Part shown: positions 1-64,000 of the stretch, one piece after another
Position numbering within the stretch: the first letter of the stretch is position 1
Layout: every line of letters begins with the position of its first letter
From: a virus
Virus record (IMG/VR): IMGVR_UViG_3300038426_000075
Coordinates: 1-64,000 of that record
Reading direction: 5' to 3' (one strand)
Length of the DNA: 64,000 bases
Translations under genes and position numbers: made by a program
Notes under the pieces: generated by a model
What the model was told of the DNA's origin: nothing
What the model saw: the letters and a program-made list of their open reading frames with translations, nothing else
Databases searched by the model: none

Positions 1-328
1 CTATCCCCGGTAGGGATTCGCTATAGGCGGGAGTGCTAAGGAAGAGATTACAGAATAGGACAAGGACAACAAGGAGGGTACGCACCCAGGCCATACCCCA
101 TTTTGGTTTGTCAAGTAAACAATTCCGTTTTATTTTTCCATCCGCAGAATAGTTTCTTCCGATCAATTTTCCGAAACAATTAATTACGATATCCAAATCC
201 TCATAGACAAAGCCATCCCTGCCGGCTCGACAATTCTTCCGTATCCAATCCCGGAAAGGATCTCTTTGTTCACCATGGTCAGCGTCGTACCAAATTGACT
301 TCCCGGTTTTCGGGTCAGTTATGGACAT
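1..328 (-). CDS. Partial ORF running off the window edge; the last ~30 codons (MAWVRTLLVVLVLFCNLFLSTPAYSES) look like the signal peptide of a separate exported protein
   Basis: ATG at 328 overlaps the MTase end; frame open to position 1. Confidence 0.4.
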   Translation of the reverse strand, partial: MSITDPKTGKSIWYDADHGEQRDPFRDWIRKNCRAGRDGFVYEDLDIVINCFGKLIGRNYSADGKIKRNCLLDKPKWGMAWVRTLLVVLVLFCNLFLSTPAYSESLPGI

Positions 329-1388
329 CGTCCTGCAACCTTTTCTTAGAAAGAGCAACGGATTCTTCAGAGATGTCGAAACCAAGCCATTTCCTTCCCA
401 ATTTCTTGGCGGCCACTAAGCTCGTCCCCCCCCCGCAAAATGGGTCTACAACGAGTTCTCCTGGCTCTGTATAGGCTTCAATGAGTTGAAGGGGTGTCTT
501 GAGATCCTGTTGCCAATCATGGAAGGTTTTGTCCCGTTCCGTTCTGACAACGTCCTGCTGAAATTTACACACTGGTGCTTTTCCTGCTTTCTTGAAAATG
601 AGGACCGGCCTCCAATTCTCCGCAAATTGATATGGAGGTCCAAGGTGTTTTTCTTTAGAGAAAGCGTGAAAAGCACAGATAATCCAGATATACTCAAGAT
701 GTGGGATGATAGCATTGATGACTTCTGGAAGTCTGAGTTTTCCGGTATAACAACAAAAGAACCTTCCAGGCTTTAAACTTTTTGCGGCCAATTTTGCTAC
801 CATTTCGTAGTGCTTAATATGTTCATCGTCGTAAGGAGGGTCGGTGAAGATTAAGTCAACCGATTCGTTCGGGATGCGAACGTCTTCTATCGCTCGGATA
901 AAAATGGTTTCTTCCTTGATATTCTTCCCTTCGCTGATTGCTACCTCTCGCTTCTTGTTGGCATCGGCCTTTTTAATCTCACGCTTAATATCTGCCTTGC
1001 TTTTATTTCCAGTCTTGACTTTATCGAATGTCTCTCTTGGTATGCTCGCAAGAAGTTGCGCCTCGGCACTCTCCCGCTTCGTCAGGCCAAGGGAGGCAAT
1101 TTGAACAGGAGAAAAGTCACCGCCAGTAACTTTTCTTGGTTGTCCCTTTTTGGCTACCTGTCCAGATTGTTGCCCCGCCGCCAGCATTTCCCCCATCTTG
1201 CGCTCTGCTTCCAGGGCATAGCTTCGACAGTATTGAATCGCCTCCTCACCCATGCCTTTTCGTTTGGCCCAATCCGCGGCGGTCAATGCAAGGTTTTTTA
1301 ATTCCTTAGCCTTCTGTATTGTGTCAGCCTCTGCAAGCATTTGAGAAGCTTTGGTAAAAATTACAAGAGAATTGGTTTCGCTCATCAT
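315..1388 (-). CDS. DNA N6-adenine/N4-cytosine methyltransferase (beta class) with N-terminal helical extension
   Basis: DLIFTDPPY catalytic motif precedes VVDPFCGGGTSLVAA SAM-binding motif. Confidence 0.9.
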   Translation of the reverse strand: MMSETNSLVIFTKASQMLAEADTIQKAKELKNLALTAADWAKRKGMGEEAIQYCRSYALEAERKMGEMLAAGQQSGQVAKKGQPRKVTGGDFSPVQIASLGLTKRESAEAQLLASIPRETFDKVKTGNKSKADIKREIKKADANKKREVAISEGKNIKEETIFIRAIEDVRIPNESVDLIFTDPPYDDEHIKHYEMVAKLAAKSLKPGRFFCCYTGKLRLPEVINAIIPHLEYIWIICAFHAFSKEKHLGPPYQFAENWRPVLIFKKAGKAPVCKFQQDVVRTERDKTFHDWQQDLKTPLQLIEAYTEPGELVVDPFCGGGTSLVAAKKLGRKWLGFDISEESVALSKKRLQDDVHN

Positions 1389-1696
1389 TTCATCCCCCGT
1401 TCCGCAAACCATAATTTTCTTTCAGGGGATTTCATATCTTCATCAGAAGCTAAGTCAAAATCATCTGTTTCCCGATAAATTTTCAACGCTTTAAATGAAT
1501 AAAAATCAGGAGTCAATCCATAGCCACATTCTGAACAGACTATTTGATTTAAGCCTGAGATTTGCGGGCGAACATTTTTGTAACAATATTTACAGTAAAT
1601 CCATCGACCAAATCCTTTTATATCTTTAACCGGCTGAATATGTACTTCGTGTTTACCATCGGGATAAAACATTTCCCATGCAATTCTTTTATCCAT
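1385..1696 (-). CDS. Zn-ribbon hypothetical protein
   Basis: CKYC and CSEC pairs; SD upstream. Confidence 0.6.
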   Translation of the reverse strand: MDKRIAWEMFYPDGKHEVHIQPVKDIKGFGRWIYCKYCYKNVRPQISGLNQIVCSECGYGLTPDFYSFKALKIYRETDDFDLASDEDMKSPERKLWFAERGMK

Positions 1697-1713
1697 GAAT
1701 GGCCCCTTTCATC

Positions 1714-1833
1714 CCACAAAAAAAGGGGTCCCGGGTAAGTGGACGATGCTTTCGCATAGGGTGGTCCTTTCCCCGGAAACCCCTAATTTTGTGGATTGAT
1801 TGTTTTGTCGCATCGCCCAACTGACACCACCCT
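1714..1833 (-). ncRNA. c4/CI-like antisense RNA element B with upstream targets
   Basis: Long closing stem 1714-1794, GAAA-capped hairpin, segments ACCACCCU and GCAUCGUCCA complementary to upstream AGGGUGGU (1826-1833) and UGGGCGAUGC (1810-1819). Confidence 0.65.
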
Positions 1834-1841
1834 TGAAACCT

Positions 1842-1870
1842 ATATTACGCAAATGCATAATAAATGTCAA
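1842..1870 (-). promoter_or_regulatory. Sigma70-type promoter
   Basis: TTGACA-17 nt-TAATAT; -35 overlaps the HNH stop codon. Confidence 0.75.
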
Positions 1871-2481
1871 GATGCTAATAAATACTCTTTTAACCGGCCC
1901 TGTGATTCAAGAAGGCTATATTTCGATGGGCCCCCACCATATTTATCTGCCATCTCCTGTAGTGTTAATCCATACAACCACCTATATTTTGAATGAAACT
2001 TTAGGTTACATCCATGACAAATGGGCATATAATTTTCCTTGGCCTGATGTGATTTATCAAAATCTTTATGATGAATTCTATCGGCCCTACCGCCACATTT
2101 TTCGCAAATATACCCAGCCTCTTCTAAAACTTCTTTTCGTAACTTTTTCATTTGGGAATGATTTAGATACTCTGAAGTCCCTCCATTCCAACGTGGATTT
2201 TTGTTACCCGTAATATCTCTACTGATAAATTTGGGAAGATCGAACGGAATTTGTTTTCTAAATCTATGATAATGAAATGAACAATATCCACGTCTCAAGA
2301 CTGGCTTGAAACAATTATTGACTGTACAATGCGGGTAATGGATTCGTTTGTAGATGGGGGTTCCGTTTCTTTTGTTCAACCAGTAATGTATTTTGCAAAA
2401 TCCTTTCGCAAAATACTTCCTGGAACAACCTAAAATTGAACATTCCCTAATATCCAATTGATCACCATCCGCCAGAAACAA
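1867..2481 (-). CDS. HNH endonuclease with N-terminal Cys/His Zn-finger repeats
   Basis: CEKCG...HHKD...NYMPICHGCN; two CxxxxC...CxxHY repeats; true start probably slightly downstream. Confidence 0.8.
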   Translation of the reverse strand: MFLADGDQLDIRECSILGCSRKYFAKGFCKIHYWLNKRNGTPIYKRIHYPHCTVNNCFKPVLRRGYCSFHYHRFRKQIPFDLPKFISRDITGNKNPRWNGGTSEYLNHSQMKKLRKEVLEEAGYICEKCGGRADRIHHKDFDKSHQAKENYMPICHGCNLKFHSKYRWLYGLTLQEMADKYGGGPSKYSLLESQGRLKEYLLAS

Positions 2482-2595
2482 AAAAGGCCCAGGGCTGAAG
2501 TCCGTCCGCTCGCGCGGATTGGGATAGACTAACCCTGAACCTTTTCGTTTCTGGATTTTTTATTTTCGATGGTCGGACTTCCATTTGCCTATCCC
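2472..2595 (-). ncRNA. c4/CI-like antisense RNA element A with upstream targets
   Basis: Closing stem 2472-2554, GCGA-capped hairpin, segments GUCUAUCCC and CGGACUUC complementary to upstream GGGAUAGGC (2587-2595) and GAAGUCCG (2574-2581). Confidence 0.65.
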
Positions 2596-2602
2596 GAAAA
2601 TG

Positions 2603-2631
2603 ATTCTACGCTACTGCGTAATTCCTGTCAA
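2603..2631 (-). promoter_or_regulatory. Sigma70-type promoter
   Basis: TTGACA-17 nt-TAGAAT. Confidence 0.8.
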
Positions 2632-2646
2632 GAAAAATCGCTTATA

Positions 2647-2892
2647 TTACTCTTTTTTCTGCTCGGGCTCCAGTCTCTTGTAATTGAACTTACCCCGGAT
2701 ATTCTGGTTATAGAAACTCCCGATAGAATCGGCAGCCATAAAGTCGGCGTGCATCTGCGGCTCGATCCCATAGTGTACATAGATCATGTTAGGCTTACCA
2801 GACTTTCCATGAAATTCAACCTCCATTTTTTTTGTTGGCTCGTGGTAACCGATCGAGGCTACATTTGATGACTTTACTGGTGTTCTTTCCAT
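2647..2892 (-). CDS. KTSC domain protein
   Basis: MERTPVKSSNVASIGY...EVEF...ADSIGSFYNQNIRG. Confidence 0.9.
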   Translation of the reverse strand: MERTPVKSSNVASIGYHEPTKKMEVEFHGKSGKPNMIYVHYGIEPQMHADFMAADSIGSFYNQNIRGKFNYKRLEPEQKKE

Positions 2893-2964
2893 GACCCCTC
2901 CTTTTCATTGGCGGGAACCCGCCGGTTAGTTTTTCCCTCCGAGGTCAATTCTCATGGGTTGACC

Positions 2965-3468
2965 TCATTCCTTTTTCACCAACTTTTTATTGGAAGCTAT
3001 CTTTTCCCTTCCTTTTTTAATATAATCTTTTGTTTCTTTAACAAAACCAGAAACAAATTTATTTAAACTTACATCTTTTAATTGTTTATTCTCCTCCTCC
3101 AACTCCTTCATCTTCTTCTTTGCATTATTTAGATAAACTTTTAACTCACCAGCTACCGTCATCTGATTAGTTAGTGCATTTTCCAATTCCTTTATTCTTG
3201 CTACCTTTTTGAGTTCCCATTGTTCCCTTATCTCTATTACCTTATCCTCTAACTCTTTGATGCGTTTCCCCAGTGCAACGACTTCTCCTCGTTCAATTTT
3301 GTAACGTTCTTTCCAGTAAGAAACTTTATCTTCCAACTCCTTGATTTTGGTGAGGAGATGGGTAATATCATCCTCTAAAACTTTCATGTATTCAGGATCA
3401 CGATTCAACGGAAATACACTTGATATTTTGACACTATTTCTTGCCCTAATCTCTTTTATTTCATCCAT
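2965..3468 (-). CDS. Coiled-coil hypothetical protein
   Basis: Repeated [KR]IKELE heptads. Confidence 0.6.
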   Translation of the reverse strand: MDEIKEIRARNSVKISSVFPLNRDPEYMKVLEDDITHLLTKIKELEDKVSYWKERYKIERGEVVALGKRIKELEDKVIEIREQWELKKVARIKELENALTNQMTVAGELKVYLNNAKKKMKELEEENKQLKDVSLNKFVSGFVKETKDYIKKGREKIASNKKLVKKE

Positions 3469-3608
3469 CTTTGGACTCCTTCTCTATGTAAAACAATATC
3501 CTCTTTGACAATGCCAACAAAGCCATTTGTTAAATCCCCAAGAAGCAACCTTGACCTTTAGGCATTTTTTATTTTCCATACAACTTTTACATCGTCTTTT
3601 TTTCCATT

Positions 3609-3959
3609 TCATTTCCCCTCCTTCTCTTCTAACTTAGTTCCATCTGATTCTGTATAAATATCTTCCTTTTCATCATCAAGGAAATCGAAACTCTTGTTTT
3701 GCTTCTCTTTCAAGGCCTTCATCAATGTCTCATTTGGTACAAACACTTCTCCGTGTTCTGTTTGAACAAACTTCCCGTGCCTTTCCATTAGTTTTCGCTC
3801 GATTAATTTAGGATTATCTCTTTTAAAATCAATAGGATAATGTACTGGAATATTATTACATTGCATTTCTCCGTCATCTCCATAGATTCCATCAAAACCA
3901 CAGCCATGATTAAGCCAGAGTAATTGTCTTAATAATCTCTCATCCATCTCTTGAGTCAT
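3609..3959 (-). CDS. Hypothetical protein
   Basis: ORF with AGGAGG SD. Confidence 0.6.
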   Translation of the reverse strand: MTQEMDERLLRQLLWLNHGCGFDGIYGDDGEMQCNNIPVHYPIDFKRDNPKLIERKLMERHGKFVQTEHGEVFVPNETLMKALKEKQNKSFDFLDDEKEDIYTESDGTKLEEKEGK

Positions 3960-3992
3960 CTTTCCTCCTTAGGCCAATGGGCTATTTAATTT

Positions 3993-4433
3993 CTATCTTA
4001 TCACAGCTTTTGTCATTGGTGGTCTGACAATAACAATTATAGAATCAAATGGAGCATTCCATTTTACATTCTCAAATTTAATTCTTCCCCTTAGATATCT
4101 GACTTCAAGAGGGATTCCCAAAACAAGATCATGAAACCAATCAGTTCCAGTTCTACTGGGCAATAGAAAAACGCTGGTTTTCCCCTTCTCACTTTCTCTA
4201 ATTCCTTTTTTTAACCATTTATAAATATTGTCTCCAGAATAAGGAGGATTACAAAAGTTAGTTTTTCCCCATTCAATCGCAAGACCGTCAAAAATTAGTT
4301 TTTTCCCAAATTTTGGCTCTTCTGGACAGGGATCAAAGTTAAAATAAAATTCCTTATCCAATTTTCTGTAAAGTTCCCTTGGAGTTTTCCATGTCTGAAC
4401 TCGATCACCAAGTAAACCTTTATTTATCATCAC
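3993..4433 (-). CDS. Phage DNA N6-adenine methyltransferase (phage Dam family)
   Basis: WKTP...FDPC...NFCNPPY...LLPSRTGTDWFH...LRGRIKF. Confidence 0.9.
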   Translation of the reverse strand: MMINKGLLGDRVQTWKTPRELYRKLDKEFYFNFDPCPEEPKFGKKLIFDGLAIEWGKTNFCNPPYSGDNIYKWLKKGIRESEKGKTSVFLLPSRTGTDWFHDLVLGIPLEVRYLRGRIKFENVKWNAPFDSIIVIVRPPMTKAVIR

Positions 4434-4759
4434 TTCCCCTCCTTAGACGGCCAATGGTACGGGGGCGGTATGTAATAGCCCCGTTCTATCACCTCTGGAT
4501 TTCTCCACCATTGGCCGTCTCACTTTAATCCTCAAATACATTTTCTACTTCTCCAATGATCTCACTTTTTCTAAGAATACCTTCTTCCTTAACTTTCTCA
4601 AGAAATTCATTCAGTTCGATCATTGCCTCTGCAAATTTATCTTCACTCATCTTTCCCTCACTTTAGGGGTCGGGCGCCAGTCCCATCGCTAATATTCTGA
4701 CACTTCCCTCGAATATATCGAAATCTCCCAATCCCTTTCGGGACCGACCCCATTATTTC

Positions 4760-5218
4760 TTATTTTTCTTCCTTTAATATTTTAAGAACACTCTTTTCCA
4801 CCAACCCAATTATTACTTCAGATAGAAATAAACCTTTTTCTCCGGCACGTTTTTCCAGCCATGTTAGAAGTCTCTGTTGATTTAGGAAATCAATGATGAT
4901 GGGTCGGCCTTTTTCCCGTAACCCCGGGAATTGCGTTTCTTTTATCTTGGTTTGGAACTCCTTGTTAATTTCCTCCAACCGGATAACACCTTCTTTTCCA
5001 GACAATTCCAGTTCTGGGGAAAGTTCATTCACCCCAGCCTTTACTATAGGTAGTGAAGGAATGGGTCTTATAAAATGTAAACGTTCTCCGCATTTACATA
5101 TTCCATCGGCAACCTCAAAATCTGAGGATAGTTCCCTCTTCCAAATTGCAGGAGTTTTAACCATTTTCATACAGGTGGGGCATTTCCAGTTATTAAATAT
5201 TCCAATAGCGTCTTTCAT
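4760..5218 (-). CDS. Hypothetical protein (Zn ribbon plus possible ribbon-helix-helix C-terminus)
   Basis: CPTC...CKC; C-terminal LSEVIIGLVE. Confidence 0.5.
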   Translation of the reverse strand: MKDAIGIFNNWKCPTCMKMVKTPAIWKRELSSDFEVADGICKCGERLHFIRPIPSLPIVKAGVNELSPELELSGKEGVIRLEEINKEFQTKIKETQFPGLREKGRPIIIDFLNQQRLLTWLEKRAGEKGLFLSEVIIGLVEKSVLKILKEEK

Positions 5219-5243
5219 TTCTGTTCTCCCTTCTCAACAAAAT

Positions 5244-5654
5244 TCATTCCGGTTGTATCTTTCTGATTTGCCCTATCCGGGCCTTGCTGACACCAAATTT
5301 GCGAGCAAGAGAAGCATTCGTTATGCCAACTGATGATTTTATTTCGCTCAATTCCTGAATGGTTAATTTGGTATTACCCTTACCCTGCAAACCCTTCTTT
5401 ATTGCATCCTGTGTATTGTCCCGATAAGTTCCAAGAAAGAAATGCTCAGGGTTGATACACTTTTTGTTATCGCATCTATGGCAGACCAAAAGACCCAACG
5501 GAATGTCCCCGAAATTTTGAGTGTAGATGAGGCGATGAAGTAACCACATCCGACCATTTCTCTTTATAATTGGATACCCCTCTCGACCAATGCAGTGACT
5601 ATTCACGTTGAAGCAGCCCTTGTCGTCTACGACAAAAGTGATAGGCTTTTTCAT
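5244..5654 (-). CDS. HNH endonuclease
   Basis: LHRLIY...VCHRCDNKKCINPEHFFLGT..DN. Confidence 0.9.
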   Translation of the reverse strand: MKKPITFVVDDKGCFNVNSHCIGREGYPIIKRNGRMWLLHRLIYTQNFGDIPLGLLVCHRCDNKKCINPEHFFLGTYRDNTQDAIKKGLQGKGNTKLTIQELSEIKSSVGITNASLARKFGVSKARIGQIRKIQPE

Positions 5655-5660
5655 AAATAA

Positions 5661-6107
5661 TTATTCCTCTTTCTGAATTCTGAACTTCACTCCGGCTTTT
5701 TTTAATTCTGCCTTGGAAAGCTCATCGGCCAGGTTATTCTCTTCTCGAGGGATCCATTGGAGTTTGAGTTTTGGAAATTTTACAACGAGCTTTCTCGCAA
5801 TAAGGGCGAGCGGAACGTAATAACCCTGCCTAATTTTCCACCTGCCACTCATTTGCTGGATGACAAGATTTGAGTCTCCGTAGATATGGATCTCTTCCTG
5901 TTCCATTTCATTCTTTAGCAAATATTCGAGTATCGCCAGAAATCCCGCATACTCAGCATAATTGTTACTTTGATTCGGCGTGGGATCGAACATCTTTGAT
6001 GCCCTATATATTTCTTGATCGTTTTTGAAAACAATTACGCCGTATGCCCCCGTTCCTCCTGGATTTTTGGGTTCCATGCACCCGTCAAAATAGGCTTTTA
6101 TCATCAT
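5661..6107 (-). CDS. Ribonuclease HI family protein
   Basis: YFDG...NPG, NNYAEY, GDSNLVIQQ, WIPREENNLADELS. Confidence 0.92.
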   Translation of the reverse strand: MMIKAYFDGCMEPKNPGGTGAYGVIVFKNDQEIYRASKMFDPTPNQSNNYAEYAGFLAILEYLLKNEMEQEEIHIYGDSNLVIQQMSGRWKIRQGYYVPLALIARKLVVKFPKLKLQWIPREENNLADELSKAELKKAGVKFRIQKEE

Positions 6108-6635
6108 CTAACCTCCCACTTGCGCTCTTCTCTGAATTGACTTCCTTCTTCGATTGTTCGCTTGAACCTTTCTGCTCACCCACTCGCAATTTCCGGGTTC
6201 ATAATTTCCTCGATTATTTGTCCTCTCAAGCGTTAGCCCATCTGGCTTTATCCCCATATCCTGCAAGAAATTATCGAACTTCAGCCAGCGATCACAAACC
6301 GTGATTCCTCTTTTCCCGTAAGAAGCGAAGTCTTTATTTTTTGGGTTTAAGCATCGATCTTTCATGTGCGCCCATGAATCGTAGGTGCCGCTCCTTCGTG
6401 GTTTCCTACAATGGCCGTGGCGGGCTTTCTGGCTCGTCTTCTTTCCTTTCTTCCTCCGTACCTCTTCTCGGAGACACCCGCAGGATCTTGTCTTCCCACT
6501 CTTTAAAAGCTTGCTCTGAATTGTTTTGATCGTCCCGCAGTCACACTGACATTCCCATAGGAAATCATATTTGCCTCTCCCGTGGAATGCTGTGACTACT
6601 AAGCGGCCAAATCGCCTCCCCGTCAAATTCTCCAT
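6108..6635 (-). CDS. HNH-like homing endonuclease (YGGRGI family)
   Basis: LTGRRFGRLVV...CQCDCG...SCGC...YGKRGITVCDRW...YEPGNCEW. Confidence 0.85.
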   Translation of the reverse strand: MENLTGRRFGRLVVTAFHGRGKYDFLWECQCDCGTIKTIQSKLLKSGKTRSCGCLREEVRRKKGKKTSQKARHGHCRKPRRSGTYDSWAHMKDRCLNPKNKDFASYGKRGITVCDRWLKFDNFLQDMGIKPDGLTLERTNNRGNYEPGNCEWVSRKVQANNRRRKSIQRRAQVGG

Positions 6636-6656
6636 TGTGGAACCTTCCTTCCTTAC

Positions 6657-7052
6657 CTAAAACGGCACATCGGAATCATCTGTGCCAGGCGGGAGATCGT
6701 CTTTTCCGCCGCCCTCTGCGGGTTGCTTGCGCTCTTCTCCAATTACCACCACTACCTTGGCAAGCACTTCCGTAACATATTGCTTTACGCCTTCCTTCTC
6801 CCATGATCTCTGGGTGAGCTCACCCTCTATGAGGACCAAATCTCCTTTAGTGGCCTGCCCTAACGCTTCAGCCAATTTTCCCCATGCAACGATCTTGTGC
6901 CAGGTCGTTGTCTTTTTCCACTCACCGTCTTGCTTCCAGGATTTCTCGGTTGCTATAGAAGCGTTGCAAACCGGTTTCCCGTTTTGAGTGAACCTCTGCT
7001 CTGGATCTTTCCCGAGATGACCCAATAGGGTGATTCTGTTAATACTTGGCAT
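6657..7052 (-). CDS. ssb: Single-stranded DNA-binding protein
   Basis: INRITLLGHLGKDPE...WHKIVAWGKLAE; acidic tail DDSDVPF. Confidence 0.95.
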   Translation of the reverse strand: MPSINRITLLGHLGKDPEQRFTQNGKPVCNASIATEKSWKQDGEWKKTTTWHKIVAWGKLAEALGQATKGDLVLIEGELTQRSWEKEGVKQYVTEVLAKVVVVIGEERKQPAEGGGKDDLPPGTDDSDVPF

Positions 7053-7085
7053 TTAGGTCTCCTCCTTTTTTGTTAAATCGCCAAA

Positions 7086-7544
7086 TTATGATAAAATTTC
7101 TCCTCCCTCTTTTTTCCCTCCCTTCATTGCTTGCATAGCCCTCCCTATCTGGTTAGCAAGCTCTTGAGGTACTTCTTCTAAAAATACTGGAAGTAGTTGT
7201 TTTGGATCAGGCGGTGTACGGACCACTTTCCACCCTTGCCTTAATCCAATATTTGGCACAAAGATATTGTGTCTTAGGCGTATCAGGCCCCAAATGAGCT
7301 TTTGGAAGAGATTGCAGGCGAATGCGTACTTTTCCTCCAAAAAATTCTTCTCGGCAAAATCATAATCTGGAAGCATTGCCCAAATTGCCTTGCATTCTTC
7401 GGAAAGATTGATGTTCAATACAATTTCTCCTTTCTCCAAGGGAAGTTGTGGTTCTTTGTACTTTTTTTCTTTCAGGATTTTTAAAAACATTTCTTTCCCA
7501 AATAATTCCTCTCCGATAACGGTTATGGCCTCTAATAGGTTCAT
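7086..7544 (-). CDS. Hypothetical protein
   Basis: ORF with SD, in operon. Confidence 0.6.
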   Translation of the reverse strand: MNLLEAITVIGEELFGKEMFLKILKEKKYKEPQLPLEKGEIVLNINLSEECKAIWAMLPDYDFAEKNFLEEKYAFACNLFQKLIWGLIRLRHNIFVPNIGLRQGWKVVRTPPDPKQLLPVFLEEVPQELANQIGRAMQAMKGGKKEGGEILS

Positions 7545-7559
7545 TCCTTCTCCTTTCTT

Positions 7560-8273
7560 TTAACAAGCCTCAGTAGGAATCCCCGTCGCTGCCTGCACTT
7601 CCTGTATCATCCTGCGTTCGTCTGAATTGCCATCCGAAAGGTGCATTAGGTAAATGGTGCGACACCTGCTTAAATCATTGGCCTTAAGCATAGCAATTAC
7701 ATTCTCAAGGCTCATATGGTTCCTCCGCACCCTCTTACCCACGACGGCGGGAATATTGCCTTCCAGAATGTTTTGAGACACAAGTTCGGCTATATTGTTG
7801 CACTCGATTGCAATTATCGTAATCCCCTCGAATCTATTTTCTACGTAGGAGGTATCGGGTACGAAAAGGAGGCGATCATCCTTTTGGGCGATAAAGAATC
7901 CCAGGGACTCCTCGGCGTCGTGTTCGAGATGGAAGGTTCTAATTACCCACCCGGGCAGATCATATTTATGTTCCCACCCATCAATAATATGATTACGATG
8001 GTGGAGGAGCACATCCAGCCGATTTGCAGTGCCCTGGCTCATATATACATCTACGCCAGCCTTCAGGAGGTCCATGACTGCCTTCGAATGATCACCGTGC
8101 TCGTGAGAGATGAGGCAACCAACCAAGTCCGAAATCGCAACCCCGTGGGCCCTCAACTTATCCCGAAGCTGTTTGATGGGCAATCCCGCTTCCAAAAGTA
8201 GGGGGGATGCCCCATCAGATTGGAGGAGATAGGCATTCCCCTTACTACTACTTGCTAATGAAGTGAATTTCAT
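7560..8273 (-). CDS. Metallo-beta-lactamase-fold hydrolase (probable exonuclease partner of RecT)
   Basis: LASSSKGNAY, SHEHGDH, HDA, HLSDGN; start MKFTS at 8273. Confidence 0.9.
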   Translation of the reverse strand: MKFTSLASSSKGNAYLLQSDGASPLLLEAGLPIKQLRDKLRAHGVAISDLVGCLISHEHGDHSKAVMDLLKAGVDVYMSQGTANRLDVLLHHRNHIIDGWEHKYDLPGWVIRTFHLEHDAEESLGFFIAQKDDRLLFVPDTSYVENRFEGITIIAIECNNIAELVSQNILEGNIPAVVGKRVRRNHMSLENVIAMLKANDLSRCRTIYLMHLSDGNSDERRMIQEVQAATGIPTEAC

Positions 8274-8274
8274 C

Positions 8275-9267
8275 TCAGAACCCCGGACATCTCCTTTGCG
8301 GGTTTTCTGCTGCCCCCGCAACTCTCGGTCCCATCTGTGTATTTTCAGGTTTCTTTGTTTCCTCCGGTACTTCCTTAGCCACTTTCTCAGAATCCGCTGG
8401 TATCGTGATGGTGTCTCCACTATTCGCCTTCTCTTCTATCGCAGATTGGACAACCGCAGCATCGATTGTATCTTCTTCTTTTTCAACAGCCAGAAAAGCA
8501 GCATTTACCTTTTCAGAATCGATCTGAAGTTTGCTTGTTGCCCTGGTTACGAGCGTCTTATACCTCATCTCAGTGGGATAACCCCCCCAAAATTCCTTGC
8601 TCTGTGCTTTGGATTCTGACTTTTTAAAGTCTTCCTCTGTGACGATTATGAGCATATTTTTGCTCTCTTCTTTAAAGATGATATAGGCAAATCCCCCTAC
8701 TATTTTCCCGCGGTTGAAGGGTTTCTCGATCTGGAATTTGTAGGATTCAACAGCATTCCCATGAGACTTTTTGATAGGTTCGAATACATCATTTTCATGA
8801 ACCAGTTCATACCGAATATCCACTGGCTGCTCAACGGCCATTGCACGGCGATAGAAATCTTTGCCAACATATCCAATGCGAAGATCAAGGTCATATTTCC
8901 CGGCCCGTTTATTGAAATAAGGGATGGGTGAAATGTGATTGGGTATCAGAGCATCAAGACCAAGCTCGATTCTATTCATGGCATCCACTGCAAGTTTCGG
9001 CATATTGAGATTGGCCCAGGTGATCGGAGTGCCATCCGTCCCCTTGTCCAGCCGCTTACGCTCAAGCTCTCCGAGAGCAGTATCTATACGAAGGAAAAGA
9101 TGCTGAGCCAAACGCTTCTGCATTGGGGTCAATCCCATATTGCTCCCTGTAATGCTGTTAAATTCCTTCATGACGGCATTGGTGAATCTTTCTGAAATCG
9201 GCCGTTCTTGCGACTGGGGTAGATTTTTCTCGTCTTTCTTGTTTTTCTGTTCCACTTTCTGTTCCAT
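8275..9267 (-). CDS. recT: RecT-family single-strand annealing protein
   Basis: LGLD...IPY...IGYVG...ELVHEND.F...NRGKIVGGFAY...FW...EMRYKTL. Confidence 0.85.
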   Translation of the reverse strand: MEQKVEQKNKKDEKNLPQSQERPISERFTNAVMKEFNSITGSNMGLTPMQKRLAQHLFLRIDTALGELERKRLDKGTDGTPITWANLNMPKLAVDAMNRIELGLDALIPNHISPIPYFNKRAGKYDLDLRIGYVGKDFYRRAMAVEQPVDIRYELVHENDVFEPIKKSHGNAVESYKFQIEKPFNRGKIVGGFAYIIFKEESKNMLIIVTEEDFKKSESKAQSKEFWGGYPTEMRYKTLVTRATSKLQIDSEKVNAAFLAVEKEEDTIDAAVVQSAIEEKANSGDTITIPADSEKVAKEVPEETKKPENTQMGPRVAGAAENPQRRCPGF

Positions 9268-9719
9268 GTTATTTCCTCCTTTTGGAATGCCGTCTCAATC
9301 GGGTATCCCTTCTTGATCCGGGCATATAGTGTGGTGACTTTTATTCCTAATTCTTTTGCCCAATCGGAAAGAATTTGAGTCCTGCCTTGATATGTGATCT
9401 TAATTACTCTCCGGTTGTTTCTCCTTTGCTGACCTTTTGGAATCCATGTGCAGTTGGTTGGCTCGTAGTTTCCGTCATTGTTGACTCGTTCAATGCTGAG
9501 TCCAGGTTGGTATCCATTCGCCATAGCCCACGAATGAAAGACGGCATAGTCGGCCCACTCTGAACAAATTGTGATGCCTCTACCGCCATAATTTTTATAA
9601 GAATTACTATTTGTATTGCCACACCGCTGGCGCATTTCTCTCCAGATTCTATAAAGAGAGGTTTCCTTGCCTGGCAATATTCTTGATAATCGGTGTGTGT
9701 AGTGTCCTTTGTGATCCAT
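9168..9719 (-). CDS. HNH-like homing endonuclease (YGGRGI family)
   Basis: YKNYGGRGITICSEW...LSIERVNNDGNYEPTNCTW. Confidence 0.85.
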   Translation of the reverse strand: MDHKGHYTHRLSRILPGKETSLYRIWREMRQRCGNTNSNSYKNYGGRGITICSEWADYAVFHSWAMANGYQPGLSIERVNNDGNYEPTNCTWIPKGQQRRNNRRVIKITYQGRTQILSDWAKELGIKVTTLYARIKKGYPIETAFQKEEITWNRKWNRKTRKTRKIYPSRKNGRFQKDSPMPS

Positions 9720-11694
9720 CTTGATTAACCTCTACCCTCAACGTCTTGTCCTCGGACACATAAAGTCTTATCATCTGCGACCCAACATCGAAAAGATTAT
9801 TCACGGCCTCGGCGTTATCGGCGAACACAGGAGCCTTAAGTTGGTAGTGCTCTTGCAGGACCTTCACGATTTCGAGTCCTGCATTTATGCGGGCGCCATT
9901 ATTCAAACCGGCATCAAATGGAACACCCCCTACTGTGATCTGGCAGCACTCAGATACCGCAAGATTTATCTGAACATCAAAGAGCTTAAATCTAACCGTG
10001 TCGAACTTATCATTGATTCTCGTCGTCAGCATACTTACTTTCTGCCGTACAAAAAGATCCATGAGGTAGAGCTCCCCTTCCAGCTTTTCAAACTCGGCCG
10101 AGAGTTTCTTTTCGGAATCCTTCAACTCTTCGATTCGTCTCTCTCCTTGCTCTCTGGCGCGGAACAGGTCCACTATTGCCTTCTTAGAACTGAGGTTTCC
10201 TTGAAACTGTGATATCTCTACCTTGATCTTTTCAATGTCCTGCGCCTTGCCTTCCCTCTCTCCCAGGATTTGAGACTCCATATCTTCAATTTCATCCAGA
10301 AGTTCTGCCCTATTCCGGACCCCGGAGAAGTCTTCGGATGATTGTTTGAGGACATTTCGCTCCTCGATGGAGACCTCCAGTTTGGTCTCGGTTTCGTGAA
10401 TTGATGAGGAGACGATCTCACGTTCTTTTTTAAGAGCATCGATCTCCCCGGCAAGGCTGTTCCGCTGTTCCTTTAACTGGAGACCTCGCCGATTGATTTC
10501 ACCTAAACCCTCGGCCTTATCTTCATTAAAGGCTGCAAGAGCCTTATCCCGAGCACTCTGAACTTGATCTGGTGGAAGTGCCTGACCGCAAGAGGGGCAT
10601 GTATCGGAAGTTGTGTCCTCAAACTTCCGTGCATCAATGATACTCCACTTATTGCGAAGATCGGAAAGGTTAAGATCCGTGCTCTTCAGGCTGCTATCTT
10701 TCCATTTAAGGTCCTCATCTATGGTTTTTATTCGCTTTCGAGAAGCGTTTACCCTTGCTTCAACCTCTGAAATTTCCTGGTTAAGGCGCCCCAGGATTGC
10801 CAGGGATCCGGACCGATTGGCATCCTCCATCTTTCGAAGATCTGCATTGAGCCCAGAGAGCTTCTTTGTGAGATCAGCGATACTACCTCCGGTGTTTACC
10901 CCTTGGAGCCTTAATTTGGCATCGTTCAGGGCAGTTTCTAATGCCTGGGCCTCCTTCTCTGATGCCTGTCGGTCAATGCCGTCGGTAATGGGGATTCCTC
11001 GGCGAACCTCATCGACTCGGACTGCAATTTGAGGGAGTTCTTTGTTGATCTGTGTGCGGCGAGAACTGATGATCGATCTCAAATCATCGAATGGTGTCTT
11101 ACTTGACTTGAATTTTTCAAGAGATGCCTTTAAAGGGAAAAGCTTTTCGTCTGATGCTATAACATTCGCATCGGAAATATTTCCGCATACGTCAAGCAAG
11201 ATTGAGCGTTGACGTTGCCATGGAAGGGCTGGGAATGTTGTGGGACTCGTCAGCAAGCGAAATATTTCCTCTGTTCCGGTCATTTCTTCAATAAAGGTTT
11301 TATATTCTTTTTCGGTTTTCGGAATTGAGTTGATAAAGTGCTGTGTGGAATGACCGCTAAACTCAGCCTGTGCACGACCCCGAGCCTTGACCCATTTTTC
11401 TTTAAATATCTTTTTTAAATTTATCTCTTCACTGTCCACAAGTAGAGTTGCTTCGACCGAATGATCAATGCCTCTTTCAGCTATATTGCCCTCAGCATCG
11501 AGATTCTTAATGGAGAATTCCGCACGCCCAAGTGCATCTTTCCCAAAAAGGAGCCAGGAAAAACCGCTTAATAATCTGGTCTTCCCGGAAGCGTTTTCTC
11601 CATAACAAAATATATCTTGTCCTTTGGGTTGTAGGCTGAAATTTCCGCCCTGAAATTGGTTCAATGTGAGATTGGATAATCGTATCTCTTTCAT
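9649..11694 (-). CDS. SMC/Rad50-like AAA ATPase of phage recombination module
   Basis: Walker A GENASGKT, coiled coil with CPSC zinc hook, LNNGARINAGL, PVFADNAE. Confidence 0.9.
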   Translation of the reverse strand: MKEIRLSNLTLNQFQGGNFSLQPKGQDIFCYGENASGKTRLLSGFSWLLFGKDALGRAEFSIKNLDAEGNIAERGIDHSVEATLLVDSEEINLKKIFKEKWVKARGRAQAEFSGHSTQHFINSIPKTEKEYKTFIEEMTGTEEIFRLLTSPTTFPALPWQRQRSILLDVCGNISDANVIASDEKLFPLKASLEKFKSSKTPFDDLRSIISSRRTQINKELPQIAVRVDEVRRGIPITDGIDRQASEKEAQALETALNDAKLRLQGVNTGGSIADLTKKLSGLNADLRKMEDANRSGSLAILGRLNQEISEVEARVNASRKRIKTIDEDLKWKDSSLKSTDLNLSDLRNKWSIIDARKFEDTTSDTCPSCGQALPPDQVQSARDKALAAFNEDKAEGLGEINRRGLQLKEQRNSLAGEIDALKKEREIVSSSIHETETKLEVSIEERNVLKQSSEDFSGVRNRAELLDEIEDMESQILGEREGKAQDIEKIKVEISQFQGNLSSKKAIVDLFRAREQGERRIEELKDSEKKLSAEFEKLEGELYLMDLFVRQKVSMLTTRINDKFDTVRFKLFDVQINLAVSECCQITVGGVPFDAGLNNGARINAGLEIVKVLQEHYQLKAPVFADNAEAVNNLFDVGSQMIRLYVSEDKTLRVEVNQDGSQRTLHTPIIKNIARQGNLSL

Positions 11695-12323
11695 GTGAGG
11701 TCCTTTCCGGTCAGCGCTCTTTCAACCGACCATCCATTTTTTAATCTCTGCCACAGCGTACCTACTCTAATGCCTAAAGATTCTGCCCAGGCAGTCAATG
11801 TCAGAGTGCGTCCGTTGTGAGTAATAAAATGATTCCTTTGTGTGTTGTTATTCTGCTCCTTTTGCGTAGCCCACCTACAATTGTCAGGAGTATAGCCCTT
11901 GTTGCTATCTTTTCTCTCAATGGTAAGGTGATCCAGATAACCGTTAGCCATCGCCCATTCATAAAACTTTTTAAAATCAAGCCATTCGTCACAGATGATG
12001 ATTCCGCGCCCACCATAGTTGGCATAAGCTTGGTTAGTAGACAATAAACAACGTTTTTTCATGCCCCACCATATTTCATATAACCGAGTCTTAGACAGTC
12101 CATGGGTGGTAAGCTGCTTGCGAGAATTCTCTTTTTTGAGACACCCACAACTTGTATTGAATCCCTTGCTTGCTCTGTGAAGGTTGCTTTGGCTTACCGT
12201 TGCCGTTTTCCCACAGTCACAAATACAAAGCCAGTTCACATTCAGCTGTTTGTTTCTGCCGACCGGTTTCAAAGCCACCAATCTTCCAAATCTCCGTCCT
12301 GTTAAATCTAAGAATCTACTCAT
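11691..12323 (-). CDS. HNH-like homing endonuclease (YGGRGI family)
   Basis: DLTGRRFGRL...CICDCG...YGGRGIIICDEW...YTPDNCRW. Confidence 0.87.
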   Translation of the reverse strand: MSRFLDLTGRRFGRLVALKPVGRNKQLNVNWLCICDCGKTATVSQSNLHRASKGFNTSCGCLKKENSRKQLTTHGLSKTRLYEIWWGMKKRCLLSTNQAYANYGGRGIIICDEWLDFKKFYEWAMANGYLDHLTIERKDSNKGYTPDNCRWATQKEQNNNTQRNHFITHNGRTLTLTAWAESLGIRVGTLWQRLKNGWSVERALTGKDLT

Positions 12324-12686
12324 CTTCTTCCTCCTCTTGGTTTTCCACGGACTCCCCTAATACTTCCTCTACCTTCTCACCCTCGAACTGTGCCTGTTTC
12401 AAGGTTTTGATAAGATCTTTCCGCCTTTCCTCATCCCTCCTATCGAGATCGTCTAAGAACCTTGATATCGATCGATTCATCGAGTTTCTCCTTCCCAATT
12501 GTCCTGATAAAAGAGATAGTCAGACAGTTTCTTCAATCTTGGGAGCCTCCTTTTCTTTCTTTTCCCATCCTTTGAGTTTACCTTGACCTGCAAAAAAGCC
12601 ATGGATCCAAATCATCACAGCACAACCAAAAAATTCAAGAACGGTAATAACCCAAATAATTAAAGGGTCAGGATGTTCCATTTCTT

Positions 12687-12923
12687 TTACTTCCCATCTT
12701 TCTTGACAATCTCCTCGGAGTGAAAAATATTCTTCCCCGTCTTCTTCAGCACCTTGATTGCACACTCTTCAGAGCACACTTCATAGATCGTTCCATTTTC
12801 CACGGGGATTGATTGGACTTTATCACCTACGACAACCTTCTTGGTGATCCTCGGCTGAAACTCAAATATTCGTGGAGTAATCTCTGGACAAACATCACAA
12901 TGAAACAATGAAATTTTAGCCAT
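12687..12923 (-). CDS. Small Zn-binding hypothetical protein
   Basis: CDVC...VCSEEC; strong SD. Confidence 0.6.
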   Translation of the reverse strand: MAKISLFHCDVCPEITPRIFEFQPRITKKVVVGDKVQSIPVENGTIYEVCSEECAIKVLKKTGKNIFHSEEIVKKDGK

Positions 12924-12949
12924 GGTTAATTCCTCCCTTTAGAAACATA

Positions 12950-13177
12950 TTAGTAATCTATCCCCTTTCTTGCTGGTGGAATCTTCCTCATTTCTTCCCT
13001 CATCTCATGGTTACTTTTCTCAAGGTAGTTTAATTTATCTCTAAATATGGGACTCACCTGCCAAGAGTAGAAGAACTGTCCGGCAATGAAGCCAATAAGG
13101 ATGCCGAGTATAGCCCAAGCAAAAATATTCTTTAGGTCTGTTTTTTCGCTTCCGCCACAAATCGGACACTTCGTCAT
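12950..13177 (-). CDS. Small single-TM membrane protein
   Basis: IFAWAILGILIGFIAG. Confidence 0.55.
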   Translation of the reverse strand: MTKCPICGGSEKTDLKNIFAWAILGILIGFIAGQFFYSWQVSPIFRDKLNYLEKSNHEMREEMRKIPPARKGIDY

Positions 13178-13410
13178 CTTTGTTGCCTCTTTCCGATAGT
13201 TGCAATCGAATTGCAGCTCGTTTCCTGCTGTCCATTCTCTTTTCTTGGATACCCCCTGGCTGAGTCAATGGCATCATAGACATCTACACCGTGTAAAATA
13301 TAAAGCAGGGAGACCCTTAACTCTTGCTCATCCATGTCTTGGACTATAGGACAAAGAGTTTTTTGAACATTAACCCTATCAAGTTCTGCTAAATAATGTA
13401 TAGCTGGCAT
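13174..13410 (-). CDS. Hypothetical protein
   Basis: ORF with SD, overlapping stop/start with next gene. Confidence 0.5.
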   Translation of the reverse strand: MPAIHYLAELDRVNVQKTLCPIVQDMDEQELRVSLLYILHGVDVYDAIDSARGYPRKENGQQETSCNSIATIGKRQQR

Positions 13411-13471
13411 GTCATTACCCTCCCATAAGACTGGAAGGGAGCTACTGGCCCCCTTCCAAACCTTCTCGTTT

Positions 13472-14068
13472 TTACTTCTCCCATATTACTTTCGCCTTGG
13501 ATTCTTGTTTCTCCAAAGGAAGAAGGTAGTAACTGATAACAAATTGCGGATCTGCGGTGTTGACAGCAATCGCTGGCATAATGCTTGCGTTCGAACCATA
13601 AGCTAATGGATTTGTTCCACCACCAAAACCCGCTACGCTTCCCCCGCCACCACCTCCAGAACCAATGGTTCTTGAGGACATCTTAAACTTAACCCTGAAT
13701 CGAATTCGTTCTGTTGAATCCACACCAAACTTTTTCATCACAGAGGAAAGATGTTCTAATATTTCTTTCTCAACATCTTCCAAACGAATACGATCCAAGC
13801 ACCAACCATTAAAAGTCACCACCCTAACTATCTTCTCAGTAGTCAAGGGTTTAACCTGATCAAACTGAGGCATTTCTTTTGTTGCATCCCCAACTACACC
13901 TGGAAGCATCTGGAGTAAATAGGGATAGATCGGCTGAGGCATTAGATACTGATAGCCCGAGCTTGAGTATGCGATTGCCTCAGATCCAGCTATAACTCCA
14001 GGACCATCAGCAAAAGCAGTTCCAGTTACCAATATCAATAAAATAATTGTCATCAGAAATTTCTTCAC
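13472..14068 (-). CDS. Exported protein
   Basis: Signal peptide MKKFLMTIILLILVTGTAFA; Gly-rich segment. Confidence 0.7.
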   Translation of the reverse strand: MKKFLMTIILLILVTGTAFADGPGVIAGSEAIAYSSSGYQYLMPQPIYPYLLQMLPGVVGDATKEMPQFDQVKPLTTEKIVRVVTFNGWCLDRIRLEDVEKEILEHLSSVMKKFGVDSTERIRFRVKFKMSSRTIGSGGGGGGSVAGFGGGTNPLAYGSNASIMPAIAVNTADPQFVISYYLLPLEKQESKAKVIWEK

Positions 14069-14124
14069 TTTTCACACCTCCTTAAAAGATTAGGAAGGGG
14101 AGTTGCCTCCCCTCCCTTACGTTT

Positions 14125-14505
14125 TTACCAAGCAATCCCAAAACTAATAAGGGACCCTGGAGCGAACGGGCTAAATGTTGCGGTAAATCCACTACCGTAA
14201 GTCGCTAAAGCTGCGCCAGTTTGGGCTGCAATAGCATCTCCGCTGCCAACAGTAGTAACTGCTGTGCCACCGGAAGAAGCCGCATAGGTTGTAACGGTTG
14301 GATCGACGCTAAATTTAACCTGGGCCTCAGATGAGTTCCACGCATTGGATAGAGTCCAACCATTTGTCTGGGAAATGCCCATCACGGCAGCAAAAGAACC
14401 AGCCTCTACTTTAGCTGGGCTGGAAATGGGATCGTGATCCCCTGCAAATGCAGGAACTGCCAACATTACTGCCAACATTAAACTAACAATCAACATCTTT
14501 TTCAT
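14125..14505 (-). CDS. Exported Ala/Ser/Gly/Thr-rich small protein
   Basis: Signal peptide MKKMLIVSLMLAVMLAVPAFA. Confidence 0.7.
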   Translation of the reverse strand: MKKMLIVSLMLAVMLAVPAFAGDHDPISSPAKVEAGSFAAVMGISQTNGWTLSNAWNSSEAQVKFSVDPTVTTYAASSGGTAVTTVGSGDAIAAQTGAALATYGSGFTATFSPFAPGSLISFGIAW

Positions 14506-14551
14506 AAAAATTTTCTCCTTTAAAGTTTAGGTTTAGATCACAAGCCTCCTT

Positions 14552-14824
14552 CTACGTTTGCTCGCCTCCTTCTTTTGGATTTTCAGCCAACAGCGAGGCC
14601 GAGTTCATGCTGGGGTATCTCAGGCTACCCCTGGCCTTCAATGTTCTTTTCAATTCTCCGAATGAGGCTTTTTGTCGGAGAAACTTGTCAACGACCTCTG
14701 GCAAGCCGTTATCACCTTCAAAAGAAACTCTCATGATTAATCCGGGAGCCAGTTCAAACTCTTCCCAGTGATCATAACCACCATTGATTTTTGTGAGTGT
14801 TTGCATTTTTGAAAGGAAACTCAT
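14552..14824 (-). CDS. Hypothetical protein
   Basis: ORF coupled to upstream gene. Confidence 0.5.
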   Translation of the reverse strand: MSFLSKMQTLTKINGGYDHWEEFELAPGLIMRVSFEGDNGLPEVVDKFLRQKASFGELKRTLKARGSLRYPSMNSASLLAENPKEGGEQT

Positions 14825-15009
14825 GATTTTCTCCCTATCTCCCTATTTATTCTTCCCCATCCCGCATCTCTCAGCTTTTCCAGGGCACGCTGGATCTCGA
14901 CAGTCTCGAACTCAAAACAGGGATCGCAGAGACCGTGCGTTTCGGATTTGTCGTCCAGCGGTTCTTTCTCGCCCATCACGGTTTTACAGCGATAACAGAT
15001 GCGTATCAT
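14821..15009 (-). CDS. Small Zn-finger protein
   Basis: CYRC...THGLCDPC. Confidence 0.65.
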   Translation of the reverse strand: MIRICYRCKTVMGEKEPLDDKSETHGLCDPCFEFETVEIQRALEKLRDAGWGRINREIGRKS

Positions 15010-15216
15010 TTTCGTTTACCCTCCTTATGGACATTCCCCTGGAATTTAATTCAACGCAATTTCACATCCCTTACATTCATTCAAATCCTTATGGCAATCA
15101 AAACAGTAGCCAGTAGGATCGGTCCAGGGGAAATCAGCGATGATATATTTTTTCCAAATTTGTTTGAGCCAATTCATATGCTTCGCCCCCTTTCCAAGAC
15201 ATAAATAATTTAAGAT

Positions 15217-15423
15217 TTAGACCTTCAGTACGCCTTTGATTCCATGCTCCTTCATCCAGGCCTCGATCTCCCGCTCTGAAAACCTAATAACCCCCCCGAT
15301 CCGGATGTGAGGGATTATCGCCATATCCGGGGCGACCCTGCAGCGCGCCTTCCGAAGAACCCAAGATGAGGAGACGCCGAGCCTATTGGCCACATCTTTT
15401 GCCTTCAACCAAGTCTCACTCAT
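15217..15423 (-). CDS. Excisionase-like winged-HTH protein
   Basis: WLKAKDVANRLGVSSSWV...IPHIRIGGVIRFSEREIEAW. Confidence 0.85.
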   Translation of the reverse strand: MSETWLKAKDVANRLGVSSSWVLRKARCRVAPDMAIIPHIRIGGVIRFSEREIEAWMKEHGIKGVLKV

Positions 15424-15521
15424 TTTCCTGCCTTTCCTGTTTTGTGCTTATCCATCTTCTCTCTTACGCAACTGCGTCACTTTATCTACAACGGGCATAA
15501 ATCATGCCCGTGTTCTCCCAA

Positions 15522-15737
15522 TTATTTGCTCTTCCTGTACGAGATTGCCTGCTCGAAGGTCCTGAACCTGAAGGGGTGGAACTTCGAGGTAATTCTGGAT
15601 TGGACCGCTCCCAGAAGGTCCCTGATATCCCATTCGTTCATGTCCTTGATAATGGGAGCCAGAAAGTCGATGATCTCTTTGGAAAGTTCCCTCCGTTTCC
15701 GAGCCTCCTCCCTTCTCTTCTTTGCCTCATCTTTCAT
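15522..15737 (-). CDS. Hypothetical protein
   Basis: ORF with GGAGGT SD. Confidence 0.5.
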   Translation of the reverse strand: MKDEAKKRREEARKRRELSKEIIDFLAPIIKDMNEWDIRDLLGAVQSRITSKFHPFRFRTFEQAISYRKSK

Positions 15738-15901
15738 TTGCTATCACCTCCCTTCCACCTATTTTGAATTTTCTCTATCGGGGCATGCGGTAATAAATCC
15801 ACATCGCGTTGGCTGGACGGGTCGGTGGGTTGGCCACATGCCCCGAAATGTTTTTTTGTTTTGTCAGAAGAATATGCAGCCATCTTGACTTTCGTTTCCC
15901 A

Positions 15902-16279
15902 TTATTTCCGCTTTCCCGTCTGTTCTTTTGTCCCCTTCAGAATTTCCACCAACATTTCCAGATCTGGAAGCTTTTCTCTCAGATCATTCAGAATCCTCTT
16001 CTCTCGTTCCTCCTTCTTTTGGTCGAACTTCTTGTTCAAGAAATCCTTCGGCCTGAGATCGCCGATCCGCTCCATGTAGACTTCCATGTCTGAAACCGTA
16101 AACCTGGGACTATTTTCTTGCGGGGAGAGATTCATCCTTTTGGAGAGACCTTCAGGCGAATGACCCATCTCAGCGGCAACATACTTTAGGGGTTTCCCGC
16201 AGGTTTGGAGGCAATAAACAAAGAATGTGTAAAGGTCATCAGTTTCCATAGCCAACTCGTCCAGAACATCGATTTTCAC
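15902..16279 (-). CDS. CII-like phage regulatory protein
   Basis: PLKYVAAEMGHSPEGLSKRMN HTH; located just downstream of Cro-like gene. Confidence 0.65.
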   Translation of the reverse strand: MKIDVLDELAMETDDLYTFFVYCLQTCGKPLKYVAAEMGHSPEGLSKRMNLSPQENSPRFTVSDMEVYMERIGDLRPKDFLNKKFDQKKEEREKRILNDLREKLPDLEMLVEILKGTKEQTGKRK

Positions 16280-16382
16280 TATTTACCTCCCTTGGTGCAT
16301 CCAATTGGTTGCAACTCTCTTTCCTTGAATTTCCCAAATCCATAGGGTCTAATATTCCTATGACATTAAATTTTTTATCCAA

Positions 16383-16655
16383 CTATCTTCCCCTTTTTTT
16401 CGCTTGCAGTGGTTTAGATTTTTTGATATTATGGTGCAAATCTTTATCATTATTAATAGGGAGTTTTTCGGGAGGCCAAATCTGGTGAACCGGTCGACCC
16501 ACGGCATCGGCGATCGCTTGTCGAATACGTGGATTTTTACGGAGGCCCTTGATAACAGAGTTGACGGCGGGAACTGTCATCTTCAATTTGTTGGCAATTG
16601 ATGTTTGGGTAACATCCAGCAGCTTCATGAGAATGATAATTTCTTTAGAGTTCAT
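16383..16655 (-). CDS. Cro/Ner-like HTH protein
   Basis: VTQTSIANKLKMTVPAVNSVIKG.RKNPRIRQAIADAVGRPVHQIWP; SD before ATG 16655. Confidence 0.85.
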   Translation of the reverse strand: MNSKEIIILMKLLDVTQTSIANKLKMTVPAVNSVIKGLRKNPRIRQAIADAVGRPVHQIWPPEKLPINNDKDLHHNIKKSKPLQAKKRGR

Positions 16656-16695
16656 AAGTTTCTTCCCCCTGTGATAAAAAGAATGGAGACAAGCC

Positions 16696-16944
16696 ATGTA
16701 TGCGCTCGTATTGATCGATATTTCCCCAAGATTCTTCGATAAGCTCGAATTATTGAGATTTTTAGAAAACATCGAAGAAAATGAGGCACAAGAGACAAAG
16801 GACTCAAAGATTCTCGAAGGCGTTTGGCTGATAGACCTAAGTAGACAACTATCTTTTCTCTGTAAAATCCTACGTGAGGTTCAAGGTCGTCATCTTTCAT
16901 ATAGGGTCTCCTTTTTCGAGAACAAACCGGAATTTATCATATGA
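16696..16944 (+). CDS. Small hypothetical protein inside the genetic switch
   Basis: 82-aa ORF with GGAG SD. Confidence 0.55.
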   Translation: MYALVLIDISPRFFDKLELLRFLENIEENEAQETKDSKILEGVWLIDLSRQLSFLCKILREVQGRHLSYRVSFFENKPEFII

Positions 16945-17008
16945 GAAGTTGCTTGGTTTTGGAGTTCATTCTGGTTAACTTTTAAAGCGTGTGTGACCAT
17001 GATTTAGA

Positions 17009-17057
17009 TATTTATCATTTTAGTTGTAATTTGTCAAGAAAAAAATATAACTAAAAT
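17009..17057 (-). promoter_or_regulatory. Lytic promoter and operator-like inverted repeat
   Basis: TTGACA (17032-17037) with 17-nt spacer to TAAATA; ATTTTAGTT (17017-17025) / AACTAAAAT (17049-17057) inverted pair in AT-rich divergent gap. Confidence 0.6.
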
Positions 17058-17074
17058 CATTTTTCTTGTAATGT

Positions 17075-17536
17075 ATGAAAACTAAAGAAGAAATACGCTC
17101 ACTTTTTTCAGCAAGATTACGTGAAATTGCCCAAAAAAGATTTGGTTATCAACCCGGAAAAGATCACGGAATGCGAACAGATATCGCAAATGAATTGAAG
17201 ATTAGTGTCGGAACGGTACAGCAGTGGTTTGATGAGGAAAAAGAAACTATGCCCGATGTTATGCAATTCCTTAAAATTCATGATGCCTTTGGAATTACCC
17301 CGAATGAACTTTTGGGGATTGAAGAGATACAACCTAAAGAATTCATTCCTCCTGTAGAAATTACAGAGGATTTTGTATCATTCCCAATACAAATATTTGA
17401 CTCAACCATTCAAACCGGTGGCCAATTCTTAGGGCAGGTCATCATTCACAAAAGGGTGTTTGGAAGAAGAAAAAACCTTGCTGCCGTTTACCTAAATGGG
17501 GGAAAAGAAATAAAAGTAGTGATTGTTGGAAAATGA
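17075..17536 (+). CDS. CI-like XRE repressor lacking an intact S24 peptidase domain
   Basis: HTH DIANELKISVGTVQQWF...MPD...FGITPNELLG; divergent from Cro-like gene. Confidence 0.85.
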   Translation: MKTKEEIRSLFSARLREIAQKRFGYQPGKDHGMRTDIANELKISVGTVQQWFDEEKETMPDVMQFLKIHDAFGITPNELLGIEEIQPKEFIPPVEITEDFVSFPIQIFDSTIQTGGQFLGQVIIHKRVFGRRKNLAAVYLNGGKEIKVVIVGK

Positions 17537-18300
17537 AAAGTATCTTAAAGGGCACAAAGAGAAAAACCCTACTTTCCGTATTGACAATCGTTGTCCTCTC
17601 TAGTTGTTCGGTCAATGATTTCTTTGGCCACCAAACCACACAATATATCGCCGTTAGAGAGGTAAAAGGCAAAAGTACGCTCAAAGGTACATACGATGTT
17701 GAGCGGGCACTTAGTGAGGGTGTTCCAGAAGAAGAGATAGCACGGTATCTTGCTATTACCCGCAACTTTGACGTTGATAGGTACATAAAGGCGGGCTTCA
17801 CATATAGGGAGATAATTGATTACCTTGCCAAGCAGCCTAAAATAGGCGGAGAAGTAAAGATAGAATGGAAACGTCACAAAATAGTGTACAAAGTCTATCC
17901 CGATAAACAGGATGTCGTCTATTGGGTAGAGACTTCCGATGGTAAAGAACGTTCTCCACTTTCTCGGGTTGGAAACTGCATTGTGGCGGATTCTGATAAT
18001 TGGGAGGGAGAGATGGATTATGGTTCTTGGCCCTGGCCAAGGAGAGTTGAAATTATTAATGGAAAGTCCAAATTTGATGGTCTTGAGTTGACGAAAGTTG
18101 GATGGTGGAAGTGGAATTTTGACAAGGAAAACTTTCAGGGTTCAGTAATTATCAGTACGACTTGGTTTGTGTGGAACAATCATTTGGTATGGATTCTATC
18201 GGGCATTGGGGTCCTTTTAATTATCCTATATGGTTGGCATTCCGATACCGAAGATAAGAAACGCAAGAGGCAGGAAGCAAGGCAAGCAAAGGAGGAATAG
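17533..18300 (+). CDS. Membrane lipoprotein carrying a copy of the ejection-protein N-terminal module; candidate superinfection exclusion
   Basis: Lipobox LSSC, C-terminal TM helix, aa 54-99 similar to N-terminus of 21152-26224 product. Confidence 0.75.
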   Translation: MKSILKGTKRKTLLSVLTIVVLSSCSVNDFFGHQTTQYIAVREVKGKSTLKGTYDVERALSEGVPEEEIARYLAITRNFDVDRYIKAGFTYREIIDYLAKQPKIGGEVKIEWKRHKIVYKVYPDKQDVVYWVETSDGKERSPLSRVGNCIVADSDNWEGEMDYGSWPWPRRVEIINGKSKFDGLELTKVGWWKWNFDKENFQGSVIISTTWFVWNNHLVWILSGIGVLLIILYGWHSDTEDKKRKRQEARQAKEE

Positions 18301-18304
18301 AGGA

Positions 18305-18577
18305 ATGAGAAAACCGAATTCGACTCAGAGAATATTTCAAGACAGGTTTATTGCGGAGGCAGAGCGGCGGCTGGGGATGGGTCGTTATCACCGAGGGTTT
18401 ATGACTGAGGTGACACGATCCCTCAAAATGAAGCAGGTCTCCGTGGTCCAGCGGTGGCTCGAAGGATGGATGCCACGGCTGCCCCATCTGTTAAAAATCT
18501 ACAGGGAGTGGGGAGTCACACCCAATAAATTGTTGGGGATTGAAGAGGAGTCACGATCCAGGCCAAAGCGGAAATGA
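18305..18577 (+). CDS. Second XRE HTH protein, paralogue of the repressor N-terminal domain
   Basis: VVQRWLEGWMP...LKIYREWGVTPNKLLGIEE vs TVQQWFDEEKETMP...LKIHDAFGITPNELLGIEE; SD before ATG 18305. Confidence 0.8.
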   Translation: MRKPNSTQRIFQDRFIAEAERRLGMGRYHRGFMTEVTRSLKMKQVSVVQRWLEGWMPRLPHLLKIYREWGVTPNKLLGIEEESRSRPKRK

Positions 18578-18601
18578 TTCGTTCCGCTCAAGGAGGTTTC
18601 T

Positions 18602-19048
18602 ATGAAAATTACAACCCTAAGTGCCTTTCTTATTGTCCTGCTTATTCTTCCTACCCCGATACTCGCTCAAAAAAATTACCTCATTATTGACGGGAAGAAA
18701 TACGAACTTGCTCCAGGACCAAGTTATTACGATGCCCATCCTGAAGAGAGAAACGCTACAACCCAACCCAACAAACCAATTGATGGCACTGGAACAAGAG
18801 AACAAGGGAATGAAGGAGGAAGCCATATCGATTACCCCTCGGCCCCTCCACCGCCACCCCCTTCATCTGCACCTCCTCCTCCATCTATGCGGATCGGCGT
18901 TCGTGGTGGAGTAATTGATGGCCAAACAGGGGATTTTTACCCACAAGTAAAAGGCGGTGTAGTTAATCCTCGAACCGGAGAATTTCTACCTGATGTTGAA
19001 AAAGGATATATTGATCTGGGAACAGGTGAATTCATCCCCAAGCGATAG
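18602..19048 (+). CDS. Exported Pro-rich protein carrying an ejection-protein peptide; candidate superinfection exclusion
   Basis: Signal peptide, PSYYDAHPEER motif, poly-Pro linker, three TG[DE]F.P repeats. Confidence 0.7.
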   Translation: MKITTLSAFLIVLLILPTPILAQKNYLIIDGKKYELAPGPSYYDAHPEERNATTQPNKPIDGTGTREQGNEGGSHIDYPSAPPPPPPSSAPPPPSMRIGVRGGVIDGQTGDFYPQVKGGVVNPRTGEFLPDVEKGYIDLGTGEFIPKR

Positions 19049-19051
19049 ATA

Positions 19052-20179
19052 ATGGCTTCAATCCAAAAATTCGCCAGGCTTGGCCACCGGATTTATTGGA
19101 GACTTTATCTTCCTGACGGCACATTTAAAGAAAAGTACAAAGCTTCCAGCTCCAAGACGGTCCTGCAGGAGATTCTTGCAGACATTATCAAGATCGAATC
19201 TCTTTCACGCCGGAGAGAACTATCGGGGCAGGATCTTGTCCGGGCCCTGAACATGGGGATCATCACTCGGGCCGAAATAGACTTCTTCAGACCTCACGTA
19301 GAACCCCTGGAACCACACTTTCTTGTGGAGTTGAGGCCGGAGTTCGAAAATCTCTCGAAAGCCCAATCAACAGCCCACCACACCCACATGGCCAACCTCT
19401 CCAAGGCAAACGTTATTGAGGAGTATTTCCGGGCCATTCCGATAAATGAGATCACGCCAGAGGCAATCGAAAGATTCAGGGTGGAACGGAAGCGAACGGT
19501 CACAAACACGACGGTCAACCACGACCTGAAGGTCCTCCGGAAGTATCTGGATATCGCCGTAAGCAAGAAATTGATCAAGAATAACTCGGCCAGAAAGACC
19601 ACACTTCTACGTGAACCAAAGGACAGAATTCCAAGGTGCTTCTACCCCGCTGAGTTAAAAACTTTCTTCCGGGGACTGAAAAGATTTAGACACCTCCTTT
19701 ATGGGGAGATGCCTTTTATTGTCCGTACCCTTATCTACACCGGCCTCAGAAGATCGGAACTTTGCAATCTGAAGCCCGAGAATATAAAGTTCCACCTTCG
19801 TCAGATCCATCTGATCGGCAAGGGCAGGAAGACCAGAATCGTAGGAATCCACCGATCACTTGTCAGGGAATTCAGAACCAGGATCAAAAAGGGTTACATC
19901 CTTCGACCCGGGATTGATCCGTCATCTATCAGCCATGCGTTTAAGAAAATGATTAGAGGTTTGGATCTTGCTGAAGCACTCACTCTGCATTCACTTCGTC
20001 ATACCTACATCTCTTATCTCCTTGAAAAAGGCGCCCCGACAAAGAAGGTCCAGGAGCACGCCGGCCACTTCAGCCTTGCCGTGACAGACCACTACACCCA
20101 TGCACTACCATCTGAGGTTGTGATTGAAGATATACTTGATTTTGAGGGTCCAAAAGTGGACAAAAGAGGCAAAAAATAG
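19052..20179 (+). CDS. int: Tyrosine integrase
   Basis: YTGLRRSEL, GKGRK, HSLRHTY, AGH, TDHY catalytic motifs. Confidence 0.95.
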   Translation: MASIQKFARLGHRIYWRLYLPDGTFKEKYKASSSKTVLQEILADIIKIESLSRRRELSGQDLVRALNMGIITRAEIDFFRPHVEPLEPHFLVELRPEFENLSKAQSTAHHTHMANLSKANVIEEYFRAIPINEITPEAIERFRVERKRTVTNTTVNHDLKVLRKYLDIAVSKKLIKNNSARKTTLLREPKDRIPRCFYPAELKTFFRGLKRFRHLLYGEMPFIVRTLIYTGLRRSELCNLKPENIKFHLRQIHLIGKGRKTRIVGIHRSLVREFRTRIKKGYILRPGIDPSSISHAFKKMIRGLDLAEALTLHSLRHTYISYLLEKGAPTKKVQEHAGHFSLAVTDHYTHALPSEVVIEDILDFEGPKVDKRGKK

Positions 20180-20203
20180 GGCTAAATAGGGTGAAAAAAT
20201 CGG

Positions 20204-20447
20204 TACTTTGGCGATACCAATTTTATAACAGTTCGATTTCATTAAATTGCCCCAGGCTTCCCAAGCCGAGGGTCGCGGGTTCGAACCCCGTTGCCCGCTC
20301 CACTAAAATCCCTAATAAAACCCACGAAATGGCCAATAATAAGATATCTTACGGATCAAACAACCCCAAGGATCATTTTCTATAATTTACTATTTTTTGG
20401 GTAAAAACTGGTTTTGGAGTGATTTCGTAGCGATACTTTGGCGATAC
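20204..20447 (+). repeat. Integrase arm-type direct repeats
   Basis: TACTTTGGCGATAC at 20204-20217 and 20434-20447; tandem GCGATAC at 20430 and 20441. Confidence 0.75.
20255..20302 (+). other. attP core: 3' half of tRNA-Gly(CCC)
   Basis: GGC-TTCCCAA-GCC anticodon arm, GGTTCGAACCC T arm, acceptor 3' strand ending CTCCA; 5' half absent. Confidence 0.9.
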
Positions 20448-20464
20448 TCATTCATAGGCTCTCC

Positions 20465-20860
20465 TTATTTTGTATCCGCCTTTGCCTTCCCATGCCCATT
20501 ACCAGCTTTAAGGTGTTCATCCATGGACCAAGTTAGTTTATTCACGTTTTCTTTAAGCAAATCAAGCTTTATATTCATCTCATCCCGTTTAATGGCGGTT
20601 TGGTTATCCATCACCTCTATCCTATTAAAAATTTTCTCGGTGCTTTTCGTTTGGGTTCCCCAAAGAAAGCCTACGACTGCCATAGACATTAAAATAAATA
20701 TTCCTATAATCTTCCACATTTGGGCAGAACTGGCCTTAGTTGTCTGTAATAGTTCCACCATGTCCCATTGTTTTTCATCACTCTTCTTTAAATTACCGAT
20801 TTCAGTTTGGATACCGGAACAAACGGTACAATCAAGCCTAATACGATCCTTCTCTGTCAT
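20465..20860 (-). CDS. Single-TM membrane protein (possible holin-like)
   Basis: Central TM with flanking coiled coils; last gene of late operon. Confidence 0.5.
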   Translation of the reverse strand: MTEKDRIRLDCTVCSGIQTEIGNLKKSDEKQWDMVELLQTTKASSAQMWKIIGIFILMSMAVVGFLWGTQTKSTEKIFNRIEVMDNQTAIKRDEMNIKLDLLKENVNKLTWSMDEHLKAGNGHGKAKADTK

Positions 20861-20891
20861 TGTCTCATCTCCTCTGTAAATAGCTCAGACC

Positions 20892-21155
20892 CTACAGACC
20901 CACCATTTTGAGAAAAGCTAAGGCCTTCTCAATTTTTTTATGGAAATGCGAAAGTTCTGTAATTGTTTCGACAGATCTCTTAAAAGATAACTTGGTGTTA
21001 ATTGTTTTAAAGGAATACTCCATGGCCGTAGAAGCCTCCCTTATGCTCGCTATACATTCATAAATCAGCCCGAGGGAACGATAGAACTTAAACGGGAAGG
21101 TGATTTTTAAATAAATTATTTTTAATGCTTTCCCAAGCCGTTTATGATTCATCAT
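20892..21155 (-). CDS. Hypothetical protein
   Basis: ORF coupled to upstream stop. Confidence 0.4.
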   Translation of the reverse strand: MMNHKRLGKALKIIYLKITFPFKFYRSLGLIYECIASIREASTAMEYSFKTINTKLSFKRSVETITELSHFHKKIEKALAFLKMVGL

Positions 21156-24100
21156 AGTCCCATGCCAGGAGGAAGATAGGATGGCGCCCCCTGCCCCGGA
21201 GGATGAACCCTCTTTTTGTCGTTTTCGCCCCTACCCATAAAGGCCGGAATAGCAAATGGAATGGCAGAATAAACCGGAGGAATTTGTACTTTTTCGGCAG
21301 CATATTTTCCCATGGCATCTGCCAAATTGCTTTGTGCCTTTTTTATGTCTTTAAAGAATCTATTATTCAAAGGAATGAGTTTCCCAAGTCTTTTGACAAT
21401 CCGGTCAATGATGTTTTTTGCAACGTTTACTACCTTCTTGAACAAAGAAGGCTCCCGATCATGTAAGATGTTCCAAAAATCCTTATTCATGAACTGCTGG
21501 CCAGAAAAATCAGCATAGAGTTCTTCTTTCACTTCTTCAGCACTTTCAAACCTCGGCATCCCAGATTGTTTCTTAGACAGATTTAAACCAACACGGTATA
21601 CGGAAAAATCTTGAATGAGATCGTCAGTCGCATCTATAAATTTTTTATAGAGAGTAGGCTGCTCACTTTTTAAGGTGTGTATAAGTTCATGTCCTATCAC
21701 AAAAAGATGGGGAGCACTAGATTTTATATGGAGATATATGGTGTCTGGTTCTTCGGGAATTACGATGCCATTAAAGGAGACTACTTCTTTTGTATCAAAG
21801 AAGACCACTTTTTTGCCGAAGGTCCGTCCAAGTTCACTAATAGCCTTCCCACTCTTAGGCACACGGACCTCGGCCAGGGCATCATCAGCCAGTTTTCTTC
21901 CGGTTGACGATTCAATTTCGGATTTGAGCTTTTTGATGGCTTCTGTAATCCCAATTTTTTTGATTTTTGACTCATCGAAGGCTCCTTTCATTTGCGATAT
22001 TTCTTTTGTCTCAAATTCCTTTTCATGGGCTTGAGCATATTTAATGGCATCGCCTTCAGTGTTTCTTGTCCCTGCCAATTCACCATCGGGTCGATAAATA
22101 TCAAATTTACCGGCAACTTCCTGAATTTTGTACCCTTCTGGGAGTTCTATCTTCGAGACATCTGAAAATGGAAATCTTCCCTTATTCTCTTCCCACCACT
22201 TGGCTGCCTTTTCTTCCGGCATTATAGCTTTATTAAAACGGATAGCTTGTGTGACCTCATCTCCGGTAGTCTTATCCTTACCCATAATATAAGAAACACC
22301 ATTCGTGCGGGATTTTCTGCGAAAATAGGAGACCCCTTTTATGTTGGTGCTTGGAAGAAGTCTGAATCTTCCCTCGTTTTCAGTTGAGTTGGGATCGAAG
22401 GTAAAAGGACGGGATTCGCCTTTTTTCCAGTTACCCGCTTTCTCCTCCACTGGTGCTGGCTCCAACTTCACGCCCGCAAATTTCTTGCTGGCCTCAAACT
22501 TGGCGGGGTCTTCCCGATATTCGTGCTCATCCTGGCTGGATAGCTTGTGAGCATCGGGATACTTCATTCCCTGGTTTATTATCCTGTCCCGCTCGGTCCC
22601 CTCGTGGACGATGATGGCGGTGCGCTCTTCGGGACTGATCTGGTCATCAACGGCAACGGTATTTTTAGGAAACCACTTATAGGCCCCATCATTACCGCCT
22701 TCTGTCCAGCTTGAATCGACTTTCCGAATCATGTCACCATCTACAAGCCAAACCTGTGTTTTATCCTTGCCGATTGTTCCTAAAAGCTGTTTTTTGGCAT
22801 CTTCAATAAGCTGTGGATTTAGTTTTTTATCTGATTTTTGGGGAGGGTTGTCTCTCGTTCGTTCCCGTTGCTCGATGGCATTCCCTTGTTTAAGAGCTTC
22901 ATCGTATGACTTCCCCTCAGACATCAATTGTCTTTGTTTGGTCGCATTGTCCAATAGATAACCATAGTCTGCGTTCTTAATCTCTTTATCGAGCCAAATC
23001 TCATTCTCTGGAATGTAGGGAGAATTTTGATGGTAGGAAAAATTGGTAAACTCCTCGTCAATATTTTTTCGGATAAGATCCCCATCAACAATAAAAGCTG
23101 TGACAGGGCCTTCTTTTTTGTATTCTTTGGCGTTTACTTGGGTGTGAAGATCGGCGGGGGATATCTCGGCCAGGGGTTCTTTTACGACGGGGGAAGTTTC
23201 GGATTCGGTGAGAGCTTTCTTAATTGCTTCAAGGTCTGGAGGTCCCTCTTCAGTCTCAATAGTTTTTTGAGCCTCTCCAAGTCTTCTGGTGATATTTTCT
23301 TCGGAGATTCCTTTTCCACGCTGTTCCTCCTTCCAACCCATTATCTCATTATCAACGCTTGCTGTCAAGGATTGAATAGCTTCTTTTTTGGATGTCCATA
23401 AATCCGCTTCCGCCCGATCTTGGATAATGGCATTGGCTGTCTGTTTTACTCTCTCAAAAATCTGCTGTTGGCGAAGTCCTAACTTTTCACCATTTAAGCC
23501 TTTATTGATCGCCTTTATGGTTTCTTCCTTTCCGGCAGATATCCCACCTAACATTTGTTGAATCTTCATTGAAGAACCATATCGTCCTTCACCTTCAGCA
23601 AGAACTCCTCCAGCCTCACCACTTTTAATGATACCTTGGAGTTCGCGAATCGTACCAGCTAGTTCTTCACCTAAAGGTTCAGCAAATGGCAACCTTGGAT
23701 ACGCCTTCTCCCTTTCAGCCTGAACCGCAGCCTTACCCGCTTCACCTAAAGGTGTCCCTTCAAGGGTAGGCGTAGCTCCCTCTTTGGCACCTTTCATCTC
23801 CAAACCTTGTTTGATGCCAGGGAGAGCAAATTGATCTTTAGCGGTCGGGGAGAGTGCGGGTTTCTCTATTGGAGCAATAGGTGCAGGTGCCCCCTCGATT
23901 TTCTCTGCTGGTACGAATTCCCCCGTCTTCTTCATTGTATATCCACTTATGGCCTTCTCGGGATCCAGCCCTTCGTCAGCGATAATTTGACCATGAACTG
24001 AATCCGTATAGACCTTTCCGTCCTGCATCACAGCTACCTTATCAATCTCTGGATACTCTTCTGGCATGAGCTCAAGGTGCTGAGCCGTCGGGGGAATTGC

Positions 24101-26224
24101 CTGAGTTGCAAGTGATTGCAAGTCGGGGTAGTCGGCTAAAACTTCGGGGGAGACGGGTTTGCCTTTTTCAACAGCATCCTGCACTTCATATTGATGGAGT
24201 GATCTTGCCGTTTTCTTATCAAGAGTACCTTCTGGGTTGCTAGGATCAATTGAGCGGTCAACAAATTCCTTTTTTGTCATCTCCCACGGTTGCTTTCCTA
24301 CCATATCTGCCAGATTGACAGTTTCTTCAAATCCCTTCTCTTTATGGTGTCTAAGTTCGTGATCAAGAGCCCTTTGGAAACCTTGTCTACTTAAATCCTT
24401 TCTTAGATAGATATTGCCCTCTGCATCATTTGTCGAACCTAATCCAGTCCCCTCAACACCTTTTGGGAGTTCAACTTCTTCAACCTTATAAACCTTATGG
24501 CCTTCTACCTCAAAATAGTCCGTAGATTGATTAGGAACCTGGGATTTAAAGCGATTAAATAGAGAATCATAATTAATAACCCCCTCCTCACTCACTGGCA
24601 TGCCCTCTTTTGAGACTTCTTGACCAGCAAGGGGTTCGGTAGCCTCCATAATCGGAAATTCTTCGGGTGGAAGTTTGGCCGCTTCCTCCATATCTTTACG
24701 GGCTATTTCAGTAATAATATTCTCTTTTGGCTTCGCAACCGTCGGCATTTGCTGCCCCATCCCCATCATCTGGGGGATTGGTTGAGGAATAGGGGCTTGA
24801 ATGGGTGGTGCTGTCGGTGTTGGCTGTGGAGGTAGAGCAATTGGACCGACTCCCATCGGCAGAATTGGCTGAGGTGCTTCAATCGGTGGTGCCTCTGGCC
24901 GTGGAGCGATAGATGATGCCGGCGGCATGGTGGTTCCGACAGGTTCTGGTGTCTCGGTCCCAATTCCAGGAGGTCTTACCGGTTCTGGTTCTCCCGTAAT
25001 AGGGTTAATTTTAAACTCTGTTCCAACGGGAGCTTTTAGCCGCAAGATCGTCTTGGGTTTGGGTTCCATTAGCTGAAAACCTTGGCCTGGAGGCAATGCC
25101 AATTGAGCTCCTGCCTTTATTTCTGTAGCCGGTTGAACTGCTGGAGTCCCGGGGGCAGGAATCGTCGAGCCGACAACTTCTGGAACTTCCGGCGCCATCC
25201 CAGGAGGAGTAATTTGTGGACTCTCTGCGGGCTTGCCTGCCTCTGCAAAGGGAGGATATTCCTCTCCTTTGTTCCTTCGTCTCAGAGCCTCTTCCCTCCA
25301 CGATGGATTGTTCCAACGCCTTAGAACATCGCCTTCGGAATATCCCTTGTTCATCATGTCCTCAAGAGACTGTGTAACAAGACCACGTTCCTTATTTGTA
25401 AGGCTTCTAAGCCAAGGACCTATTGGCGTTTTTAAAAATCTGGTTAATACCGCTGGTAGTACTTCCTCCGCAATGGTACCAGCCGCTCTCATAGCAGTTG
25501 GAAAAGCTGCCCATTCCGCAGCAGTCATTGTTTCTTTTGCCAAGGATTCATAGGGAGAAATCTTCTTTTTCCCAGTAACCAATTCTTTCTCGATCTCTTT
25601 CAATTTCTCTGGATCAGTTGTCGTCCCAGGGGGGAAAAAGTCTCCCTTTAATTCTGCTCGACCTTCCTCTCCTGCATATTTCCCAAAGGGAATCGTAAAT
25701 TTTGCCACTTCCAATGCTGTCGGCGGAATCGCAGCCAAATAGGGATGGCGAGCAGCAAAGGGAGAAGTGACAACTTTAGGTTCGACAACGGGAGGCACCT
25801 TTGGTGTCGGCTTTACTGGCTCATGCGAAGGAATGGGTTCCTCTTTCGGAAATCCCGACAAATCAACTCCTGCTTCCGCAGGTGTTTCACGTGCAACCAC
25901 AGCTGTCATTGGAGAAGGCTTCGGTCTCTCTATCGGCTTCATGAGGTTCGGGTTGATCAAACCGGGAGGGGTGATAGGTGACACTGTTCGTTCCGGGACA
26001 AGAGGGGTAGGGGACTTCTCAACGATCGGTTTAGGCAAGGCTTCCTGTACGGTAGGTTTTGCTACAATACTCTTTTGAGGAGCGAGGTATTCGATGACCT
26101 CCCGATAGGGGACTCCTGCCTTCACAGCATCATCAAGCCGATAGTTTCTAGTTGCGGCCAGATGCTTAGCTATCTCTTCTTCTGGTACTCCATCCTTAAG
26201 TGCCTGCTCATAATTATATGGCAT
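21152..26224 (-). CDS. Large polyvalent / internal virion (ejection) protein with zincin-like domains
   Basis: 1690 aa, Pro-rich linkers, HELRH and HELIH...EELYAD motifs, tandem VDGD repeat; last large gene after tail genes. Confidence 0.75.
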   Translation of the reverse strand: MPYNYEQALKDGVPEEEIAKHLAATRNYRLDDAVKAGVPYREVIEYLAPQKSIVAKPTVQEALPKPIVEKSPTPLVPERTVSPITPPGLINPNLMKPIERPKPSPMTAVVARETPAEAGVDLSGFPKEEPIPSHEPVKPTPKVPPVVEPKVVTSPFAARHPYLAAIPPTALEVAKFTIPFGKYAGEEGRAELKGDFFPPGTTTDPEKLKEIEKELVTGKKKISPYESLAKETMTAAEWAAFPTAMRAAGTIAEEVLPAVLTRFLKTPIGPWLRSLTNKERGLVTQSLEDMMNKGYSEGDVLRRWNNPSWREEALRRRNKGEEYPPFAEAGKPAESPQITPPGMAPEVPEVVGSTIPAPGTPAVQPATEIKAGAQLALPPGQGFQLMEPKPKTILRLKAPVGTEFKINPITGEPEPVRPPGIGTETPEPVGTTMPPASSIAPRPEAPPIEAPQPILPMGVGPIALPPQPTPTAPPIQAPIPQPIPQMMGMGQQMPTVAKPKENIITEIARKDMEEAAKLPPEEFPIMEATEPLAGQEVSKEGMPVSEEGVINYDSLFNRFKSQVPNQSTDYFEVEGHKVYKVEEVELPKGVEGTGLGSTNDAEGNIYLRKDLSRQGFQRALDHELRHHKEKGFEETVNLADMVGKQPWEMTKKEFVDRSIDPSNPEGTLDKKTARSLHQYEVQDAVEKGKPVSPEVLADYPDLQSLATQAIPPTAQHLELMPEEYPEIDKVAVMQDGKVYTDSVHGQIIADEGLDPEKAISGYTMKKTGEFVPAEKIEGAPAPIAPIEKPALSPTAKDQFALPGIKQGLEMKGAKEGATPTLEGTPLGEAGKAAVQAEREKAYPRLPFAEPLGEELAGTIRELQGIIKSGEAGGVLAEGEGRYGSSMKIQQMLGGISAGKEETIKAINKGLNGEKLGLRQQQIFERVKQTANAIIQDRAEADLWTSKKEAIQSLTASVDNEIMGWKEEQRGKGISEENITRRLGEAQKTIETEEGPPDLEAIKKALTESETSPVVKEPLAEISPADLHTQVNAKEYKKEGPVTAFIVDGDLIRKNIDEEFTNFSYHQNSPYIPENEIWLDKEIKNADYGYLLDNATKQRQLMSEGKSYDEALKQGNAIEQRERTRDNPPQKSDKKLNPQLIEDAKKQLLGTIGKDKTQVWLVDGDMIRKVDSSWTEGGNDGAYKWFPKNTVAVDDQISPEERTAIIVHEGTERDRIINQGMKYPDAHKLSSQDEHEYREDPAKFEASKKFAGVKLEPAPVEEKAGNWKKGESRPFTFDPNSTENEGRFRLLPSTNIKGVSYFRRKSRTNGVSYIMGKDKTTGDEVTQAIRFNKAIMPEEKAAKWWEENKGRFPFSDVSKIELPEGYKIQEVAGKFDIYRPDGELAGTRNTEGDAIKYAQAHEKEFETKEISQMKGAFDESKIKKIGITEAIKKLKSEIESSTGRKLADDALAEVRVPKSGKAISELGRTFGKKVVFFDTKEVVSFNGIVIPEEPDTIYLHIKSSAPHLFVIGHELIHTLKSEQPTLYKKFIDATDDLIQDFSVYRVGLNLSKKQSGMPRFESAEEVKEELYADFSGQQFMNKDFWNILHDREPSLFKKVVNVAKNIIDRIVKRLGKLIPLNNRFFKDIKKAQSNLADAMGKYAAEKVQIPPVYSAIPFAIPAFMGRGENDKKRVHPPGQGAPSYLPPGMGL

Positions 26225-26226
26225 GT

Positions 26227-27900
26227 CTACTCACTTTCATAGCGGGAATGGTCAACAGGAACTCTTGTTGCTGCTGGTTTTTCTACCCTACCCGCAAATC
26301 CCAGTGGTGCAAGAACTTCTGGTTTCGTTCCAATCTCGGCAATTTTTCTTATTGGTCCCCCAACTTTCTTAGCGGCCCAACCATAAGTGTTCAGGAATTC
26401 CCCCACTGCTCTCGGAGAACTTGCCAAAAGAATAGGCCAAAATTTAGGATTTATGAATTTTAAAAGAGCCGCTCCACCACCTGCTGCGAGCACCTTTCCC
26501 ATTGATCCCCTTGGAATCCATTGTTTTCCCACATACCCAGCAACCTCAGCAGGGATATCAACCCCGGATTTATTCCCTAAAATCTGCATAAGATCTTTTC
26601 TCATCTCAAAGTTTTCTCTCAACGCTGAAGAGAGTCTCCGAAGAGTGTTATCAGCGGTTATTCTACCTATGGGGAAGGTCGCACCTTCTTTTTTTAACAT
26701 CAGGTTACTTTCTATATCTTTTATGAGATTGGTCGCTTCGGCGTATCCCTTTGTCATCTTTTCATATTCAGGTATTGCACCTTTGAGACCTTTGCTAAGA
26801 TTGTTCTCAAGTCGGGTTAAAAATACCTCCGCAGGACTTTGTTTTTCCACCTGATCTATGTATTTGCTCAATCTCTTTTTTAAATTATCGAGTCCCAATA
26901 CCGTATTATCTTCCCAGTTCGTAACGTCTTCAATTGCCCTTTGGACTACATCCCGGTTCTTAACAAGAGGGCTTTGACTAAAATCCAGCTTAGTCCTGGC
27001 GTGCGTGCCCTTCCATTGCATAGAGGTTCCTATCTGAAATTCATCTGGTCCCATTAGTTTAGCCAGCTCTTGGTCCAAACTGCTTCTTACCTGAGTAAAT
27101 GCTCCGGGGGTAGCCCTCACTTTCGCCAATTCAGTAGTGTAAGCACTTCCACGCTGATCCCTGAGACTTTGCAGAGCGTCTTTAGCGTGATCAACAACTT
27201 CTTCTCCCGTAAGCTTTCCCCTCATCGCCTTGGTAAATGCTTCACTCCCTTTAGCCGCTTCCTCAATAAATCCTGGCCCTCCTCCTGTAAGAGCTCCGAC
27301 AGCTTCCTTTGTGGCTTTTCCAACGGCACCCACTATTGGTTTCGCAACCTTCAGGGGTAGGGTTAACGGATCCGTAACCGTTGCCGCAGTCTCCAATACC
27401 TTAGCCGTTCTACCTAACCCAGCAAGTTTTGCACCTTTTCCAGCCAACCCAAGCCCCCCAGATGCAAGTAGAGCAGCATCCACTGGTTTCTCATAAAGGT
27501 AATCAAATGCCATCCCTGGTATTTTGAGAGGGCTTTGATAGGCTTTGACAATGGGTTTTGAAACTTTCTCAAATGCCGCTTGCGCTTCTGGCGTGGCTGG
27601 TTCACCTGTGACCTTTTCCAATCCTCCTCTTATTATCTGGCCCGCCGCCTCTCCTACATTTTCAGCCGTTCGAAATGGGTGAGTAACGGCCGTAACGAGT
27701 CCCTTAGCGACATCAGCCACATTGGTTCCGACATTGCTTACAAACCCGCCAATGGATTTCCCGGGCGGCGCAGGCGGTCTCGGTCCAGTAGTTTTTGTCT
27801 GTTCGATTTGATTAATTAAGGCAGAATCAGTAACCGCTTGCCCTTTATTTGCCTCTAATTGTTTAATAAGTTCAGGATCAGTAACCGCACCATTTGCCAT
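26227..27900 (-). CDS. Putative DNA ejection/transfer protein
   Basis: Ala/Gly-rich helical protein, AVTD..LI N-terminal repeat, C-terminal SSPR.VGE; position in podoviral ejection block. Confidence 0.7.
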   Translation of the reverse strand: MANGAVTDPELIKQLEANKGQAVTDSALINQIEQTKTTGPRPPAPPGKSIGGFVSNVGTNVADVAKGLVTAVTHPFRTAENVGEAAGQIIRGGLEKVTGEPATPEAQAAFEKVSKPIVKAYQSPLKIPGMAFDYLYEKPVDAALLASGGLGLAGKGAKLAGLGRTAKVLETAATVTDPLTLPLKVAKPIVGAVGKATKEAVGALTGGGPGFIEEAAKGSEAFTKAMRGKLTGEEVVDHAKDALQSLRDQRGSAYTTELAKVRATPGAFTQVRSSLDQELAKLMGPDEFQIGTSMQWKGTHARTKLDFSQSPLVKNRDVVQRAIEDVTNWEDNTVLGLDNLKKRLSKYIDQVEKQSPAEVFLTRLENNLSKGLKGAIPEYEKMTKGYAEATNLIKDIESNLMLKKEGATFPIGRITADNTLRRLSSALRENFEMRKDLMQILGNKSGVDIPAEVAGYVGKQWIPRGSMGKVLAAGGGAALLKFINPKFWPILLASSPRAVGEFLNTYGWAAKKVGGPIRKIAEIGTKPEVLAPLGFAGRVEKPAATRVPVDHSRYESE

Positions 27901-27902
27901 GG

Positions 27903-30764
27903 CTATTCTCCTTCTGGGAACCACTGACCATTGCGCTTAATATAATTTTTGCCACCAACCGTACTTCTTTCTTCGCCCCCCACTACTGGTGCTCCCACAC
28001 CCGCAGGATTCCCACCAAAATCAGCGGCACGTGACCCCGCTGCTCCACCTGGCCTAACGTTTTTTGGTTCACCGGGCAGAGATGGAATCTTTCCCACTGA
28101 CTCCTGTACCGATGAGTCCAATGCATCTATCTTATTCTGCATTTCTGATTTCAAGAATTTACTTACTTCCACAAGGGCCTTATGAGTAAAACCAGCTTCA
28201 ATAAATTTATTGGCAATAGCTCTCTGCTCATTCTGGATAACTGCCCCTCCAATACCCATTGATCCCATCATCCTCGCATATTCGGTTACTACCGTTTGAA
28301 CCGCATCGTACAACTTGATGGCATTTGGATCGCTTAATAATCTTATTTGTCCGGTACGAATAGCATCATTTAAGACCGGGATTGATGTTCTCGGGAGGTT
28401 CTTTGAAATATCAACCATTAAGTTTATATTCCTATCAACCATTCCTTCAAAGGCCCCTGCATTTGCCCTTAGTTTTATCAGACCAGCAGTTGCCTCTTTC
28501 TGTCCCTTGAGAACCATCTGATTGGCCAGAATCATTTTATCTCCCATTCCCTCTTCTTTTGCCACACGTCCAGCAACTTTATAGAATTCCATCATGGCGA
28601 TTGAGCCACCCATACCTGGGAATCTGGGTGGTTCACCGCCTCGCAACCACATTCGGGCCGAAAGTTCTAAGGCATTTTTCATTTCAGGAGTAGAAATCTG
28701 CCCTATTGAAACAGAGGCAATGTTCGGAGGGATAACTGCCGGAACCCATTTATTTCCAGCCCCCAGGGTTGCCGAAGGTACAAATCCTTCAGGCTTTCCC
28801 ATCTTTTGCCATGTATCTTTGGCCTCCTTGATGGCTTCATTCTTATCTGGATAACCCTTCTGTCCTTCTCCCTTAACTTCTGCCTGCTTGGCTAAAATCT
28901 CACCGGGATAAGGTTCTCTATTAGTTATTCCCTTATTTATAAGATCTTGCTTTACCGCAGCTGTTTCCAACCCAAGTTGAGTCAGGGGTGCCGTTTTCCT
29001 CATTCCCCTTGCCTCAGCCGCAGCAACTCTCTCCTCTGACGTGAAAATTTTCTCTGGTATTCCCGCAGTCGTCCCGGTTAGACGTGCTAACTGCTCTGTA
29101 AGTATTGGAATATTCTTTAATGCCGCATCACGCTGTGCCCTTGCCGTCTTGGGATTCTGAGACAACCCATAGCCCTGAGCAATGTTTTTGGCGTCATCAA
29201 GAGATTTCTGGATTGCATCTATTGAAGATTTAGTCTCCCCTTTGGCCATCTCCATGAAGCGTTCTTCGGGGTGGACATCGTAGTAGGTTGGTTCTGGACC
29301 CAATGAAGCTAACGCTTCTTCTCTTCTGGTTTTTGTCCCCCTCTCTAACGTTGGCCTTAACGTCTCCAATGCCTCTTCCTGGGTAGGACGAACCCATCCT
29401 TTAGGAGTTGTAATTCCACCTTGACCTTCTGCACTGCGTATGGAATAACGGGTTTCTCCAGAGGGAAGAACTTCTTTATTAATATCAGAAAGGTTTCCCG
29501 ATATACCGCCCTCTACCGGTTTGGTGGGTTCAGTCCCTGCGACCGGTGTCTGTTCCACCTTTTGAGCCTTGGGAACAATCACAGTTGGCACACGAGAGGA
29601 AGCAAGAGATTCTATCGGAAACGCTGTTTTTAGTAGTGCTACACGTCTTTTGCGTTCTTCTTCCGTCATCCCTTCCTCAAGATTAGGAGAAGTAGCCCCT
29701 CCAACATCCCTTGACAATAGTGGTGTCATACCAGGAGCTCCCGATGCCGCTTTTAAACGCTCATATAAATCTGGCGCCTGGGCAATTCCGTACTTCTTAT
29801 TGTAAGCGGCCAACTGATCGGAACCAAACACGGGGGATCCCTTATTCTCCTTAAATGGAGGAGGGGTCAATTCCGGTGATGAAGCTTTTGGTGGAGGTGG
29901 CGGCGTTGCCGTATCGAGTTCTTCTTCTTCAGGTTTCCAGATACGCTGAGGAGCGTATGAGGCTAAAGAAAGTGTGGATGTCAATGGTAGAGGCTTCGGT
30001 TCTAACGACTCCAAATTAGAAACCCATGGCGAGACATGGATAGGAGTAGACTTTAATAATGATGTGTTACGTCCCGCTTCAATTCCTTGTTGGGTGGAAG
30101 CTCCCAAATTTTCATAAGAGGTTTCTTTAAAAAGGCTTGGATTGACTTCTCCACCCTCTTGCTTCGGGATAAGTGGCATTGTTGATCCAGCTTCCGCAGG
30201 TCCTGTCGTTGATGTTTGCTTCCCTTCCGGGGCAAAAGAACTCAACCCTCCCTCCGACCTACCAGCTTTCATTCCGGGTCGGTAGTATATTGATTGATCG
30301 CTGAAAGACGGGTGCCCTGGTAATTTATAGGTATCTGGTAAATGTTCCGTTGTACTCCTATGTCCTTTTAGCCAAGCTCCTCGAGTGTCGTAAAAGTGTC
30401 TCGGATCATCTGGATTTGGATTGAGGCCCATATTCTTTGCACGCTCCGCATACCATCCCTGAAAATTCTTTTCCATCTCGGGCGTAAATGAGGACTTCCA
30501 GTCCGGGGGTTGCCATCCAGGGCCTACTTCTCCCCCGTCTTGTCTCGATTCCAACGGTATGACATTTCCTTTTTTTGCAGGGAAGTATACTCCAGGAGCT
30601 GTTACCACTTCTGGATTCGGCCTTCCGTCGGGCTTCGTCTCGGCGATCGTATAACCATGTGTCGGCTTCGGCACTTTTGGAGGCCTCGGCTCCTTCAGGA
30701 TATCCGAGAGGATATCAACCAGTCTCACATTCGTCCGTTTGTGCCAGTCCTGCGAAAGTTCCAT
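27903..30764 (-). CDS. Putative DNA ejection / internal virion protein
   Basis: 953 aa, low-complexity N half, helical C half, repeated QxGGEV motif; position in ejection block. Confidence 0.65.
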   Translation of the reverse strand: MELSQDWHKRTNVRLVDILSDILKEPRPPKVPKPTHGYTIAETKPDGRPNPEVVTAPGVYFPAKKGNVIPLESRQDGGEVGPGWQPPDWKSSFTPEMEKNFQGWYAERAKNMGLNPNPDDPRHFYDTRGAWLKGHRSTTEHLPDTYKLPGHPSFSDQSIYYRPGMKAGRSEGGLSSFAPEGKQTSTTGPAEAGSTMPLIPKQEGGEVNPSLFKETSYENLGASTQQGIEAGRNTSLLKSTPIHVSPWVSNLESLEPKPLPLTSTLSLASYAPQRIWKPEEEELDTATPPPPPKASSPELTPPPFKENKGSPVFGSDQLAAYNKKYGIAQAPDLYERLKAASGAPGMTPLLSRDVGGATSPNLEEGMTEEERKRRVALLKTAFPIESLASSRVPTVIVPKAQKVEQTPVAGTEPTKPVEGGISGNLSDINKEVLPSGETRYSIRSAEGQGGITTPKGWVRPTQEEALETLRPTLERGTKTRREEALASLGPEPTYYDVHPEERFMEMAKGETKSSIDAIQKSLDDAKNIAQGYGLSQNPKTARAQRDAALKNIPILTEQLARLTGTTAGIPEKIFTSEERVAAAEARGMRKTAPLTQLGLETAAVKQDLINKGITNREPYPGEILAKQAEVKGEGQKGYPDKNEAIKEAKDTWQKMGKPEGFVPSATLGAGNKWVPAVIPPNIASVSIGQISTPEMKNALELSARMWLRGGEPPRFPGMGGSIAMMEFYKVAGRVAKEEGMGDKMILANQMVLKGQKEATAGLIKLRANAGAFEGMVDRNINLMVDISKNLPRTSIPVLNDAIRTGQIRLLSDPNAIKLYDAVQTVVTEYARMMGSMGIGGAVIQNEQRAIANKFIEAGFTHKALVEVSKFLKSEMQNKIDALDSSVQESVGKIPSLPGEPKNVRPGGAAGSRAADFGGNPAGVGAPVVGGEERSTVGGKNYIKRNGQWFPEGE

Positions 30765-30781
30765 GATTTTCTCCTTTAACC

Positions 30782-32050
30782 CTATGTACTGGATATGGTC
30801 TCGCTCGCACTTGCGCTGTCACTACGACTCATTGATGCAGCCGCATGGATGCTCGACAATGCGCCGGCCACTTCTTGGGCAACGATGGCCCCCATAGCCT
30901 TAATAACCTCAATCCTTAATCCGATGAGAGCTTCGTACTCTCGGATCTGGATGTCCGCATTTTTGAGGTAGAGTTCGGCTCGGGAAATGGCAAGACTCGT
31001 TTGCGTCTTTATGATTTCAAGCTCGACGTTAGTTAATGCCTGATATACCTGAACATCGGCCCTATACGCCTCGATTTCCCCAGTAAAGACCTTGATCAGG
31101 GCATCCAACCGGGCCGCTTCTGCTTCAACCTCCGCCCTAAAAGCCGTCACCTCGGCTACATATATCTCAACCTTTGTCTTTGCCTCAGTCATTCTTACGT
31201 TAGCAACCGTCTGGTAGATATCGGTCATCATCCGGTATTTGGCAATCTCGACATTGTAGACCTGGATCTGAGCCTGAACGGTTGCCCGGGAGGCTTCAAA
31301 AAGCCTCGCCTGAGTCGTCTGAAGGAAGTTCATCAAAATCCCTTCGAGTTGGGTAGCCTGGGCGATTGCTGACTCCCGAACTTTGATGGCAAGATCGGAT
31401 TCCTGGATAGCAATTTGTCCGCTTCTGTCTTCATACACATTTGCGTATCTGATGTCCTCAGATTCAATCGCTGCCACTAAAACCCCATCCGGCAAAGGTA
31501 AACCGCTTTTGGACCACTCGGCACGCTTCTGAGCCAATAGATCCTGATGGGTCAGTAAATCCCTTGCCCGGCCGCGGTTCCATTTTGCGGTTTCGATATC
31601 TGGTCTATCTATATCCGTCTGGACATCGGCCAAAAGACGTGCCTTAAGGGCCGTCAGCAATGCCGACTCATACGTTACCGCAGCCGCATCAATGGGGTCC
31701 ACATGGACGGCGAGACCACTTATATCGGGGACCGTTAGGTCGCTCAGGTCGATATTAGCGAACACGCTTTTTTCGGGAGGAGAGGGAAAATTCGTCGTCA
31801 CATCAGGCCTTGTTGGTCTAACCCCAATGAACGGAGTAATAGTAGAAGTATCGATACCCTGAAGCGTGACATCTGTATCAATCTGCTTGATTGAACCGGA
31901 GATGGTCGCGAGATTATTTAAGAGTCCTTCAGCCAAATTTACTGCCTGCGTCGTATAGTCTCGGGCCAGATCGAATTGTTTTTCGACCTCCACCATTGCC
32001 ACTTCATAAATAGGGACACCGCCAACGGTGCCAGGGGTGCCATTAGACAT
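30782..32050 (-). CDS. Virion structural protein (helical)
   Basis: WSKSGLPLPDG motif followed by long coiled coil; located between tail and ejection genes. Confidence 0.6.
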   Translation of the reverse strand: MSNGTPGTVGGVPIYEVAMVEVEKQFDLARDYTTQAVNLAEGLLNNLATISGSIKQIDTDVTLQGIDTSTITPFIGVRPTRPDVTTNFPSPPEKSVFANIDLSDLTVPDISGLAVHVDPIDAAAVTYESALLTALKARLLADVQTDIDRPDIETAKWNRGRARDLLTHQDLLAQKRAEWSKSGLPLPDGVLVAAIESEDIRYANVYEDRSGQIAIQESDLAIKVRESAIAQATQLEGILMNFLQTTQARLFEASRATVQAQIQVYNVEIAKYRMMTDIYQTVANVRMTEAKTKVEIYVAEVTAFRAEVEAEAARLDALIKVFTGEIEAYRADVQVYQALTNVELEIIKTQTSLAISRAELYLKNADIQIREYEALIGLRIEVIKAMGAIVAQEVAGALSSIHAAASMSRSDSASASETISST

Positions 32051-32059
32051 TGTAGCCTC

Positions 32060-32575
32060 CTATTTCAATCCGTCGTTGGTTACGGTCTTGATTCCCAGAT
32101 CAGCCTTCATCCCACCTCGCCAATCTGGATTCTCCTCGGACATTCGCTGTGCCCTAAATAGCTCGGATTTCTCCGTTTTAAACCCACATCCAATTGGTTT
32201 CATATCAGGACCTATTTCCTCACATGAATACATTGTATGATACTTTCCTCCTTCTGAATCAGTACAAGATGGACATATATCTTTTAGTGATAATCCATCC
32301 TTACGTCCACATTGTGGGCAATCTTTACGGGGAAAAATAAACTTCCCATTTTTATCCACCATTTCATGCGGTGCAGGCAGATGGGAAATGTCTCTGGAAG
32401 AAAGGGTTTGTACAATCACACCAAGCAAAGGAGCGGTCTCATTAAATAAAATGGTGATATTTTTTTCTTCCGGCAATCCCTTCGCCTTTCTGATTTCTTT
32501 TGCTGCATTAATTACGAGCTGTCTAATTTGATGTTGACACTCATCAAATCTGTCGGCAATTCTTTTTTCGGCCAT
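32060..32575 (-). CDS. Zn-finger protein, possible assembly chaperone
   Basis: CPQC...CPSC...C...C. Confidence 0.55.
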   Translation of the reverse strand: MAEKRIADRFDECQHQIRQLVINAAKEIRKAKGLPEEKNITILFNETAPLLGVIVQTLSSRDISHLPAPHEMVDKNGKFIFPRKDCPQCGRKDGLSLKDICPSCTDSEGGKYHTMYSCEEIGPDMKPIGCGFKTEKSELFRAQRMSEENPDWRGGMKADLGIKTVTNDGLK

Positions 32576-32584
32576 CTTCTCCTC

Positions 32585-34315
32585 CTAAAACGGTAATCCG
32601 GTTAATGGATTCAGAGGACAACATCCAGCTGCCTTCATTGCATCGCCTCTTTCATCCGTTACAGTACCCATATGCCATGGGGAAATATCTCCATCACAGC
32701 AACCGTTACAATCGTTTCTTCCAACAGTATTGTCTGCACAGATAACCTCTCTCCATCGCCCACAAACTCCTAAACATATGTCTTCTCGCACTGGTTCCCC
32801 GCTGTCGTAATATAAGAGCACTGTCCCACTACAATTCCATTCCCAGTGCTGCGTCCTGAGACCCAGTTCGTGGCAGATACCACAATAGCTACAATCTGCT
32901 TGCGGAGGACACACATCACAGCAAAAACGGAATGTAGTCGTCCATAACTGCAATGCCATGCCCGGTGGAGTATAACAATTTACGGCCAAGCTGATTGCAG
33001 CACTTCCTCCGCAGCAATCCGTGAGCGTAATAGTTGGGTTATCGACGCAGTTTACATTCGTGGCTGGGGCGGTATATACAGCTTCCCCGCTATCATTGGG
33101 GCTGAAAGCGATAGTCCCCCCACCAGCAGTAACGGCCCAAGACCAAGGACCACATCCACCCTGAGCGGTAAGGGTTTGAGATCCGCCACAACTCATTAAA
33201 AGGGAAGTACAGAGAATAGAAAGAGGATCGGCATCATCACAACATGGAGTACCTATAACAGTATAGGTACTCCCGCATCGATCTTTTAATTTTATAATAC
33301 CAGGCTGGGTGCACTCGATACCAACACCCAAACCGGTGGATAGACCATCTTTTGACGTACCAAGCAGTGACAATGCCCCTGAAGCCGTCCATTCGAAGGG
33401 TAAACATCCTCCATTAACCTCTGGAATAGCGTATAATTTGCCAAATACACGATAGACAAGCAATCCACCAGCTCCTCCAAGGGGAACGGAAGTTGGCATT
33501 TTGCAAAGGGCCATACCCTCGTAAACTATATAGGGTTGACAAGTTCCAAAATCTTCCCACCAAATCTCCACTTTTCTAAGATCAGGGGTTTTTAAACAGC
33601 AATCCACATCAATCTTTTGCTGTTGACTACATATTACATTAGCATTATTATCGAGGATGATGCCCCCAAGAAGCAGGATGCCTAAACCAGTTCTGGAAAG
33701 TATGCCTGTCTCGGTATATGACTTCCAAATAATGTAATTTCCTTTATCATCATGACCATGATCTATTATCTGACCCCAAGCTGGAGGAGAAAGGGAGTAA
33801 ACCGTATGGTTATTTGGTTCACCGTCATAGTGTCTTGGTTCAACAGGAGCAGTATAGGTGAACAAAAAATCCCATACAATGTCCTGACAGGTGGGACATT
33901 TGCTTACATCAATTAAATAATAGGTTTTGAAATAATCAATTCCAACGACATCTGTAGGTTCTATCACTCCTGAATTTTTCATCGGAGGAACAAAAAGCGG
34001 AAAATCAATAAATGTAATAGTGCATATACCTTTTATAGCTGTGACGACCCGACTTACATCAATCTCAACAAAGTCCTGACCAAACACCGACTTCACAATG
34101 ATCGTTGTTCCAGGTTCAGGCGAACGTTTGTCTTGGAGCGATTTCAATTTCGGGACAGCTATGTTCATCCTGTTTTTTAACTGATAGAGCATATTCTTGG
34201 CTTCCCCAACAAATTGTTGGCAATAGGCCGGATCTCCGATAAGGTTCCACGAAACGGCACCCGATGGGTATCGGTATCTCCAATCATCTAATTCCGAATA
34301 GTCTCGCTTTGCCAT
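32585..34315 (-). CDS. Cys-rich tail protein with Ig-like segments
   Basis: 36 Cys in 576 aa; GGCxP[FW]xW...I.L.D.CG repeats. Confidence 0.6.
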   Translation of the reverse strand: MAKRDYSELDDWRYRYPSGAVSWNLIGDPAYCQQFVGEAKNMLYQLKNRMNIAVPKLKSLQDKRSPEPGTTIIVKSVFGQDFVEIDVSRVVTAIKGICTITFIDFPLFVPPMKNSGVIEPTDVVGIDYFKTYYLIDVSKCPTCQDIVWDFLFTYTAPVEPRHYDGEPNNHTVYSLSPPAWGQIIDHGHDDKGNYIIWKSYTETGILSRTGLGILLLGGIILDNNANVICSQQQKIDVDCCLKTPDLRKVEIWWEDFGTCQPYIVYEGMALCKMPTSVPLGGAGGLLVYRVFGKLYAIPEVNGGCLPFEWTASGALSLLGTSKDGLSTGLGVGIECTQPGIIKLKDRCGSTYTVIGTPCCDDADPLSILCTSLLMSCGGSQTLTAQGGCGPWSWAVTAGGGTIAFSPNDSGEAVYTAPATNVNCVDNPTITLTDCCGGSAAISLAVNCYTPPGMALQLWTTTFRFCCDVCPPQADCSYCGICHELGLRTQHWEWNCSGTVLLYYDSGEPVREDICLGVCGRWREVICADNTVGRNDCNGCCDGDISPWHMGTVTDERGDAMKAAGCCPLNPLTGLPF

Positions 34316-35190
34316 TACGACTGTTCCTCTGTCACCTTCTTTAAGTGAAGCCTTTGATAAGCAAAACTACCTTCTGGCCCCTGGTCGGGAATCTTTAAAG
34401 ATGAATGCTCATAAGAAAAAGAGCCTTCAGTTACCGGAGGAGATTTCAGCTTCAAAAATTGATATCTAAAGTTCTCTGGAATTTTAGGTTTAGCTTGAAA
34501 TACGTTAATTGAATCGATACGATGAAGATGTTGAAGCATTTGGACAATAAGCTGGTAAATCTGACTGAGACTGACTGAACCTAAAGAATGACTGTGAATT
34601 AAATCCTCTACTATCAAAAGGAAGGAAAGGACAAGATTGACATTTTCTATTCCGTGGGCATGAGCCAAACTTTGAACCAAGAGATTATGAACCTGAGAAA
34701 GAATAACGCCATCTATAGCGTGTGAATGACTCATGGCCTGCACGATAAGTTGATGGATCTGTATCAACGTGGGAGTATCAATAGAATGAACATGAGAAAG
34801 GGCTTGGATTAATAATTGATGAATCTGTGTAAGCACCACGTTGTCGATAGCATTGATGTGGGCTAAATTATTAACCAAAAGATTATGAATTTGAGAAATA
34901 CTAACCTCGCCTAGGGCGTGTGAATGGGTCATGGCCTGGACAATAAGAAGATAGCTTTGAGATAAATCTACCGTCCCTAAAGAATGGGCATGCATCAAGG
35001 CCTGAACCACCAATAAAACGTTATAAATCATTTGGACATTATCGATGGCGTGAGCATGGGCCAAATTATCAACCAGAAGGTGATGAACCTGTGTGAGCGC
35101 AACACCATCAATAACGTTGGCATGGGCTAAATTGTCCACGGCCAACTGGAACTCTCCGCAAATAATAGGAACTATCCAATTTGGAAGCAT
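34315..35190 (-). CDS. His-repeat fibre-like protein
   Basis: Ten 22-aa repeats; ATG 35190 overlaps upstream TAA. Confidence 0.7.
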   Translation of the reverse strand: MLPNWIVPIICGEFQLAVDNLAHANVIDGVALTQVHHLLVDNLAHAHAIDNVQMIYNVLLVVQALMHAHSLGTVDLSQSYLLIVQAMTHSHALGEVSISQIHNLLVNNLAHINAIDNVVLTQIHQLLIQALSHVHSIDTPTLIQIHQLIVQAMSHSHAIDGVILSQVHNLLVQSLAHAHGIENVNLVLSFLLIVEDLIHSHSLGSVSLSQIYQLIVQMLQHLHRIDSINVFQAKPKIPENFRYQFLKLKSPPVTEGSFSYEHSSLKIPDQGPEGSFAYQRLHLKKVTEEQS

Positions 35191-35675
35191 TAAATTGGCT
35201 CCACGTATATCGTAACGGTTCCAGAAGAAATACTTTGTACCAAAGGCCAGACCCAATTGGCCTTGCCGCAGTCAAAAATGTATCGGGCCGAATAGTATCG
35301 GGTTCCGTCTGTAAGTGCTGCATCTCCTATAAATGTGATAGACTCCGTTAATCCAATAGCAACGGGCGTTCCTGCGGCATCGTGCATGATCAGGCAAATC
35401 TTTGCGTTTGCCGAGGCTACGGAAAATGTTGCATAGACCTCAACTAAACTTGAATTTCCGAGAGCCTTTGCCGAAGCATTCTTGGTATGAACGTCTCCAG
35501 TATCTGCCGAAGCAACAGCGGATCGGAGAGCAGCTCCATAATTGGCCTTCTTGCTTACCATGTATCCAGCGGGAGAGATATTGGCAGTCGATGATACCTG
35601 ATTATTTTGGATTGCCAAAATATCCACCCCTGTATCAGCGGCTAATGTGTGAAGGACTTCGTCCCCTACTGCCAT
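35190..35675 (-). CDS. Small beta-rich tail-associated protein
   Basis: ORF with SD in tail operon. Confidence 0.55.
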   Translation of the reverse strand: MAVGDEVLHTLAADTGVDILAIQNNQVSSTANISPAGYMVSKKANYGAALRSAVASADTGDVHTKNASAKALGNSSLVEVYATFSVASANAKICLIMHDAAGTPVAIGLTESITFIGDAALTDGTRYYSARYIFDCGKANWVWPLVQSISSGTVTIYVEPI

Positions 35676-35677
35676 AA

Positions 35678-37501
35678 CTACCTCCTTCTTCCGTAAGCAT
35701 GAAGAGGTTCAGGCCTTACCATGACTCCTCTCCGTGTCATTGCTGAAATATTTGGATAGTGAATCAGCTTAAAATTTTCGGATGAATACTTATCGTTACC
35801 TGCGCCGAGACCCAATGGGAGTGATTTCGTAGGGTCCCATGATGCACTCAATGCTGCTCCAGGCTTATAGGCCCAACTTCCGGTATACTCCCATCGTGCA
35901 GCAAATTCTGTTTGTAATAATGCAGGAAAGTAGGAAGTGACATAAGCCACATTATCTTGTACGCTTCCACTAGAAACAGAGCCAGCGAGAAGGTTATTGA
36001 CCGTTGGAGTCGTATAGGCGTTTGCCGTAGGATACACCAGATTGATATGCGTTCCGTCAGGAATAGATAAAATCCTGTTTATCTCTCTATGGCCTCCATC
36101 TCCTATCCACACTATTTCCCATTGAACAAACGGAGCACTGCTTGTTACCGGAATTGATGTTACTCCGGCGGAAACGCTACTCGCCGCAGTCGTCTTGGTT
36201 GCGTCTCTTGCGAAGATTGGATTCCCCGGATCTGCCACAAAATTAGTCCAGTCTCTACTTCTCCATATTCCCTGTTGATACTGACTCGAATGATAGCCCT
36301 GGACATACAGAATAATCTCGCCCCTTTGGTAAAAAATATCAGTAGGTAGTATCGTACTATCATTCCACGACCCGCCTGCTCCTACCAAAATAATCGGATT
36401 ATTTGGATCAGCAACCCAAGGACCACCAACATACCCCGATGTAAAATGTCCAATTTGCCATACCGATGAGACGTTGACCCCTCCAACGTACATGTGCCAT
36501 TTTCTTGAGGCCAAATCATAGGCAATGACAGGAAATCCATGTCCGCCAACATCCCAAGTCCCAGCATCCCCGACAGTGTCCATATACCCTACATCCGTGA
36601 AGGTAGCCCCAAGATCATTTGAATAAGCAAGCCGAATTCTATACTTTGCATCAGTATTTCGGTAAGCTGTGTAAAAAAGATAAATCTTCCCATCGAACCA
36701 AATAGGATTCGGGGCATATACCGAATTTTCTCCACTCAACGCAGCAATCGAAGCATTATATCCATCCCATCGGTGAAATTTTATTCCGCTATCATACGAC
36801 AATGCTCGAAAAATGGACTGGGTTCCAGATACCTGACCATTGTAGAAGGCAATCATCACTGGATCATTGGAGAATTGGCAAAAGTCGGTCTTCATCGAGG
36901 TAATGTAATAATAATCCGTCCATGGCTCCCCCCAATATAGATAAAGGGTTGTGAAGGCTTTCATGGCCGAAAACGCAATGGGGGATGTCTCTAAAACAGA
37001 CATGGTATCCCCATTTTTTCTTATTGAAATCCTCCAAGATCCCCCCTTAACGATAAGAGAAATATCTAACCAATAAGCTTGGCCTATGGCAAAACCGGAA
37101 ATACCAGTTGTCCAATTACTTCCGTTCCAGTAATATACTGTTCCAGTCGTTACTTGTTTATATTCTATGTAAACCAAACCCGAACTCTGAACATAATAAA
37201 CCTGAAGCACCGTTTTTGCGTATTGAGCGGCAAAGGTGTCGCATGCCGGAATTCCATCTGAAAGGCAAAGCAAATGGACATAACCACTAACGGTACCGTC
37301 CATTAAATGCCGCATCGTATAAACAAAATCCTTCGTCGTGTCGATAGCAGCCTTGACATAAACCAGTGCCCCGTTAGCTGCGGCAGCGCCCATTGTAATA
37401 TTGCACGACCCACCCGAATTGGAGACAGCTCCATCTCCGGCAACGGATGTCCCAAAGACGCTGGTATCGAGTGCGCTATCAAAATTATCAAGCCAGCTCA
37501 T
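35678..37501 (-). CDS. Tail-associated protein with five-bladed beta-propeller glycoside-hydrolase-like domain
   Basis: P...FDGKIYLFYTA...IRLAYSND, WHMYVGG...QIGH, W..DP.NPI repeats. Confidence 0.7.
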   Translation of the reverse strand: MSWLDNFDSALDTSVFGTSVAGDGAVSNSGGSCNITMGAAAANGALVYVKAAIDTTKDFVYTMRHLMDGTVSGYVHLLCLSDGIPACDTFAAQYAKTVLQVYYVQSSGLVYIEYKQVTTGTVYYWNGSNWTTGISGFAIGQAYWLDISLIVKGGSWRISIRKNGDTMSVLETSPIAFSAMKAFTTLYLYWGEPWTDYYYITSMKTDFCQFSNDPVMIAFYNGQVSGTQSIFRALSYDSGIKFHRWDGYNASIAALSGENSVYAPNPIWFDGKIYLFYTAYRNTDAKYRIRLAYSNDLGATFTDVGYMDTVGDAGTWDVGGHGFPVIAYDLASRKWHMYVGGVNVSSVWQIGHFTSGYVGGPWVADPNNPIILVGAGGSWNDSTILPTDIFYQRGEIILYVQGYHSSQYQQGIWRSRDWTNFVADPGNPIFARDATKTTAASSVSAGVTSIPVTSSAPFVQWEIVWIGDGGHREINRILSIPDGTHINLVYPTANAYTTPTVNNLLAGSVSSGSVQDNVAYVTSYFPALLQTEFAARWEYTGSWAYKPGAALSASWDPTKSLPLGLGAGNDKYSSENFKLIHYPNISAMTRRGVMVRPEPLHAYGRRR

Positions 37502-37854
37502 GTCGGGTCCGCTATTTCCTCTTTAAAAGCCGGAATGGTCACGGTATTCCCTGCCGTCAAAACCTGAGACGTGCATGTCGTTGTAAGTTTGATTACACCG
37601 CCCAAACTTAAAACAATGTGCAGAGCAGTTCCGCTCCCCGTCACAGATACGCCAGCCTTTTGTGCCGTTGTTATTTTGCGCCCAGATGAATCCCCTTCTG
37701 CGATTGCATAATCCCCAGGGGCCATCGCAACATTTGCGAGGGTATTAGTTAAGTCGGTTGGAGTGGTCACGTCGCTAGTCACATCCATACGAGTACAGGC
37801 CTGGACTACGCCAAGGGCTGCATCCAATACGGCATCTGCCACTGATTTACCCAT
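37498..37854 (-). CDS. Small beta-sandwich fibre subunit-like protein
   Basis: MGKSVADAVLDAAL...QVLTAGNTVTIPAF. Confidence 0.65.
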   Translation of the reverse strand: MGKSVADAVLDAALGVVQACTRMDVTSDVTTPTDLTNTLANVAMAPGDYAIAEGDSSGRKITTAQKAGVSVTGSGTALHIVLSLGGVIKLTTTCTSQVLTAGNTVTIPAFKEEIADPT

Positions 37855-37960
37855 TGTCTTCCTCCTCCATAATTTTGATTCCATGACTAATGATCACGTC
37901 CTGGACTTCGAGCACGATCTCTTTCTTTTCCTCTTTCTTTTCTTCTTTAATTTCTTCCAT
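37847..37960 (-). CDS. 37-aa peptide not in ORF track
   Basis: AGGAGG SD; MEEIKEEKKEEKKEIVLEVQDVIISHGIKIMEEEDNG; overlaps next start. Confidence 0.55.
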   Translation of the reverse strand: MEEIKEEKKEEKKEIVLEVQDVIISHGIKIMEEEDNG

Positions 37961-37972
37961 CTTAATTACCTC

Positions 37973-38902
37973 CTATCGCTTTCTATGTGTTATCGGATCA
38001 ACCATTGCCCTGAATGATTCCAGGTCAAAGTCGGCTCCATCAAGGTTTCTTATCACGAAGGACATAAATCTGTTCTTCAATCCCCGTGGAAATTTGACCC
38101 TTTCTTCCCCGGAAAAAGTCCCATTTGTATTCAGGACCCTTGTTATCGGATCTATCCTTCCCTCATCAAGGATAAGTTGTATGGAAATTGGCCCCCCTCT
38201 TTTTACGATCCATCCTTCTCGAAGTCGCTTTATGACATCCCTCCACAAATCCTCAGTCCCAGTTTGGATTGCGCTATCAATCCTGACCCCGGCATCATCA
38301 TCTCCATCCAAAAGAAAAACCCCTTGCTCGGAAGCCCCAATGTAAATACCGAGTCCATGGTAATCGCAGAATGAGTTGAATGGATAATTGCTGTACTCAG
38401 TCGTTCCAAAATGGCTCAGATTTACAGCGAATCCCTTTCGAATCGGAACGAATGCCGGCAGCACTCTGATCTCAAGCCATGGGTCAATAAATGGGATATC
38501 TAAGGCAAAGGCCAACTGGTTTTGATGGCCAATGGTAAGAACAAGCCCCAATGCGGGAATTTCAATTGCTCCACTAAGTACCCCACCGGATATCAAGGTT
38601 CCAGATAATTGAAGGGCAGGGATTCGGAGTGCGGCATCAATCTCATTACGAGGAGCAATCCTAAGAGAAAGTTCTACTGCCGGCATGGGGAGAGAAGCAG
38701 ATAGCTTCCCCCCGCTTTTGATGGTTGCAGAGACCTCCAGGGCAGGGACTTCAAGTGGAAAGTCGAGTACCGCCCCCTGAGAGATGCTGGCACTCAGTTC
38801 GAGAGCAGGGATCCCTAAGCTGGCCGAGAGTGTACCCGCACTGATAACAAGCTCGGTCTCCAGGACAGGGATCTCAAGTGCAAACCACAGGTTATTTGAC
38901 AT
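37973..38902 (-). CDS. Tail protein with 21-aa N-terminal repeats
   Basis: About seven L.[IVM]P.[LV].[LV] repeats, then globular C-terminal domain. Confidence 0.65.
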   Translation of the reverse strand: MSNNLWFALEIPVLETELVISAGTLSASLGIPALELSASISQGAVLDFPLEVPALEVSATIKSGGKLSASLPMPAVELSLRIAPRNEIDAALRIPALQLSGTLISGGVLSGAIEIPALGLVLTIGHQNQLAFALDIPFIDPWLEIRVLPAFVPIRKGFAVNLSHFGTTEYSNYPFNSFCDYHGLGIYIGASEQGVFLLDGDDDAGVRIDSAIQTGTEDLWRDVIKRLREGWIVKRGGPISIQLILDEGRIDPITRVLNTNGTFSGEERVKFPRGLKNRFMSFVIRNLDGADFDLESFRAMVDPITHRKR

Positions 38903-38911
38903 TTACCCACC

Positions 38912-39706
38912 TTATGTCTTGGAAGTGGGCAGCGTCAAAGAAAATGAAAGAACGACTGAAACGGCCGCAGCGGTAATCGATGCCGGATCAATTGTTGCGT
39001 CTCCACCCACAGCAGCAAGCGTCCCCTGAACCCGTTTAAAAACATAGGTGGAATCAAGAGCTCCAACATCGTCTGGCGTACATAAGGTGAAGTATCCCGC
39101 GACGCCAGAGGCCAGATTGCTCAAGCATTCCCAAGTATCTCCGGCTGGTTTTGAAATTACGCCCGCAACCGGTGGACCGAATTGGAGGGTATTAACTCTG
39201 GCTACCGAAGTCTTTGCCGTATAGGTAACTGCCTGATCTCCCGCCCCCCCCGAATTATCCAGGGTAAGTGCTAAACCTGCTATCCTGTTTTGCACCCAAA
39301 TAGCAGGTGTAGTCGGATCGCAAATAGCTTGGAGCTGAGGAATATCATTTAACATTCTGGCGACGTGGAGGTTAATCAAGGTTTCATTTCCGGTATCTGC
39401 TGCCGGGATTATATAGGTGTAAGTTGTCGCTACCCCCTCCACCGTTACGGTGACTTTGACTGTCTTCCCTGTAGTTCCACCCGCCGCAATTGTCAGCAAA
39501 TAGGATCTCGCCGTTGATCGATCCGTTGTGGCAACGGCACCCCCAGAGAGGGTGTACCTTGCCAATTTTGTTCCGATCCGTGCATCCTCGGGATTGGTAG
39601 GCGGATTCCCGTCATACACATCGAGCACGAAGTCCTCGAGGTCTTCCCTTACTCCCCTCCCTCCCATGATTGAATTCAACAAAGCCTGCGAATATTTTAC
39701 TGTCAT
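38912..39706 (-). CDS. Tail/fibre structural protein
   Basis: Beta-rich; ASGVAGYF...RVQG...FSLTLP. Confidence 0.6.
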   Translation of the reverse strand: MTVKYSQALLNSIMGGRGVREDLEDFVLDVYDGNPPTNPEDARIGTKLARYTLSGGAVATTDRSTARSYLLTIAAGGTTGKTVKVTVTVEGVATTYTYIIPAADTGNETLINLHVARMLNDIPQLQAICDPTTPAIWVQNRIAGLALTLDNSGGAGDQAVTYTAKTSVARVNTLQFGPPVAGVISKPAGDTWECLSNLASGVAGYFTLCTPDDVGALDSTYVFKRVQGTLAAVGGDATIDPASITAAAVSVVLSFSLTLPTSKT

Positions 39707-39734
39707 CTGTGTCCTCCTTTACGCAAATGCGTAT

Positions 39735-40736
39735 TTAAGCTGTGGTTATATGCCCACTAACCTCTATTGCCGGAATTCCTAATGCTGCCTCAATCCCACC
39801 ATAGCCGGGCATTAGATCGTAGGTTCCCAGAAACTGCCGAATCTTTACCTGATTCTTAAGGATCCGGTAAAGAACTATCACTCTTCCTCTTGCCGCTCCA
39901 TCTATCCAGAAATGGTCTGCCGTAACTCTATTGACCTGCCCACCCGGAAGTCCCATGTAGCAACCGTCTTGCGTAGCCCAGAGCACGATCTTCTCTGTCC
40001 GTCCACCGATAAGGGCCGTTCCGGATGTCTGGTGTACGATTGAGATTGCCGTTCCCTCGATGGCCGGAAAATCGCATACATCGGTATAATTGAATTTAGG
40101 CGGATCTCCCGCACCTCCCCCAAGGAATCCGCACTTCTTGGTATCACTCACATAAAGGCCATCTTTAACCGCCTTCAACATCCTTCCCCTTCCTACGAAC
40201 GAGACGAAATTATGCCTTGTATCTCTGACCCATGGCTCCGTGGCATCTGAATAGAGGAGAAGACCGTTCTGAAACACCCAGAGGCGGGAGTCCCAATACT
40301 CCATCAGGTGCCCAGCCACCATTCTGGCTTTGAATTCCTGGTCAACTTCTGGAATACCATGAGCCACATGTTCTCTGATGTATCCAAATTTCTCGACGTT
40401 CGAGAAAAATACCATGTCCCCAACGTCCTGAAAAATCATCTCAATATCACCCACATTTGAAAGAATGGTAGTGTAGGTGAAGGTCATGGTGTTAAAATTT
40501 AGAGTCGCTTCTTTAAGATCTCCCGCCTGCACACAAAGGGTAATGTCGGCATTGGACCACATACTGTGGGTGCTCTCATCATCAAGTAACGTCCTTCCTC
40601 TCCGTCGATGGAGTTTCTTGTCATTATCGGAATCGATGTTCATGGCATACGGCACATAGCCAGCCGGGATCCTGGTTGGATCCCGCTTCTTCGAAACACC
40701 CACAATGTTTTTATATTCAAAATTTGGCTGAGGCAT
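39735..40736 (-). CDS. Tail nozzle/stabilisation-like protein
   Basis: AMNIDSD...LHRRRG N-terminus, beta-propeller-like; follows adaptor. Confidence 0.6.
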   Translation of the reverse strand: MPQPNFEYKNIVGVSKKRDPTRIPAGYVPYAMNIDSDNDKKLHRRRGRTLLDDESTHSMWSNADITLCVQAGDLKEATLNFNTMTFTYTTILSNVGDIEMIFQDVGDMVFFSNVEKFGYIREHVAHGIPEVDQEFKARMVAGHLMEYWDSRLWVFQNGLLLYSDATEPWVRDTRHNFVSFVGRGRMLKAVKDGLYVSDTKKCGFLGGGAGDPPKFNYTDVCDFPAIEGTAISIVHQTSGTALIGGRTEKIVLWATQDGCYMGLPGGQVNRVTADHFWIDGAARGRVIVLYRILKNQVKIRQFLGTYDLMPGYGGIEAALGIPAIEVSGHITTA

Positions 40737-40745
40737 CGTCTATCC

Positions 40746-41723
40746 CTAATAACTCTTCCAGATTCCAGATCTACCGGACCTGACTTGTCTTTCCGATCGA
40801 TCCAAGAAGATCAGGTCTTTCTTGACCTTCGCCTTTAAAATCTCAAAACGTTTACCATTTTTATCCGATGATGCCGGATCAAGGGTCTGTGTATCTTCTT
40901 TTAGGAAAGCCTCCCTGCCTATTCCATAGATCAATTCCCGGTGATACATTGCCTTGATTTCCGGGGCCACCGGAGGATTCGCAGTGATATCAGCAGTGGT
41001 GAATGGAGCCAGGGGTAAGCGATTGACCACCGTAATAAGGGTGTTACAGACCTTCCGAAGCGTAGCACTCGTCAGGAATTCATCGGACAAAGCTTGGTTG
41101 ACGGTGATCTCGGATGCGGTGAGCGAAGCGACCGTTACATAACCATTGTTTTTGACCGTCCCGGAAATATTGATCTCATCCCCTACGTCATAGTGGGTCG
41201 TGAAGTTCCATGGATTTCCGTCTTCATCCACTCCAGTTATTGAAATCTGACTCGTTGCTGCCGTAAATGAAATGCTCGAAACCCCTACTACCTCTCCCTT
41301 TCTGTGGTATTTTGGATATATATAAAAATAGCCCTTTCCACATTCTGGAATGTACCGCCGAGGACCATGCCATTCCCCTTCGTGATGATGCTCTTCCCTC
41401 CAATTCCTGTGCCATTGGTCCATATAGGCCTCGGAGGTTCTTATGAGGGTTCGGGGATGACCTGGATGATGATGTAAGAGATAGGCACCTTCTTTGATGT
41501 TGAGCACTAGGTCATCCGTGGTATATAGACCCATGTTACTAAGTAACTTATACTGAGTAAGAGAAACTGTAGATCGATCCTCCACAAGTAATGTTTCTCT
41601 GTATAACTCTTCGGTAATAATATTCAGATAATGGATAATCTCATCGTTTCCCCACAAAAAGGGCTCAATTGTATCGTCAAGGACCGTGCTTCGCGTGAGG
41701 TTAATTATTTCACCGACATTCAT
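40746..41723 (-). CDS. Head-tail adaptor protein
   Basis: MNVGEIINLTR..LDD...FLWGNDEIIHYLN...PEI..YHRELIYG. Confidence 0.75.
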   Translation of the reverse strand: MNVGEIINLTRSTVLDDTIEPFLWGNDEIIHYLNIITEELYRETLLVEDRSTVSLTQYKLLSNMGLYTTDDLVLNIKEGAYLLHHHPGHPRTLIRTSEAYMDQWHRNWREEHHHEGEWHGPRRYIPECGKGYFYIYPKYHRKGEVVGVSSISFTAATSQISITGVDEDGNPWNFTTHYDVGDEINISGTVKNNGYVTVASLTASEITVNQALSDEFLTSATLRKVCNTLITVVNRLPLAPFTTADITANPPVAPEIKAMYHRELIYGIGREAFLKEDTQTLDPASSDKNGKRFEILKAKVKKDLIFLDRSERQVRSGRSGIWKSY

Positions 41724-41734
41724 GACTTTTCCCC

Positions 41735-41763
41735 TTGACAAACATATTACGCGATTGCATACT
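41735..41763 (+). promoter_or_regulatory. Sigma70-type promoter for antisense HNH gene
   Basis: TTGACA-17 nt-CATACT. Confidence 0.7.
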
Positions 41764-41778
41764 AAGAGAAAAACCAAA

Positions 41779-42375
41779 ATGCTTAAGCCTCCGAACTGGA
41801 CAGAAGCTGAGAAAGAAATCCTTCGTAGATATTTCCCTACGGAATCCAAAGAATATCTTTCTTCCATACTTCATAGAAACTTCGCGGCTATCGAGCGAAA
41901 AGCCAACTATTTGGGCATCAGAAGGTATCACCCTGAGAGCAGATTTGATAGTTTTTGGACTCCTGAACCCAATACTGGCTGCCGGCTGTGGACGGGGTCT
42001 GTAAATAGAAAAGGATATGGGCAAATTAGCAATCAAAGACCTGTTCTTGCTCATCGAGTATCGTGGGAACTGTATATAGGTCCTATTCCAAATGGTCTTT
42101 GCGTACTTCATAAATGTGACATCCCCTCTTGCGTAAACCATCGCCATCTTTTTCTTGGCACCCAACAGGATAACTCGGATGATTGTTGCAAGAAAAAGAG
42201 ACAACTCTTTGGGGAACAAAAACCTGGGGCAAAACTGTCCGATGCCGCCGTAATAGCTATCAGACAGGATTCGAGAACTCAAAGAGAGATAGCTAAATCC
42301 TTTGGCGTATCCCAAAGTGCAATCGCTCAATCTAAAATTGGAAAAACTTGGAAACATGTCACTAACCCTTCCTAA
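41779..42375 (+). CDS. HNH endonuclease, inverted within late operon
   Basis: GCRLWTG...GYG...LAHRVSWE...VLHKCDIPSCVNHRHLFLGTQQDN. Confidence 0.9.
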   Translation: MLKPPNWTEAEKEILRRYFPTESKEYLSSILHRNFAAIERKANYLGIRRYHPESRFDSFWTPEPNTGCRLWTGSVNRKGYGQISNQRPVLAHRVSWELYIGPIPNGLCVLHKCDIPSCVNHRHLFLGTQQDNSDDCCKKKRQLFGEQKPGAKLSDAAVIAIRQDSRTQREIAKSFGVSQSAIAQSKIGKTWKHVTNPS

Positions 42376-42723
42376 CTATTTCAGTTCGCCTTTTTTGGCC
42401 TTCTCGATAGAACCAATGAGGCTATCGTTTTTCTTAGGAGATTTGGTCTGGACTCCGACCTTCTGAAGTTGGACTTCGACACTAAACTGATTCTTGTCTC
42501 CCTGTCTGTCCACCTTTCTGACCTCCATCACTTCACCAATCCCAGAAATATCGACCTTCTCACCTATCTTGACCTTTTCCATCTGTGGAAATTTACCAAT
42601 CAGATCGGTATTAAAGTTAAGCCTAAACCCATAAGGATATTTCTCATCCAAAAGACTGGGTTGACTGTCTTTCTTCAATTCTGCCTTGCTCTTCTTAGGG
42701 ATTTTAAGATCAATTAAATTCAC
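42376..42723 (-). CDS. Small head-associated (capsid staple-like) protein
   Basis: YPYGFRLNF...VEVQLQKV; position downstream of capsid. Confidence 0.6.
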   Translation of the reverse strand: MNLIDLKIPKKSKAELKKDSQPSLLDEKYPYGFRLNFNTDLIGKFPQMEKVKIGEKVDISGIGEVMEVRKVDRQGDKNQFSVEVQLQKVGVQTKSPKKNDSLIGSIEKAKKGELK

Positions 42724-42738
42724 GTTATTCGCCTCCTT

Positions 42739-42894
42739 TCAATCCTCGTTCTCGAATGTATAGCCGCAAAAAGGGCAGCGGCCGTGGAATGTTTCATCCG
42801 GCAAAAAGATCTGTCCGCACTTTCTGCAATGGATCACATAACTATTCCCCGGGTTGGGATCAATAGACCCTTCGCTTACGGTTTGATCAGCCAT
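42739..42894 (-). CDS. Small Zn-ribbon protein
   Basis: CRKCG...CPFCG, 51 aa. Confidence 0.5.
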   Translation of the reverse strand: MADQTVSEGSIDPNPGNSYVIHCRKCGQIFLPDETFHGRCPFCGYTFENED

Positions 42895-43016
42895 ACCTAA
42901 TCCTCCTTAACGTGCCCACAGACCTTACACACCTTAAAGATTCTCCGGCCCTTCTTCACCTTTCTCCAACTGCATTCTCCACAGGATGGGCATTTATCTG
43001 AAGATTTTATAGTCCC

Positions 43017-43517
43017 TTACCCCATAATCCCCATCTGCGAGAGAACACTTGGTTCCTTCTCCGTTTTAGGTCTCCCGGTGCGTTTCGACGCCTTGTTATC
43101 CTTCGGCTGCTCGGCCTTTCCGGTTACCGCCTCAGTCTTCTCAACTGGCTCGGGCGCCTCATCTTCCATCGCCTCGGCTTGCGCCTGCAGGGACCTGATT
43201 TCGGCCAGCAATTCTGCCTTGGTCATCTTCTTGCCGGCAGCCGGTGGTGCTGGATGATCGGGGGGCAATACTTCTTCCTCGAACTCCGGCCCTCCGAATC
43301 TCTGATCCCACCATGCGAGAGCCTTTTGCCTCTGTGGATCGGGCAGAGATTCCAAGAGGGATTTGTCTTTTACAGGTTCCCCATTGGGAAGGATGTAATT
43401 TCCATCCATCGTCTCAAAGAAATTTCCCTGTTCTGTCGTAAAATTATGGCGCGTATAGACCTCCACTCCGTTCAAAACCTTTCTCGATCCTTCCGGTACT
43501 GTTTGGTTCGGTAACAT
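43017..43517 (-). CDS. Hypothetical head-region protein
   Basis: ORF with SD. Confidence 0.6.
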   Translation of the reverse strand: MLPNQTVPEGSRKVLNGVEVYTRHNFTTEQGNFFETMDGNYILPNGEPVKDKSLLESLPDPQRQKALAWWDQRFGGPEFEEEVLPPDHPAPPAAGKKMTKAELLAEIRSLQAQAEAMEDEAPEPVEKTEAVTGKAEQPKDNKASKRTGRPKTEKEPSVLSQMGIMG

Positions 43518-43545
43518 AAAGACTCTCCTTTCTGTTTTGATTTTG

Positions 43546-43573
43546 AAAAAGGTGGGGGCCCGAAGCCCCCACC
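43546..43573 (-). terminator. Rho-independent terminator
   Basis: GGTGGGGGC-TTCGG-GCCCCCACC followed by T5. Confidence 0.8.
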
Positions 43574-43595
43574 CTGAAAGTTAAACGTTAAAAGG

Positions 43596-44585
43596 TTAGC
43601 CGGTTAAAGCAACCCATCTTCCACCAGTGCCTGCCCCAGGAACATCATTACCAAAGAGAAGGCCACTGTCGGATGTTTCCAGACCCGTCACTCCCTGAAC
43701 GACAGAGTTCTTTAAGAGAACCTTGCCAACACCTCCCGTTGTGACAATGGTAAAAGCCTGGGTTAGGTTTGCCCCAAAGTTTTGGAACATACAATCCTCG
43801 AACAGCACGAAACGATCCATGCCATAAGCCGAGATATTCATGAACACGCTGCCTACCCCACCCCACTTATCTATATTGCAGCGCCTGAAAATGTTTCTTG
43901 GGGCAAGAGTCGCAGCTGTCTGAGCACCGCCGTCAAAGTCAATTTGTGCATTGGCCACATTCCCACCTTGTATAGTGTCCACACCAATGACACAATCCTC
44001 GAAAATATTCTCACCCGTTCTGATCACCAATGAACGCATTGCAGCATTACCGGCAGCCAATCCACCCGAGTCTAATCCGGCAGCGATATGACAGTGATTA
44101 AATCTCTGCCTGAGTCCGGTAATCAGCATACAAACTGCCGCATTGGTAATGTGAGCGCCTCCCTGCTGGAATTCTATATTCTGGAAGAAGTTGGCGTTTC
44201 CGCTTACCGTGATCATCGGAGTACATGCAGTAATCACGGTAGCGGGAACAATAATCCTTGCGCGGGGAGAATAAGGGGTTCCCTGATTGGCTCCAATGAC
44301 AAAGCAGTTACTTTTATGCCAGTCAAATACTGTCGTAATGTTATATGTTCCCGGTAGAACTATCAGAGCATCATTCCTCTGATCTTTCATGGCTGTATAG
44401 GCCGTAGGTAAATCATTGAAGATGTGATCACCCGGGACTCTCTGGTTTGCGAGCCAGACGTGATAATTATCTCCAACGACCGTAGGATCACACAGATAGA
44501 ATACATCTCCAATTCCGGGTCCTAACTGGAGAGTGCTCTGAAGCCAAAATCTTAACGATTGGGAAAGATTTCCTAATTTAATCAT
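43596..44585 (-). CDS. Beta-helix (pectin-lyase-like) virion protein
   Basis: IVLPGTY and repeated F..C.[IF] rungs. Confidence 0.65.
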   Translation of the reverse strand: MIKLGNLSQSLRFWLQSTLQLGPGIGDVFYLCDPTVVGDNYHVWLANQRVPGDHIFNDLPTAYTAMKDQRNDALIVLPGTYNITTVFDWHKSNCFVIGANQGTPYSPRARIIVPATVITACTPMITVSGNANFFQNIEFQQGGAHITNAAVCMLITGLRQRFNHCHIAAGLDSGGLAAGNAAMRSLVIRTGENIFEDCVIGVDTIQGGNVANAQIDFDGGAQTAATLAPRNIFRRCNIDKWGGVGSVFMNISAYGMDRFVLFEDCMFQNFGANLTQAFTIVTTGGVGKVLLKNSVVQGVTGLETSDSGLLFGNDVPGAGTGGRWVALTG

Positions 44586-44774
44586 GGTAGTCCTCCATAG
44601 TTTTCCCCTACAGGTGTTGCAATGAATTGCAACCGTAGGATACTGGTTAAATTGTTAAAGAAATGAAGACCTTCGCCATTGCCAATTCTTCTTTGCCGAT
44701 CAATCAAAGGACATAACTGTCCCGATGAGCGTCGAAGAGATGGGGAGAGGAAAATCCCCTCCCCAGTTGATTGT

Positions 44775-45233
44775 TTATGCACTCTGGAGGAAGTTGCTGT
44801 TGTTAGCCTTGACTTCCGGCCTTGGATAAGCCTCGAACCAGGGCCTCCACATCCCGGAGCCTCCACCACTATTAGCGGTGAACACCAATTCATCGCCGGC
44901 ATTGAGCTTTACGGGAGCAACGACTACTACTCCGGCAACTGTGGAGTGACAATTCTTCCAGACAATCTTCCCTAATGGAGTCAGGGTCGGAATGGTGACT
45001 ACAGCCACCGCCGTTGCCGTTGCATCACCCCCAGAGCCTGGAATCAATCTCCTGGTGACGGTAATGATCATAGCACTTGTATCAAGTGTAACCAGGATCT
45101 TGGCCCCGACCGCAAAAAGATCACAGGGCTGATTCACCCTGCAAAGAACCACTGCACTTGCGGCAAAAGTGCCAATATCAGTTGATGCCACTGCTTCGTT
45201 AATCGCTTGAATTTTTGAATCTGTGTAAGCCAT
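44775..45233 (-). CDS. Capsid decoration/cement-like protein
   Basis: Small beta-rich protein directly after major capsid gene. Confidence 0.6.
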   Translation of the reverse strand: MAYTDSKIQAINEAVASTDIGTFAASAVVLCRVNQPCDLFAVGAKILVTLDTSAMIITVTRRLIPGSGGDATATAVAVVTIPTLTPLGKIVWKNCHSTVAGVVVVAPVKLNAGDELVFTANSGGGSGMWRPWFEAYPRPEVKANNSNFLQSA

Positions 45234-45338
45234 TTTTATTACCTCCTTATCTTTTTTGAACTACTTTAAATTCGGGTTGAGAAATAAGATGGGCCATGTT
45301 CGACCCATCCCTACAAGTAATCTCTACGCAGATGCGTA

Positions 45339-46298
45339 TTACGAGCTGGAAATGTAGCAGCCCTTCACTTTTCCAGCTGTTGCGGTCAATGGCCAAACGA
45401 GTCCGAGGCCAAGAACCCCATACCATGCCGCTGAATTTAACCGACCATGATCCTGTCCGAAGTTAACCTGCACTCTGACCTCCGGCGTTTCCGCCTCGAT
45501 CATAGCTGCAAAGTCGTCTCCGAGGATGATCCCTTCACCAAGAACAGAATTCGTCCCCGCGTTATTTTTGAGACAGACAGTGTCCTTGATTTCGATACAC
45601 CGGATACTCTCAATCTTTCCAACCTCGGAGTTATGGAAGACATCCCCTTCACGGAGATATTGCTTCCAAGTTTCAAAGTTGTCGTCATTCTTGACGCCCC
45701 TCATTGCCTTTGTGGCGAGCAATCCAATATAGTCGTCACCCTCGTAAGGATCTACGATATAGGTGTCAGCAAAGGCATCCCTGATCGCTCCCAGATGAGC
45801 GATGTTTACGTTGACAAGGGCTGCTGTAACAATGGTCCCGGTTTCAGTGAAGGTCCCTCCTGTCAGAGAAGTAGGGGTGTATGTCAGGTAGGTGGTCTTC
45901 ATGACGGTTGCCGCAAGTCGGTCCAGGGCCTTTGTCATCTGCTTTCTGAGGGCTTTCTGAATCGGGTCCTGCGGGTCGAATTTGGAAAGCAATTGGGACA
46001 TATGGCTGAATGTCACCGCACGGCCATACTCTGCAACTGTGATCGCCGTGGTGGACAGAGCAAAGTCGTCCACGGGGATCCTGTCGTGCTCCGAAAGAGC
46101 AGCACTTGTGGGCTGGGTCAAAAGATCAGCCCGGGTAAGGGTTTGTGACTCGCCGCGTTTCTTCCCGAAGCCAGGTTCGGTCCTGACGAAATCCATGAAC
46201 TTGGACTCGACAATAGACTGTTCACGAAGCTTCGCACTCAAAGCATTATTCTTGTAGACGCCTGTGGGAGCGCTAAACTCCCAGGTAAAATCTGCCAT
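45339..46298 (-). CDS. Major capsid protein (N4-gp56-like family)
   Basis: GFGKKRGES, LSE...P, ITVAEYGRAV, SEVGKIESIRCIE, DHGR...AAWYG. Confidence 0.88.
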   Translation of the reverse strand: MADFTWEFSAPTGVYKNNALSAKLREQSIVESKFMDFVRTEPGFGKKRGESQTLTRADLLTQPTSAALSEHDRIPVDDFALSTTAITVAEYGRAVTFSHMSQLLSKFDPQDPIQKALRKQMTKALDRLAATVMKTTYLTYTPTSLTGGTFTETGTIVTAALVNVNIAHLGAIRDAFADTYIVDPYEGDDYIGLLATKAMRGVKNDDNFETWKQYLREGDVFHNSEVGKIESIRCIEIKDTVCLKNNAGTNSVLGEGIILGDDFAAMIEAETPEVRVQVNFGQDHGRLNSAAWYGVLGLGLVWPLTATAGKVKGCYISSS

Positions 46299-46312
46299 GG
46301 TTTATTTCCTCC

Positions 46313-47350
46313 TTATGGTGAGTGACGGAGTTTCCTCCTTTCGAGAGCTGCTCGTTGAGCATCGCCCATCGTATGAGAGGCCTCCGGTTCTTTTTTGGTT
46401 GTTACCTTTGAACCGCGCCCAAGGACTTCAAGATTCTCTTGGTTCTCCTTTTCCTTAAGGGCACGTTCCCTTTCCTCGCCTCTGAGTTCATCAACGAAGT
46501 CTTTGCATAACTTGGCGGTCTCTTTGATCTGGTCTTCCATAGGGAGTGATTTTGAGACGTCCGTTGAGAAGTCCCAGAACAGTCGAAGAATACGTTCCTT
46601 CTCCTTCGGACTGGTCTTGTCAGAAATCAAGCCAGCCTCTTCCAAGGCGGTATCGACTGCGGATATAACGGCCTCCTTGTTTCTCTTGGCTTCTTCACGC
46701 TCCTCGAATGCGAGATTGGCAATCTCGGTTTGTGCCTCGGCCCAAACAAGGGCTACCTTTCCGTTATATTCCCCCATCTTCTTCTGGTAGTCGGCCCACT
46801 TGGTATCAAACTCCGGATCGTCTCGATCCTGTGGTGGCACGGGAGATGGTATGGCCGCGGCCTTGGCAATGGTATCATCGGCAACCTTCTGGCGTTTCAC
46901 ACTCCATGGGTTTTCGGCAGCGGCTGTGACCGGGGCTTTACTGGCGGCTTCGTCCACGCGCTTTTGAAGATCTGAAACAACGGTTTCCAGCTTCTTAGCC
47001 TTTGTGGTAGCCTCCGTCATCTTCTTTTTGGCCTCTTTGACAGCCTTCTCAGCAGCTGCTTGGTCCTTGTACTCAAGGCGGGCCTCTTCTTCTTCCTTTT
47101 CCTTACCCTCACCCTCGACCTTCTTCAGCTCTTCAGCCGCTCGATCCTCTTCAGCCTTCTTCTGCCTTGCCTTTTTTTCCTCCACTTCCTTTTCGACCGC
47201 TTCGGCACCTATTGCTCCGTGCTCGGGAGATCCCTCAAACTTGGCTTTGGACGAATCCTCACCGGGGTCCGCGCCAATCGGGGTATTCCCTTCGTCGGGG
47301 TCAAAATCGTCATCCAGATTCAAATCTTTTGCCGTCAATGTCTTTGCCAT
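46313..47350 (-). CDS. Scaffolding protein
   Basis: Acidic coiled-coil protein directly upstream of capsid; start MAKTL at 47350. Confidence 0.75.
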   Translation of the reverse strand: MAKTLTAKDLNLDDDFDPDEGNTPIGADPGEDSSKAKFEGSPEHGAIGAEAVEKEVEEKKARQKKAEEDRAAEELKKVEGEGKEKEEEEARLEYKDQAAAEKAVKEAKKKMTEATTKAKKLETVVSDLQKRVDEAASKAPVTAAAENPWSVKRQKVADDTIAKAAAIPSPVPPQDRDDPEFDTKWADYQKKMGEYNGKVALVWAEAQTEIANLAFEEREEAKRNKEAVISAVDTALEEAGLISDKTSPKEKERILRLFWDFSTDVSKSLPMEDQIKETAKLCKDFVDELRGEERERALKEKENQENLEVLGRGSKVTTKKEPEASHTMGDAQRAALERRKLRHSP

Positions 47351-47583
47351 CGTTTTCACTCTCTCCGAGAGTCCATTTCTGGGTCGGAGTCCTTTCTTGT
47401 ATTTCCAAGTGCGAATCCTTGTACGCATTTGCGTATTCAGGGGCACTGTGGATGCTGTGTAGGCAACAAAAAAGGCGGTCAGACATGAGTGTCGTGGCAC
47501 CCACGAATGCCGCCTTTTTCCAGAATATCTGCCCACTAAGTGATCAACTTAGTGAGGTTGCTTTTATTATTTCCTATTCAAAT

Positions 47584-48006
47584 CTATATATGTTCATTTC
47601 GATCTTTTTCTCTCCACTCTCTTTGATATTCATTATGGGCCTCATTACACGCTGAACATCTACAGTCTCTATAAGAATATCCAGAATGTGTTCCGTGTGA
47701 AATTGGACCTTTCTGTTCCTTTCTGTTCTGCATTGAATTGCAACTCAAATGAGCGAAAGCAATGTTATCCATATCCCAAAATAGATTGACATCAACACCC
47801 AACCATTTCCGCTTATGCTCAACTGATAAATCTCTGACGGTATCAATGAGTTTGCCACATAAATAACACTTATTAAGATCATATTTTTTTAAAAGATCGA
47901 ATAAAATCATCTTTCTTAGTCGATGGGTTGCCGTTCCAAAGGACATACCCAAAAAATCACTCTTCCTTTTGTTACATTTCCAATGATTTTCCTTTGTATC
48001 CCCCAT
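47584..48006 (-). CDS. HNH-type endonuclease
   Basis: CYLCG...SVEHK...NIAFAHLSCN; C-terminal HGT...CRCSAC. Confidence 0.75.
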   Translation of the reverse strand: MGDTKENHWKCNKRKSDFLGMSFGTATHRLRKMILFDLLKKYDLNKCYLCGKLIDTVRDLSVEHKRKWLGVDVNLFWDMDNIAFAHLSCNSMQNRKEQKGPISHGTHSGYSYRDCRCSACNEAHNEYQREWREKDRNEHI

Positions 48007-48056
48007 GCTTTGACCTCCGTCTTTGATGGGAATTTTTGTTACTTTATCTTTCTATA

Positions 48057-48133
48057 TGGTAGCGGGAGCCAGATTCGCACTGGCGACCTCCGGGGTATGA
48101 GCCCGGCGCGCTTACTGCCTGCGCCATCCCGCA
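48057..48133 (-). tRNA. tRNA-Met(CAU), initiator-like
   Basis: Full cloverleaf, encoded CCA, CAT anticodon, three G:C pairs at end of anticodon stem, U1:U72 mismatch. Confidence 0.88.
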
Positions 48134-48162
48134 ATCTATTCTATATTTGGTATTTCCCTTGC

Positions 48163-48492
48163 TTACCTTCCCAATCTTATCCGCGTCAACCTTTTGGCTG
48201 CCGCTTCTCCAATTTGGATATCTCGTCCAAGTTTATCAAGCATTCCCAAAAGTGTGAGTGCTTTAGGATCAGCATTTAACAACTCCTCTATCCTTTGCTG
48301 CAAGTCCTTTTCGATCATGGCCACAAAAAACTTTCCAGCCCTCGTCTTTAGTTTCTGTTCGGCCTCCATGCCAGCAGAGGCATCCGCTTCAAGCTGGCCC
48401 TCCAATAGTTTTTCTCTCTCGGTAGGACCCTTGTTTCTTGGCCTTCCACTCATGATATCAACTGCCATCCCACCAATGATGCTATCGCTCAT
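48163..48492 (-). CDS. Hypothetical head-region protein
   Basis: Helical ORF. Confidence 0.55.
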   Translation of the reverse strand: MSDSIIGGMAVDIMSGRPRNKGPTEREKLLEGQLEADASAGMEAEQKLKTRAGKFFVAMIEKDLQQRIEELLNADPKALTLLGMLDKLGRDIQIGEAAAKRLTRIRLGR

Positions 48493-48734
48493 GCCTCTCT
48501 CCAAATTCCTTTTTCAAGAAACCCATGCCATTTATGTTCACCCTCATCGAGCAGAATCGAAGGTGAAACTGTTATTGTTCCATCCTCATGCTCGGTAACT
48601 TCATGATTGATTAAACTTCCCATATGGCATCCAGGTGGTCTCATATACCATGTGCCGTACTTATCCTTCCCATACTCACCCTCACACAAAAGAAGGTTTC
48701 CCTTTTCGTCTGGATAAGCCCTTCGCCCAATCAT
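48489..48734 (-). CDS. DUF6527-like small protein
   Basis: DGTITVSPSIL...WHGFLEKGIW. Confidence 0.65.
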   Translation of the reverse strand: MIGRRAYPDEKGNLLLCEGEYGKDKYGTWYMRPPGCHMGSLINHEVTEHEDGTITVSPSILLDEGEHKWHGFLEKGIWREA

Positions 48735-48976
48735 CTCCCCTTCCTCTTCTTTGGGGCATATGAACTCAGGGACGATCCTCGACCGATCGATGGAAACTTA
48801 GCCTTTACCGCAGCCCTAACTCTCGATTCAACCGGCTTACCAGAGGCTCGAGCCAATGCATTCCTAGCATGGCTAATATTTTGAATCGGATATGAGCCTG
48901 ATCCTGGTGCCTTGCTTGGTATCGCAAATTGACTCTTGGAAAGTTTTTTCCTTTCGGAATAGCTTAACTTTGCCAT
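48731..48976 (-). CDS. Small basic protein
   Basis: RKKL..SQFAIP...YPI....HARNALAR. Confidence 0.7.
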   Translation of the reverse strand: MAKLSYSERKKLSKSQFAIPSKAPGSGSYPIQNISHARNALARASGKPVESRVRAAVKAKFPSIGRGSSLSSYAPKKRKGR

Positions 48977-49002
48977 TTCATTCCTCCTGAGGAACATTGA
49001 AA

Positions 49003-49305
49003 TTAAACAGGAATTCTCTTCTTACCCCTCTTTGCCTTCTTGCCAGTCGGCATGAATCCCGCCAAAGGCGTACCTCTCATTTTCATAACCTTCGATCTCC
49101 CGGGAGAAACAGGCCCGCCTTTAGCCCTCGGAATTAACGGCTCTTTTAGCTGACGAACTGCCCACGGTTTTGGACCCGTATAAGGAAGAGCAACTCCTCC
49201 CTGTGCAACACGATCTTTCATGCTCTTTCCGTAAGGTTTGTACTTCGGTACAGGAGTGCTGACTCCAATAGCTTCGTTATACTTTTCAAACGGATCTCTT
49301 GCCAT
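49003..49305 (-). CDS. Small basic protein
   Basis: K/R/P-rich; paralogous C-terminus with next ORF. Confidence 0.6.
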   Translation of the reverse strand: MARDPFEKYNEAIGVSTPVPKYKPYGKSMKDRVAQGGVALPYTGPKPWAVRQLKEPLIPRAKGGPVSPGRSKVMKMRGTPLAGFMPTGKKAKRGKKRIPV

Positions 49306-49327
49306 CGTCTTTCCCCTTCACTTGAAA

Positions 49328-49567
49328 TTAGACTGCAAGCCTCTTCTGGCCTTTCTTTCCCCGCTTCGCCTTTTTGGGTGAAGGCATAAATGCAGAAAGC
49401 GGCCTTCCCCTCGTTTTCATCAGGGACCGTCCGGGGAGTCCAGTCATAGGTGCAGCACCTAGACCGGATGCGGGTGGTGACGCTGGCATAGGCATTCTAC
49501 CAGCCATGGGATTCATTCCCGGGGTACTCGGTCCTCCAAGCGGAATTCGTTGCTTTTTTCTAGCCAT
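49328..49567 (-). CDS. Small basic protein
   Basis: K/R/P/M-rich; paralogous C-terminus. Confidence 0.6.
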   Translation of the reverse strand: MARKKQRIPLGGPSTPGMNPMAGRMPMPASPPASGLGAAPMTGLPGRSLMKTRGRPLSAFMPSPKKAKRGKKGQKRLAV

Positions 49568-49571
49568 TTCA

Positions 49572-49748
49572 TTACCTCCCTTTCTTTTTTTTCTTCTTAT
49601 AGGGCAACCCCTTATCGGGTGTTGCTGCGAAATCGTGTAGGGCTACTCCGGTCATCTTGAGAATCCCCCGATTCTTCTTATAGACCTTCTCGGGATGATG
49701 TTCGGCAAGTCTGGCCAACCTGCCCATTGCTATTGATTCTGCTGGCAT
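49572..49748 (-). CDS. DUF3008-like small basic protein
   Basis: MPAES...LHDFAAT..KGLP. Confidence 0.65.
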   Translation of the reverse strand: MPAESIAMGRLARLAEHHPEKVYKKNRGILKMTGVALHDFAATPDKGLPYKKKKKKGR

Positions 49749-49756
49749 CTTACCCC

Positions 49757-50056
49757 CTATGTGATGTGAACCCCTGCTAATGCAGCGAGAATCAGGACGA
49801 TCCAGATGATGGCGATGATACAGACAATGAATTTGAGTATCTTCGGAAGAAGAGCCCAAATTTTTGCCATCTCTCTTGCCCAATAACCAATCGCCCACAA
49901 AGCAATTCCTGCCAAAATGCAGATCACGATAATCAGAATGAGGGGGCCTAAAAACCTCGATACGTTGATGCTGCCCCCTGCAAAGGCAACGCTCGGTAAG
50001 CTGCATACTGCCATAGCCAATAACCAAAGCCATCCATTCCTGAGAGATTTAAACAT
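49757..50056 (-). CDS. Small membrane protein (signal peptide + 2 TM)
   Basis: SVAFA cleavage site then two hydrophobic helices. Confidence 0.7.
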   Translation of the reverse strand: MFKSLRNGWLWLLAMAVCSLPSVAFAGGSINVSRFLGPLILIIVICILAGIALWAIGYWAREMAKIWALLPKILKFIVCIIAIIWIVLILAALAGVHIT

Positions 50057-50068
50057 GGTTTTCTCCTT

Positions 50069-50433
50069 TCAATTTAGTTTCTTGAAATTTCTCGTCCCGA
50101 TATTGTCCCTGCCGTTATACATCCGAACAGGTTTCCACGTGGAGTATTTAACTGGCCTACCGTCTGTATTTCGCATCTTCATCACCCGGTCAAATTTTGG
50201 TTTCTCTTTGAACAGATTAGATAAATCCTCTTCTTCCTTTTCCCTTTGGAGCTGAGTAAGAGTAAGAAGCAAACGATCAACCTGATTAGTGTCTGGCCCC
50301 GCCGTGCTTGTCGTGGAGCCGGTGCTCGGCAAATAAGTGGCCGTGGTCCTGGGCGTTTCCGACACTGTTACGTATACAGGGACCATGCCTCCTCCTCTCC
50401 CTTGGAGCATATTATTAATATAATCTTTTTCAT
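50069..50433 (-). pseudogene. Possibly degenerate gene
   Basis: SD-linked ATG at 50433 (MKKIILII...) stops after 21 codons; the remainder (50069-50410) is in another frame. Confidence 0.35.
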
Positions 50434-50448
50434 GTTTATCCTCTCCTC

Positions 50449-52008
50449 CTATCTAAAACTAAACCCTTGACCAGTGATTCCTTGTAAAGCTGGAGGTGTC
50501 CACTCGAATGCCCCCATATCCCAGGCTGGGCCTTGGGGACGGGGGATGCCATCTTTATCAGTGGTAAAGGTTGCAGATAAATCCAGTCCCCCATCTCTCA
50601 CATGACCTGTTCCTTGTGGAGAAGAAGAGGTAAGTTTGTAACTTGCATCCCAGGCAGGATTTTCGATAATGTTCCCATCTGCCGTTCCTGTCCATGTATC
50701 ATTGAGATATGCAATTGTTCTCGTTGCTCCATCAAGATAAACAGCTGTATCGGCTGCCTTATAGAAATCATTGTTTTGTACGGTGATGGAATTTGATGCA
50801 AGCAATTCACTAAACGCATATCCTGTACCACCTATATAGACAATGTTATTTTTTATAAGATTTCCATCTCCAGCATCTGACTCTATTTTAATTCCAGAAT
50901 TGGCCGTAGCACTATTTGGTATGATGGCATTGTTATAAATCAGATTACTTGCCGATGAACTCTGAATCATTATTTCAGAGTAAGTAGAAGAATTATAATC
51001 TGTCAGATTATTATATACAACATTGTTATAAATGACATTTGAATTTGAAGTCTGAGCAATTTCAATTCCGTAATATTTATTTCCATAGACTGTATTTCCA
51101 TAAACTGAGTTTGAATTGCATGAAGTGACTAACTGGATACCTCTATTTCCCGATTCCCATCCTGTATTATTATAGATGGTATTATTATAAACCAAATTGC
51201 CGACCATAGAATTCAGGGCTATCCCATTGCCAGCACAGTTATAGATTGTGTTATTGTAGAAAGAGTTTCCGTTCGGAGGATTAGCTTCAAACCCTTGTCC
51301 TGACGCACTTATTCCATTTGCCCCTGCAGTGATGGTATTATAAATGATGTTGTACCTAATAATATTATTATCCGCACCATAACCACTAAGTTTAACTCCG
51401 TAGTAATTTATACCGTGAATAAGGCAATACTCAACAATACAGGCTTTTGGCCCATCTTCGGTAGAAGCATTTCCAAGATTCTCAGCCGTGATTCCTTCAA
51501 GTTTGATTCCCTGATAGACCTGGTAATTGTTATTCCGAATCTCTAAATTCTTCAACCAGATATGATCCCCACCTATTACCTTAATAATATTATAAGCAGC
51601 ATCTCCTCCGTCAAAGACAATGTGATGACCTACATCACTACCAGAACCATCCCATTTCACATACTGAACAATATTAAGAGTATCCCCAATTTCTATCATA
51701 TTGATATGGCTTGCCGTGGAGATAGTAACATCCTCATTCTGATAATTAGAGAAGGTAACATAGTTTCCAGCACTTCCATCATCGGCAGAAGTGATAACAA
51801 TGGCAGAGGTTATTACATAGGTTCCAGACCTAATATAAATATTGTCTCCTCCAGCCAAAGTTTTATTATCAATGACAGTTTGAACCGTTAGGCAGGGAGA
51901 AGCAAAACTGCAAGTCGTTCCACTTCCTGTCGTGGCAACATAGTAATCCGTTGCGAAAACTGGAGAGGCTCCGATTAGAAATAAAACCAAAATGATTAAC
52001 TTTCTCAT
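50449..52008 (-). CDS. Exported right-handed beta-helix protein
   Basis: Signal peptide; YYVAT.G, GGD.IYIRSGTY, many N..YNN rungs, DKDG.PRPQG.AWDMGAFE tail. Confidence 0.85.
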   Translation of the reverse strand: MRKLIILVLFLIGASPVFATDYYVATTGSGTTCSFASPCLTVQTVIDNKTLAGGDNIYIRSGTYVITSAIVITSADDGSAGNYVTFSNYQNEDVTISTASHINMIEIGDTLNIVQYVKWDGSGSDVGHHIVFDGGDAAYNIIKVIGGDHIWLKNLEIRNNNYQVYQGIKLEGITAENLGNASTEDGPKACIVEYCLIHGINYYGVKLSGYGADNNIIRYNIIYNTITAGANGISASGQGFEANPPNGNSFYNNTIYNCAGNGIALNSMVGNLVYNNTIYNNTGWESGNRGIQLVTSCNSNSVYGNTVYGNKYYGIEIAQTSNSNVIYNNVVYNNLTDYNSSTYSEIMIQSSSASNLIYNNAIIPNSATANSGIKIESDAGDGNLIKNNIVYIGGTGYAFSELLASNSITVQNNDFYKAADTAVYLDGATRTIAYLNDTWTGTADGNIIENPAWDASYKLTSSSPQGTGHVRDGGLDLSATFTTDKDGIPRPQGPAWDMGAFEWTPPALQGITGQGFSFR

Positions 52009-52580
52009 GACGGATTACCTGCTTGATTATTAAAAATAATGGCAAGTGGTCTACTACTTACCAAAGTTGCTCCCGAAACATTGTCTCCACAATTATATAC
52101 ATGAGTGACACCATAAGTATCTGGAATACCTGTCGCAAATGCCCCCGCAACCATAGTTATTGATGATCCAGTAACTTGTAATCCTAACCAATATGTTGTC
52201 GCTGCTAAAATTGTAGTGGATGATGATAGGGCCACGTTAATCCATGTTGCTGAGGATATCGCACCGAGACCTGTGGGTGCCGTTAATTTGATAGCGGTTC
52301 CAGAAGAATCCCAGATTGTGATACAAACCGTTTCATCTCCCGAAGCGGTTAGAACTAATATATGGGCATAACTTATCGTTCCGGCAGTTGTCGTAACGTA
52401 ATCCGAATACACAATTTTAGTAGTAAGACATTCTAGCGAGTCTGCATTCGTAGTGCCGCCAATCAGACCATTTGCACCACCCGCAGCCACTCCTCCCCCA
52501 ACCACTCCTTGCATCATTACCTGACCAAAACAAGGAGTTGCGATTAATAATAAAAGTAAGAGAAAAATTAACTTTTTCAT
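52005..52580 (-). CDS. Exported beta-sandwich protein
   Basis: Signal peptide MKKLIFLLLLLLIATPCFG; TTYWLGL. Confidence 0.7.
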   Translation of the reverse strand: MKKLIFLLLLLLIATPCFGQVMMQGVVGGGVAAGGANGLIGGTTNADSLECLTTKIVYSDYVTTTAGTISYAHILVLTASGDETVCITIWDSSGTAIKLTAPTGLGAISSATWINVALSSSTTILAATTYWLGLQVTGSSITMVAGAFATGIPDTYGVTHVYNCGDNVSGATLVSSRPLAIIFNNQAGNPS

Positions 52581-52589
52581 GTTGACTCC

Positions 52590-54569
52590 TTAATCTTTCG
52601 TCCACGTTCCCATCTGATGATATGCTGCCCAGTGAGTATCATCCACTCCAATTACACAGGCTGAGTCACCTGCTGCACCATTGGATTTGATCTTTCCACC
52701 AGTATTAGTAAGCACTCCATCTAAATCTATGAACTGTCCAGAAGTGGAAGTTTGGAAGGTAAGAACTTGACTAATTCCAGTATAGTTCCTAATGCAATAC
52801 TGTAAACCCGCTGCTGCTGTTGGTAAGGTAAAAATTGAATGAGCAGCACTATCTCCAATGTTCCAAAAGTAGGAGGCGTTCCCGTGAGTGGCGACCACAA
52901 TCGCTGTAGCCGAATTTGCCGTGGAGGTTAGCGTACCTACTGTCCCGTCCACCCTTCCCGTTGCCATGAGTGAGGTTCCCGTAGCGGCTCCAAGAGCAGG
53001 AGTCGTAAAGGATGGACTCACAAGAGGAGCATAGGCCCCAAGTTTCGTGCTAACCACACCTTCAGAAGGAATGACCGTAGTACTAGAGCCTAATGCCGTT
53101 GAAGGATTGAAGGTAAGACTACTAAGTGGAGAAATAAGGTTCCCATCTCCATCTGCCGCAGGAATCCCCCACATAAACATTGAATAATTTGTACTAATTG
53201 TTAAGGGCATTTGGAGCCAAAAATTAGTAGCAACAGTTCCAGAGGGGCCTGCAAATCCTGGGCCAGTGATATCCGTACTATTTGAGGCATAAAGTGTTAT
53301 GAAACCATATTTTCCTGATACTTTCTTGGTGACAAAACTCTTTCCTGTGAAGGTATAATTCCCGGCATCCCAATCGGCAGTCAAAGCTTGTGTGCCCGCC
53401 GCAACCAAAGGGTTAGTCAAAACTGGTTGCCAGACGCCTTCCGTACCAGCACAGACCACTGGCAAACCACTTGCATCTGAACAAATCGGTTTACTGGCTG
53501 TCACCCATTTCCAAGCTGGAATTGTACCCGACATGTAAAGACCAAAGGCGTTTGTACCTAAAGGAACAAGACCTACGAGATTGGTTCCGTTATAATAAAG
53601 AGTGTACCCCTTTGCAAAAGTTACTCCTGCAATGTCCGTGAGGAGAGCGTTGGATGCCTGTTTTCCCCCCAATCCAGTATCCACATAGGCCGTGGTCGCC
53701 AACGCTGTAGAACTGTTCCCTTGAGATTTGGTAGTGGCTGTGGTTCCATCTGGCAAGGCTGGTGTTCCAGAGAGATTGCCTGCTGTGCCTGAAATATTAG
53801 AATCCAGAAAGGCAATCGTTTTTCTTGCCGTGGCACTTGTGATCGTAAAATAGAGGGCGTCGGTCGTGAACTCAAAAGCCCCAGCCACAGGAGTATTAGC
53901 TACGGTCCCCGAAACCATCTTCCAAGGTATTGCTCCTGTCCCGCCAGTTGGCATGGTAAGGATGCCCGTAAAGGTAGGTGAGGCAAGTGGAGCATAACCA
54001 CTAAGAGAGGGAATATCCGCAAACTTAGCAAGTTTTGTCTCGGCAGCATTTGAATCTTCAAAATATGGATAAGTGTCTGATTTGAAGTAAAGCCTGTATT
54101 TTGCACCCGTAGGAGCGGCAGGTTTAGAAATAATCCCAAAATCAAGGTAACCTGTAAGGGGAACAGAACCGTCTGCCTTAAAGTCACCGTATGATCCTGC
54201 TATCTGCCAAACCCCCTCTGTCCCTGCACACACTGCTGGCTCTCCGCTGGAGTCCGTACAGGCTGGTTTGGAAGCTGTAACTCCAACACCTTTTATATGA
54301 GTGCTATCAGTAAACACTCCCCATTGATGAATAGCTGGAGTACCAGAATGGATAAGATCACCAGTACCAGCTCCTCCTACTGCTACAGATACTGACCCAT
54401 CGGTGTTATTGTTCAGCGTGCCATTGCTAAATTTTAGCTTCCACGGTACTGCCGAATGAGATCCGTCCTCTTCCTCAATGATCGGCCGCCCAGGAGCTGG
54501 AAGTGCCTGACCATGAACCTGTAAAGGCAAGAAAAGTATAACCAAGAACAGTAGGATTAGTCTTTTCAT
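52590..54569 (-). CDS. Exported tail-fibre-like protein
   Basis: Signal peptide; fibre motifs YAPLASPTFTG and NSSTALATTAYV; TLPTAAAGLQY C-terminal domain. Confidence 0.7.
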   Translation of the reverse strand: MKRLILLFLVILFLPLQVHGQALPAPGRPIIEEEDGSHSAVPWKLKFSNGTLNNNTDGSVSVAVGGAGTGDLIHSGTPAIHQWGVFTDSTHIKGVGVTASKPACTDSSGEPAVCAGTEGVWQIAGSYGDFKADGSVPLTGYLDFGIISKPAAPTGAKYRLYFKSDTYPYFEDSNAAETKLAKFADIPSLSGYAPLASPTFTGILTMPTGGTGAIPWKMVSGTVANTPVAGAFEFTTDALYFTITSATARKTIAFLDSNISGTAGNLSGTPALPDGTTATTKSQGNSSTALATTAYVDTGLGGKQASNALLTDIAGVTFAKGYTLYYNGTNLVGLVPLGTNAFGLYMSGTIPAWKWVTASKPICSDASGLPVVCAGTEGVWQPVLTNPLVAAGTQALTADWDAGNYTFTGKSFVTKKVSGKYGFITLYASNSTDITGPGFAGPSGTVATNFWLQMPLTISTNYSMFMWGIPAADGDGNLISPLSSLTFNPSTALGSSTTVIPSEGVVSTKLGAYAPLVSPSFTTPALGAATGTSLMATGRVDGTVGTLTSTANSATAIVVATHGNASYFWNIGDSAAHSIFTLPTAAAGLQYCIRNYTGISQVLTFQTSTSGQFIDLDGVLTNTGGKIKSNGAAGDSACVIGVDDTHWAAYHQMGTWTKD

Positions 54570-54579
54570 ATTCTCCTCC

Positions 54580-54939
54580 CTACTCGTAATAATTCGCCTT
54601 GATCGTGGCGTCTACACTCCCAGACCTAATGGCTCTGAAGTTCCTGATCTTATCCGAACTGTCCAACCAGATCGGAGTCATTGCCGTGGCCGTAAACCCC
54701 GTAGTCGTATTGGCCACGAAGGTTATTGGATCGCAGCTCCAGAGGATTGAAGCGGTCTCAACCTGTAACTGAGCCGTTCGTGCCCTTCCATAAGTGGTTG
54801 AGATCAGGCTTACCACCGAGGTGCTGACCGTCACCTTTTCAGAGGCCACAAACCATGCGGCCATGGCGGAAGAGGCCAGAAGCACTACCAAAATCAGTAT
54901 CAGCATTTCCCATTTTTTAAGTAATCTAAAGGTCTTCAT
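54580..54939 (-). CDS. Exported small beta protein
   Basis: Signal peptide ending SSAMA. Confidence 0.65.
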   Translation of the reverse strand: MKTFRLLKKWEMLILILVVLLASSAMAAWFVASEKVTVSTSVVSLISTTYGRARTAQLQVETASILWSCDPITFVANTTTGFTATAMTPIWLDSSDKIRNFRAIRSGSVDATIKANYYE

Positions 54940-54975
54940 TTTTCCCCTCCCTTGGAGTATATGATTTGTGGTATA

Positions 54976-55737
54976 TCACTTATAGTAAATTGTGACGTAA
55001 ACCGTTCCCCCACCAACTGGGTAATAATTTGCAGTCACACCCGTGTCGTTCAAATTGGACGTGCCTTCTTGAAACCCTCCGGATACCGTTGACATTACGG
55101 TAACGTATCCCATATCTGCCGATGATGCCGGAAGAGCTGGGAGAGCTAAAATAGCAAGAGCTTCGGAGCCATAACCGGTCCCGTTGGCCGATCCTGGGGT
55201 TACCGTTATTGTTCCGCCAGCAACGATTGAAAATCTGTAAATGCCCCATTTGTTTTGAGGGATAGTACCCGCTGCCAGAGCTGTTCCGATCGGAACAGCG
55301 ATTTTTGAATATCCCGTTCCTGCGATAGCGAAGGTAAAGGCACCGTTGGCTACATTCGTATGGGTTGATCCAAGGGCAAGGGCGGTGCCTGGTGCCGCAG
55401 AGAGGTTTACGGTGATAACGCACCCTTCAAAAATCGGATATTCGGCCTCCGGATCATCGTGTTTTGAAATCCTCACCGGCGTTGGACTTACCTGGTTCGC
55501 TGCTAGGTTCGCCTTGTGAAAAGTCATATTGCCATTTTGATCAAAGGCTTGAAACTCGGCTGTAATTGGACTAATCCAGTTTGGAATCTCAATCAAGGTG
55601 GTCTCCGCATCCCCGGAAGATACAGAATAGTTTGGAGGCCCGACTCCTCCTTTAATAACAAAGCTCTTGGTTATATCGTTTGCCCCAAACACTAACGCCT
55701 GCCTTGGAATATCCCTAAATCTTTTATTGGCACCCAT
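54976..55737 (-). CDS. Beta-rich structural-like protein
   Basis: Gly/Ala/Thr-rich, no signal peptide. Confidence 0.55.
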   Translation of the reverse strand: MGANKRFRDIPRQALVFGANDITKSFVIKGGVGPPNYSVSSGDAETTLIEIPNWISPITAEFQAFDQNGNMTFHKANLAANQVSPTPVRISKHDDPEAEYPIFEGCVITVNLSAAPGTALALGSTHTNVANGAFTFAIAGTGYSKIAVPIGTALAAGTIPQNKWGIYRFSIVAGGTITVTPGSANGTGYGSEALAILALPALPASSADMGYVTVMSTVSGGFQEGTSNLNDTGVTANYYPVGGGTVYVTIYYK

Positions 55738-55748
55738 TTTTACCTCCT

Positions 55749-57167
55749 CTAAAAGTGAAAGTCGTCTCCCTTCATGGCGTTCACTTCTTTGATAATTTGA
55801 AGCACATCCGTCTCGAACTTTGCAGGAAACGAGCTATTGGACATCTCGATCTGGGAAGCGATCTTACCGGCCGCATCCACTGCGGCTTTCGGAGTCTTCC
55901 CGTGGCCCATGGCGGTCGCAACTACCTGATCGCCGGGAACAAACCAATAGTCTCCCGCCTTCCTTACGATGCGCCTAAAGCCCATGTCTTTTCTTATTTC
56001 TTGAGGAAAGTGGATCACCTCCCATGATTTGATATCGTCGGTGTAAACGCCGACCTGTGTGACGTATCCAGGATCCACTTCGGCCCGAACGTCCTGACCG
56101 GCCGCAATCTTGTAGGTATATTCGGGATAATTCTTTATGAATCTGGATTGGATCGCACCGCAGGGCCACGCATCACGAGAGGTTGGATCGTGGACTCTAA
56201 CTTTCCTTCCGTCCCAAAAGAATTCGAAGCTGATATTCCCATGGTAACCAGACTTGATCAGGGAAGGCTTTACTTTGTTGAGAATATGCTCATCGATCCC
56301 ATTTTCTTCCACCCAAACTCCGATGGTTCCCTCTCCTTTGACTTCTATCGTGTAGAGGAAGGGCCGGATATAATCCCTTCCATTGAAACCTACGTCAACA
56401 CCCAATTCGAGGCCTGGACACGCACGCTGGATCAGGATCTCCATGGTGGTAAGATATGGCCCAAAACCGGCCTGTGTAAGAGCCACGAGGGCCTGTGTTC
56501 GGGTCTTTACCCCCTTCCCCGTCTCTTTATTGCCTCGATATTCGCCAACCTTCGGGAAGAAGAGCGTCTTTCCATCCTCGTTCTTTTCGATGTAATCAAG
56601 GCACTCATCCAAACCATGAACCACGACACCATCAGGGACCCCCACACCCATCTCTTGGAGCCTCTGCCATCCCTTCACACGATTGTTTTCATTCTCTGCC
56701 CACCACGCAGAAGGTCCATAAACGTCTTTGCCTTCTCCACGCCAGATATCGGCATCCTTGCCAAAGCAACAGTCGGTAATGACAACAAAATCCTTGGAGG
56801 CAGCCTCCATCATGCTATCCACCTTATGGAGTCCCTTAAACCCATCTCCTGAAATTTTGTTCTCAATGGACGGGTAGGCCGCCGCGCCGGCAATAAAATA
56901 ATAGACTTCGAACTCCTTCATCAGTGCAAGGGCATGATCAATACCCAGGTTCGTATCGATGAAGCCAACGGTCCGCGGCATCCCATGTTCTCGCTTAAGC
57001 ATAGGAAGAGCTTTGGTCGCTTTTGCTGTCTGATAATTGGCGATTTCTGCATAGGAATATCCTTCTTTGTGCGCCTCTTCGACCTTAAAACCCGTAAATC
57101 CAGCGAGATAAAAAGCTATCTCCCGGTATGAATGACCCTCTTTTCTTTGGCCTTCAACATCGTACAT
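55749..57167 (-). CDS. PurD-like ATP-grasp enzyme with N-terminal ejection-protein-type module
   Basis: VYGPS....ENNR..G...QEMGV.VP, TGKGV, GLELGVD; aa 2-47 match the shared YDVE..G..EIA.YLA module. Confidence 0.7.
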   Translation of the reverse strand: MYDVEGQRKEGHSYREIAFYLAGFTGFKVEEAHKEGYSYAEIANYQTAKATKALPMLKREHGMPRTVGFIDTNLGIDHALALMKEFEVYYFIAGAAAYPSIENKISGDGFKGLHKVDSMMEAASKDFVVITDCCFGKDADIWRGEGKDVYGPSAWWAENENNRVKGWQRLQEMGVGVPDGVVVHGLDECLDYIEKNEDGKTLFFPKVGEYRGNKETGKGVKTRTQALVALTQAGFGPYLTTMEILIQRACPGLELGVDVGFNGRDYIRPFLYTIEVKGEGTIGVWVEENGIDEHILNKVKPSLIKSGYHGNISFEFFWDGRKVRVHDPTSRDAWPCGAIQSRFIKNYPEYTYKIAAGQDVRAEVDPGYVTQVGVYTDDIKSWEVIHFPQEIRKDMGFRRIVRKAGDYWFVPGDQVVATAMGHGKTPKAAVDAAGKIASQIEMSNSSFPAKFETDVLQIIKEVNAMKGDDFHF

Positions 57168-58975
57168 TATTGCCCCTCGAATGCGGAAAGAGGTCTACGC
57201 GTAGGCTCCCCTTCACCAGGGGCCAAAGCCCCAGGAACCAAACCAGCCCCACCGACAGCCGGCGGAGGTGCTTGATCAATTGCCATTGCTTGGTCATCCG
57301 TCATAATGAAGTCCGGGTCATGAAACCCGAACGCATTAACTTCGTGTTTCAGAAGCTTATACGGTTTAAAATACTTACCGAACGTAGAGCTTTCTGCCTG
57401 CTTAAGGAAGGCTTGATACATTTGAATAAGCTGACTATTCTTGATTGCCGCAGATATCCCCATGATCTTAATATCGCAATTGGCCCTCAACATCTCCTTG
57501 CGTTGTTCGATGGACATCTGAGCGAACTTTTGAGCATTGGGATTGTTTCGCATAACACGGGAAATACTGGGATCTGAGTATTCGTTCCAGTTCAGGATCA
57601 CTACTTCCAAGGCAGCTCTAATCGTATCGACCGCACCTTCTTCGATATCCTCACCTATTGAATCGAAGACTGTCATAGACTGACCGAGCAATATCTCAGC
57701 CTCTCCCTTTGTTTTCTGGCTTTTAGTTCCACGTTGACCAGCTGCTAATTGAGTAAGCATTGAGGAAGCTTCCCGGCGCTGGTCCCAATGTTGAAGCGTG
57801 GCCAGCGTTTCGTTGCTTGAGGGACTCGTGTAGACCTCCTTGACTACCTGCTGGCCAGGCGGGACATCTGGGTTTATAAATACCGTCTTACCAGGAAACA
57901 TGGCGACATCGGTAGGATCCTCGAGACTCATTCGTTTTATCTCTCGAAGTTTATTGACCCGCCACGAGAGATCGTCAATATGGAGGCTCATCAAGTTGCA
58001 GCTGTTAAGCCACAGAAGAAGAGAGGTCTCGATAACGCCATGTCCCTCAAACGTAAATAAATCTGGAAGGGGAGAAAAAGATATGCCTGGCCATCTCATC
58101 GTAACGAAGGGGTTGGGTTCCGGATTCCGGATCAAAACATCTCCAGCCACGGTAAACCTGGCGTTATCGAGGAGGAGTTCTCCCGACTTATCCAAAATAA
58201 CGCCCCAATGCTCAATCAGTCTCACGGCTTTCCTGAAGGTACTTCTTTGGTAATACTGACCTTTCCTGCGGGCCCGTCTTTCGGCAGTTTCCTGTCCCCA
58301 GTTTGCTTCACTGGCTGTGACCTCATCTAACCTTACGTACCGTGGACCGAGCTTTTTAACCTTCCATAAATCAAGCCACTCCACATGATCCCAGTAATCT
58401 CCCGACTGTGGCTCCCGTGGCGTCGCATCCGGGTCACGATAGATCTGCCATGGAGGGACGAGGGAAAACATCAATCCCTTTCCGGGGACCCATCGTGGAA
58501 TTATCTCATGGGATTGACCGATCGCAAAGCCAAGTTCTGTTCCATCAGAAAACGCAGTATCTAAACGGGCGTGTTGAGGATTGAACCAAAACTCAGAAGC
58601 CTCTCTAAGGAAAGAGGCAATCCATTTTTCATTCTCATCATCTGGATTTACCGCCTCGATTTTATACCAATCTGGCTGGCGAAGTGCTTTTCGGATAATC
58701 GCTACTCCCTGTTTAACCGTGGAGGTCATATCCCCAGTTGTCATCTTGGCCTGCCACTCTTCTTTTTCGGAATAATCAATATCTGCCTTGTAGGCCCTAT
58801 AGCACTGATCCCAGAGATATCTGACTTCTATGTTGGCTTGCTCACTCTCGTTTATGCAGGAATGAGCAAAATCAACATAGGTATCGGGGTCCTCCTCACC
58901 ATAAGCCGCTGCAGCTTCAGCCCTCTCCTCGAGTTCCTGATCGTCTATCCCTTGAAGCCCTTCGTCATTCGCCAT
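57167..58975 (-). CDS. Portal protein
   Basis: 602 aa; VPPWQIYRDPDA, IRNPEPNPF...P, EGHG, KTKGEAEIL; first large gene of head module. Confidence 0.85.
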   Translation of the reverse strand: MANDEGLQGIDDQELEERAEAAAAYGEEDPDTYVDFAHSCINESEQANIEVRYLWDQCYRAYKADIDYSEKEEWQAKMTTGDMTSTVKQGVAIIRKALRQPDWYKIEAVNPDDENEKWIASFLREASEFWFNPQHARLDTAFSDGTELGFAIGQSHEIIPRWVPGKGLMFSLVPPWQIYRDPDATPREPQSGDYWDHVEWLDLWKVKKLGPRYVRLDEVTASEANWGQETAERRARRKGQYYQRSTFRKAVRLIEHWGVILDKSGELLLDNARFTVAGDVLIRNPEPNPFVTMRWPGISFSPLPDLFTFEGHGVIETSLLLWLNSCNLMSLHIDDLSWRVNKLREIKRMSLEDPTDVAMFPGKTVFINPDVPPGQQVVKEVYTSPSSNETLATLQHWDQRREASSMLTQLAAGQRGTKSQKTKGEAEILLGQSMTVFDSIGEDIEEGAVDTIRAALEVVILNWNEYSDPSISRVMRNNPNAQKFAQMSIEQRKEMLRANCDIKIMGISAAIKNSQLIQMYQAFLKQAESSTFGKYFKPYKLLKHEVNAFGFHDPDFIMTDDQAMAIDQAPPPAVGGAGLVPGALAPGEGEPTRRPLSAFEGQ

Positions 58976-59337
58976 GAATTGTCCCTACGCATTTGCGTAT
59001 GTTTAACTCCAAAGAAATTCACAGAGAGCCAACATACTTTGAACCGTTTCTTTTCTTTTTCGCTTTTTGATTTCTGGGGCAAACTGGAAACCTGAGAATC
59101 TTGCTCCAAAAGAAAAATAGACTTCTTTCGTTAGCCAAAGCGGTTTTTCACAACAAAAGCAAAGAGGAATAACCCCGCTCTGTGCCCCTCCCTCAATTTG
59201 ACCATAGGCAGTTCCAATATCGTTTTCTTCTCCACAGTAAGGACAGACCTTAATTAATCCGAGTCTTAATATCTGGTCTTGCCTCTGGTAGCACTGAAGG
59301 CCAATATTCATAGATAAAAACCCTTTACTTGAACCAG

Positions 59338-59385
59338 AAACAAAAAAAGGGCACAATGGTTTTTAAACCACGTGCCCCTTTGTTC
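59338..59385 (-). terminator. Terminator-like stem-loop upstream of portal
   Basis: AAAGGGGCAC...GTGCCCTTTTTTT. Confidence 0.5.
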
Positions 59386-59415
59386 CCGAATACTATGTGA
59401 GAGTTAGGGATGGAC

Positions 59416-61149
59416 TTACGTCCTATGTCTATTTAAGGCTTTTCTTAACCCCCGCTTAACTCCCTCCAAGATGGTTAACGCATTGATGATCTCCTTTTTC
59501 TTTACCGTTACTACTTCCTCATGGATGTCCTCTGCTGGTGAATCACCCACATCATCTGATGGGCCTTTATACTTTGCTTTTACGCATTTGTCAAGCTTTT
59601 TTTTAGTTACGATAGGTTCTGGCATTAAATCTGGCCTCCAATCTCAATAAATCTTACCTCTTTAATCCGATCTGCGAGTGATATCTTTGTGCCTTAACCT
59701 CCTTGCGAAGCGTTTTGCTTCAGGCTTCTCCACGGACTCAAGCATTTGGAAATTCTCAATGCTATTGGGACCAGTCCACCGAGTTCCATAATCGGTACAA
59801 CGGAAAATCTCTTTGCCCTCCTCATTGAGTATGGTTGAGAACTTTCCGTAAACTATTTTCTTACTCATCTTTCCTACCCCTCAACCTTCTCCCTTTGTAA
59901 GTTTTCCGGTCCCTTAACCGTCTCTCCCGCATTAATTTCGTGAATGTTTTGGCCTCGGAGAGGCAACGACCCACATACTTTTCAGTCTCTCTTTGATTAG
60001 ACATTCTGCCTTACTCTAAATTAATCGTTCCTTAAACTTCCCACACCACCAGTCATCCATGGTTCCAGGGAAACAGCCCTGCACAAGCATTTGTACCTGC
60101 ATTTCAACGCCCTTTCCAATAATCAATTGATTTGGGTCTACCTTTGGAACTTGGGTCGGGATCACAACCGCTTGTGGGGATCTTTCTCTACAATCTCCAA
60201 GCTTGTCTTGCTTTCTTACAAAAAATCTACAGTTACCACATTTTACCTGTACCGCTACAGTTGGCTCAGCCATGCTCTTTCCCTCCTGCTTTATTAATTT
60301 TAAGTGTTTTCTCATCCTGGAATTTTTTCCCATCTTTCTTATCCTCCCCCTTAATATAAGCTCCCCAAGGTGGACAGTCGGGATCGATCTTGATCACCAT
60401 ACCAGCAATTTCAAGAACAGCTTCGTGTTTCCTGTTATCAATCTGGTTAACCTCATTTAAAAAAGATTCGTGGGCCGAGGGAGACATGTATATCCACTTG
60501 GGAGTAAGGTCCAAATCTTCCAGCTTTCGTTTCGCTGTTAGGATCGTGTCACGGATTGAGGCTGTCACCTTTACACCTTTGCCTTGAATGACTCAGCCAG
60601 ACTGCGGATCATTGCCGCCCTCAGTTCGAGATTGGTATCAACTGTGTTTTCCTTGGGCTCCGGCCATCCAATCCTGGGGGCGGTTTCATAGATCTCTTCG
60701 AGGGACCGCTGCCTCCTGCATAGACGACCAAATGAAATGCCGAGTCCGAAGCTCATTTCTTCACCCTCCTCAAACTCCCATCCTCGGCCACATAATACTT
60801 CCGGCCGTTGAAATCAGTGTAAATTTCACCCGGGGGCAAGAACTTACATTTATCCCTGAAGTCCAGGGTGCAACCCTTCTCTCGGGGATCGTGGCTATGG
60901 GGATGGAATGGCTTCTCGTCCTTTGGTAGCATGGTCCTCCTCTGATTCCTTTTGGGCGATCCTCAGTATTTCTTCTTCGGCAATTCGCATAAATAGGTGA
61001 AATTTGGATTCGAAGTCATCTGCCGGCACTCTCATTTCAAAGCTATGTTCTATCTTCCCACCAACCTTGGCTTTAACAGAGCAACGTATGTGCTCTGCAG
61101 GAAATTCTTCCGGTCTGACTCTCACAATAATGTCATCAAGAATTCTCAT
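59416..61149 (-). CDS. Run of small hypothetical genes (59416-59625, 59662-59868, 60016-60333, 60266-60568, 60571-60756, 60895-61149)
   Basis: Tightly packed co-oriented ORFs; 60016 has CGNC...C...WWC pattern. Confidence 0.5.
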
Positions 61150-61158
61150 TTCATCTCC

Positions 61159-61476
61159 TTATAGTAAAACGTTCGCCAAGCAGACCAGGATGCTAAGATG
61201 GATCGCCTGATCAAAGCCAATGAGGACAAAGAACCAATGCATCTCTCCTTTTTGCCAGAGGCGTGCAGTTCCCAGGGAGGTAATTCCGTCCACAATGAGA
61301 TGTGTCGCTCCAACGATGATTGCAAAGAGGACCCCACACCACACAAAGCACAAGGCGTAGACCAGCGCATGGAGGCTCAGCCACTTGAGGCTCTTGCTTT
61401 TGTTCAGGGCCATGGCGTGACTCTGAAACAGTAGATCCCCTATGAAATGTGCCCAAATGAGTAAAAGAATAATCAT
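61159..61476 (-). CDS. DUF3307-like membrane protein
   Basis: AHFIGDLLFQ...K...H...THLIVD...DQAIH. Confidence 0.85.
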   Translation of the reverse strand: MIILLLIWAHFIGDLLFQSHAMALNKSKSLKWLSLHALVYALCFVWCGVLFAIIVGATHLIVDGITSLGTARLWQKGEMHWFFVLIGFDQAIHLSILVCLANVLL

Positions 61477-61736
61477 GTTTTGACCCCTGGCTCAAGCTTC
61501 CAGTCCCAAGTATATTCTTTCTTTCCATCTATTTCTCGAAGTGTTATTTCAGGTTTTACAACTGGAACCGACTCTCCGTCTCTCAACTTTGGAAAGTCTG
61601 GGCTACGGACCCAAACCCGGATAGTTGATGGTTTCTCCCAACCAGTTTGTGCTCCAATGATCTTACACCCCTTGGGGAGATGTAGGACCTCTTCAAGCAT
61701 AAGTGTTGATATATCGAACATTACGGTGCGCACCAT
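61473..61736 (-). CDS. Hypothetical protein
   Basis: Coupled ORF. Confidence 0.55.
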   Translation of the reverse strand: MVRTVMFDISTLMLEEVLHLPKGCKIIGAQTGWEKPSTIRVWVRSPDFPKLRDGESVPVVKPEITLREIDGKKEYTWDWKLEPGVKT

Positions 61737-61926
61737 CTAAAAAACCTTCCTTCTGGTATTTATGATATCTTCAAGCGTCCCGATCGGTGGACCGAGCCTT
61801 TCCAATACAAGATGATCGACAAAGTCCCGGAACTTGGGATACCATCTACCGGGATGCAATTGACCTGCAAACTCCTTCTTGAATCGTTTAATAGTTTTAC
61901 GCCTTTGCGTATGACTGTATGACAAA

Positions 61927-62304
61927 CTACTTCTCCAAATATTTTAATGCCCTATCAATTTTATTTCTTTGATTTTCAACATATCCAACAATCCTATTGC
62001 ATTGTGCATGTAAAAGCCCCCTGACTCTTCCAGTTATATGGTCATGATCTATATGAGTCAAACGGTCTGTCGTAAGTTCTTTATTGCAAATAGGACATAA
62101 ATTTTCTTGTACAAGTCTAAGCTTTTCCAGACTTTCTAAGGTCAGCCCGTATCTTTTTTTAAGGATATGTCTTCTCCGTAAAAGACGCCATCGGTCTGGA
62201 TTCTTTTCTCTCCACTTTTTCTCCGCTAAGTACGCTTGAGCTTTATGGTTTTGTTTATACTTACGAGATGCTCTGCGAGCTGATTCCTTGCTCATCCTAG
62301 CCAT
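61927..62304 (-). CDS. Endonuclease VII domain protein
   Basis: RYGLT...Q...CPIC...HIDHDHITGRVRGLL...CN. Confidence 0.9.
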   Translation of the reverse strand: MARMSKESARRASRKYKQNHKAQAYLAEKKWREKNPDRWRLLRRRHILKKRYGLTLESLEKLRLVQENLCPICNKELTTDRLTHIDHDHITGRVRGLLHAQCNRIVGYVENQRNKIDRALKYLEK

Positions 62305-62310
62305 TCCCTC

Positions 62311-62514
62311 TTAATCATGCCCGAATATCCTCCGGTAGTTCTCTTTATACGCCTCAGAGACGGTCTTCCCTGTGCAGGCTGGGCATTTACAGAGGCCGTT
62401 CGGTGGTCCGGCACTGTGGCTACCATCATATTGTGCTCCGCATTTCCGACAAGCGAACGCCTCAGATTCTGGGGTTCGCTTCTTACTACGATAGACCGCA
62501 ACCCAGTCCGACAT
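62311..62514 (-). CDS. Small Zn-binding protein
   Basis: CRKC...CPAC...AYKENYRRIFG. Confidence 0.55.
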   Translation of the reverse strand: MSDWVAVYRSKKRTPESEAFACRKCGAQYDGSHSAGPPNGLCKCPACTGKTVSEAYKENYRRIFGHD

Positions 62515-62941
62515 CTCTTTCTCCTTGAAACTGTTTGAGATTGCTCATCCTTCCATCAACTGTCATGTGGCAATGTCTACAGAGAATTTGAACATTTGAG
62601 GGATCATTATTTGTTGTATCTCCGTCTCGGTGATGCCGGTCTGTTGCTTCCTCCCCGCAGAGTTCACATTTGAATAAATGATATCTAAGCCTTGCCCTCT
62701 GCCTACCCGATTCTTCAACTATATCATCACCCTTCCACATAGGATTCTTCTCTCCCCACTTTGCCACACGAACCTTTTCCTTTGATTCTTCAGTATGGTG
62801 TTTCCCTTTCCAGCCATGGCCCCAAATAAATCTCTTGGGTTGTCCTTTTATCCACCCGGATCTTCTCGATGTTATTATGGCAATGGGGGCTAAACCTCCG
62901 CATCCACATTCACAGAGTTTCTCGGATAGCAATTTGCTCAC
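62486..62941 (-). CDS. HNH endonuclease with NUMOD3-like motif
   Basis: CECGCG, GKHHTEESKEK, HHRDGDTTNNDPSNVQILCRHCH. Confidence 0.88.
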   Translation of the reverse strand: MSKLLSEKLCECGCGGLAPIAIITSRRSGWIKGQPKRFIWGHGWKGKHHTEESKEKVRVAKWGEKNPMWKGDDIVEESGRQRARLRYHLFKCELCGEEATDRHHRDGDTTNNDPSNVQILCRHCHMTVDGRMSNLKQFQGERDVGLGCGLS

Positions 62942-63095
62942 TTTTCATCCCCTTCTGTAATCTTCGGTGCCTCATCCGATACCCATTCCCATATCTTCTT
63001 TGCCTCTTTTATTTCAGACTTTGATACCTGAAATAATTTCTTTATCGTTTGCTCGAAGTTAACTTTTGCTTTTAAACCTTCAATCATTTCTGACT

Positions 63096-63956
63096 TCATG
63101 ATGTTTCATTCCTTTTAACTTTATTCAGTGAATCGAAATACATAAGAAATTTAAACCTATTAACCGGATTATTATTAAGTTTCTTCTGCAATAACCACTG
63201 TGCATAATCACTGCCAGTGACGCCAGCCTTTTCTTCAAGAAGGCTATATTTATTTTTCCAATCTTCAAAATACCCTTTGGTAAAAAACAGAACCTTGTAT
63301 CTTCCGGTAGCTCTCAATTCTTGTAATGATTTACGTTCAAACCTATACTTACGTGGGCCTATAAAGAAATTATCGTAATGCTTCATGGCTTCCCTGGCAA
63401 ATATATCAGCCGCTTGGATACCGATACTCTCTGTTCGGGGAGCAAAACTGATTGTGTGAACCAAGCACGGAGCATATTTCCATTCCCACTCAGGTAAGCT
63501 TGTCATCCATTCATAGAACACGGCGGTGCTTGGATTAGTTCTATTGTTTAAATCAAAAGTGAAGTTTACCTTTTCACGAGGAACGGATTTATAAGCCATT
63601 CTAGCAAAGAGCATCACGACTTCTAAAAAACACAGGTCATAAGGAATAGTATCTAAATTACCAGGGAAATAAGTCCGCCACCCTTGCAAATCAATAGCCT
63701 TTACAAAACCCATCAATTTTGTTGCTATAAGAAGATTTACAAGCTGTCTGTATAGTTTTAGTCTTTCTTTACGGCTGATGCCCTTGTATTCTCCTTGGCC
63801 TGCTTCACAGTCCGCAGCGTGAAAAGGTTTTCCTCCCGTACGCTGATTCCAAAGAACCGCTAACTCATCCCACTCTTCCTGTGTTCCAGCAATGCCGGAA
63901 ACCGCAAAAACACGTTGCTCTTTTTCATCATGGCTTTCGTCTCCGAATACACTCAA
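63096..63956 (-). CDS. DUF3800-like protein (RNase H-like fold)
   Basis: FGDES, FHAAD, GIQAADIFA. Confidence 0.75.
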   Translation of the reverse strand: MSVFGDESHDEKEQRVFAVSGIAGTQEEWDELAVLWNQRTGGKPFHAADCEAGQGEYKGISRKERLKLYRQLVNLLIATKLMGFVKAIDLQGWRTYFPGNLDTIPYDLCFLEVVMLFARMAYKSVPREKVNFTFDLNNRTNPSTAVFYEWMTSLPEWEWKYAPCLVHTISFAPRTESIGIQAADIFAREAMKHYDNFFIGPRKYRFERKSLQELRATGRYKVLFFTKGYFEDWKNKYSLLEEKAGVTGSDYAQWLLQKKLNNNPVNRFKFLMYFDSLNKVKRNETS

Positions 63957-64000
63957 TACGATTATTACCAGCCTCTTCTTTCTGGCTTGTCTTATTTCTT

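What the first reader, a model, noticed from the sequence alone, without database searches (positions are those of the whole stretch)
17075..19048. Candidate decoy immunity system: tandem [XRE regulator + exported ejection-protein mimic] cassettes in the lysogeny module
Seen: between the switch and int the order is XRE-A (17075), lipoprotein (17533), XRE-B (18305, paralogue of A), exported protein (18602). Each exported protein contains a close copy of a segment from a different large late protein in the ejection block of the same phage (1690-aa and 953-aa products). Known: podoviral ejection proteins assemble a trans-envelope conduit, and P22 SieA excludes superinfection at that step. Inference: the lysogen places copies of ejectosome interaction motifs in the periplasm, to poison conduit assembly or occupy the host docking site. 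I know no described Sie protein built from pieces of the phage's own ejection proteins. Two independent matches in the same architecture make chance unlikely.
Basis: partly seen in the sequence, partly recalled or inferred. Interest (0 to 1): 0.93.

Follow-up and report, generated by a model that had tools for sequence, protein, structure and literature searches.

The report
Prophage envelope proteins copying ejection-protein segments
A temperate peat phage carries, in the operon with its repressor and integrase, two exported proteins that each hold a conserved copy of a piece of a different large internal virion protein, which fits an untested way of blocking rival phages by mimicry.

Summary
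The + strand operon reads XRE-A, lipoprotein, XRE-B, exported protein, integrase, attP. Lipoprotein residues 54-104 match residues 3-53 of the 1690-aa late protein (59% identity, E 2e-16). The exported protein's match to the 953-aa protein is only 11 of 15 residues in this genome. At family level it is clear homology (52% over 65 aa, E 1e-18; hhalign 95.6%).

New findings:
- The lipoprotein's copy is a widespread, uncatalogued N-terminal tag: 579 protein clusters, and the few with a named family include internal virion, ejection and polyvalent proteins.
- When not N-terminal, the tag usually follows a lipobox, signal peptide or membrane helix, in several scaffolds that share only the tag.
- The lipoprotein family has members with and without the tag.
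- A close relative with an identical XRE-A lacks both genes, so they are swappable accessory genes, not duplicated two-gene cassettes.
- The likely host is a diderm Thermodesulfobacteriota.

The function was not tested: no RNA data were found and the complex prediction gave no answer. Superinfection exclusion by mimicry is the best reading (about 0.4). It would be a new variant of a known kind.

The parts
16383..16772 (-). Divergent HTH regulator (Cro-like side of the switch)
   Evidence: PHROG transcriptional repressor families phrog_769 and phrog_1468, E 2e-6 and 5e-6; weak Pfam HTH_35 and HTH_3
17075..17536 (+). XRE-A, CI-like regulator, 153 aa, first gene of the + strand lysogeny operon
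   Evidence: phrog_8, phrog_2967 and phrog_4, regulator/repressor, E 1e-8 to 9e-5. 100% identical copy in relative G001.
17533..18300 (+). Lipoprotein, 255 aa: lipobox (Cys25 at 17605-17607), tag, beta-rich core, C-terminal membrane helix (about 18175-18231) and basic tail
   Evidence: Sequence features. Ten homologues with conserved Cys and core. No Pfam, PHROG, NCBIfam or PADLOC family.
17692..17844 (+). Tandem two-repeat tag inside the lipoprotein (residues 54-104)
   Evidence: 59% identical to p1690 residues 3-53, E 2e-16. AF2 pLDDT 79-93, four short helices. Absent from 3 of 10 family members.
18305..18577 (+). XRE-B, 90-aa HTH paralogue of XRE-A
   Evidence: 36% identity over 86 aa, E 1e-10. 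Directly follows XRE-A in G001.
18602..19048 (+). Sec-exported 148-aa protein: signal peptide 18602-18667, p953-like segment, Pro-rich linker 18842-18886, three TG[DE]F.P repeats 18896-19045
   Evidence: Sequence. Family of 11 proteins.
18707..18817 (+). Segment homologous to the middle of p953 (residues 36-72; core PSYYDAHPEER)
   Evidence: 11/15 identical to p953 488-502. hhalign of the families: 95.6%, E 1.2e-8. Longer matches in relatives, E down to 1e-18.
19052..20179 (+). Tyrosine integrase
   Evidence: PF00589 E 1.8e-21; phrog_1 E 4e-43
20255..20302 (+). attP core, identical to the 3' end of a tRNA-Gly(CCC) gene
   Evidence: Depth spike with tRNA-like loose ends in four peat runs. Sequence. 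48-bp identity to five MAGs, four of them titled Thermodesulfobacteriota, Syntrophaceae or Deltaproteobacteria.
21152..26224 (-). 1690-aa late protein, last gene of the structural block, with the tag at residues 3-53 (26066-26218)
   Evidence: Homologous tags head giant proteins of 1213-4452 aa. BFVD nearest folds of the tag are an LPD-containing polyvalent protein and an LT_GEWL protein.
26227..27924 (-). 565-aa late protein between p953 and p1690
   Evidence: Only a weak hit to a tape-measure PHROG, E 1e-3
27903..30764 (-). 953-aa late protein; the segment copied into the exported protein lies at residues 488-534 (29163-29303), with HPEE invariant across the family
55749..57167 (-). 472-aa protein abutting the portal gene, with the same tag at residues 2-52 (57012-57164)
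   Evidence: 45% identity to the lipoprotein tag. No family or solved-structure hit.

Best explanation
This is the lysogeny operon of a temperate phage that integrates into tRNA-Gly of a diderm Thermodesulfobacteriota host.

Two accessory gene slots lie between the CI-like regulator and the integrase. Each holds an envelope protein. One is a lipoprotein with a second, C-terminal membrane anchor. The other is a Sec-exported soluble protein. Each presents to the periplasm a conserved copy of a short segment of a different large internal virion protein of the same phage lineage:
- the N-terminal two-repeat tag of the 1690-aa protein;
- the HPEER segment from the middle of the 953-aa protein.

The most likely function is superinfection exclusion at the DNA-entry step. 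The periplasmic copies would compete with the matching segments of incoming ejected proteins for their partner, which could be a host envelope component or another ejected protein. The trans-envelope conduit would then fail to form.

Shown: the anatomy, the homologies, the modular gain or loss of the segments, and the moron-like placement. Inferred: the periplasmic location (from sequence signals), expression in the lysogen (from operon position), and the whole exclusion mechanism.
For: Homology of both segments, with old, protein-level conservation.

A profile of the tag finds 579 representative clusters. In 133 of 156 examined it starts within the first 12 residues. Most of 69 carriers scanned match no named family. 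The single PHROG hits that do occur include internal virion protein, DNA transfer protein, DNA ejection protein and internal virion protein with endolysin domain, and one carrier has Pfam LPD23. The nearest predicted viral folds are a polyvalent protein and a lytic transglycosylase protein.

Of the 23 internal tags, most follow a lipobox, signal peptide or membrane helix, in at least five scaffolds that share only the tag. One further family has the same anchor-tag-anchor layout.

The lipoprotein core family exists with the tag (7 members) and without it (3). Distant members of the exported family keep only HPER.

The lipoprotein tags nest inside the clade of this lineage's giant-protein tags. 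They look mosaic with them: for example, repeat 2 of P0007 is 88% identical to giant P0011 but 67% to its sister lipoproteins.

The genes are tightly packed, with one start/stop overlap, in the + strand operon XRE-A ... int. Relative G001 has an identical XRE-A but other small membrane or exported proteins in these slots.

From the literature, the known exclusion proteins Ltp and SieA act at this step. Ltp is a lysogeny-module lipoprotein whose repeat domains bind the incoming tape measure protein (PMC3952083, PMC10883804).

The host is a diderm, judged from the attP match.
Against: There are no functional data of any kind.

The tag's own role and partner are unknown. It also heads proteins with GNAT, DnaJ or FtsK-gamma domains and the 472-aa gene beside the portal. 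It may therefore be a capsid-packaging or portal-docking signal whose partner is never in the periplasm.

The match of this phage's own exported protein to its own p953 is short, 11 of 15 residues.

That p1690 and p953 are ejected is inferred from context only; they have no PHROG or Pfam family.

A single origin of the lipoprotein tags is not rejected (AU p 0.14), so repeated exchange is suggestive only.

The accessory proteins in the same slots of G001 show no similarity to G001 virion proteins.

Lipoprotein homologues also occur outside lysogeny operons.
Confidence: 0.4

Rival explanations
1. Shared envelope-targeting modules without exclusion. The tag and the HPEER segment bind some envelope component (peptidoglycan, a membrane or a periplasmic protein). 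Ejected proteins and prophage envelope proteins both use them simply to localise. The prophage proteins would then do something else, such as lysogenic conversion, envelope remodelling or a fitness factor.
For: The tag is found both on proteins that must cross the envelope and on membrane-anchored proteins. Some tag carriers have cell-wall hydrolase domains: PHROG endolysin and internal virion protein with endolysin domain, and LT_GEWL in BFVD. Lipoprotein homologues sit in varied contexts, after a terminase in L002 and in a prim-pol/integrase element in L004.
Against: No similarity to any known wall- or membrane-binding domain in Pfam. Most tag carriers lack a signal peptide, and some have cytoplasmic-type domains such as GNAT, DnaJ and FtsK-gamma. 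Occupying the same ligand would in any case tend to interfere with incoming phage, so this rival shades into the main reading.
Confidence: 0.22
2. Domain shuffling with no functional link. The tag is a promiscuous small helical module, for example a packaging or oligomerisation signal, that recombination has dropped into many genes. The copies in the exported proteins are incidental or serve as spacers. The short HPEER match is a relic.
For: The tag occurs in 579 clusters on proteins of 44-4452 aa with very varied partners. The lipoprotein core functions in nature without it. Intragenomic repeats invite recombination.
Against: Two unrelated exported proteins in adjacent slots both draw on the three-gene late block, while only 16 non-self pairs in the whole genome score E<0.01. 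Both segments are conserved at protein level through heavy synonymous change. HPE(E)R is the best conserved element of both families. Anchored display of the tag recurs in scaffolds that share nothing else.
Confidence: 0.15
3. The lipoprotein is a unimolecular spanin, a lysis protein like phage T1 gp11. It would have an outer-membrane lipid anchor at the N-terminus, an inner-membrane helix at the C-terminus and a beta-rich periplasmic span.
For: The architecture fits: lipobox with Ser at +2, a predicted beta-rich middle and a C-terminal helix. What a u-spanin looks like is taken from my own knowledge, not from a tool.
Against: The gene's start overlaps the stop of the CI-like regulator, on the strand opposite all late genes. 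The complete relative G001 lacks the gene.
Confidence: 0.05

Closest known systems
Ltp of Streptococcus thermophilus phage TP-J34 (superinfection exclusion lipoprotein)
   Same: It is encoded in the lysogeny module and expressed from the prophage. It has a lipid anchor, a spacer and a tandem pair of small helical repeat domains outside the cytoplasmic membrane. The repeats block DNA injection by binding a virion protein of the incoming phage, the tape measure protein (PMC3952083).
   Different: No sequence relation: Pfam Lipoprotein_Ltp was not hit. Ltp is not reported as derived from a virion protein. The protein here has an added beta-rich core and a C-terminal membrane helix, and its host is a diderm.
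P22 SieA
   Same: A prophage-expressed envelope protein that blocks DNA delivery. Escape mutations lie in the ejection proteins gp16 and gp20, so it acts on the ejection-protein conduit (PMC10883804).
   Different: SieA is an integral inner-membrane protein and is not reported to resemble the ejection proteins. Here the candidates are a lipoprotein and a soluble exported protein that copy segments of the virion proteins.
Polyvalent proteins and packaged effectors of phages (Iyer et al. 2017, PMC5512222)
   Same: p1690 and its tag-bearing relatives are giant multi-module late proteins encoded at the end of the structural block. One tag carrier has Pfam LPD23, and the best BFVD fold match is an LPD-containing protein.
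   Different: My term searches of that paper, and Pfam, gave no N-terminal two-repeat tag and no exported copies of it. p1690 itself has no LPD or enzyme domain hit above threshold.
Other envelope-level exclusion proteins (T4 Imm and Sp, T5 Llp, phi80 Cor, HK97 gp15)
   Same: Small phage-encoded membrane or lipoproteins that stop entry of related phages. This comparison rests on my own knowledge plus the review PMC11436027.
   Different: They act by receptor blocking, lysozyme inhibition or altering the entry site. The review contains no decoy-type mechanism.

Membership tests
Ltp-type Sie lipoproteins (Pfam PF07553) | Sequence match to the Ltp repeat domain | tested here: not met
   Pfam scan of the lipoprotein at E<=0.1 gave only a sub-threshold DUF5338 hit
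Ltp-type Sie lipoproteins (Pfam PF07553) | Lipoprotein encoded in the lysogeny module with tandem small helical repeats outside the membrane | tested here: met
   Lipobox Cys25 conserved in 9 of 10 homologues. The gene lies between the CI-like regulator and int. The tag is two helix-turn-helix-like hairpins, pLDDT 84.
Superinfection exclusion proteins (functional class) | Expressed from the prophage | not testable with these tools
   No RNA run holds the stretch. Operon position is the only hint.
Superinfection exclusion proteins (functional class) | Blocks infection after adsorption | not testable with these tools
   Needs a bench assay. The host is known only from MAGs.
P22 SieA family | Polytopic inner-membrane protein homologous to SieA | not tested
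   No SieA model was searched by name. The PHROG, Pfam, NCBIfam and PADLOC scans gave no family. The architecture differs: a lipoprotein with one helix, and a soluble exported protein.
Phage ejection / internal virion proteins (for p1690 and p953) | Encoded at the distal end of the structural block and homologous to known internal virion or ejection proteins | tested here: inconclusive
   The position fits. p1690 and p953 hit no PHROG. Other tag carriers do hit internal virion, DNA transfer and DNA ejection PHROGs.
Polyvalent proteins (Iyer et al. 2017) | Several effector or LPD domains in one giant polypeptide | tested here: inconclusive
   p1690 has only a sub-threshold BRX hit. LPD23 was found in one other tag carrier. 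The BFVD top match is an LPD protein, but only over the tag.
Unimolecular spanins | Located in the lysis cassette and expressed late | tested here: not met
   The gene's start overlaps the regulator's stop on the + strand. Holin-like and lipoprotein candidates lie at 69.5-75.7 kb.

The most novel reading that the evidence does not exclude
Temperate phages protect their lysogens with periplasmic decoys built from pieces of their own ejected proteins, and this is a general strategy. The N-terminal tag of internal virion and polyvalent proteins has been captured repeatedly by unrelated membrane-anchored or exported scaffolds. A second, independent capture (the HPEER segment of the 953-aa protein) sits in the next gene slot of the same operon. 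The decoys would follow the virion proteins by recombination, giving exclusion specific to the lineage.
Probability: 0.3. Interest if true: 0.9.

Novelty: new variant of a known kind. Interest (0 to 1): 0.72.

Why it matters
If the reading is right, it adds a mechanism to superinfection exclusion: competitive mimicry of the invader's own delivery proteins. It would also give a sequence rule for finding such genes, namely an exported or anchored protein in a lysogeny module that shares a segment with a late virion protein.

Whatever the function turns out to be, two things are worth having. First, a widespread N-terminal tag of packaged phage proteins (579 clusters, no Pfam family, no solved fold) is now defined well enough to study. 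Second, the segments copied into the exported proteins mark where the functionally important surfaces of two otherwise opaque giant virion proteins are likely to lie.

Tried and rejected
The 92,287-bp contig holding P0002, P0160 and P0172, and the roughly 14.7-kb contigs holding P0006 and P0162, could not be fetched. Same-genome co-variation could therefore not be tested.
- Scans of viral contigs and genome contigs with the lipoprotein family found nothing. A viral-contig scan with p953 alone found nothing. The exported-family alignment was too variable to scan with.
- tblastn of the p1690 tag against GenBank phages: no match. blastn of 16000-21000 against the same collection gave only a 55-nt hit.
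- Fold search with the whole lipoprotein model matched only its C-terminal helix to coiled coils, and the core is modelled below pLDDT 50. The tag alone has no PDB fold match at E<=0.001.
- Complex prediction of the lipoprotein tag with the p1690 tag: no answer, score 0.00. This is not evidence either way.
- No RNA holder is listed for the operon. The contig lay-down showed no joints or cassette variants and only patchy cover.
- ESM Atlas search for p953 gave nothing above chance level.
- PDB sequence searches for p472 and p1690 gave no hits. PADLOC and NCBIfam gave no families.
- The promoter and terminator scan was not above shuffles.
- The similarity between the GG.VNP motifs of p953 and the TGEF.P repeats was considered (E 0.086) and not counted.
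- P0168 was set aside as a likely chimeric or mis-started ORF.
Full report
SETTING

The window is the first 64 kb of an 88,038-bp virus record. Almost all genes run on the - strand. They include a portal (57167-58975), a major head protein (45339-46298), connector and virion proteins, and then a run of large genes with no family. These end with 953-, 565- and 1690-aa proteins.

The stretch 17075-20179 is a tightly packed + strand operon. XRE-A is a CI-like regulator. The lipoprotein's start overlaps the XRE-A stop. XRE-B, the exported protein and a tyrosine integrase follow. Upstream lie divergent HTH genes.

Just after int, 20255-20302 is the 3' end of a tRNA-Gly(CCC) gene. Four peat metagenome runs pile up there with tRNA-like loose ends. 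The 46-nt pattern searched occurs exactly in five MAGs. Four are titled Thermodesulfobacteriota, Syntrophaceae or Deltaproteobacteria, and one of these comes from SPRUCE peat. The phage is therefore temperate, its likely host is a diderm, and 'periplasm' is a meaningful term here.

THE OBSERVATION

XRE-A and XRE-B are paralogues (36% over 86 aa, E 1e-10).

The lipoprotein has a basic N-terminus, a hydrophobic stretch and LSSC. The Cys is kept in 9 of 10 homologues. There is a C-terminal hydrophobic helix followed by a Lys/Arg-rich tail. The 148-aa protein has a Sec-type signal peptide.

Lipoprotein residues 54-104 align without gaps to residues 3-53 of the 1690-aa protein: 30/51 identical, E 2e-16. 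DNA identity is 63%, and 16 of the 30 identical residues use different codons. The copy is therefore old and held by selection on the protein.

The second match is PSYYDAHPEER against PTYYDVHPEER, 11/15 with flanks. Taken alone it is weak. Among 128 non-overlapping ORFs of the genome, only 16 non-self pairs reach E<0.01, and these two are among them.

THE SECOND MATCH IS REAL HOMOLOGY

The exported protein has ten relatives and the 953-aa protein has ten. In other members the shared stretch is much longer:
- P0162 (152 aa, exported) against P0174 (1104 aa): 52% over 65 aa, E 1e-18.
- P0163 against P0176: 49% over 49 aa, E 6e-13.
- P0163, P0164 and P0165 against this phage's own p953: 43-46% over 46 aa, E 1e-8 to 1e-9.
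- Profile against profile: 95.6% probability, E 1.2e-8.

HPEE is invariant in the p953 family. HPE(E)R is the best conserved element of the exported family, and its distant 116-121-aa members keep only HPER. This phage's own exported protein carries a shortened version of the segment.

The stretch before the motif differs between exported proteins in step with p953 subtypes. P0162 has the 'NPYTNRVSGT..V.PG' form of P0174 and P0177. P0159 has the 'L.P.P' form of P0170-P0173. That looks like more than one exchange.

WHAT THE TAG IS

A profile of the three copies in this genome found 579 representative clusters at E<=1e-3 among 1.84 billion proteins, with lengths of 44 to 4452 aa. In 133 of the 156 examined it starts within the first 12 residues. 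The consensus is a two-fold repeat, roughly FDxxGARKAGYSDxEIAxYLA.

Pfam has no model for it. Modelled alone it forms four short helices with mean pLDDT 84 and has no PDB fold match. The only good matches among predicted viral structures are an LPD-containing polyvalent protein and a lytic-transglycosylase protein, with query TM-scores of 0.81 and 0.74.

Most of 69 carriers scanned match no named family. The single PHROG hits that occur include internal virion protein, DNA transfer protein, DNA ejection protein, internal virion protein with endolysin domain, endolysin and tape measure. Single Pfam hits include LPD23, GNAT, DnaJ and FtsK-gamma.

In this phage and in relative G001 the tag also heads a 472/475-aa protein next to the portal. 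The tag is thus a portable N-terminal module of proteins that, where identifiable, include packaged or ejected ones. Its own role is unknown; packaging signal, docking module and envelope binder all remain possible.

ANCHORED COPIES RECUR

Of the 23 carriers with an internal tag, most have it directly after a membrane signal:
- the lipoprotein family;
- a separate family (P0053, P0071, P0141) that, like the lipoprotein, has hydrophobic anchors on both sides of the tag;
- a signal peptide, poly-Pro, tag protein (P0029);
- single-helix proteins (P0056, P0066);
- membrane proteins P0019 (which appears to start mid-protein) and P0079 (four predicted helices).

Outside the tag these groups share no similarity with the lipoprotein.

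Within the lipoprotein family, seven members have the tag and three lack it cleanly. A tagless member sits in a prim-pol plus integrase element (L004). A tagged one sits after a terminase in another phage (L002). The tag is therefore an add-on to a mobile envelope-protein scaffold.

RELATION TO THE COGNATE VIRION PROTEIN

In a tree of 27 tags, the lipoprotein tags fall in three groups inside the clade formed by the giant proteins of this phage lineage. None of 200 bootstrap trees unites them. The AU test does not reject a single origin (p 0.14).

Half-repeat comparisons look mosaic:
- Repeat 1 of this phage's lipoprotein shares GVPEEEIA only with its own p1690 and giant P0011. Giants P0012 and P0017 carry near-identical forms of it.
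- Repeat 2 of P0007 is 88% identical to giant P0011 but 67% to its sister lipoproteins.
- Repeat 1 of P0003 is closest to giant P0016.

The copies clearly derive from the lineage's virion proteins rather than from host proteins. Ongoing exchange is suggested, not proven.

THE CASSETTES ARE ACCESSORY SLOTS

Relative G001 is a 145-kb record rated complete. It has a 100% identical XRE-A and a p953 that is 83% identical over the best-matching segment. There, XRE-B follows XRE-A after 21 bases with its own ribosome-binding site. There is no lipoprotein. The place of the exported protein is taken by an 89-aa membrane protein and a 90-aa signal-peptide protein, followed by a similar integrase. Those two proteins resemble no G001 virion protein. 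G002, also rated complete, has neither gene and no integrase.

The regulators are the fixed frame and the envelope proteins are swappable accessory genes. They are not duplicated [XRE + decoy] units.

MECHANISM

Known exclusion genes occupy this kind of place and act at this step. Ltp of TP-J34 is a lysogeny-module lipoprotein whose tandem repeat domains bind the tape measure protein of the incoming phage (PMC3952083). P22 SieA blocks the conduit made by ejection proteins, with escape mutations in gp16 and gp20 (PMC10883804).

Here both envelope proteins expose copies of conserved segments of two late giant proteins. The most economical reading is that they compete with the incoming proteins for whatever those segments bind. 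I put this at about 0.4.

Main rivals:
- The segments are shared envelope-localising modules and the proteins have another role (0.22).
- The sharing is incidental shuffling of a promiscuous module (0.15).
- The lipoprotein is a unimolecular spanin (0.05). This is weak, given the overlap with the repressor gene, a separate lysis region at 69.5-75.7 kb and its absence from G001.

No expression data exist. The single complex prediction, tag with tag, gave no answer.

NOVELTY

The SIE review I searched has no decoy mechanism. Pfam, PHROGs, NCBIfam and PADLOC hold none of the four proteins beyond the HTH and integrase.

I class this as a new variant of a known kind: envelope-level superinfection exclusion, here apparently built by copying the phage's own virion segments. 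The tag itself is an undescribed, common module.

Other first-stage notes on this same window had already listed the two matches and the tagged 472-aa gene. I checked them here.

Noticed in passing
window 20255-20302: attP core identical to the 3' end (anticodon arm to CCA) of tRNA-Gly(CCC). It is exact in five MAGs, four titled Thermodesulfobacteriota, Syntrophaceae or Deltaproteobacteria, one of them from SPRUCE peat. This points to the host.
   Followed up: yes
window 26066-26218, 57012-57164, 17692-17844; P0011-P0158: An uncatalogued two-repeat N-terminal tag (about 48 aa, consensus FDxxGARKAGYSDxEIAxYLA twice) heads 579 protein clusters of 44-4452 aa. It has no Pfam model and no solved fold.
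   Followed up: partly
window 55749-57167 (-): The 472-aa tagged protein abuts the portal gene, sharing base 57167. Another first-stage note calls it an ATP-grasp ligase. Pfam, PHROG, NCBIfam and PDB sequence searches gave nothing here, so that identity is unconfirmed.
   Followed up: partly
window 27903-30764 (-), residues about 70-82, 197-209, 348-360: Three invariant motifs of the form [RK]Q.GG.V.P recur in the N-terminal half of the p953 family. They faintly resemble the KGGVVNP.TGEF repeats of the exported protein (E 0.086 only).
   Followed up: partly
L020 9601-9870 and 10233-10505 (G001); G000 64536-64682: Relative G001 fills the same operon slots with an 89-aa membrane protein and a 90-aa signal-peptide protein. 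The 89-aa protein has a 45%-identical N-terminal match at 64.5 kb of this genome.
   Followed up: partly
L004 9959-10522 and surroundings: A tagless lipoprotein homologue lies in a small integrative element with an NrS-1-type prim-pol and an integrase. Rubrerythrin and thioesterase genes lie upstream of it.
   Followed up: partly
L002 9058-9468; P0020: A DnaJ-domain protein follows the lipoprotein homologue in L002. The unrelated tag carrier P0020 has tag, membrane helix, coiled coil and DnaJ domain in one chain. This may be a recurring link between the tag and J-domains.
   Followed up: no
window 13472-14068 and 14125-14505 (-): Two more signal-peptide proteins (198 and 126 aa, Gly-rich) lie upstream of the early region. 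G001 has signal-peptide proteins of 227 and 130 aa with similar N-termini at the matching place.
   Followed up: no

What the first reader, a model, noticed from the sequence alone, without database searches (positions are those of the whole stretch)
17692..17829. Lipoprotein carries a 46-aa copy of the N-terminus of the 1690-aa ejection-type protein
Seen: YDVERALSEGVPEEEIARYLAITRNFDVDRYIKAGFTYREIIDYLA aligns ungapped with YNYEQALKDGVPEEEIAKHLAATRNYRLDDAVKAGVPYREVIEYLA (26081-26218, - strand), 28/46 identical by hand count. A 17-nt identical DNA stretch (CCAGAAGAAGAGATAGC) is shared. The module is itself a tandem of two ~25-aa units. It lies between a lipobox (LSSC) and a C-terminal TM helix, so it is predicted periplasmic and membrane-tethered. 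Inference: intragenomic capture of a virion interaction module, reused as a dominant-negative.
Basis: partly seen in the sequence, partly recalled or inferred. Interest (0 to 1): 0.88.

Follow-up and report, generated by a model that had tools for sequence, protein, structure and literature searches.

The report
Prophage lipoprotein displaying an ejection-protein head domain
A temperate phage from peat encodes, next to its repressor, a membrane-anchored lipoprotein carrying a diverged copy of the small helical domain that heads the phage's own giant, probably injected protein, so it may block entry of related phages by mimicry, though this is untested.

Summary
Lipoprotein residues 54-104 align ungapped with residues 3-53 of the 1690-aa protein (30/51 identical, E 2e-16).

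The module is a four-helix double hairpin with no Pfam, PHROG or PDB match. In 207 of 231 database hits it starts within the first 15 residues, on more than 50 unrelated proteins. These include giant polyvalent proteins and the gp16-position ejection protein of P22-like prophages. This genome holds three copies; the third heads an ATP-grasp enzyme coupled to the portal gene.

In the lipoprotein family the module is an insert: seven homologues have it and three lack exactly it. It is old and under purifying selection (dN 0.36, dS at least 1), and it has been swapped between lipoprotein cores.

A new lead: genes just upstream of module genes end in an RPPLSSF-like tail, and here the portal ends RRPLSAFEGQ. 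This suggests a head-to-tail docking pair.

The gene lies in a repressor-to-integrase operon. Superinfection exclusion by a periplasmic decoy is therefore the best reading, at about 0.5 and unproven. No binding, expression or virion data exist.

This scan has noted analogous decoys in five other genomes. Those are AI notes, not independent evidence.

The parts
17533..18300 (+). Lipoprotein gene, 255 aa. Its start overlaps the stop of the upstream XRE/cI-like gene (ATGA).
   Evidence: ten homologues, all from metagenomes; no Pfam, PHROG or PADLOC family
17533..17607 (+). Signal peptide with lipobox LSSC (Cys25)
   Evidence: Read directly. The Cys is nearly invariant, and the homologues have L-S-G-C or L-F-G-C.
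17692..17844 (+). Inserted double-hairpin module, residues 54-104
   Evidence: pLDDT is 79-88 with four helices. The segment is absent from P0009-P0011.
17845..18165 (+). Trp-rich, beta-predicted core domain. This is the conserved part of the lipoprotein family.
   Evidence: invariant W, C and N positions. The AF2 model is low confidence here.
18166..18297 (+). C-terminal transmembrane helix (residues 212-237) and basic cytoplasmic tail
   Evidence: Kyte-Doolittle scan. KKRKR follows the helix.
26066..26218 (-). The same module at residues 3-53 of the 1690-aa protein
21152..26224 (-). 1690-aa polyvalent-type protein, the last gene of the late operon. It has Pro-rich linkers and two HExxH motifs.
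   Evidence: It shares mosaic segments with P0013, P0014 and P0015, of which P0013 and P0015 were scanned and carry MTase, Eco57I and ResIII domains.
57030..57167 (-). Third module copy, at the N-terminus of a 472-aa ATP-grasp-like protein (55749..57167)
57170..57199 (-). Portal C-terminal tail RRPLSAFEGQ, directly upstream of the third module gene. It is a candidate docking peptide.
17075..17536 (+). XRE/cI-like repressor, first gene of the lysogeny operon
   Evidence: phrog_8 at 1e-8; HTH_3 weak
16383..16772 (-). Divergent Cro-like HTH gene
   Evidence: phrog_769 at 2e-6
19052..20179 (+). Tyrosine integrase, last gene of the same-strand block
   Evidence: PF00589 at 2e-21; phrog_1 at 4e-43

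Best explanation
The gene encodes a prophage envelope protein that is most likely made in the lysogen. It lies in the repressor-to-integrase block and its start overlaps the repressor gene's stop. The protein has an N-terminal lipid anchor and a C-terminal transmembrane helix. Its periplasmic part displays a roughly 50-aa double helical hairpin, which is otherwise the N-terminal 'head' domain of phage proteins delivered with the DNA (polyvalent and ejection proteins). Proposed mechanism: in virion proteins the head domain docks onto a short C-terminal tail of a partner protein, of the type RPPLSSF. In P22-like phages the partner is the gp20-like ejection protein; here it is the portal, possibly with some small head proteins. 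The membrane-tethered copy would compete for that tail, or for whatever the head binds, when a related phage ejects its proteins into the periplasm. The DNA conduit or the delivery of the giant protein would then fail, giving type-specific superinfection exclusion. Shown: the homology, the insertion, the predicted topology, purifying selection, the N-terminal position and contexts of the family, and the association between tail motif and module genes. Inferred: expression in lysogens, presence of the 1690-aa protein in virions, head-tail binding, and the exclusion phenotype.
For: (1) Homology of 30/51, E 2e-16, with three copies in the 88-kb genome. (2) Seven lipoprotein homologues carry the module and three lack exactly it. 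On the core tree this needs only one change, though the branch is weakly supported (69/35). (3) The lipoprotein modules nest inside the clade of giant polyvalent N-termini, and the window's copy groups with its own phage's lineage at 95/80. (4) dN 0.36 against dS 1.0-1.6. (5) The module starts within the first 15 residues in 207 of 231 hits, on more than 50 unrelated C-terminal regions. The carriers include ART-PolyVal, MTase, helicase and SLT proteins. (6) In prophages of 23 bacterial genomes the module gene directly follows phrog_2534 'released upon infection', transglycosylase or TMP-like genes, and one of these prophages has a true P22 portal. (7) Twelve of 17 coupled upstream genes end in the strict tail motif, against 3 of 362 other ORFs, and the other five have near variants. 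The window's portal ends RRPLSAFEGQ just before the module-bearing ATP-grasp gene. A homologue without the module has a partner with a different tail. (8) Five bacterial genomes hold the module only once each, in the prophage, so it is not a general cellular domain. (9) The context is Cro-like, XRE, lipoprotein, XRE paralogue, exported protein, integrase. This is the position of known exclusion genes such as ltp (PMC3952083). P22 SieA shows that a prophage-encoded inner-membrane protein can block entry by acting on ejection proteins gp16 and gp20 (PMC10883804). (10) The module has been swapped between lipoprotein cores: P0008 is sister to P0006 in the core tree but groups with P0005/P0007 in the module tree.
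Against: There is no experimental or expression evidence of any kind. The conserved core of the lipoprotein family works without the module in three homologues, so the module may be only an accessory. The tail motif was defined after seeing the data, and the upstream genes are partly homologous, so the Fisher p-value is inflated. The 565-aa protein directly upstream of the 1690-aa gene lacks the strict motif (it has only APLGFAG). In this phage the clearest tail is on the portal, which stays outside the infected cell, so it is unclear which incoming component the decoy would meet. Monophyly of the lipoprotein modules is not rejected (AU p 0.21), so repeated capture is not shown. The host and its envelope type are unknown. 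A diderm host is inferred only from relatives: a spanin in L007 and prophages in Acidobacteriota and Proteobacteria.
Confidence: 0.5

Rival explanations
1. The lipoprotein is a lysogenic-conversion or exclusion factor whose activity lies in the Trp-rich core domain and transmembrane helix. The module is only an accessory, for example for localisation, oligomerisation or spacing, drawn from the phage domain pool. Its likeness to the 1690-aa protein would then reflect shared ancestry, not functional mimicry.
For: Three homologues keep the core and transmembrane helix without the module. One of them sits after a spanin gene in another temperate phage. The conserved residues of the module are mostly core hydrophobics and a capping box (G-Y-S-x-x-E-I), i.e. 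structural positions. Other exported or membrane proteins also carry the module (P0049, P0071, P0214, P0240, and RDD proteins).
Against: The module is otherwise almost confined to the extreme N-terminus of phage-delivered proteins, and occurs once per bacterial genome, in the prophage. The lipoprotein copies are nearest to the polyvalent-protein subclade, including the phage's own. The module is swapped among cores, as expected for a specificity cassette.
Confidence: 0.3
2. The module binds a host envelope component such as peptidoglycan or an inner-membrane protein. Ejected proteins would use it to anchor in the periplasm, and the lipoprotein would mask or occupy that host target rather than bind phage parts.
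For: Some carriers have lytic transglycosylase domains (PF01464 in P0227; an LT_GEWL protein in BFVD). Signal-peptide and transmembrane-anchored variants place the module in the periplasm.
Against: Many carriers are cytoplasm-acting enzymes: ATP-grasp, methyltransferase, helicase and ADP-ribosyltransferase. Five bacterial genomes hold no copy of the module outside the prophage gene. The tight link with a C-terminal tail motif on the neighbouring phage protein points to a phage partner. No likeness to known peptidoglycan-binding folds was found, though this is weak evidence.
Confidence: 0.12
3. The lipoprotein acts in the phage's own lytic cycle, in assembly, lysis timing or release, rather than in the lysogen.
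For: A homologue without the module lies next to a lysis gene in L007. No expression data exist.
Against: Here the gene is translationally coupled to the cI-like repressor gene, on the strand opposite to all late genes, between the genetic switch and the integrase. An exported module could not meet cytoplasmic assembly partners.
Confidence: 0.05

Closest known systems
Ltp of Streptococcus thermophilus phage TP-J34 (Pfam PF07553; PMC3952083, which cites Bebeacua 2013)
   Same: A lipoprotein encoded in the lysogeny module. It has a small tandem-repeat domain outside the membrane that blocks DNA injection by acting on a virion protein that enters the envelope (the tape measure protein).
   Different: There is no sequence relationship: PF07553 does not match even at E 10. 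Ltp has no C-terminal transmembrane helix, and its host is Gram-positive. Its repeat domain is not reported to be a copy of a phage virion protein.
P22 SieA (Leavitt et al. 2024, PMC10883804)
   Same: [quoted passage not shown] Escape mutations map to ejection proteins gp16 and gp20, the same pair of gene positions where the module (gp16 position) and the tail motif (gp20 position) are found here.
   Different: No homology was detected: the lipoprotein has no PHROG hit. SieA is not a lipoprotein and is not reported to carry a copy of an ejection-protein domain.
Polyvalent proteins of phages and conjugative elements (Iyer et al. 2017, PMC5512222)
   Same: The 1690-aa protein and its relatives are giant mosaic proteins encoded in late operons. 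Relatives carry ART-PolyVal, adenine methylase, helicase and HExxH modules.
   Different: The text passages I searched in that paper name MuF and the C-terminal region of N4 vRNAP in connection with the phage head or encapsidation, and do not describe this N-terminal double hairpin. I could not read its LPD supplement. No Pfam LPD model matches the module.
MuF-type N-terminal packaging domain fused to variable effectors (discussed in PMC5512222)
   Same: The same architectural logic: a fixed N-terminal domain followed by highly variable C-terminal cargo, encoded next to the portal gene.
   Different: The domain is unrelated and much smaller (about 50 aa), and no structural or biochemical data exist for it.

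Membership tests
Ltp-type exclusion lipoproteins (PF07553) | Ltp repeat domain detectable by PF07553 | tested here: not met
   No hit in a Pfam scan at E 0.1, and none in the whole 88-kb genome at E 10.
Ltp-type exclusion lipoproteins (PF07553) | Signal peptide with lipobox; gene in the lysogeny module | tested here: met
   LSSC with conserved Cys25. The gene lies between the cI-like gene and the integrase.
Ltp-type exclusion lipoproteins (PF07553) | Blocks DNA injection by binding the tape measure protein | not testable with these tools
   Needs infection assays.
P22 SieA-type exclusion proteins | Sequence homology to one of the SieA types | tested here: inconclusive
   No PHROG family matched at E 0.01. 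No SieA sequence was compared directly.
P22 SieA-type exclusion proteins | Prophage-encoded inner-membrane protein | tested here: met
   Predicted only: hydrophobic stretch 212-237 followed by KKRKR; prophage lysogeny operon.
N-terminal double-hairpin head domain (unnamed family defined here) | Two tandem units of about 23-25 aa, [FY][DN]-x4-A-x-K-x-G-[YV]-s-x-x-E-I-x-x-[YH]-L, folding as four helices | tested here: met
   HMM E 1e-37 for both window copies. Family alignment. AF2 pLDDT 83.
N-terminal double-hairpin head domain (unnamed family defined here) | Position at the extreme N-terminus of the carrier protein | tested here: not met
   Met for the 1690-aa and 472-aa proteins. In the lipoprotein the module is internal (residues 54-104), after the signal peptide. 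This is the atypical, exported context seen in about 10% of hits.
Polyvalent proteins (for the 1690-aa protein) | Several unrelated effector domains in one polypeptide, encoded with virion genes | tested here: inconclusive
   Late-operon position. Two HExxH motifs. Mosaic homology to P0013 and P0015, which carry MTase, Eco57I and ResIII domains. The protein itself has no Pfam domain above cut-off.
P22 gp16-position ejection proteins (for the 1690-aa protein) | Gene follows gp7-like (phrog_598) and gp20-like (phrog_2534) genes | tested here: not met
   phrog_2534 has no match in this genome at E 1. Other family members do meet this feature.
DUF3153 / LppM lipoproteins with a C-terminal transmembrane helix (for the core domain) | PF11353 or PF21946 match | tested here: inconclusive
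   The ESM Atlas gives DUF3153 clusters at 0.86-0.88, which is a lead only. PF11353 does not match at E 10. PF21946 was not searched on its own and did not appear in the Pfam scan at E 0.1.

The most novel reading that the evidence does not exclude
Temperate phages run a modular 'mimicry immunity'. Ejected and cargo proteins are joined head to tail by a small N-terminal double hairpin that docks on an RPPLSSF-type C-terminal tail. Prophages export membrane-tethered copies of the head domain as type-specific decoys, and swap them between lipoprotein scaffolds to reset which rivals are excluded. In this phage two such cassettes, each an XRE gene plus an exported mimic, sit side by side in the lysogeny operon.
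Probability: 0.3. Interest if true: 0.85.

Novelty: new variant of a known kind. Interest (0 to 1): 0.66.

Why it matters
If the reading is right, it adds a mechanism to superinfection exclusion: blocking entry with a copy of the invader's own assembly domain. It would also give a sequence-readable specificity code (head type and tail type) that predicts which phages exclude which.

Independently of the decoy idea, the work defines an unannotated domain. It marks the N-terminus of many phage-delivered proteins, including polyvalent giants, transglycosylase-bearing ejection proteins and packaged enzymes. It has a candidate partner motif on portal and ejection-protein tails. That makes the long-open question of how cargo proteins are addressed to the capsid and arranged for ejection directly testable.

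Tried and rejected
Among them is the 92-kb contig of P0003. Pairing of lipoprotein and giant protein across phages therefore could not be tabulated.
- IMG/VR scans found no relatives, either with the lipoprotein alignment, with the two-copy module alignment or with P0107. The 15-row alignment was too divergent for pattern search.
- The first GTDB scan, with the lipoprotein alignment, found nothing.
- Cultured-phage tblastn with a module protein and with the 1690-aa protein gave no match.
- Complex prediction of the lipoprotein ectodomain with the N-terminus of the 1690-aa protein gave no verdict (score 0.00). This is not evidence either way.
- The fold search of the full lipoprotein model was dominated by the C-terminal helix. 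The fold search of the module alone found nothing in the PDB (best Z 3.4).
- A profile search of PDB sequences hit only designed helical repeat proteins.
- PADLOC gave no hits.
- Searches of this genome with PF07553, PF11353, phrog_739 and phrog_2534 gave no matches.
- No RNA holder was listed among sequencing runs. Contigs from four peat runs were nearly identical to the window, so no population-level dN/dS was possible.
- I considered that the tail motif might be a by-product of a ribosome-binding site for the coupled downstream gene. I rejected this because P-P-L-S-S-F codons are not purine-rich and the motif lies 3-13 codons before the stop.
- Chance or compositional similarity was rejected (E 2e-16; the family is conserved).

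Full report
**Observation**

The window is the first 64 kb of an 88,038-bp IMG/VR virus record, estimated 94% complete.

ORF 17533..18300 (+) encodes a 255-aa protein. ORF 21152..26224 (-) encodes a 1690-aa protein. BLASTP aligns lipoprotein residues 54-104 with residues 3-53 of the giant protein. The alignment has no gaps, 30/51 identities and E 2e-16. The shared 17-nt run is real. At 63% nucleotide identity it is only marginally unexpected.

The two codon sets differ at 16 of the 30 identical residues. dN is 0.36 and dS is 1.0-1.6, i.e. saturated. The copies are therefore old paralogues kept by purifying selection, not a recent duplication.

**The lipoprotein**

- Residues 1-25 form a signal peptide with lipobox LSSC.
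- Residues 212-237 are hydrophobic and are followed by KKRKR.
- This puts residues 26-211, including the module, outside the cytoplasmic membrane, whether or not the signal peptide is cleaved.

A search of 5.8 billion proteins found nine homologues, all from metagenomes. Six of them carry the module. Three lack exactly the segment between TQYIAVKE and WKxSHKIVYKV. A tree of the core, with the module columns removed, needs only one gain or loss, though the branch is weakly supported (69/35).

One module-less homologue lies in another temperate phage, after an Rz-like spanin and before primase, integrase and repressor genes. The scaffold is thus a mobile phage moron. The spanin suggests that relative infects a diderm host.

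The core has no Pfam, PHROG or PADLOC family. An ESM Atlas lead to DUF3153/LppM-type lipoproteins was not confirmed.

**The module**

AlphaFold models it confidently as four helices, i.e. two helix-turn-helix hairpins. pLDDT is 79-88 in the context of the lipoprotein and 83 for the module alone. No solved structure resembles it (best Z 3.4). A sequence profile hits only designed helical repeats in the PDB. Pfam gives only sub-threshold DUF5338 hits.

An HMM of the two copies, run against 1.84 billion representatives, found 116 proteins at E below 1e-3. A broader profile found 258 more candidates. Findings from these hits:

- In 207 of 231 hits the module begins within the first 15 residues.
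- The carriers range from 44 to 5678 aa and fall into more than 50 unrelated groups beyond the module.
- The giant carriers have ART-PolyVal, methyltransferase, Eco57I-type methylase and ResIII helicase domains. They are polyvalent proteins in the sense of Iyer et al. 2017 (PMC5512222).
- Other carriers have SLT or LT_GEWL transglycosylase domains.
- The window's 1690-aa protein shares mosaic segments with these giants, including both termini. It also has two HExxH motifs.

A third copy in this genome heads a 472-aa ATP-grasp-like protein, whose gene overlaps the portal gene's stop.

**Genomic context of the family**

A scan of GTDB genomes found 23 loci in Acidobacteriota, Burkholderiales, Gemmatimonadota, Alphaproteobacteria and others.

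- In most loci the module gene is translationally coupled to a same-strand upstream gene.
- The upstream genes that could be annotated hit phrog_2534 ('released from the phage upon host infection'), a transglycosylase family, or tape-measure-like families.
- In an IMG/VR contig, a homologue of a module-bearing protein follows phrog_598 ('DNA ejection') and phrog_2534. This is the P22 gene order 7-20-16.
- One of the prophages has a bona fide P22-type portal (PF16510, E 2e-152).
- In five bacterial genomes the module occurs exactly once, in the prophage.

The module therefore marks phage proteins of the ejection or cargo class. It is not shown by any data on this phage's virions, and phrog_2534 itself has no match in this genome.

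**A candidate partner motif**

Earlier notes of this scan on other genomes reported that the C-terminal tail of the neighbouring ejection protein switches together with the head peptide. Prompted by this, I inspected the C-termini of the coupled upstream genes.

- Twelve of 17 carry P-x(0,1)-[LI]-[SDEG]-[SATNQ]-F within their last 40 residues, typically RPPLSSF followed by 1-13 residues.
- Only 3 of 362 other ORFs in the same loci carry it. The remaining five upstream genes have near variants.
- The p-value (2e-16) is inflated, because the motif was defined after seeing the data and the upstream genes are partly homologous. However, those genes belong to different families and range from 77 to 823 aa.
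- In the window, the strict motif occurs in only two real genes. One is the portal, which ends RRPLSAFEGQ immediately before the module-bearing ATP-grasp gene. The other is a small late protein (49331..49642).
- Relaxed variants end two neighbouring small proteins and occur twice inside the 953-aa protein.
- Where a gp16-position homologue lacks the module, the homologous upstream protein ends in a different tail.

This suggests, but does not prove, that the double hairpin docks on such tails. That would tether cargo to the portal crown or link successive ejection proteins.

**Relationship between the lipoprotein modules and the virion modules**

In a tree of 47 modules, the seven lipoprotein copies fall inside the subclade of giant polyvalent N-termini.

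- The window's copy and P0003 group with P0018, beside the clade that holds the phage's own 1690-aa protein (95/80).
- P0005, P0007 and P0008 group near P0017 and P0097.
- A single origin of the lipoprotein modules is not rejected (AU p 0.21).
- P0008's core is sister to P0006 (99/98), yet its module groups with P0005/P0007 (100/90). The module has therefore been exchanged between scaffolds.
- P0003 carries a second inserted repeat (DPKFxALPxEEQ). This repeat also accompanies the module in an unrelated membrane protein, P0049.

**Local context**

A Cro-like gene (16383..16772, -) faces a same-strand block:

- XRE/cI-like gene (17075..17536)
- the lipoprotein
- an XRE paralogue (18305..18577, 36% identical to the first)
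- a signal-peptide protein (18602..19048)
- a tyrosine integrase (19052..20179)

The second exported protein shares 11 of 15 residues with the 953-aa late protein (E 6e-5 for the pair). This is a short match, but it parallels the lipoprotein case.

**Interpretation**

The best-supported reading (about 0.5) is a superinfection-exclusion protein that displays a decoy copy of the ejection or cargo head domain at the periplasmic face of the inner membrane. The decoy would compete for the head's partner when a related phage ejects its proteins.

Functionally this resembles Ltp, a lysogeny-module lipoprotein with a repeat domain that targets the tape measure protein (PMC3952083). It also resembles P22 SieA, an inner-membrane protein whose escape mutations lie in gp16 and gp20 (PMC10883804). 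It is a sequence member of neither family.

The main rival (about 0.3) is that the core domain does the work and the module is an accessory. A host-target-masking variant (about 0.12) and a lytic-cycle role (about 0.05) are less likely.

**Weak points**

- There are no expression, virion or binding data.
- The host is unknown.
- In this phage the clearest tail is on the portal, which does not enter the cell.
- The 565-aa neighbour of the giant protein lacks the strict motif.

**Occurrence and relation to earlier notes**

The phage DNA is present, nearly identical, in at least five peat metagenome runs.

This scan has recorded analogous 'membrane decoy copies the end of the giant ejected protein' cases in five other genomes. 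Those are AI notes, not independent evidence, but they indicate that the theme recurs.

Noticed in passing
window 55749-57167 (-): A 472-aa ATP-grasp-like protein (ESM Atlas: biotin-carboxylase/GARS_A-like phage clusters) carries the same N-terminal double hairpin. Its gene overlaps the portal gene's stop, so an enzyme appears to be addressed like virion cargo.
   Followed up: partly
window 57170-57199 (-); 48734-49642 (-); loci L014-L035: A C-terminal tail motif [RK]P[PS]L[SD]SF ends the gene just upstream of module genes in 12 of 17 loci, with near variants in the other 5, against 3 of 362 other ORFs. Here the portal ends RRPLSAFEGQ, and three small tandem late proteins end in ...PL[SA][GSA][FY][MA]P...KK.
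   Followed up: partly
window 18305-19048 (+) and 27903-30764 (-): A second cassette: an XRE paralogue (36% identical to the first) followed by a 148-aa signal-peptide, Pro-rich protein. That protein shares LxPxPxYYDxHPEER (11/15) with residues 487-501 of the 953-aa late protein.
   Followed up: partly
P0003 (lipoprotein homologue) and P0049: P0003 has an extra insert of about 70 aa made of a DPKFxALPxEEQ/DPDFAGLPxxEQ repeat. The same repeat precedes the double-hairpin module in P0049, an unrelated protein with predicted N- and C-terminal transmembrane segments. These scaffolds seem to collect short modules.
   Followed up: no
L032:9395-10585 (Alphaproteobacteria MAG): A signal-peptide protein with two or three internal module copies. 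Its C-terminal part looked trypsin-like to my eye, but it has no Pfam hit. The gene is followed by an integrase and an IS91-type transposase.
   Followed up: partly
window 21152-21280 (-), C-terminus of the 1690-aa protein: The last 40 or so residues (…PPGQGAPSYLPPGMGL) are conserved at 51-63% identity in the otherwise mosaic giants P0013, P0014 and P0015. Both ends of these proteins are therefore fixed while the middle is shuffled.
   Followed up: no
L013:8079-11239: A gp16-position homologue without the module begins with a different helical motif (LQQLETALVNADKAGDQDAARKLAAVI). Its gp20-like neighbour ends ...ADEINSLVDKYTRPQ instead of RPPLSSF, so head and tail types appear to switch together.
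   Followed up: partly
window 48057-48133 (-): A tRNA-Met (CAT) gene sits inside the late structural operon.
   Followed up: no
window 17000-19100: Contigs from four further peat metagenome runs match this region with 0-1 differences each. The phage is widespread and clonal across samples from 2018 and 2020.
   Followed up: partly

What the first reader, a model, noticed from the sequence alone, without database searches (positions are those of the whole stretch)
18716..18751. Second exported protein shares P[ST]YYD[AV]HPEER with the 953-aa ejection-type protein
Seen: PSYYDAHPEER (aa 40-50, soon after the signal peptide) vs PTYYDVHPEER (aa ~492-502 of 27903-30764; DNA ~29259-29291), 9/11 identical, with many synonymous codon differences. 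This points to protein-level conservation rather than recent copying. A poly-Pro linker and three TG[DE]F.P repeats follow; these weakly resemble INPITGEP and KKTGEFVP in the 1690-aa protein. Inference: a short linear motif decoy.
Basis: partly seen in the sequence, partly recalled or inferred. Interest (0 to 1): 0.8.

Follow-up and report, generated by a model that had tools for sequence, protein, structure and literature searches.

The report
Exported copy of virion-protein hallmark motif
A temperate phage from peat encodes, right before its integrase, a small secreted protein that carries a conserved copy of the most invariant stretch of one of its own large virion-block proteins; it may jam DNA entry by related phages, but nothing has been tested.

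Summary
The 148-aa signal-peptide protein (18602-19048) and the 953-aa late protein (27903-30764) share L.P.P.YYD.HPEER (11/15 identical). Six of the nine base differences in the 11-codon core are synonymous.

It is not chance and not only a short motif. A profile comparison aligns 55 columns (E 4.5e-9). Other small-family members carry 64-97 aa copies of the same central segment (up to 68% identity, E 7e-37).

YY..HPEE is the hallmark of the large family. Four of the five invariant columns across 30 diverse members lie in it. AlphaFold puts it at the cap of a confident helical hairpin.

The small protein is built as signal peptide, copied module, poly-Pro linker and a C-terminal three-repeat beta module. 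Other phage-borne exported proteins end in that same module.

The gene sits in the lysogeny module, after an XRE regulator and before int. The neighbouring lipoprotein likewise copies the N-terminus of the 1690-aa protein.

Best reading (about 0.4): a prophage-expressed envelope mimic that excludes related phages. The function, the "ejection" role of the 953-aa protein and the host are unproven. The claimed TGEF likeness to the 1690-aa protein is chance-level.

The scan noted similar "exported mimic" cases on other DNA; all are untested.

The parts
18602..19048 (+). Gene for the 148-aa exported protein (P0001), with AGGAGG 7 nt upstream of the ATG; its stop lies 3 nt before the integrase ATG
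   Evidence: orthologues at 55-90% identity
18602..18667 (+). Sec-type signal peptide (aa 1-22), predicted cleavage ILA|QK; no lipobox Cys
   Evidence: sequence; only hydrophobic stretch; conserved in orthologues
18671..18709 (+). N-terminal beta hairpin KNYLIIDGKKYEL (aa 24-36); in other family members replaced by other flanks copied from large-family proteins
   Evidence: AF2 strands 26-29 and 32-35 at low confidence; flank variants
18707..18826 (+). Copied module (aa 36-75), homologous to aa 488-535 of the 953-aa protein; trimmed by an 8-aa deletion relative to other small-family members
   Evidence: hhalign 96%, E 4.5e-9; alignments; profile hit E 2.4e-19
18719..18751 (+). Core motif PSYYDAHPEER (aa 40-50)
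   Evidence: S41 Y42 Y43 D44 H46 P47 E48 E49 invariant in A3
18836..18886 (+). Pro-rich linker PSAPPPPPPSSAPPPPS (aa 79-95)
18887..19045 (+). C-terminal module of three GG.I.P.TG.F.P repeats (aa 96-148); predicted small beta meander; candidate envelope anchor
   Evidence: AF2 pLDDT 84-92; same module ends exported TPR and DUF4124 proteins on phage contigs; no Pfam or NCBIfam model
27903..30764 (-). Gene for the 953-aa late protein (P0002), member of a large uncharacterised phage family (conserved N-terminus ..THGYTIAE..PEVVTAPGVYFP, central YY..HPEE)
   Evidence: syntenic virion block in L001-L006
29259..29291 (-). Core motif PTYYDVHPEER (aa 492-502) of the 953-aa protein
   Evidence: Y494, H498, P499, E501 invariant and Y495, E500 nearly invariant in 30 members
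29064..29285 (-). Predicted helical hairpin (aa 494-567): motif as N-cap, helix 499-529, QGYGLS turn, helix 538-567
   Evidence: AF2 with 30-row alignment, block pLDDT 68-94 over aa 491-560
18305..18577 (+). XRE-type HTH gene (XRE-B) directly upstream; paralogue of XRE-A (17075-17536); an orthologue also precedes the small gene in L011 and sits in G001
19052..20179 (+). Tyrosine integrase directly downstream, same strand
   Evidence: Pfam PF00589 E 1.8e-21, phrog_1 E 3.9e-43
17692..17844 (+). Context: aa 54-104 of the neighbouring lipoprotein (gene 17533-18300) copy aa 3-53 of the 1690-aa protein (26066-26218, - strand)
   Evidence: BLASTP 30/51 identical, E 2e-16

Best explanation
The 148-aa protein is a phage accessory protein exported to the cell envelope and made from the lysogeny module (XRE-B, this gene, int).

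It is modular. A Sec signal peptide is followed by a copy of the hallmark central module of the phage's own 953-aa late protein: the YYD.HPEE helix cap, here with the following helix mostly trimmed away. Then come a poly-Pro spacer and a C-terminal three-repeat beta module that probably tethers or clusters it in the envelope.

The most likely function is superinfection exclusion by mimicry. Displayed outside the cytoplasm, the copied module would occupy whatever the 953-aa protein's motif must bind when an incoming related phage delivers its DNA. That partner could be a host envelope component, or another part or copy of the delivery proteins. Occupying it would block entry.

Shown: the homology, its conservation in both families, the modular build and the genomic position.

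Inferred: export, expression in lysogens, the envelope or ejection role of the 953-aa protein, and the exclusion function itself.
For: (1) The copy is real and selected.
- hhalign aligns small aa 21-75 with large aa 473-535: 96% probability, E 4.5e-9.
- The motif is invariant in 6 small orthologues down to 64% identity.
- It holds 4 of the 5 invariant columns of 30 large-family members that are 24-80% identical to the window's protein.
- Six of the 9 base differences in the core are synonymous.

(2) Other small-family members carry longer copies.
- L010/P0031 vs P0020: 66/97 identical, E 2e-38.
- P0032 vs P0018: 64 aa at 66%, E 8e-23.
- P0005 vs P0017: 65 aa at 52%, E 3.5e-17.

(3) The pattern is mosaic. 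The motif plus downstream part of the small proteins clusters together on a tree (2 changes against a shuffled mean of 11; weak support). Their upstream flanks are of at least 4 kinds, each matching a different large-protein lineage. So flanks were repeatedly taken from large genes and kept in frame.

(4) The warhead is constant while the anchors vary: TG.F repeats, FGNIVN repeats, IGN.TF repeats. The TG.F module also ends phage-borne exported TPR and DUF4124 proteins.

(5) Position. The gene is on the strand opposite the late genes, between an XRE regulator and int. In sister phage G001 the same slot holds other membrane or exported proteins, as expected of a cargo slot.

(6) There is a second case next door. 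A lipoprotein copies aa 3-53 of the 1690-aa protein (E 2e-16). These two are the only lysogeny-module/late-protein matches in an all-against-all BLAST of 94 ORFs.

(7) An exported copy implies that the motif acts outside the cytoplasm.

(8) Precedent for the target class: P22 SieA acts on ejection proteins gp16 and gp20 (PMC10883804), and Ltp is proposed to bind the tape measure protein of phage P008 (PMC3952083).
Against: - There is no experiment, no RNA data and no known host, so even 'periplasm' is assumed.
- The 953-aa protein has no recognised family, fold or TM segment. Its ejection role rests on gene order and predicted disorder only.
- The window's own small protein has lost most of the helix that other family members keep, and its match to its own large protein (11/15) is no better than to some foreign ones. 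Tracking of the resident phage is therefore not shown here.
- Two related phages with the large protein lack the small one, so it is dispensable for the phage.
- Part of the motif's conservation (xPEE) is what any helix N-cap would show.
Confidence: 0.4

Rival explanations
1. It is an exported accessory (moron) protein with an envelope function other than exclusion. It could bind a host envelope component through the copied module to alter the lysogen's surface or fitness. It could also neutralise receptors or debris so that released progeny are not wasted, as phage T5 Llp does (from general knowledge).
For: The export signal, the variable cargo slot before int and the anchor module shared with TPR and DUF4124 accessory proteins on phage contigs all fit generic lysogenic-conversion cargo.
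Against: This does not explain why the head is a conserved copy of the phage's own late protein, why longer copies were repeatedly re-acquired, or why the neighbouring lipoprotein also copies a late protein.
Confidence: 0.25
2. It is a helper for the phage's own life cycle. It would be an envelope-located partner or pilot that the phage's own virion proteins use during entry or release, or a regulator of lysis. The shared module would mediate homotypic contact with the 953-aa protein.
For: The module in the large protein is half of a predicted helical hairpin, and small-family members copy helix 1 but not helix 2, so they could pair with the large protein. A first-reader note (not checked here) reports several signal-peptide proteins inside this phage's structural operon (e1-6085811).
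Against: The gene is absent from related phages that keep the large protein and is replaced by other cargo in G001. It lies in the lysogeny module, not among late or lysis genes. A helper needed for entry would have to pre-exist in the uninfected cell.
Confidence: 0.15
3. It is a counter-defence decoy. The exported copy would soak up a host envelope defence factor that attacks the 953-aa protein during entry.
For: Periplasmic defences against DNA entry exist (HXS system, PMC13128918, listed). A mimic of the target is a logical sponge.
Against: A product of the lysogeny module is made after entry. It would protect only later-arriving kin, which a prophage normally excludes rather than helps.
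Confidence: 0.07
4. It is chance similarity, or a neutral by-product of recombination with no function.
For: The pairwise match in this window alone is short: 15 aa, E 1e-3 against the window's ORFs.
Against: The profile-profile E is 4.5e-9. The profile finds 54 clusters, including about 7 small exported ones. Copies of 64-97 aa exist elsewhere. The motif is invariant in orthologues down to 64% identity. No shuffle out of 300 reached the observed score.
Confidence: 0.03

Closest known systems
Phage P22 SieA (superinfection exclusion A; Leavitt et al. 2024, PMC10883804)
   Same: It is a prophage-expressed envelope protein that blocks DNA entry of related phages. Its genetic targets are the phage's ejection proteins: escape mutations map to gp16 and gp20. 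It is the closest functional analogue of the proposed role.
   Different: SieA is an integral inner-membrane protein and is not reported to resemble its targets. The protein here is a soluble or tethered secreted protein built around a copy of its presumed target. No sequence relation was found: P0001 hits no Pfam, PHROG or NCBIfam family.
Ltp of Streptococcus thermophilus phage TP-J34 (PMC3952083, which cites Bebeacua et al. 2013)
   Same: It is a small exported protein of the 'lysogenic conversion' module of a temperate phage. It mediates superinfection exclusion, with a proposed binding site in the tape measure protein of phage P008.
   Different: Ltp is a lipoprotein of a Gram-positive host and is not described as a copy of a virion protein. 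P0001 has no lipobox Cys and a different build.
The unnamed YY..HPEE large-protein family of uncultured tailed phages (P0002, P0013-P0020, P0033-P0077)
   Same: It shares a homologous central module: motif, helix and QGYG turn.
   Different: The small protein lacks the conserved N-terminal ..SHGYTIAE..PEVVTAPG region, the three L.SRQ.GG.V.P motifs, helix 2 and the C-terminal helical domain. It adds a signal peptide and an anchor module. It is a derived fragment, not a family member.
Virus-derived dominant-negative restriction genes of animals (general knowledge: mouse Fv4 and Fv1 types; review PMC6361761 listed, not read)
   Same: The concept is the same: a resident virus-derived copy of a structural protein interferes with entry of incoming relatives.
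   Different: These belong to another domain of life, with whole or large parts of env or gag and a different mechanism. This is analogy only.

Membership tests
YY..HPEE large virion-block protein family (unnamed) | Central module with invariant Y, H, P, E (YY..HPEE) followed by a helix and a QG[YF]G turn | tested here: met
   P0001 aligns over 55 columns (hhalign E 4.5e-9). The module profile scores it at E 2.4e-19. In P0001 the helix is shortened by an 8-aa deletion.
YY..HPEE large virion-block protein family (unnamed) | Conserved N-terminus ..SHGYTIAE..PEVVTAPG.YFP, three L.SRQ.GG.V.P motifs, and a C-terminal helical domain | tested here: not met
   All are absent from the 148-aa protein, so it carries a piece of the family but is not a member.
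Superinfection-exclusion proteins (functional class) | Expressed from the prophage | not testable with these tools
   The position between an XRE regulator and int, on the strand opposite the late genes, is consistent. No RNA run holds the stretch.
Superinfection-exclusion proteins (functional class) | Located in the cell envelope | tested here: inconclusive
   A classical signal peptide is seen in the sequence and is conserved in orthologues. No dedicated predictor or experiment was available, and the host envelope type is unknown.
Superinfection-exclusion proteins (functional class) | Blocks adsorption or DNA entry of superinfecting phage | not testable with these tools
   The phage is uncultured, from peat metagenomes.
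Ltp-type exclusion lipoproteins | Lipobox with Cys at the signal-peptide cleavage site | tested here: not met
   P0001 contains no Cys anywhere; the cleavage region is ILA|QK. The neighbouring protein 17533-18300 does have LSSC.
Short linear motif (SLiM) | Short conserved peptide in an intrinsically disordered region, acting without a fold of its own | tested here: inconclusive
   In P0001 the region is predicted to be disordered (block pLDDT 41-53). In the 953-aa protein the motif caps a confident helix (block pLDDT 68-94), and other small-family members copy 50-97 aa.

The most novel reading that the evidence does not exclude
Temperate phages of this group carry a modular immunity system of cassettes in the lysogeny module. 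Each cassette is an XRE regulator plus an exported protein. Each exported protein displays a copy of a key segment of a different DNA-delivery protein of the phage itself: here the 953-aa hallmark motif and the 1690-aa N-terminal tag. The copy sits on an interchangeable envelope anchor. The copies poison or out-compete the incoming proteins in the envelope. They are refreshed by recombination with the large genes, so that the mimic keeps up with target variation.
Probability: 0.3. Interest if true: 0.85.

Novelty: new variant of a known kind. Interest (0 to 1): 0.65.

Why it matters
If the reading holds, it adds a simple and general principle to phage-phage competition: exclusion by displaying a piece of one's own entry machinery.

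It would also give a bioinformatic handle. Any exported lysogeny-module protein that matches a late protein would flag both an exclusion gene and the functionally critical, extracytoplasmic segment of an otherwise unannotatable virion protein. Here that would single out YY..HPEE as the key site of a widespread uncharacterised phage family (54 clusters at 50% identity).

The analysis also defines an unannotated C-terminal repeat module used by several phage-borne exported proteins.

Tried and rejected
- Family searches. Pfam, PHROGs and NCBIfam gave no family for P0001 or P0002. PHROGs on 30 large-family members gave only phrog_13634, of unknown function, in 3 of them. A PDB sequence profile gave nothing.
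- Fold searches. The P0001 model had a best Z of 3.7, a generic beta meander. The P0002 model gave no Foldseek PDB hit at E <= 1e-3, and BFVD hits only to uncharacterised phage proteins at TM <= 0.15. ESM Atlas gave no lead.
- Complex prediction (P0002 aa 536-953 with P0001 aa 23-95) returned no answer, score 0.00. This is not evidence either way.
I could therefore not fetch the contigs of P0003/P0013 (both listed with a longest contig of 92,287 bases), P0005, P0017 or P0031 to test whether each small protein matches the large protein of its own phage.
- Collection searches. IMG/VR holds no other contig with the small protein. Genome contigs gave one 4-kb MAG contig only. INPHARED phages gave no tblastn hit to P0002. 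The 'longer' search with the C-terminal module found none (weak evidence).
- Expression and variation. No RNA holder was listed. Contigs of four other peat runs laid on 18200-19400 were fragmentary and essentially identical (one C>T), with no cover over 18569-18732, so they gave no population variation.
- Rejected ideas. The TGEF repeats as a second shared motif with the 1690-aa protein are at chance level. Chance similarity of the core motif is rejected. A spanin or lipoprotein reading of P0001 is rejected: it has no Cys and no TM segment.
- Own-phage tracking. P0001's 15-mer is 11/15 identical to its own lineage's large proteins but equally to two foreign ones, so tracking is not shown.

Full report
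**1. What is in the sequence**

The ORF 18602-19048 (+) encodes a 148-aa protein, P0001, with AGGAGG 7 nt upstream of the ATG. It reads as follows:
- a classical signal peptide, MKITTLSAFLIVLLILPTPILA|QK;
- KNYLIIDGKKYEL;
- APGPSYYDAHPEER;
- a short polar stretch;
- PSAPPPPPPSSAPPPPS;
- three repeats of the type GG.I.P.TG.F.P.

The ORF 27903-30764 (-) encodes a 953-aa protein, P0002, with PTYYDVHPEER at aa 492-502.

BLASTP extends the match to 11/15 identical residues, E 6e-5 for the pair. The two DNA stretches agree at 24/33 bases, and 6 of the 9 differences are synonymous. The ungapped score of 67 was never approached by 300 shuffles (mean 36.6, max 50; Gumbel p about 8e-5). An all-against-all BLAST of 94 window ORFs lists this pair at E 1e-3. 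The 88-kb record holds only these two copies.

**2. It is a homologous module, not a chance motif**

- Small-protein orthologues at 55-90% identity keep PSYYD[AT]HPEE[RK].
- Large-protein orthologues keep [ST]YY[DE][AV]HPEE.
- A profile-profile comparison of the two families aligns 55 columns (small aa 21-75 with large aa 473-535), probability 96%, E 4.5e-9.
- A 66-position profile of the module was searched against 1.84 billion representative proteins. It found 54 clusters, 38 of them at E <= 1e-10. About 40 are large proteins of 440-1100 aa that share the N-terminus ..SHGYTIAE..PEVVTAPG.YFP. About 7 are small signal-peptide proteins.
- In an alignment of 30 large members 24-80% identical to P0002, the only invariant columns are P360, Y494, H498, P499 and E501. 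Y495 and E500 are nearly invariant. The motif is therefore the hallmark of that family.

**3. Longer copies and mosaicism**

Other small-family members carry much longer copies of the same central segment:
- L010/P0031 aa 49-144 vs large P0020 aa 363-459: 66/97 identical, E 2e-38.
- P0032 vs P0018: 64 aa at 66%, E 8e-23.
- P0005 vs P0017: 65 aa at 52%, E 3.5e-17.

A tree of the motif plus 36 downstream residues groups the 12 small proteins together (2 changes against a shuffled mean of 11; branch support weak). Their upstream flanks are of at least four kinds: KNYLIIDGKKYEL.., SPLITNPYTNRVSG.., TEGTATVGPERFF..GDELARQRI.., and ..IKGG... The last three each match a different large-protein lineage.

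The simplest history is one capture of the module, followed by repeated in-frame acquisition of flanks from large genes. In this window the own-lineage match (11/15) is tied with two foreign ones.

**4. Structure predictions**

With a 30-row alignment, AlphaFold2 models P0002 aa 1-480 as mostly disordered. The motif sits at the N-cap of a long helix (499-529; block pLDDT 68-94 over aa 491-560). QGYGLS forms a turn, and a second helix (538-567) completes a hairpin. A helical C-terminal domain and terminal beta hairpins follow.

Small-family members copy the motif, helix 1 and the turn, but not helix 2. P0001 itself has an 8-aa deletion and keeps little of helix 1. Its module region is predicted to be disordered (block pLDDT 41-53). 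Its C-terminal repeat module is confident (84-92) and forms a small beta meander.

Neither model has an informative structural neighbour. The 'PEE' part of the motif is what a helix N-cap commonly looks like (general knowledge). The invariant Tyr pair and His go beyond that.

**5. Modular build of the small family**

The C-terminal TG.F module has no Pfam or NCBIfam model. It also ends an exported 695-aa TPR protein (L013-L015) and exported DUF4124 proteins (L016, L017). Those contigs carry terminase, primase or integrase genes, so they are phage or mobile elements too.

Other small-family members replace the TG.F module with FGNIVN-type or IGN.TF-type repeats. So the copied module is the constant 'head' and the C-terminus is an interchangeable 'anchor'.

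**6. Genomic context**

The window is part of an 88-kb IMG/VR virus record estimated at 94% complete. Fragments at least 99% identical occur in peat metagenomes of several studies.

Portal, major head, head-closure and other structural genes lie on the minus strand. The block 576-171-422-953-565-1690 aa ends the late operon and is syntenic in five related IMG/VR contigs.

On the plus strand lie, in order:
- XRE-A (17075-17536);
- a lipoprotein (17533-18300);
- XRE-B (18305-18577), a paralogue of XRE-A at E 2e-11;
- P0001;
- a tyrosine integrase (19052-20179).

Following a first-reader note, I tested the lipoprotein. Its aa 54-104 copy aa 3-53 of the 1690-aa protein (30/51 identical, E 2e-16). 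The same tag heads the 55749-57167 protein. So both exported proteins of the lysogeny module copy a conserved piece of a different large late protein.

In sister phage G001 (large protein 83% identical, integrase 65% identical) the slot between XRE-B and int instead holds a small TM protein and an unrelated 90-aa signal-peptide protein. No lipoprotein cassette was found there. Two related phages keep the large protein but lack the small one. This is the behaviour of accessory cargo. In L010 and L012 the small gene also lies in accessory regions, near terminase or integrase genes.

**7. Interpretation**

An exported, conserved copy of the most invariant element of a late protein, placed in the lysogeny module, is best explained as a mimic acting outside the cytoplasm. 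The most economical function is superinfection exclusion, by competing with or poisoning the incoming protein.

Precedents exist for envelope exclusion proteins aimed at DNA-delivery proteins: P22 SieA acts on gp16 and gp20 (PMC10883804), and Ltp is proposed to bind the tape measure protein of phage P008 (PMC3952083). My literature searches found no described case in which the exclusion protein is built from a copy of its target.

The scan's own notebook lists several similar, untested cases on other DNA. These show the pattern recurs, but they are not independent evidence of function.

Weak points:
- The host is unknown.
- There are no expression data.
- The 953-aa protein has no TM segment, and its ejection role is only positional.
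- The complex prediction gave no answer.

I put the exclusion-by-mimicry reading at about 0.4. Other envelope functions get 0.25, a helper role for the phage itself 0.15, a counter-defence sponge 0.07, and no function 0.03.

**8. Verdict**

This is a new variant of a known kind: an envelope exclusion-type accessory protein built by self-mimicry, with function untested. Interest 0.65.

Noticed in passing
window 17533-18300 (+), with 26066-26218 (-) and 55749-57167 (-): The lipoprotein (lipobox LSSC, C-terminal TM at aa 212-230) carries at aa 54-104 a copy of aa 3-53 of the 1690-aa protein (30/51 identical, E 2e-16). The same two-unit tag heads the 472-aa protein next to the portal (E 5e-5 and 7e-3).
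   Followed up: partly
window 17075-17536 and 18305-18577 (+): Two paralogous XRE-type HTH genes (E 2e-11), each directly preceding one exported 'copy' protein. The XRE-B orthologue also precedes the small gene in L011 and is present in G001 (L019 305-583).
   Followed up: partly
window 18887-19045; L013 1243-3327; L016 1733-2398; L017 5365-6195: An unannotated C-terminal domain of about 50 aa (three GG.I.P.TG.F.P repeats; AF2 pLDDT 84-92; no PDB neighbour above Z 3.7) is shared by phage-borne exported TPR and DUF4124 proteins. It is a candidate envelope anchor.
   Followed up: partly
window 27903-30764 (-), aa 71-82, 198-209, 349-360: Three copies of L.SRQ.GG.V.P in the disordered N-terminal half of the 953-aa protein are nearly invariant across 30 family members. 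Their function is unknown.
   Followed up: no
L019 (G001:C1:71017-75114) 584-853 and 1216-1488: In the sister phage the slot between XRE-B and int holds a small TM protein and a different 90-aa signal-peptide protein. No lipoprotein cassette was found. This looks like a swappable cargo slot.
   Followed up: partly
window 18671-18709 vs 27906-27950 (-): The N-terminal hairpin of the small protein (KNYLIIDGKKYEL) weakly resembles the C-terminal hairpin of the 953-aa protein (GKNYIKRNGQWFPE). Other small variants (RIMIKGQWVD) resemble C-termini of other large members. No statistical test was done.
   Followed up: no
L018 (CAZUFK010000096.1) 51-1448: A 3979-bp contig binned into a Bathyarchaeia MAG encodes a 466-aa protein with SYYEAHPEEK and the downstream helix. 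It is probably a phage contig placed in the bin by mistake.
   Followed up: no
   Followed up: no
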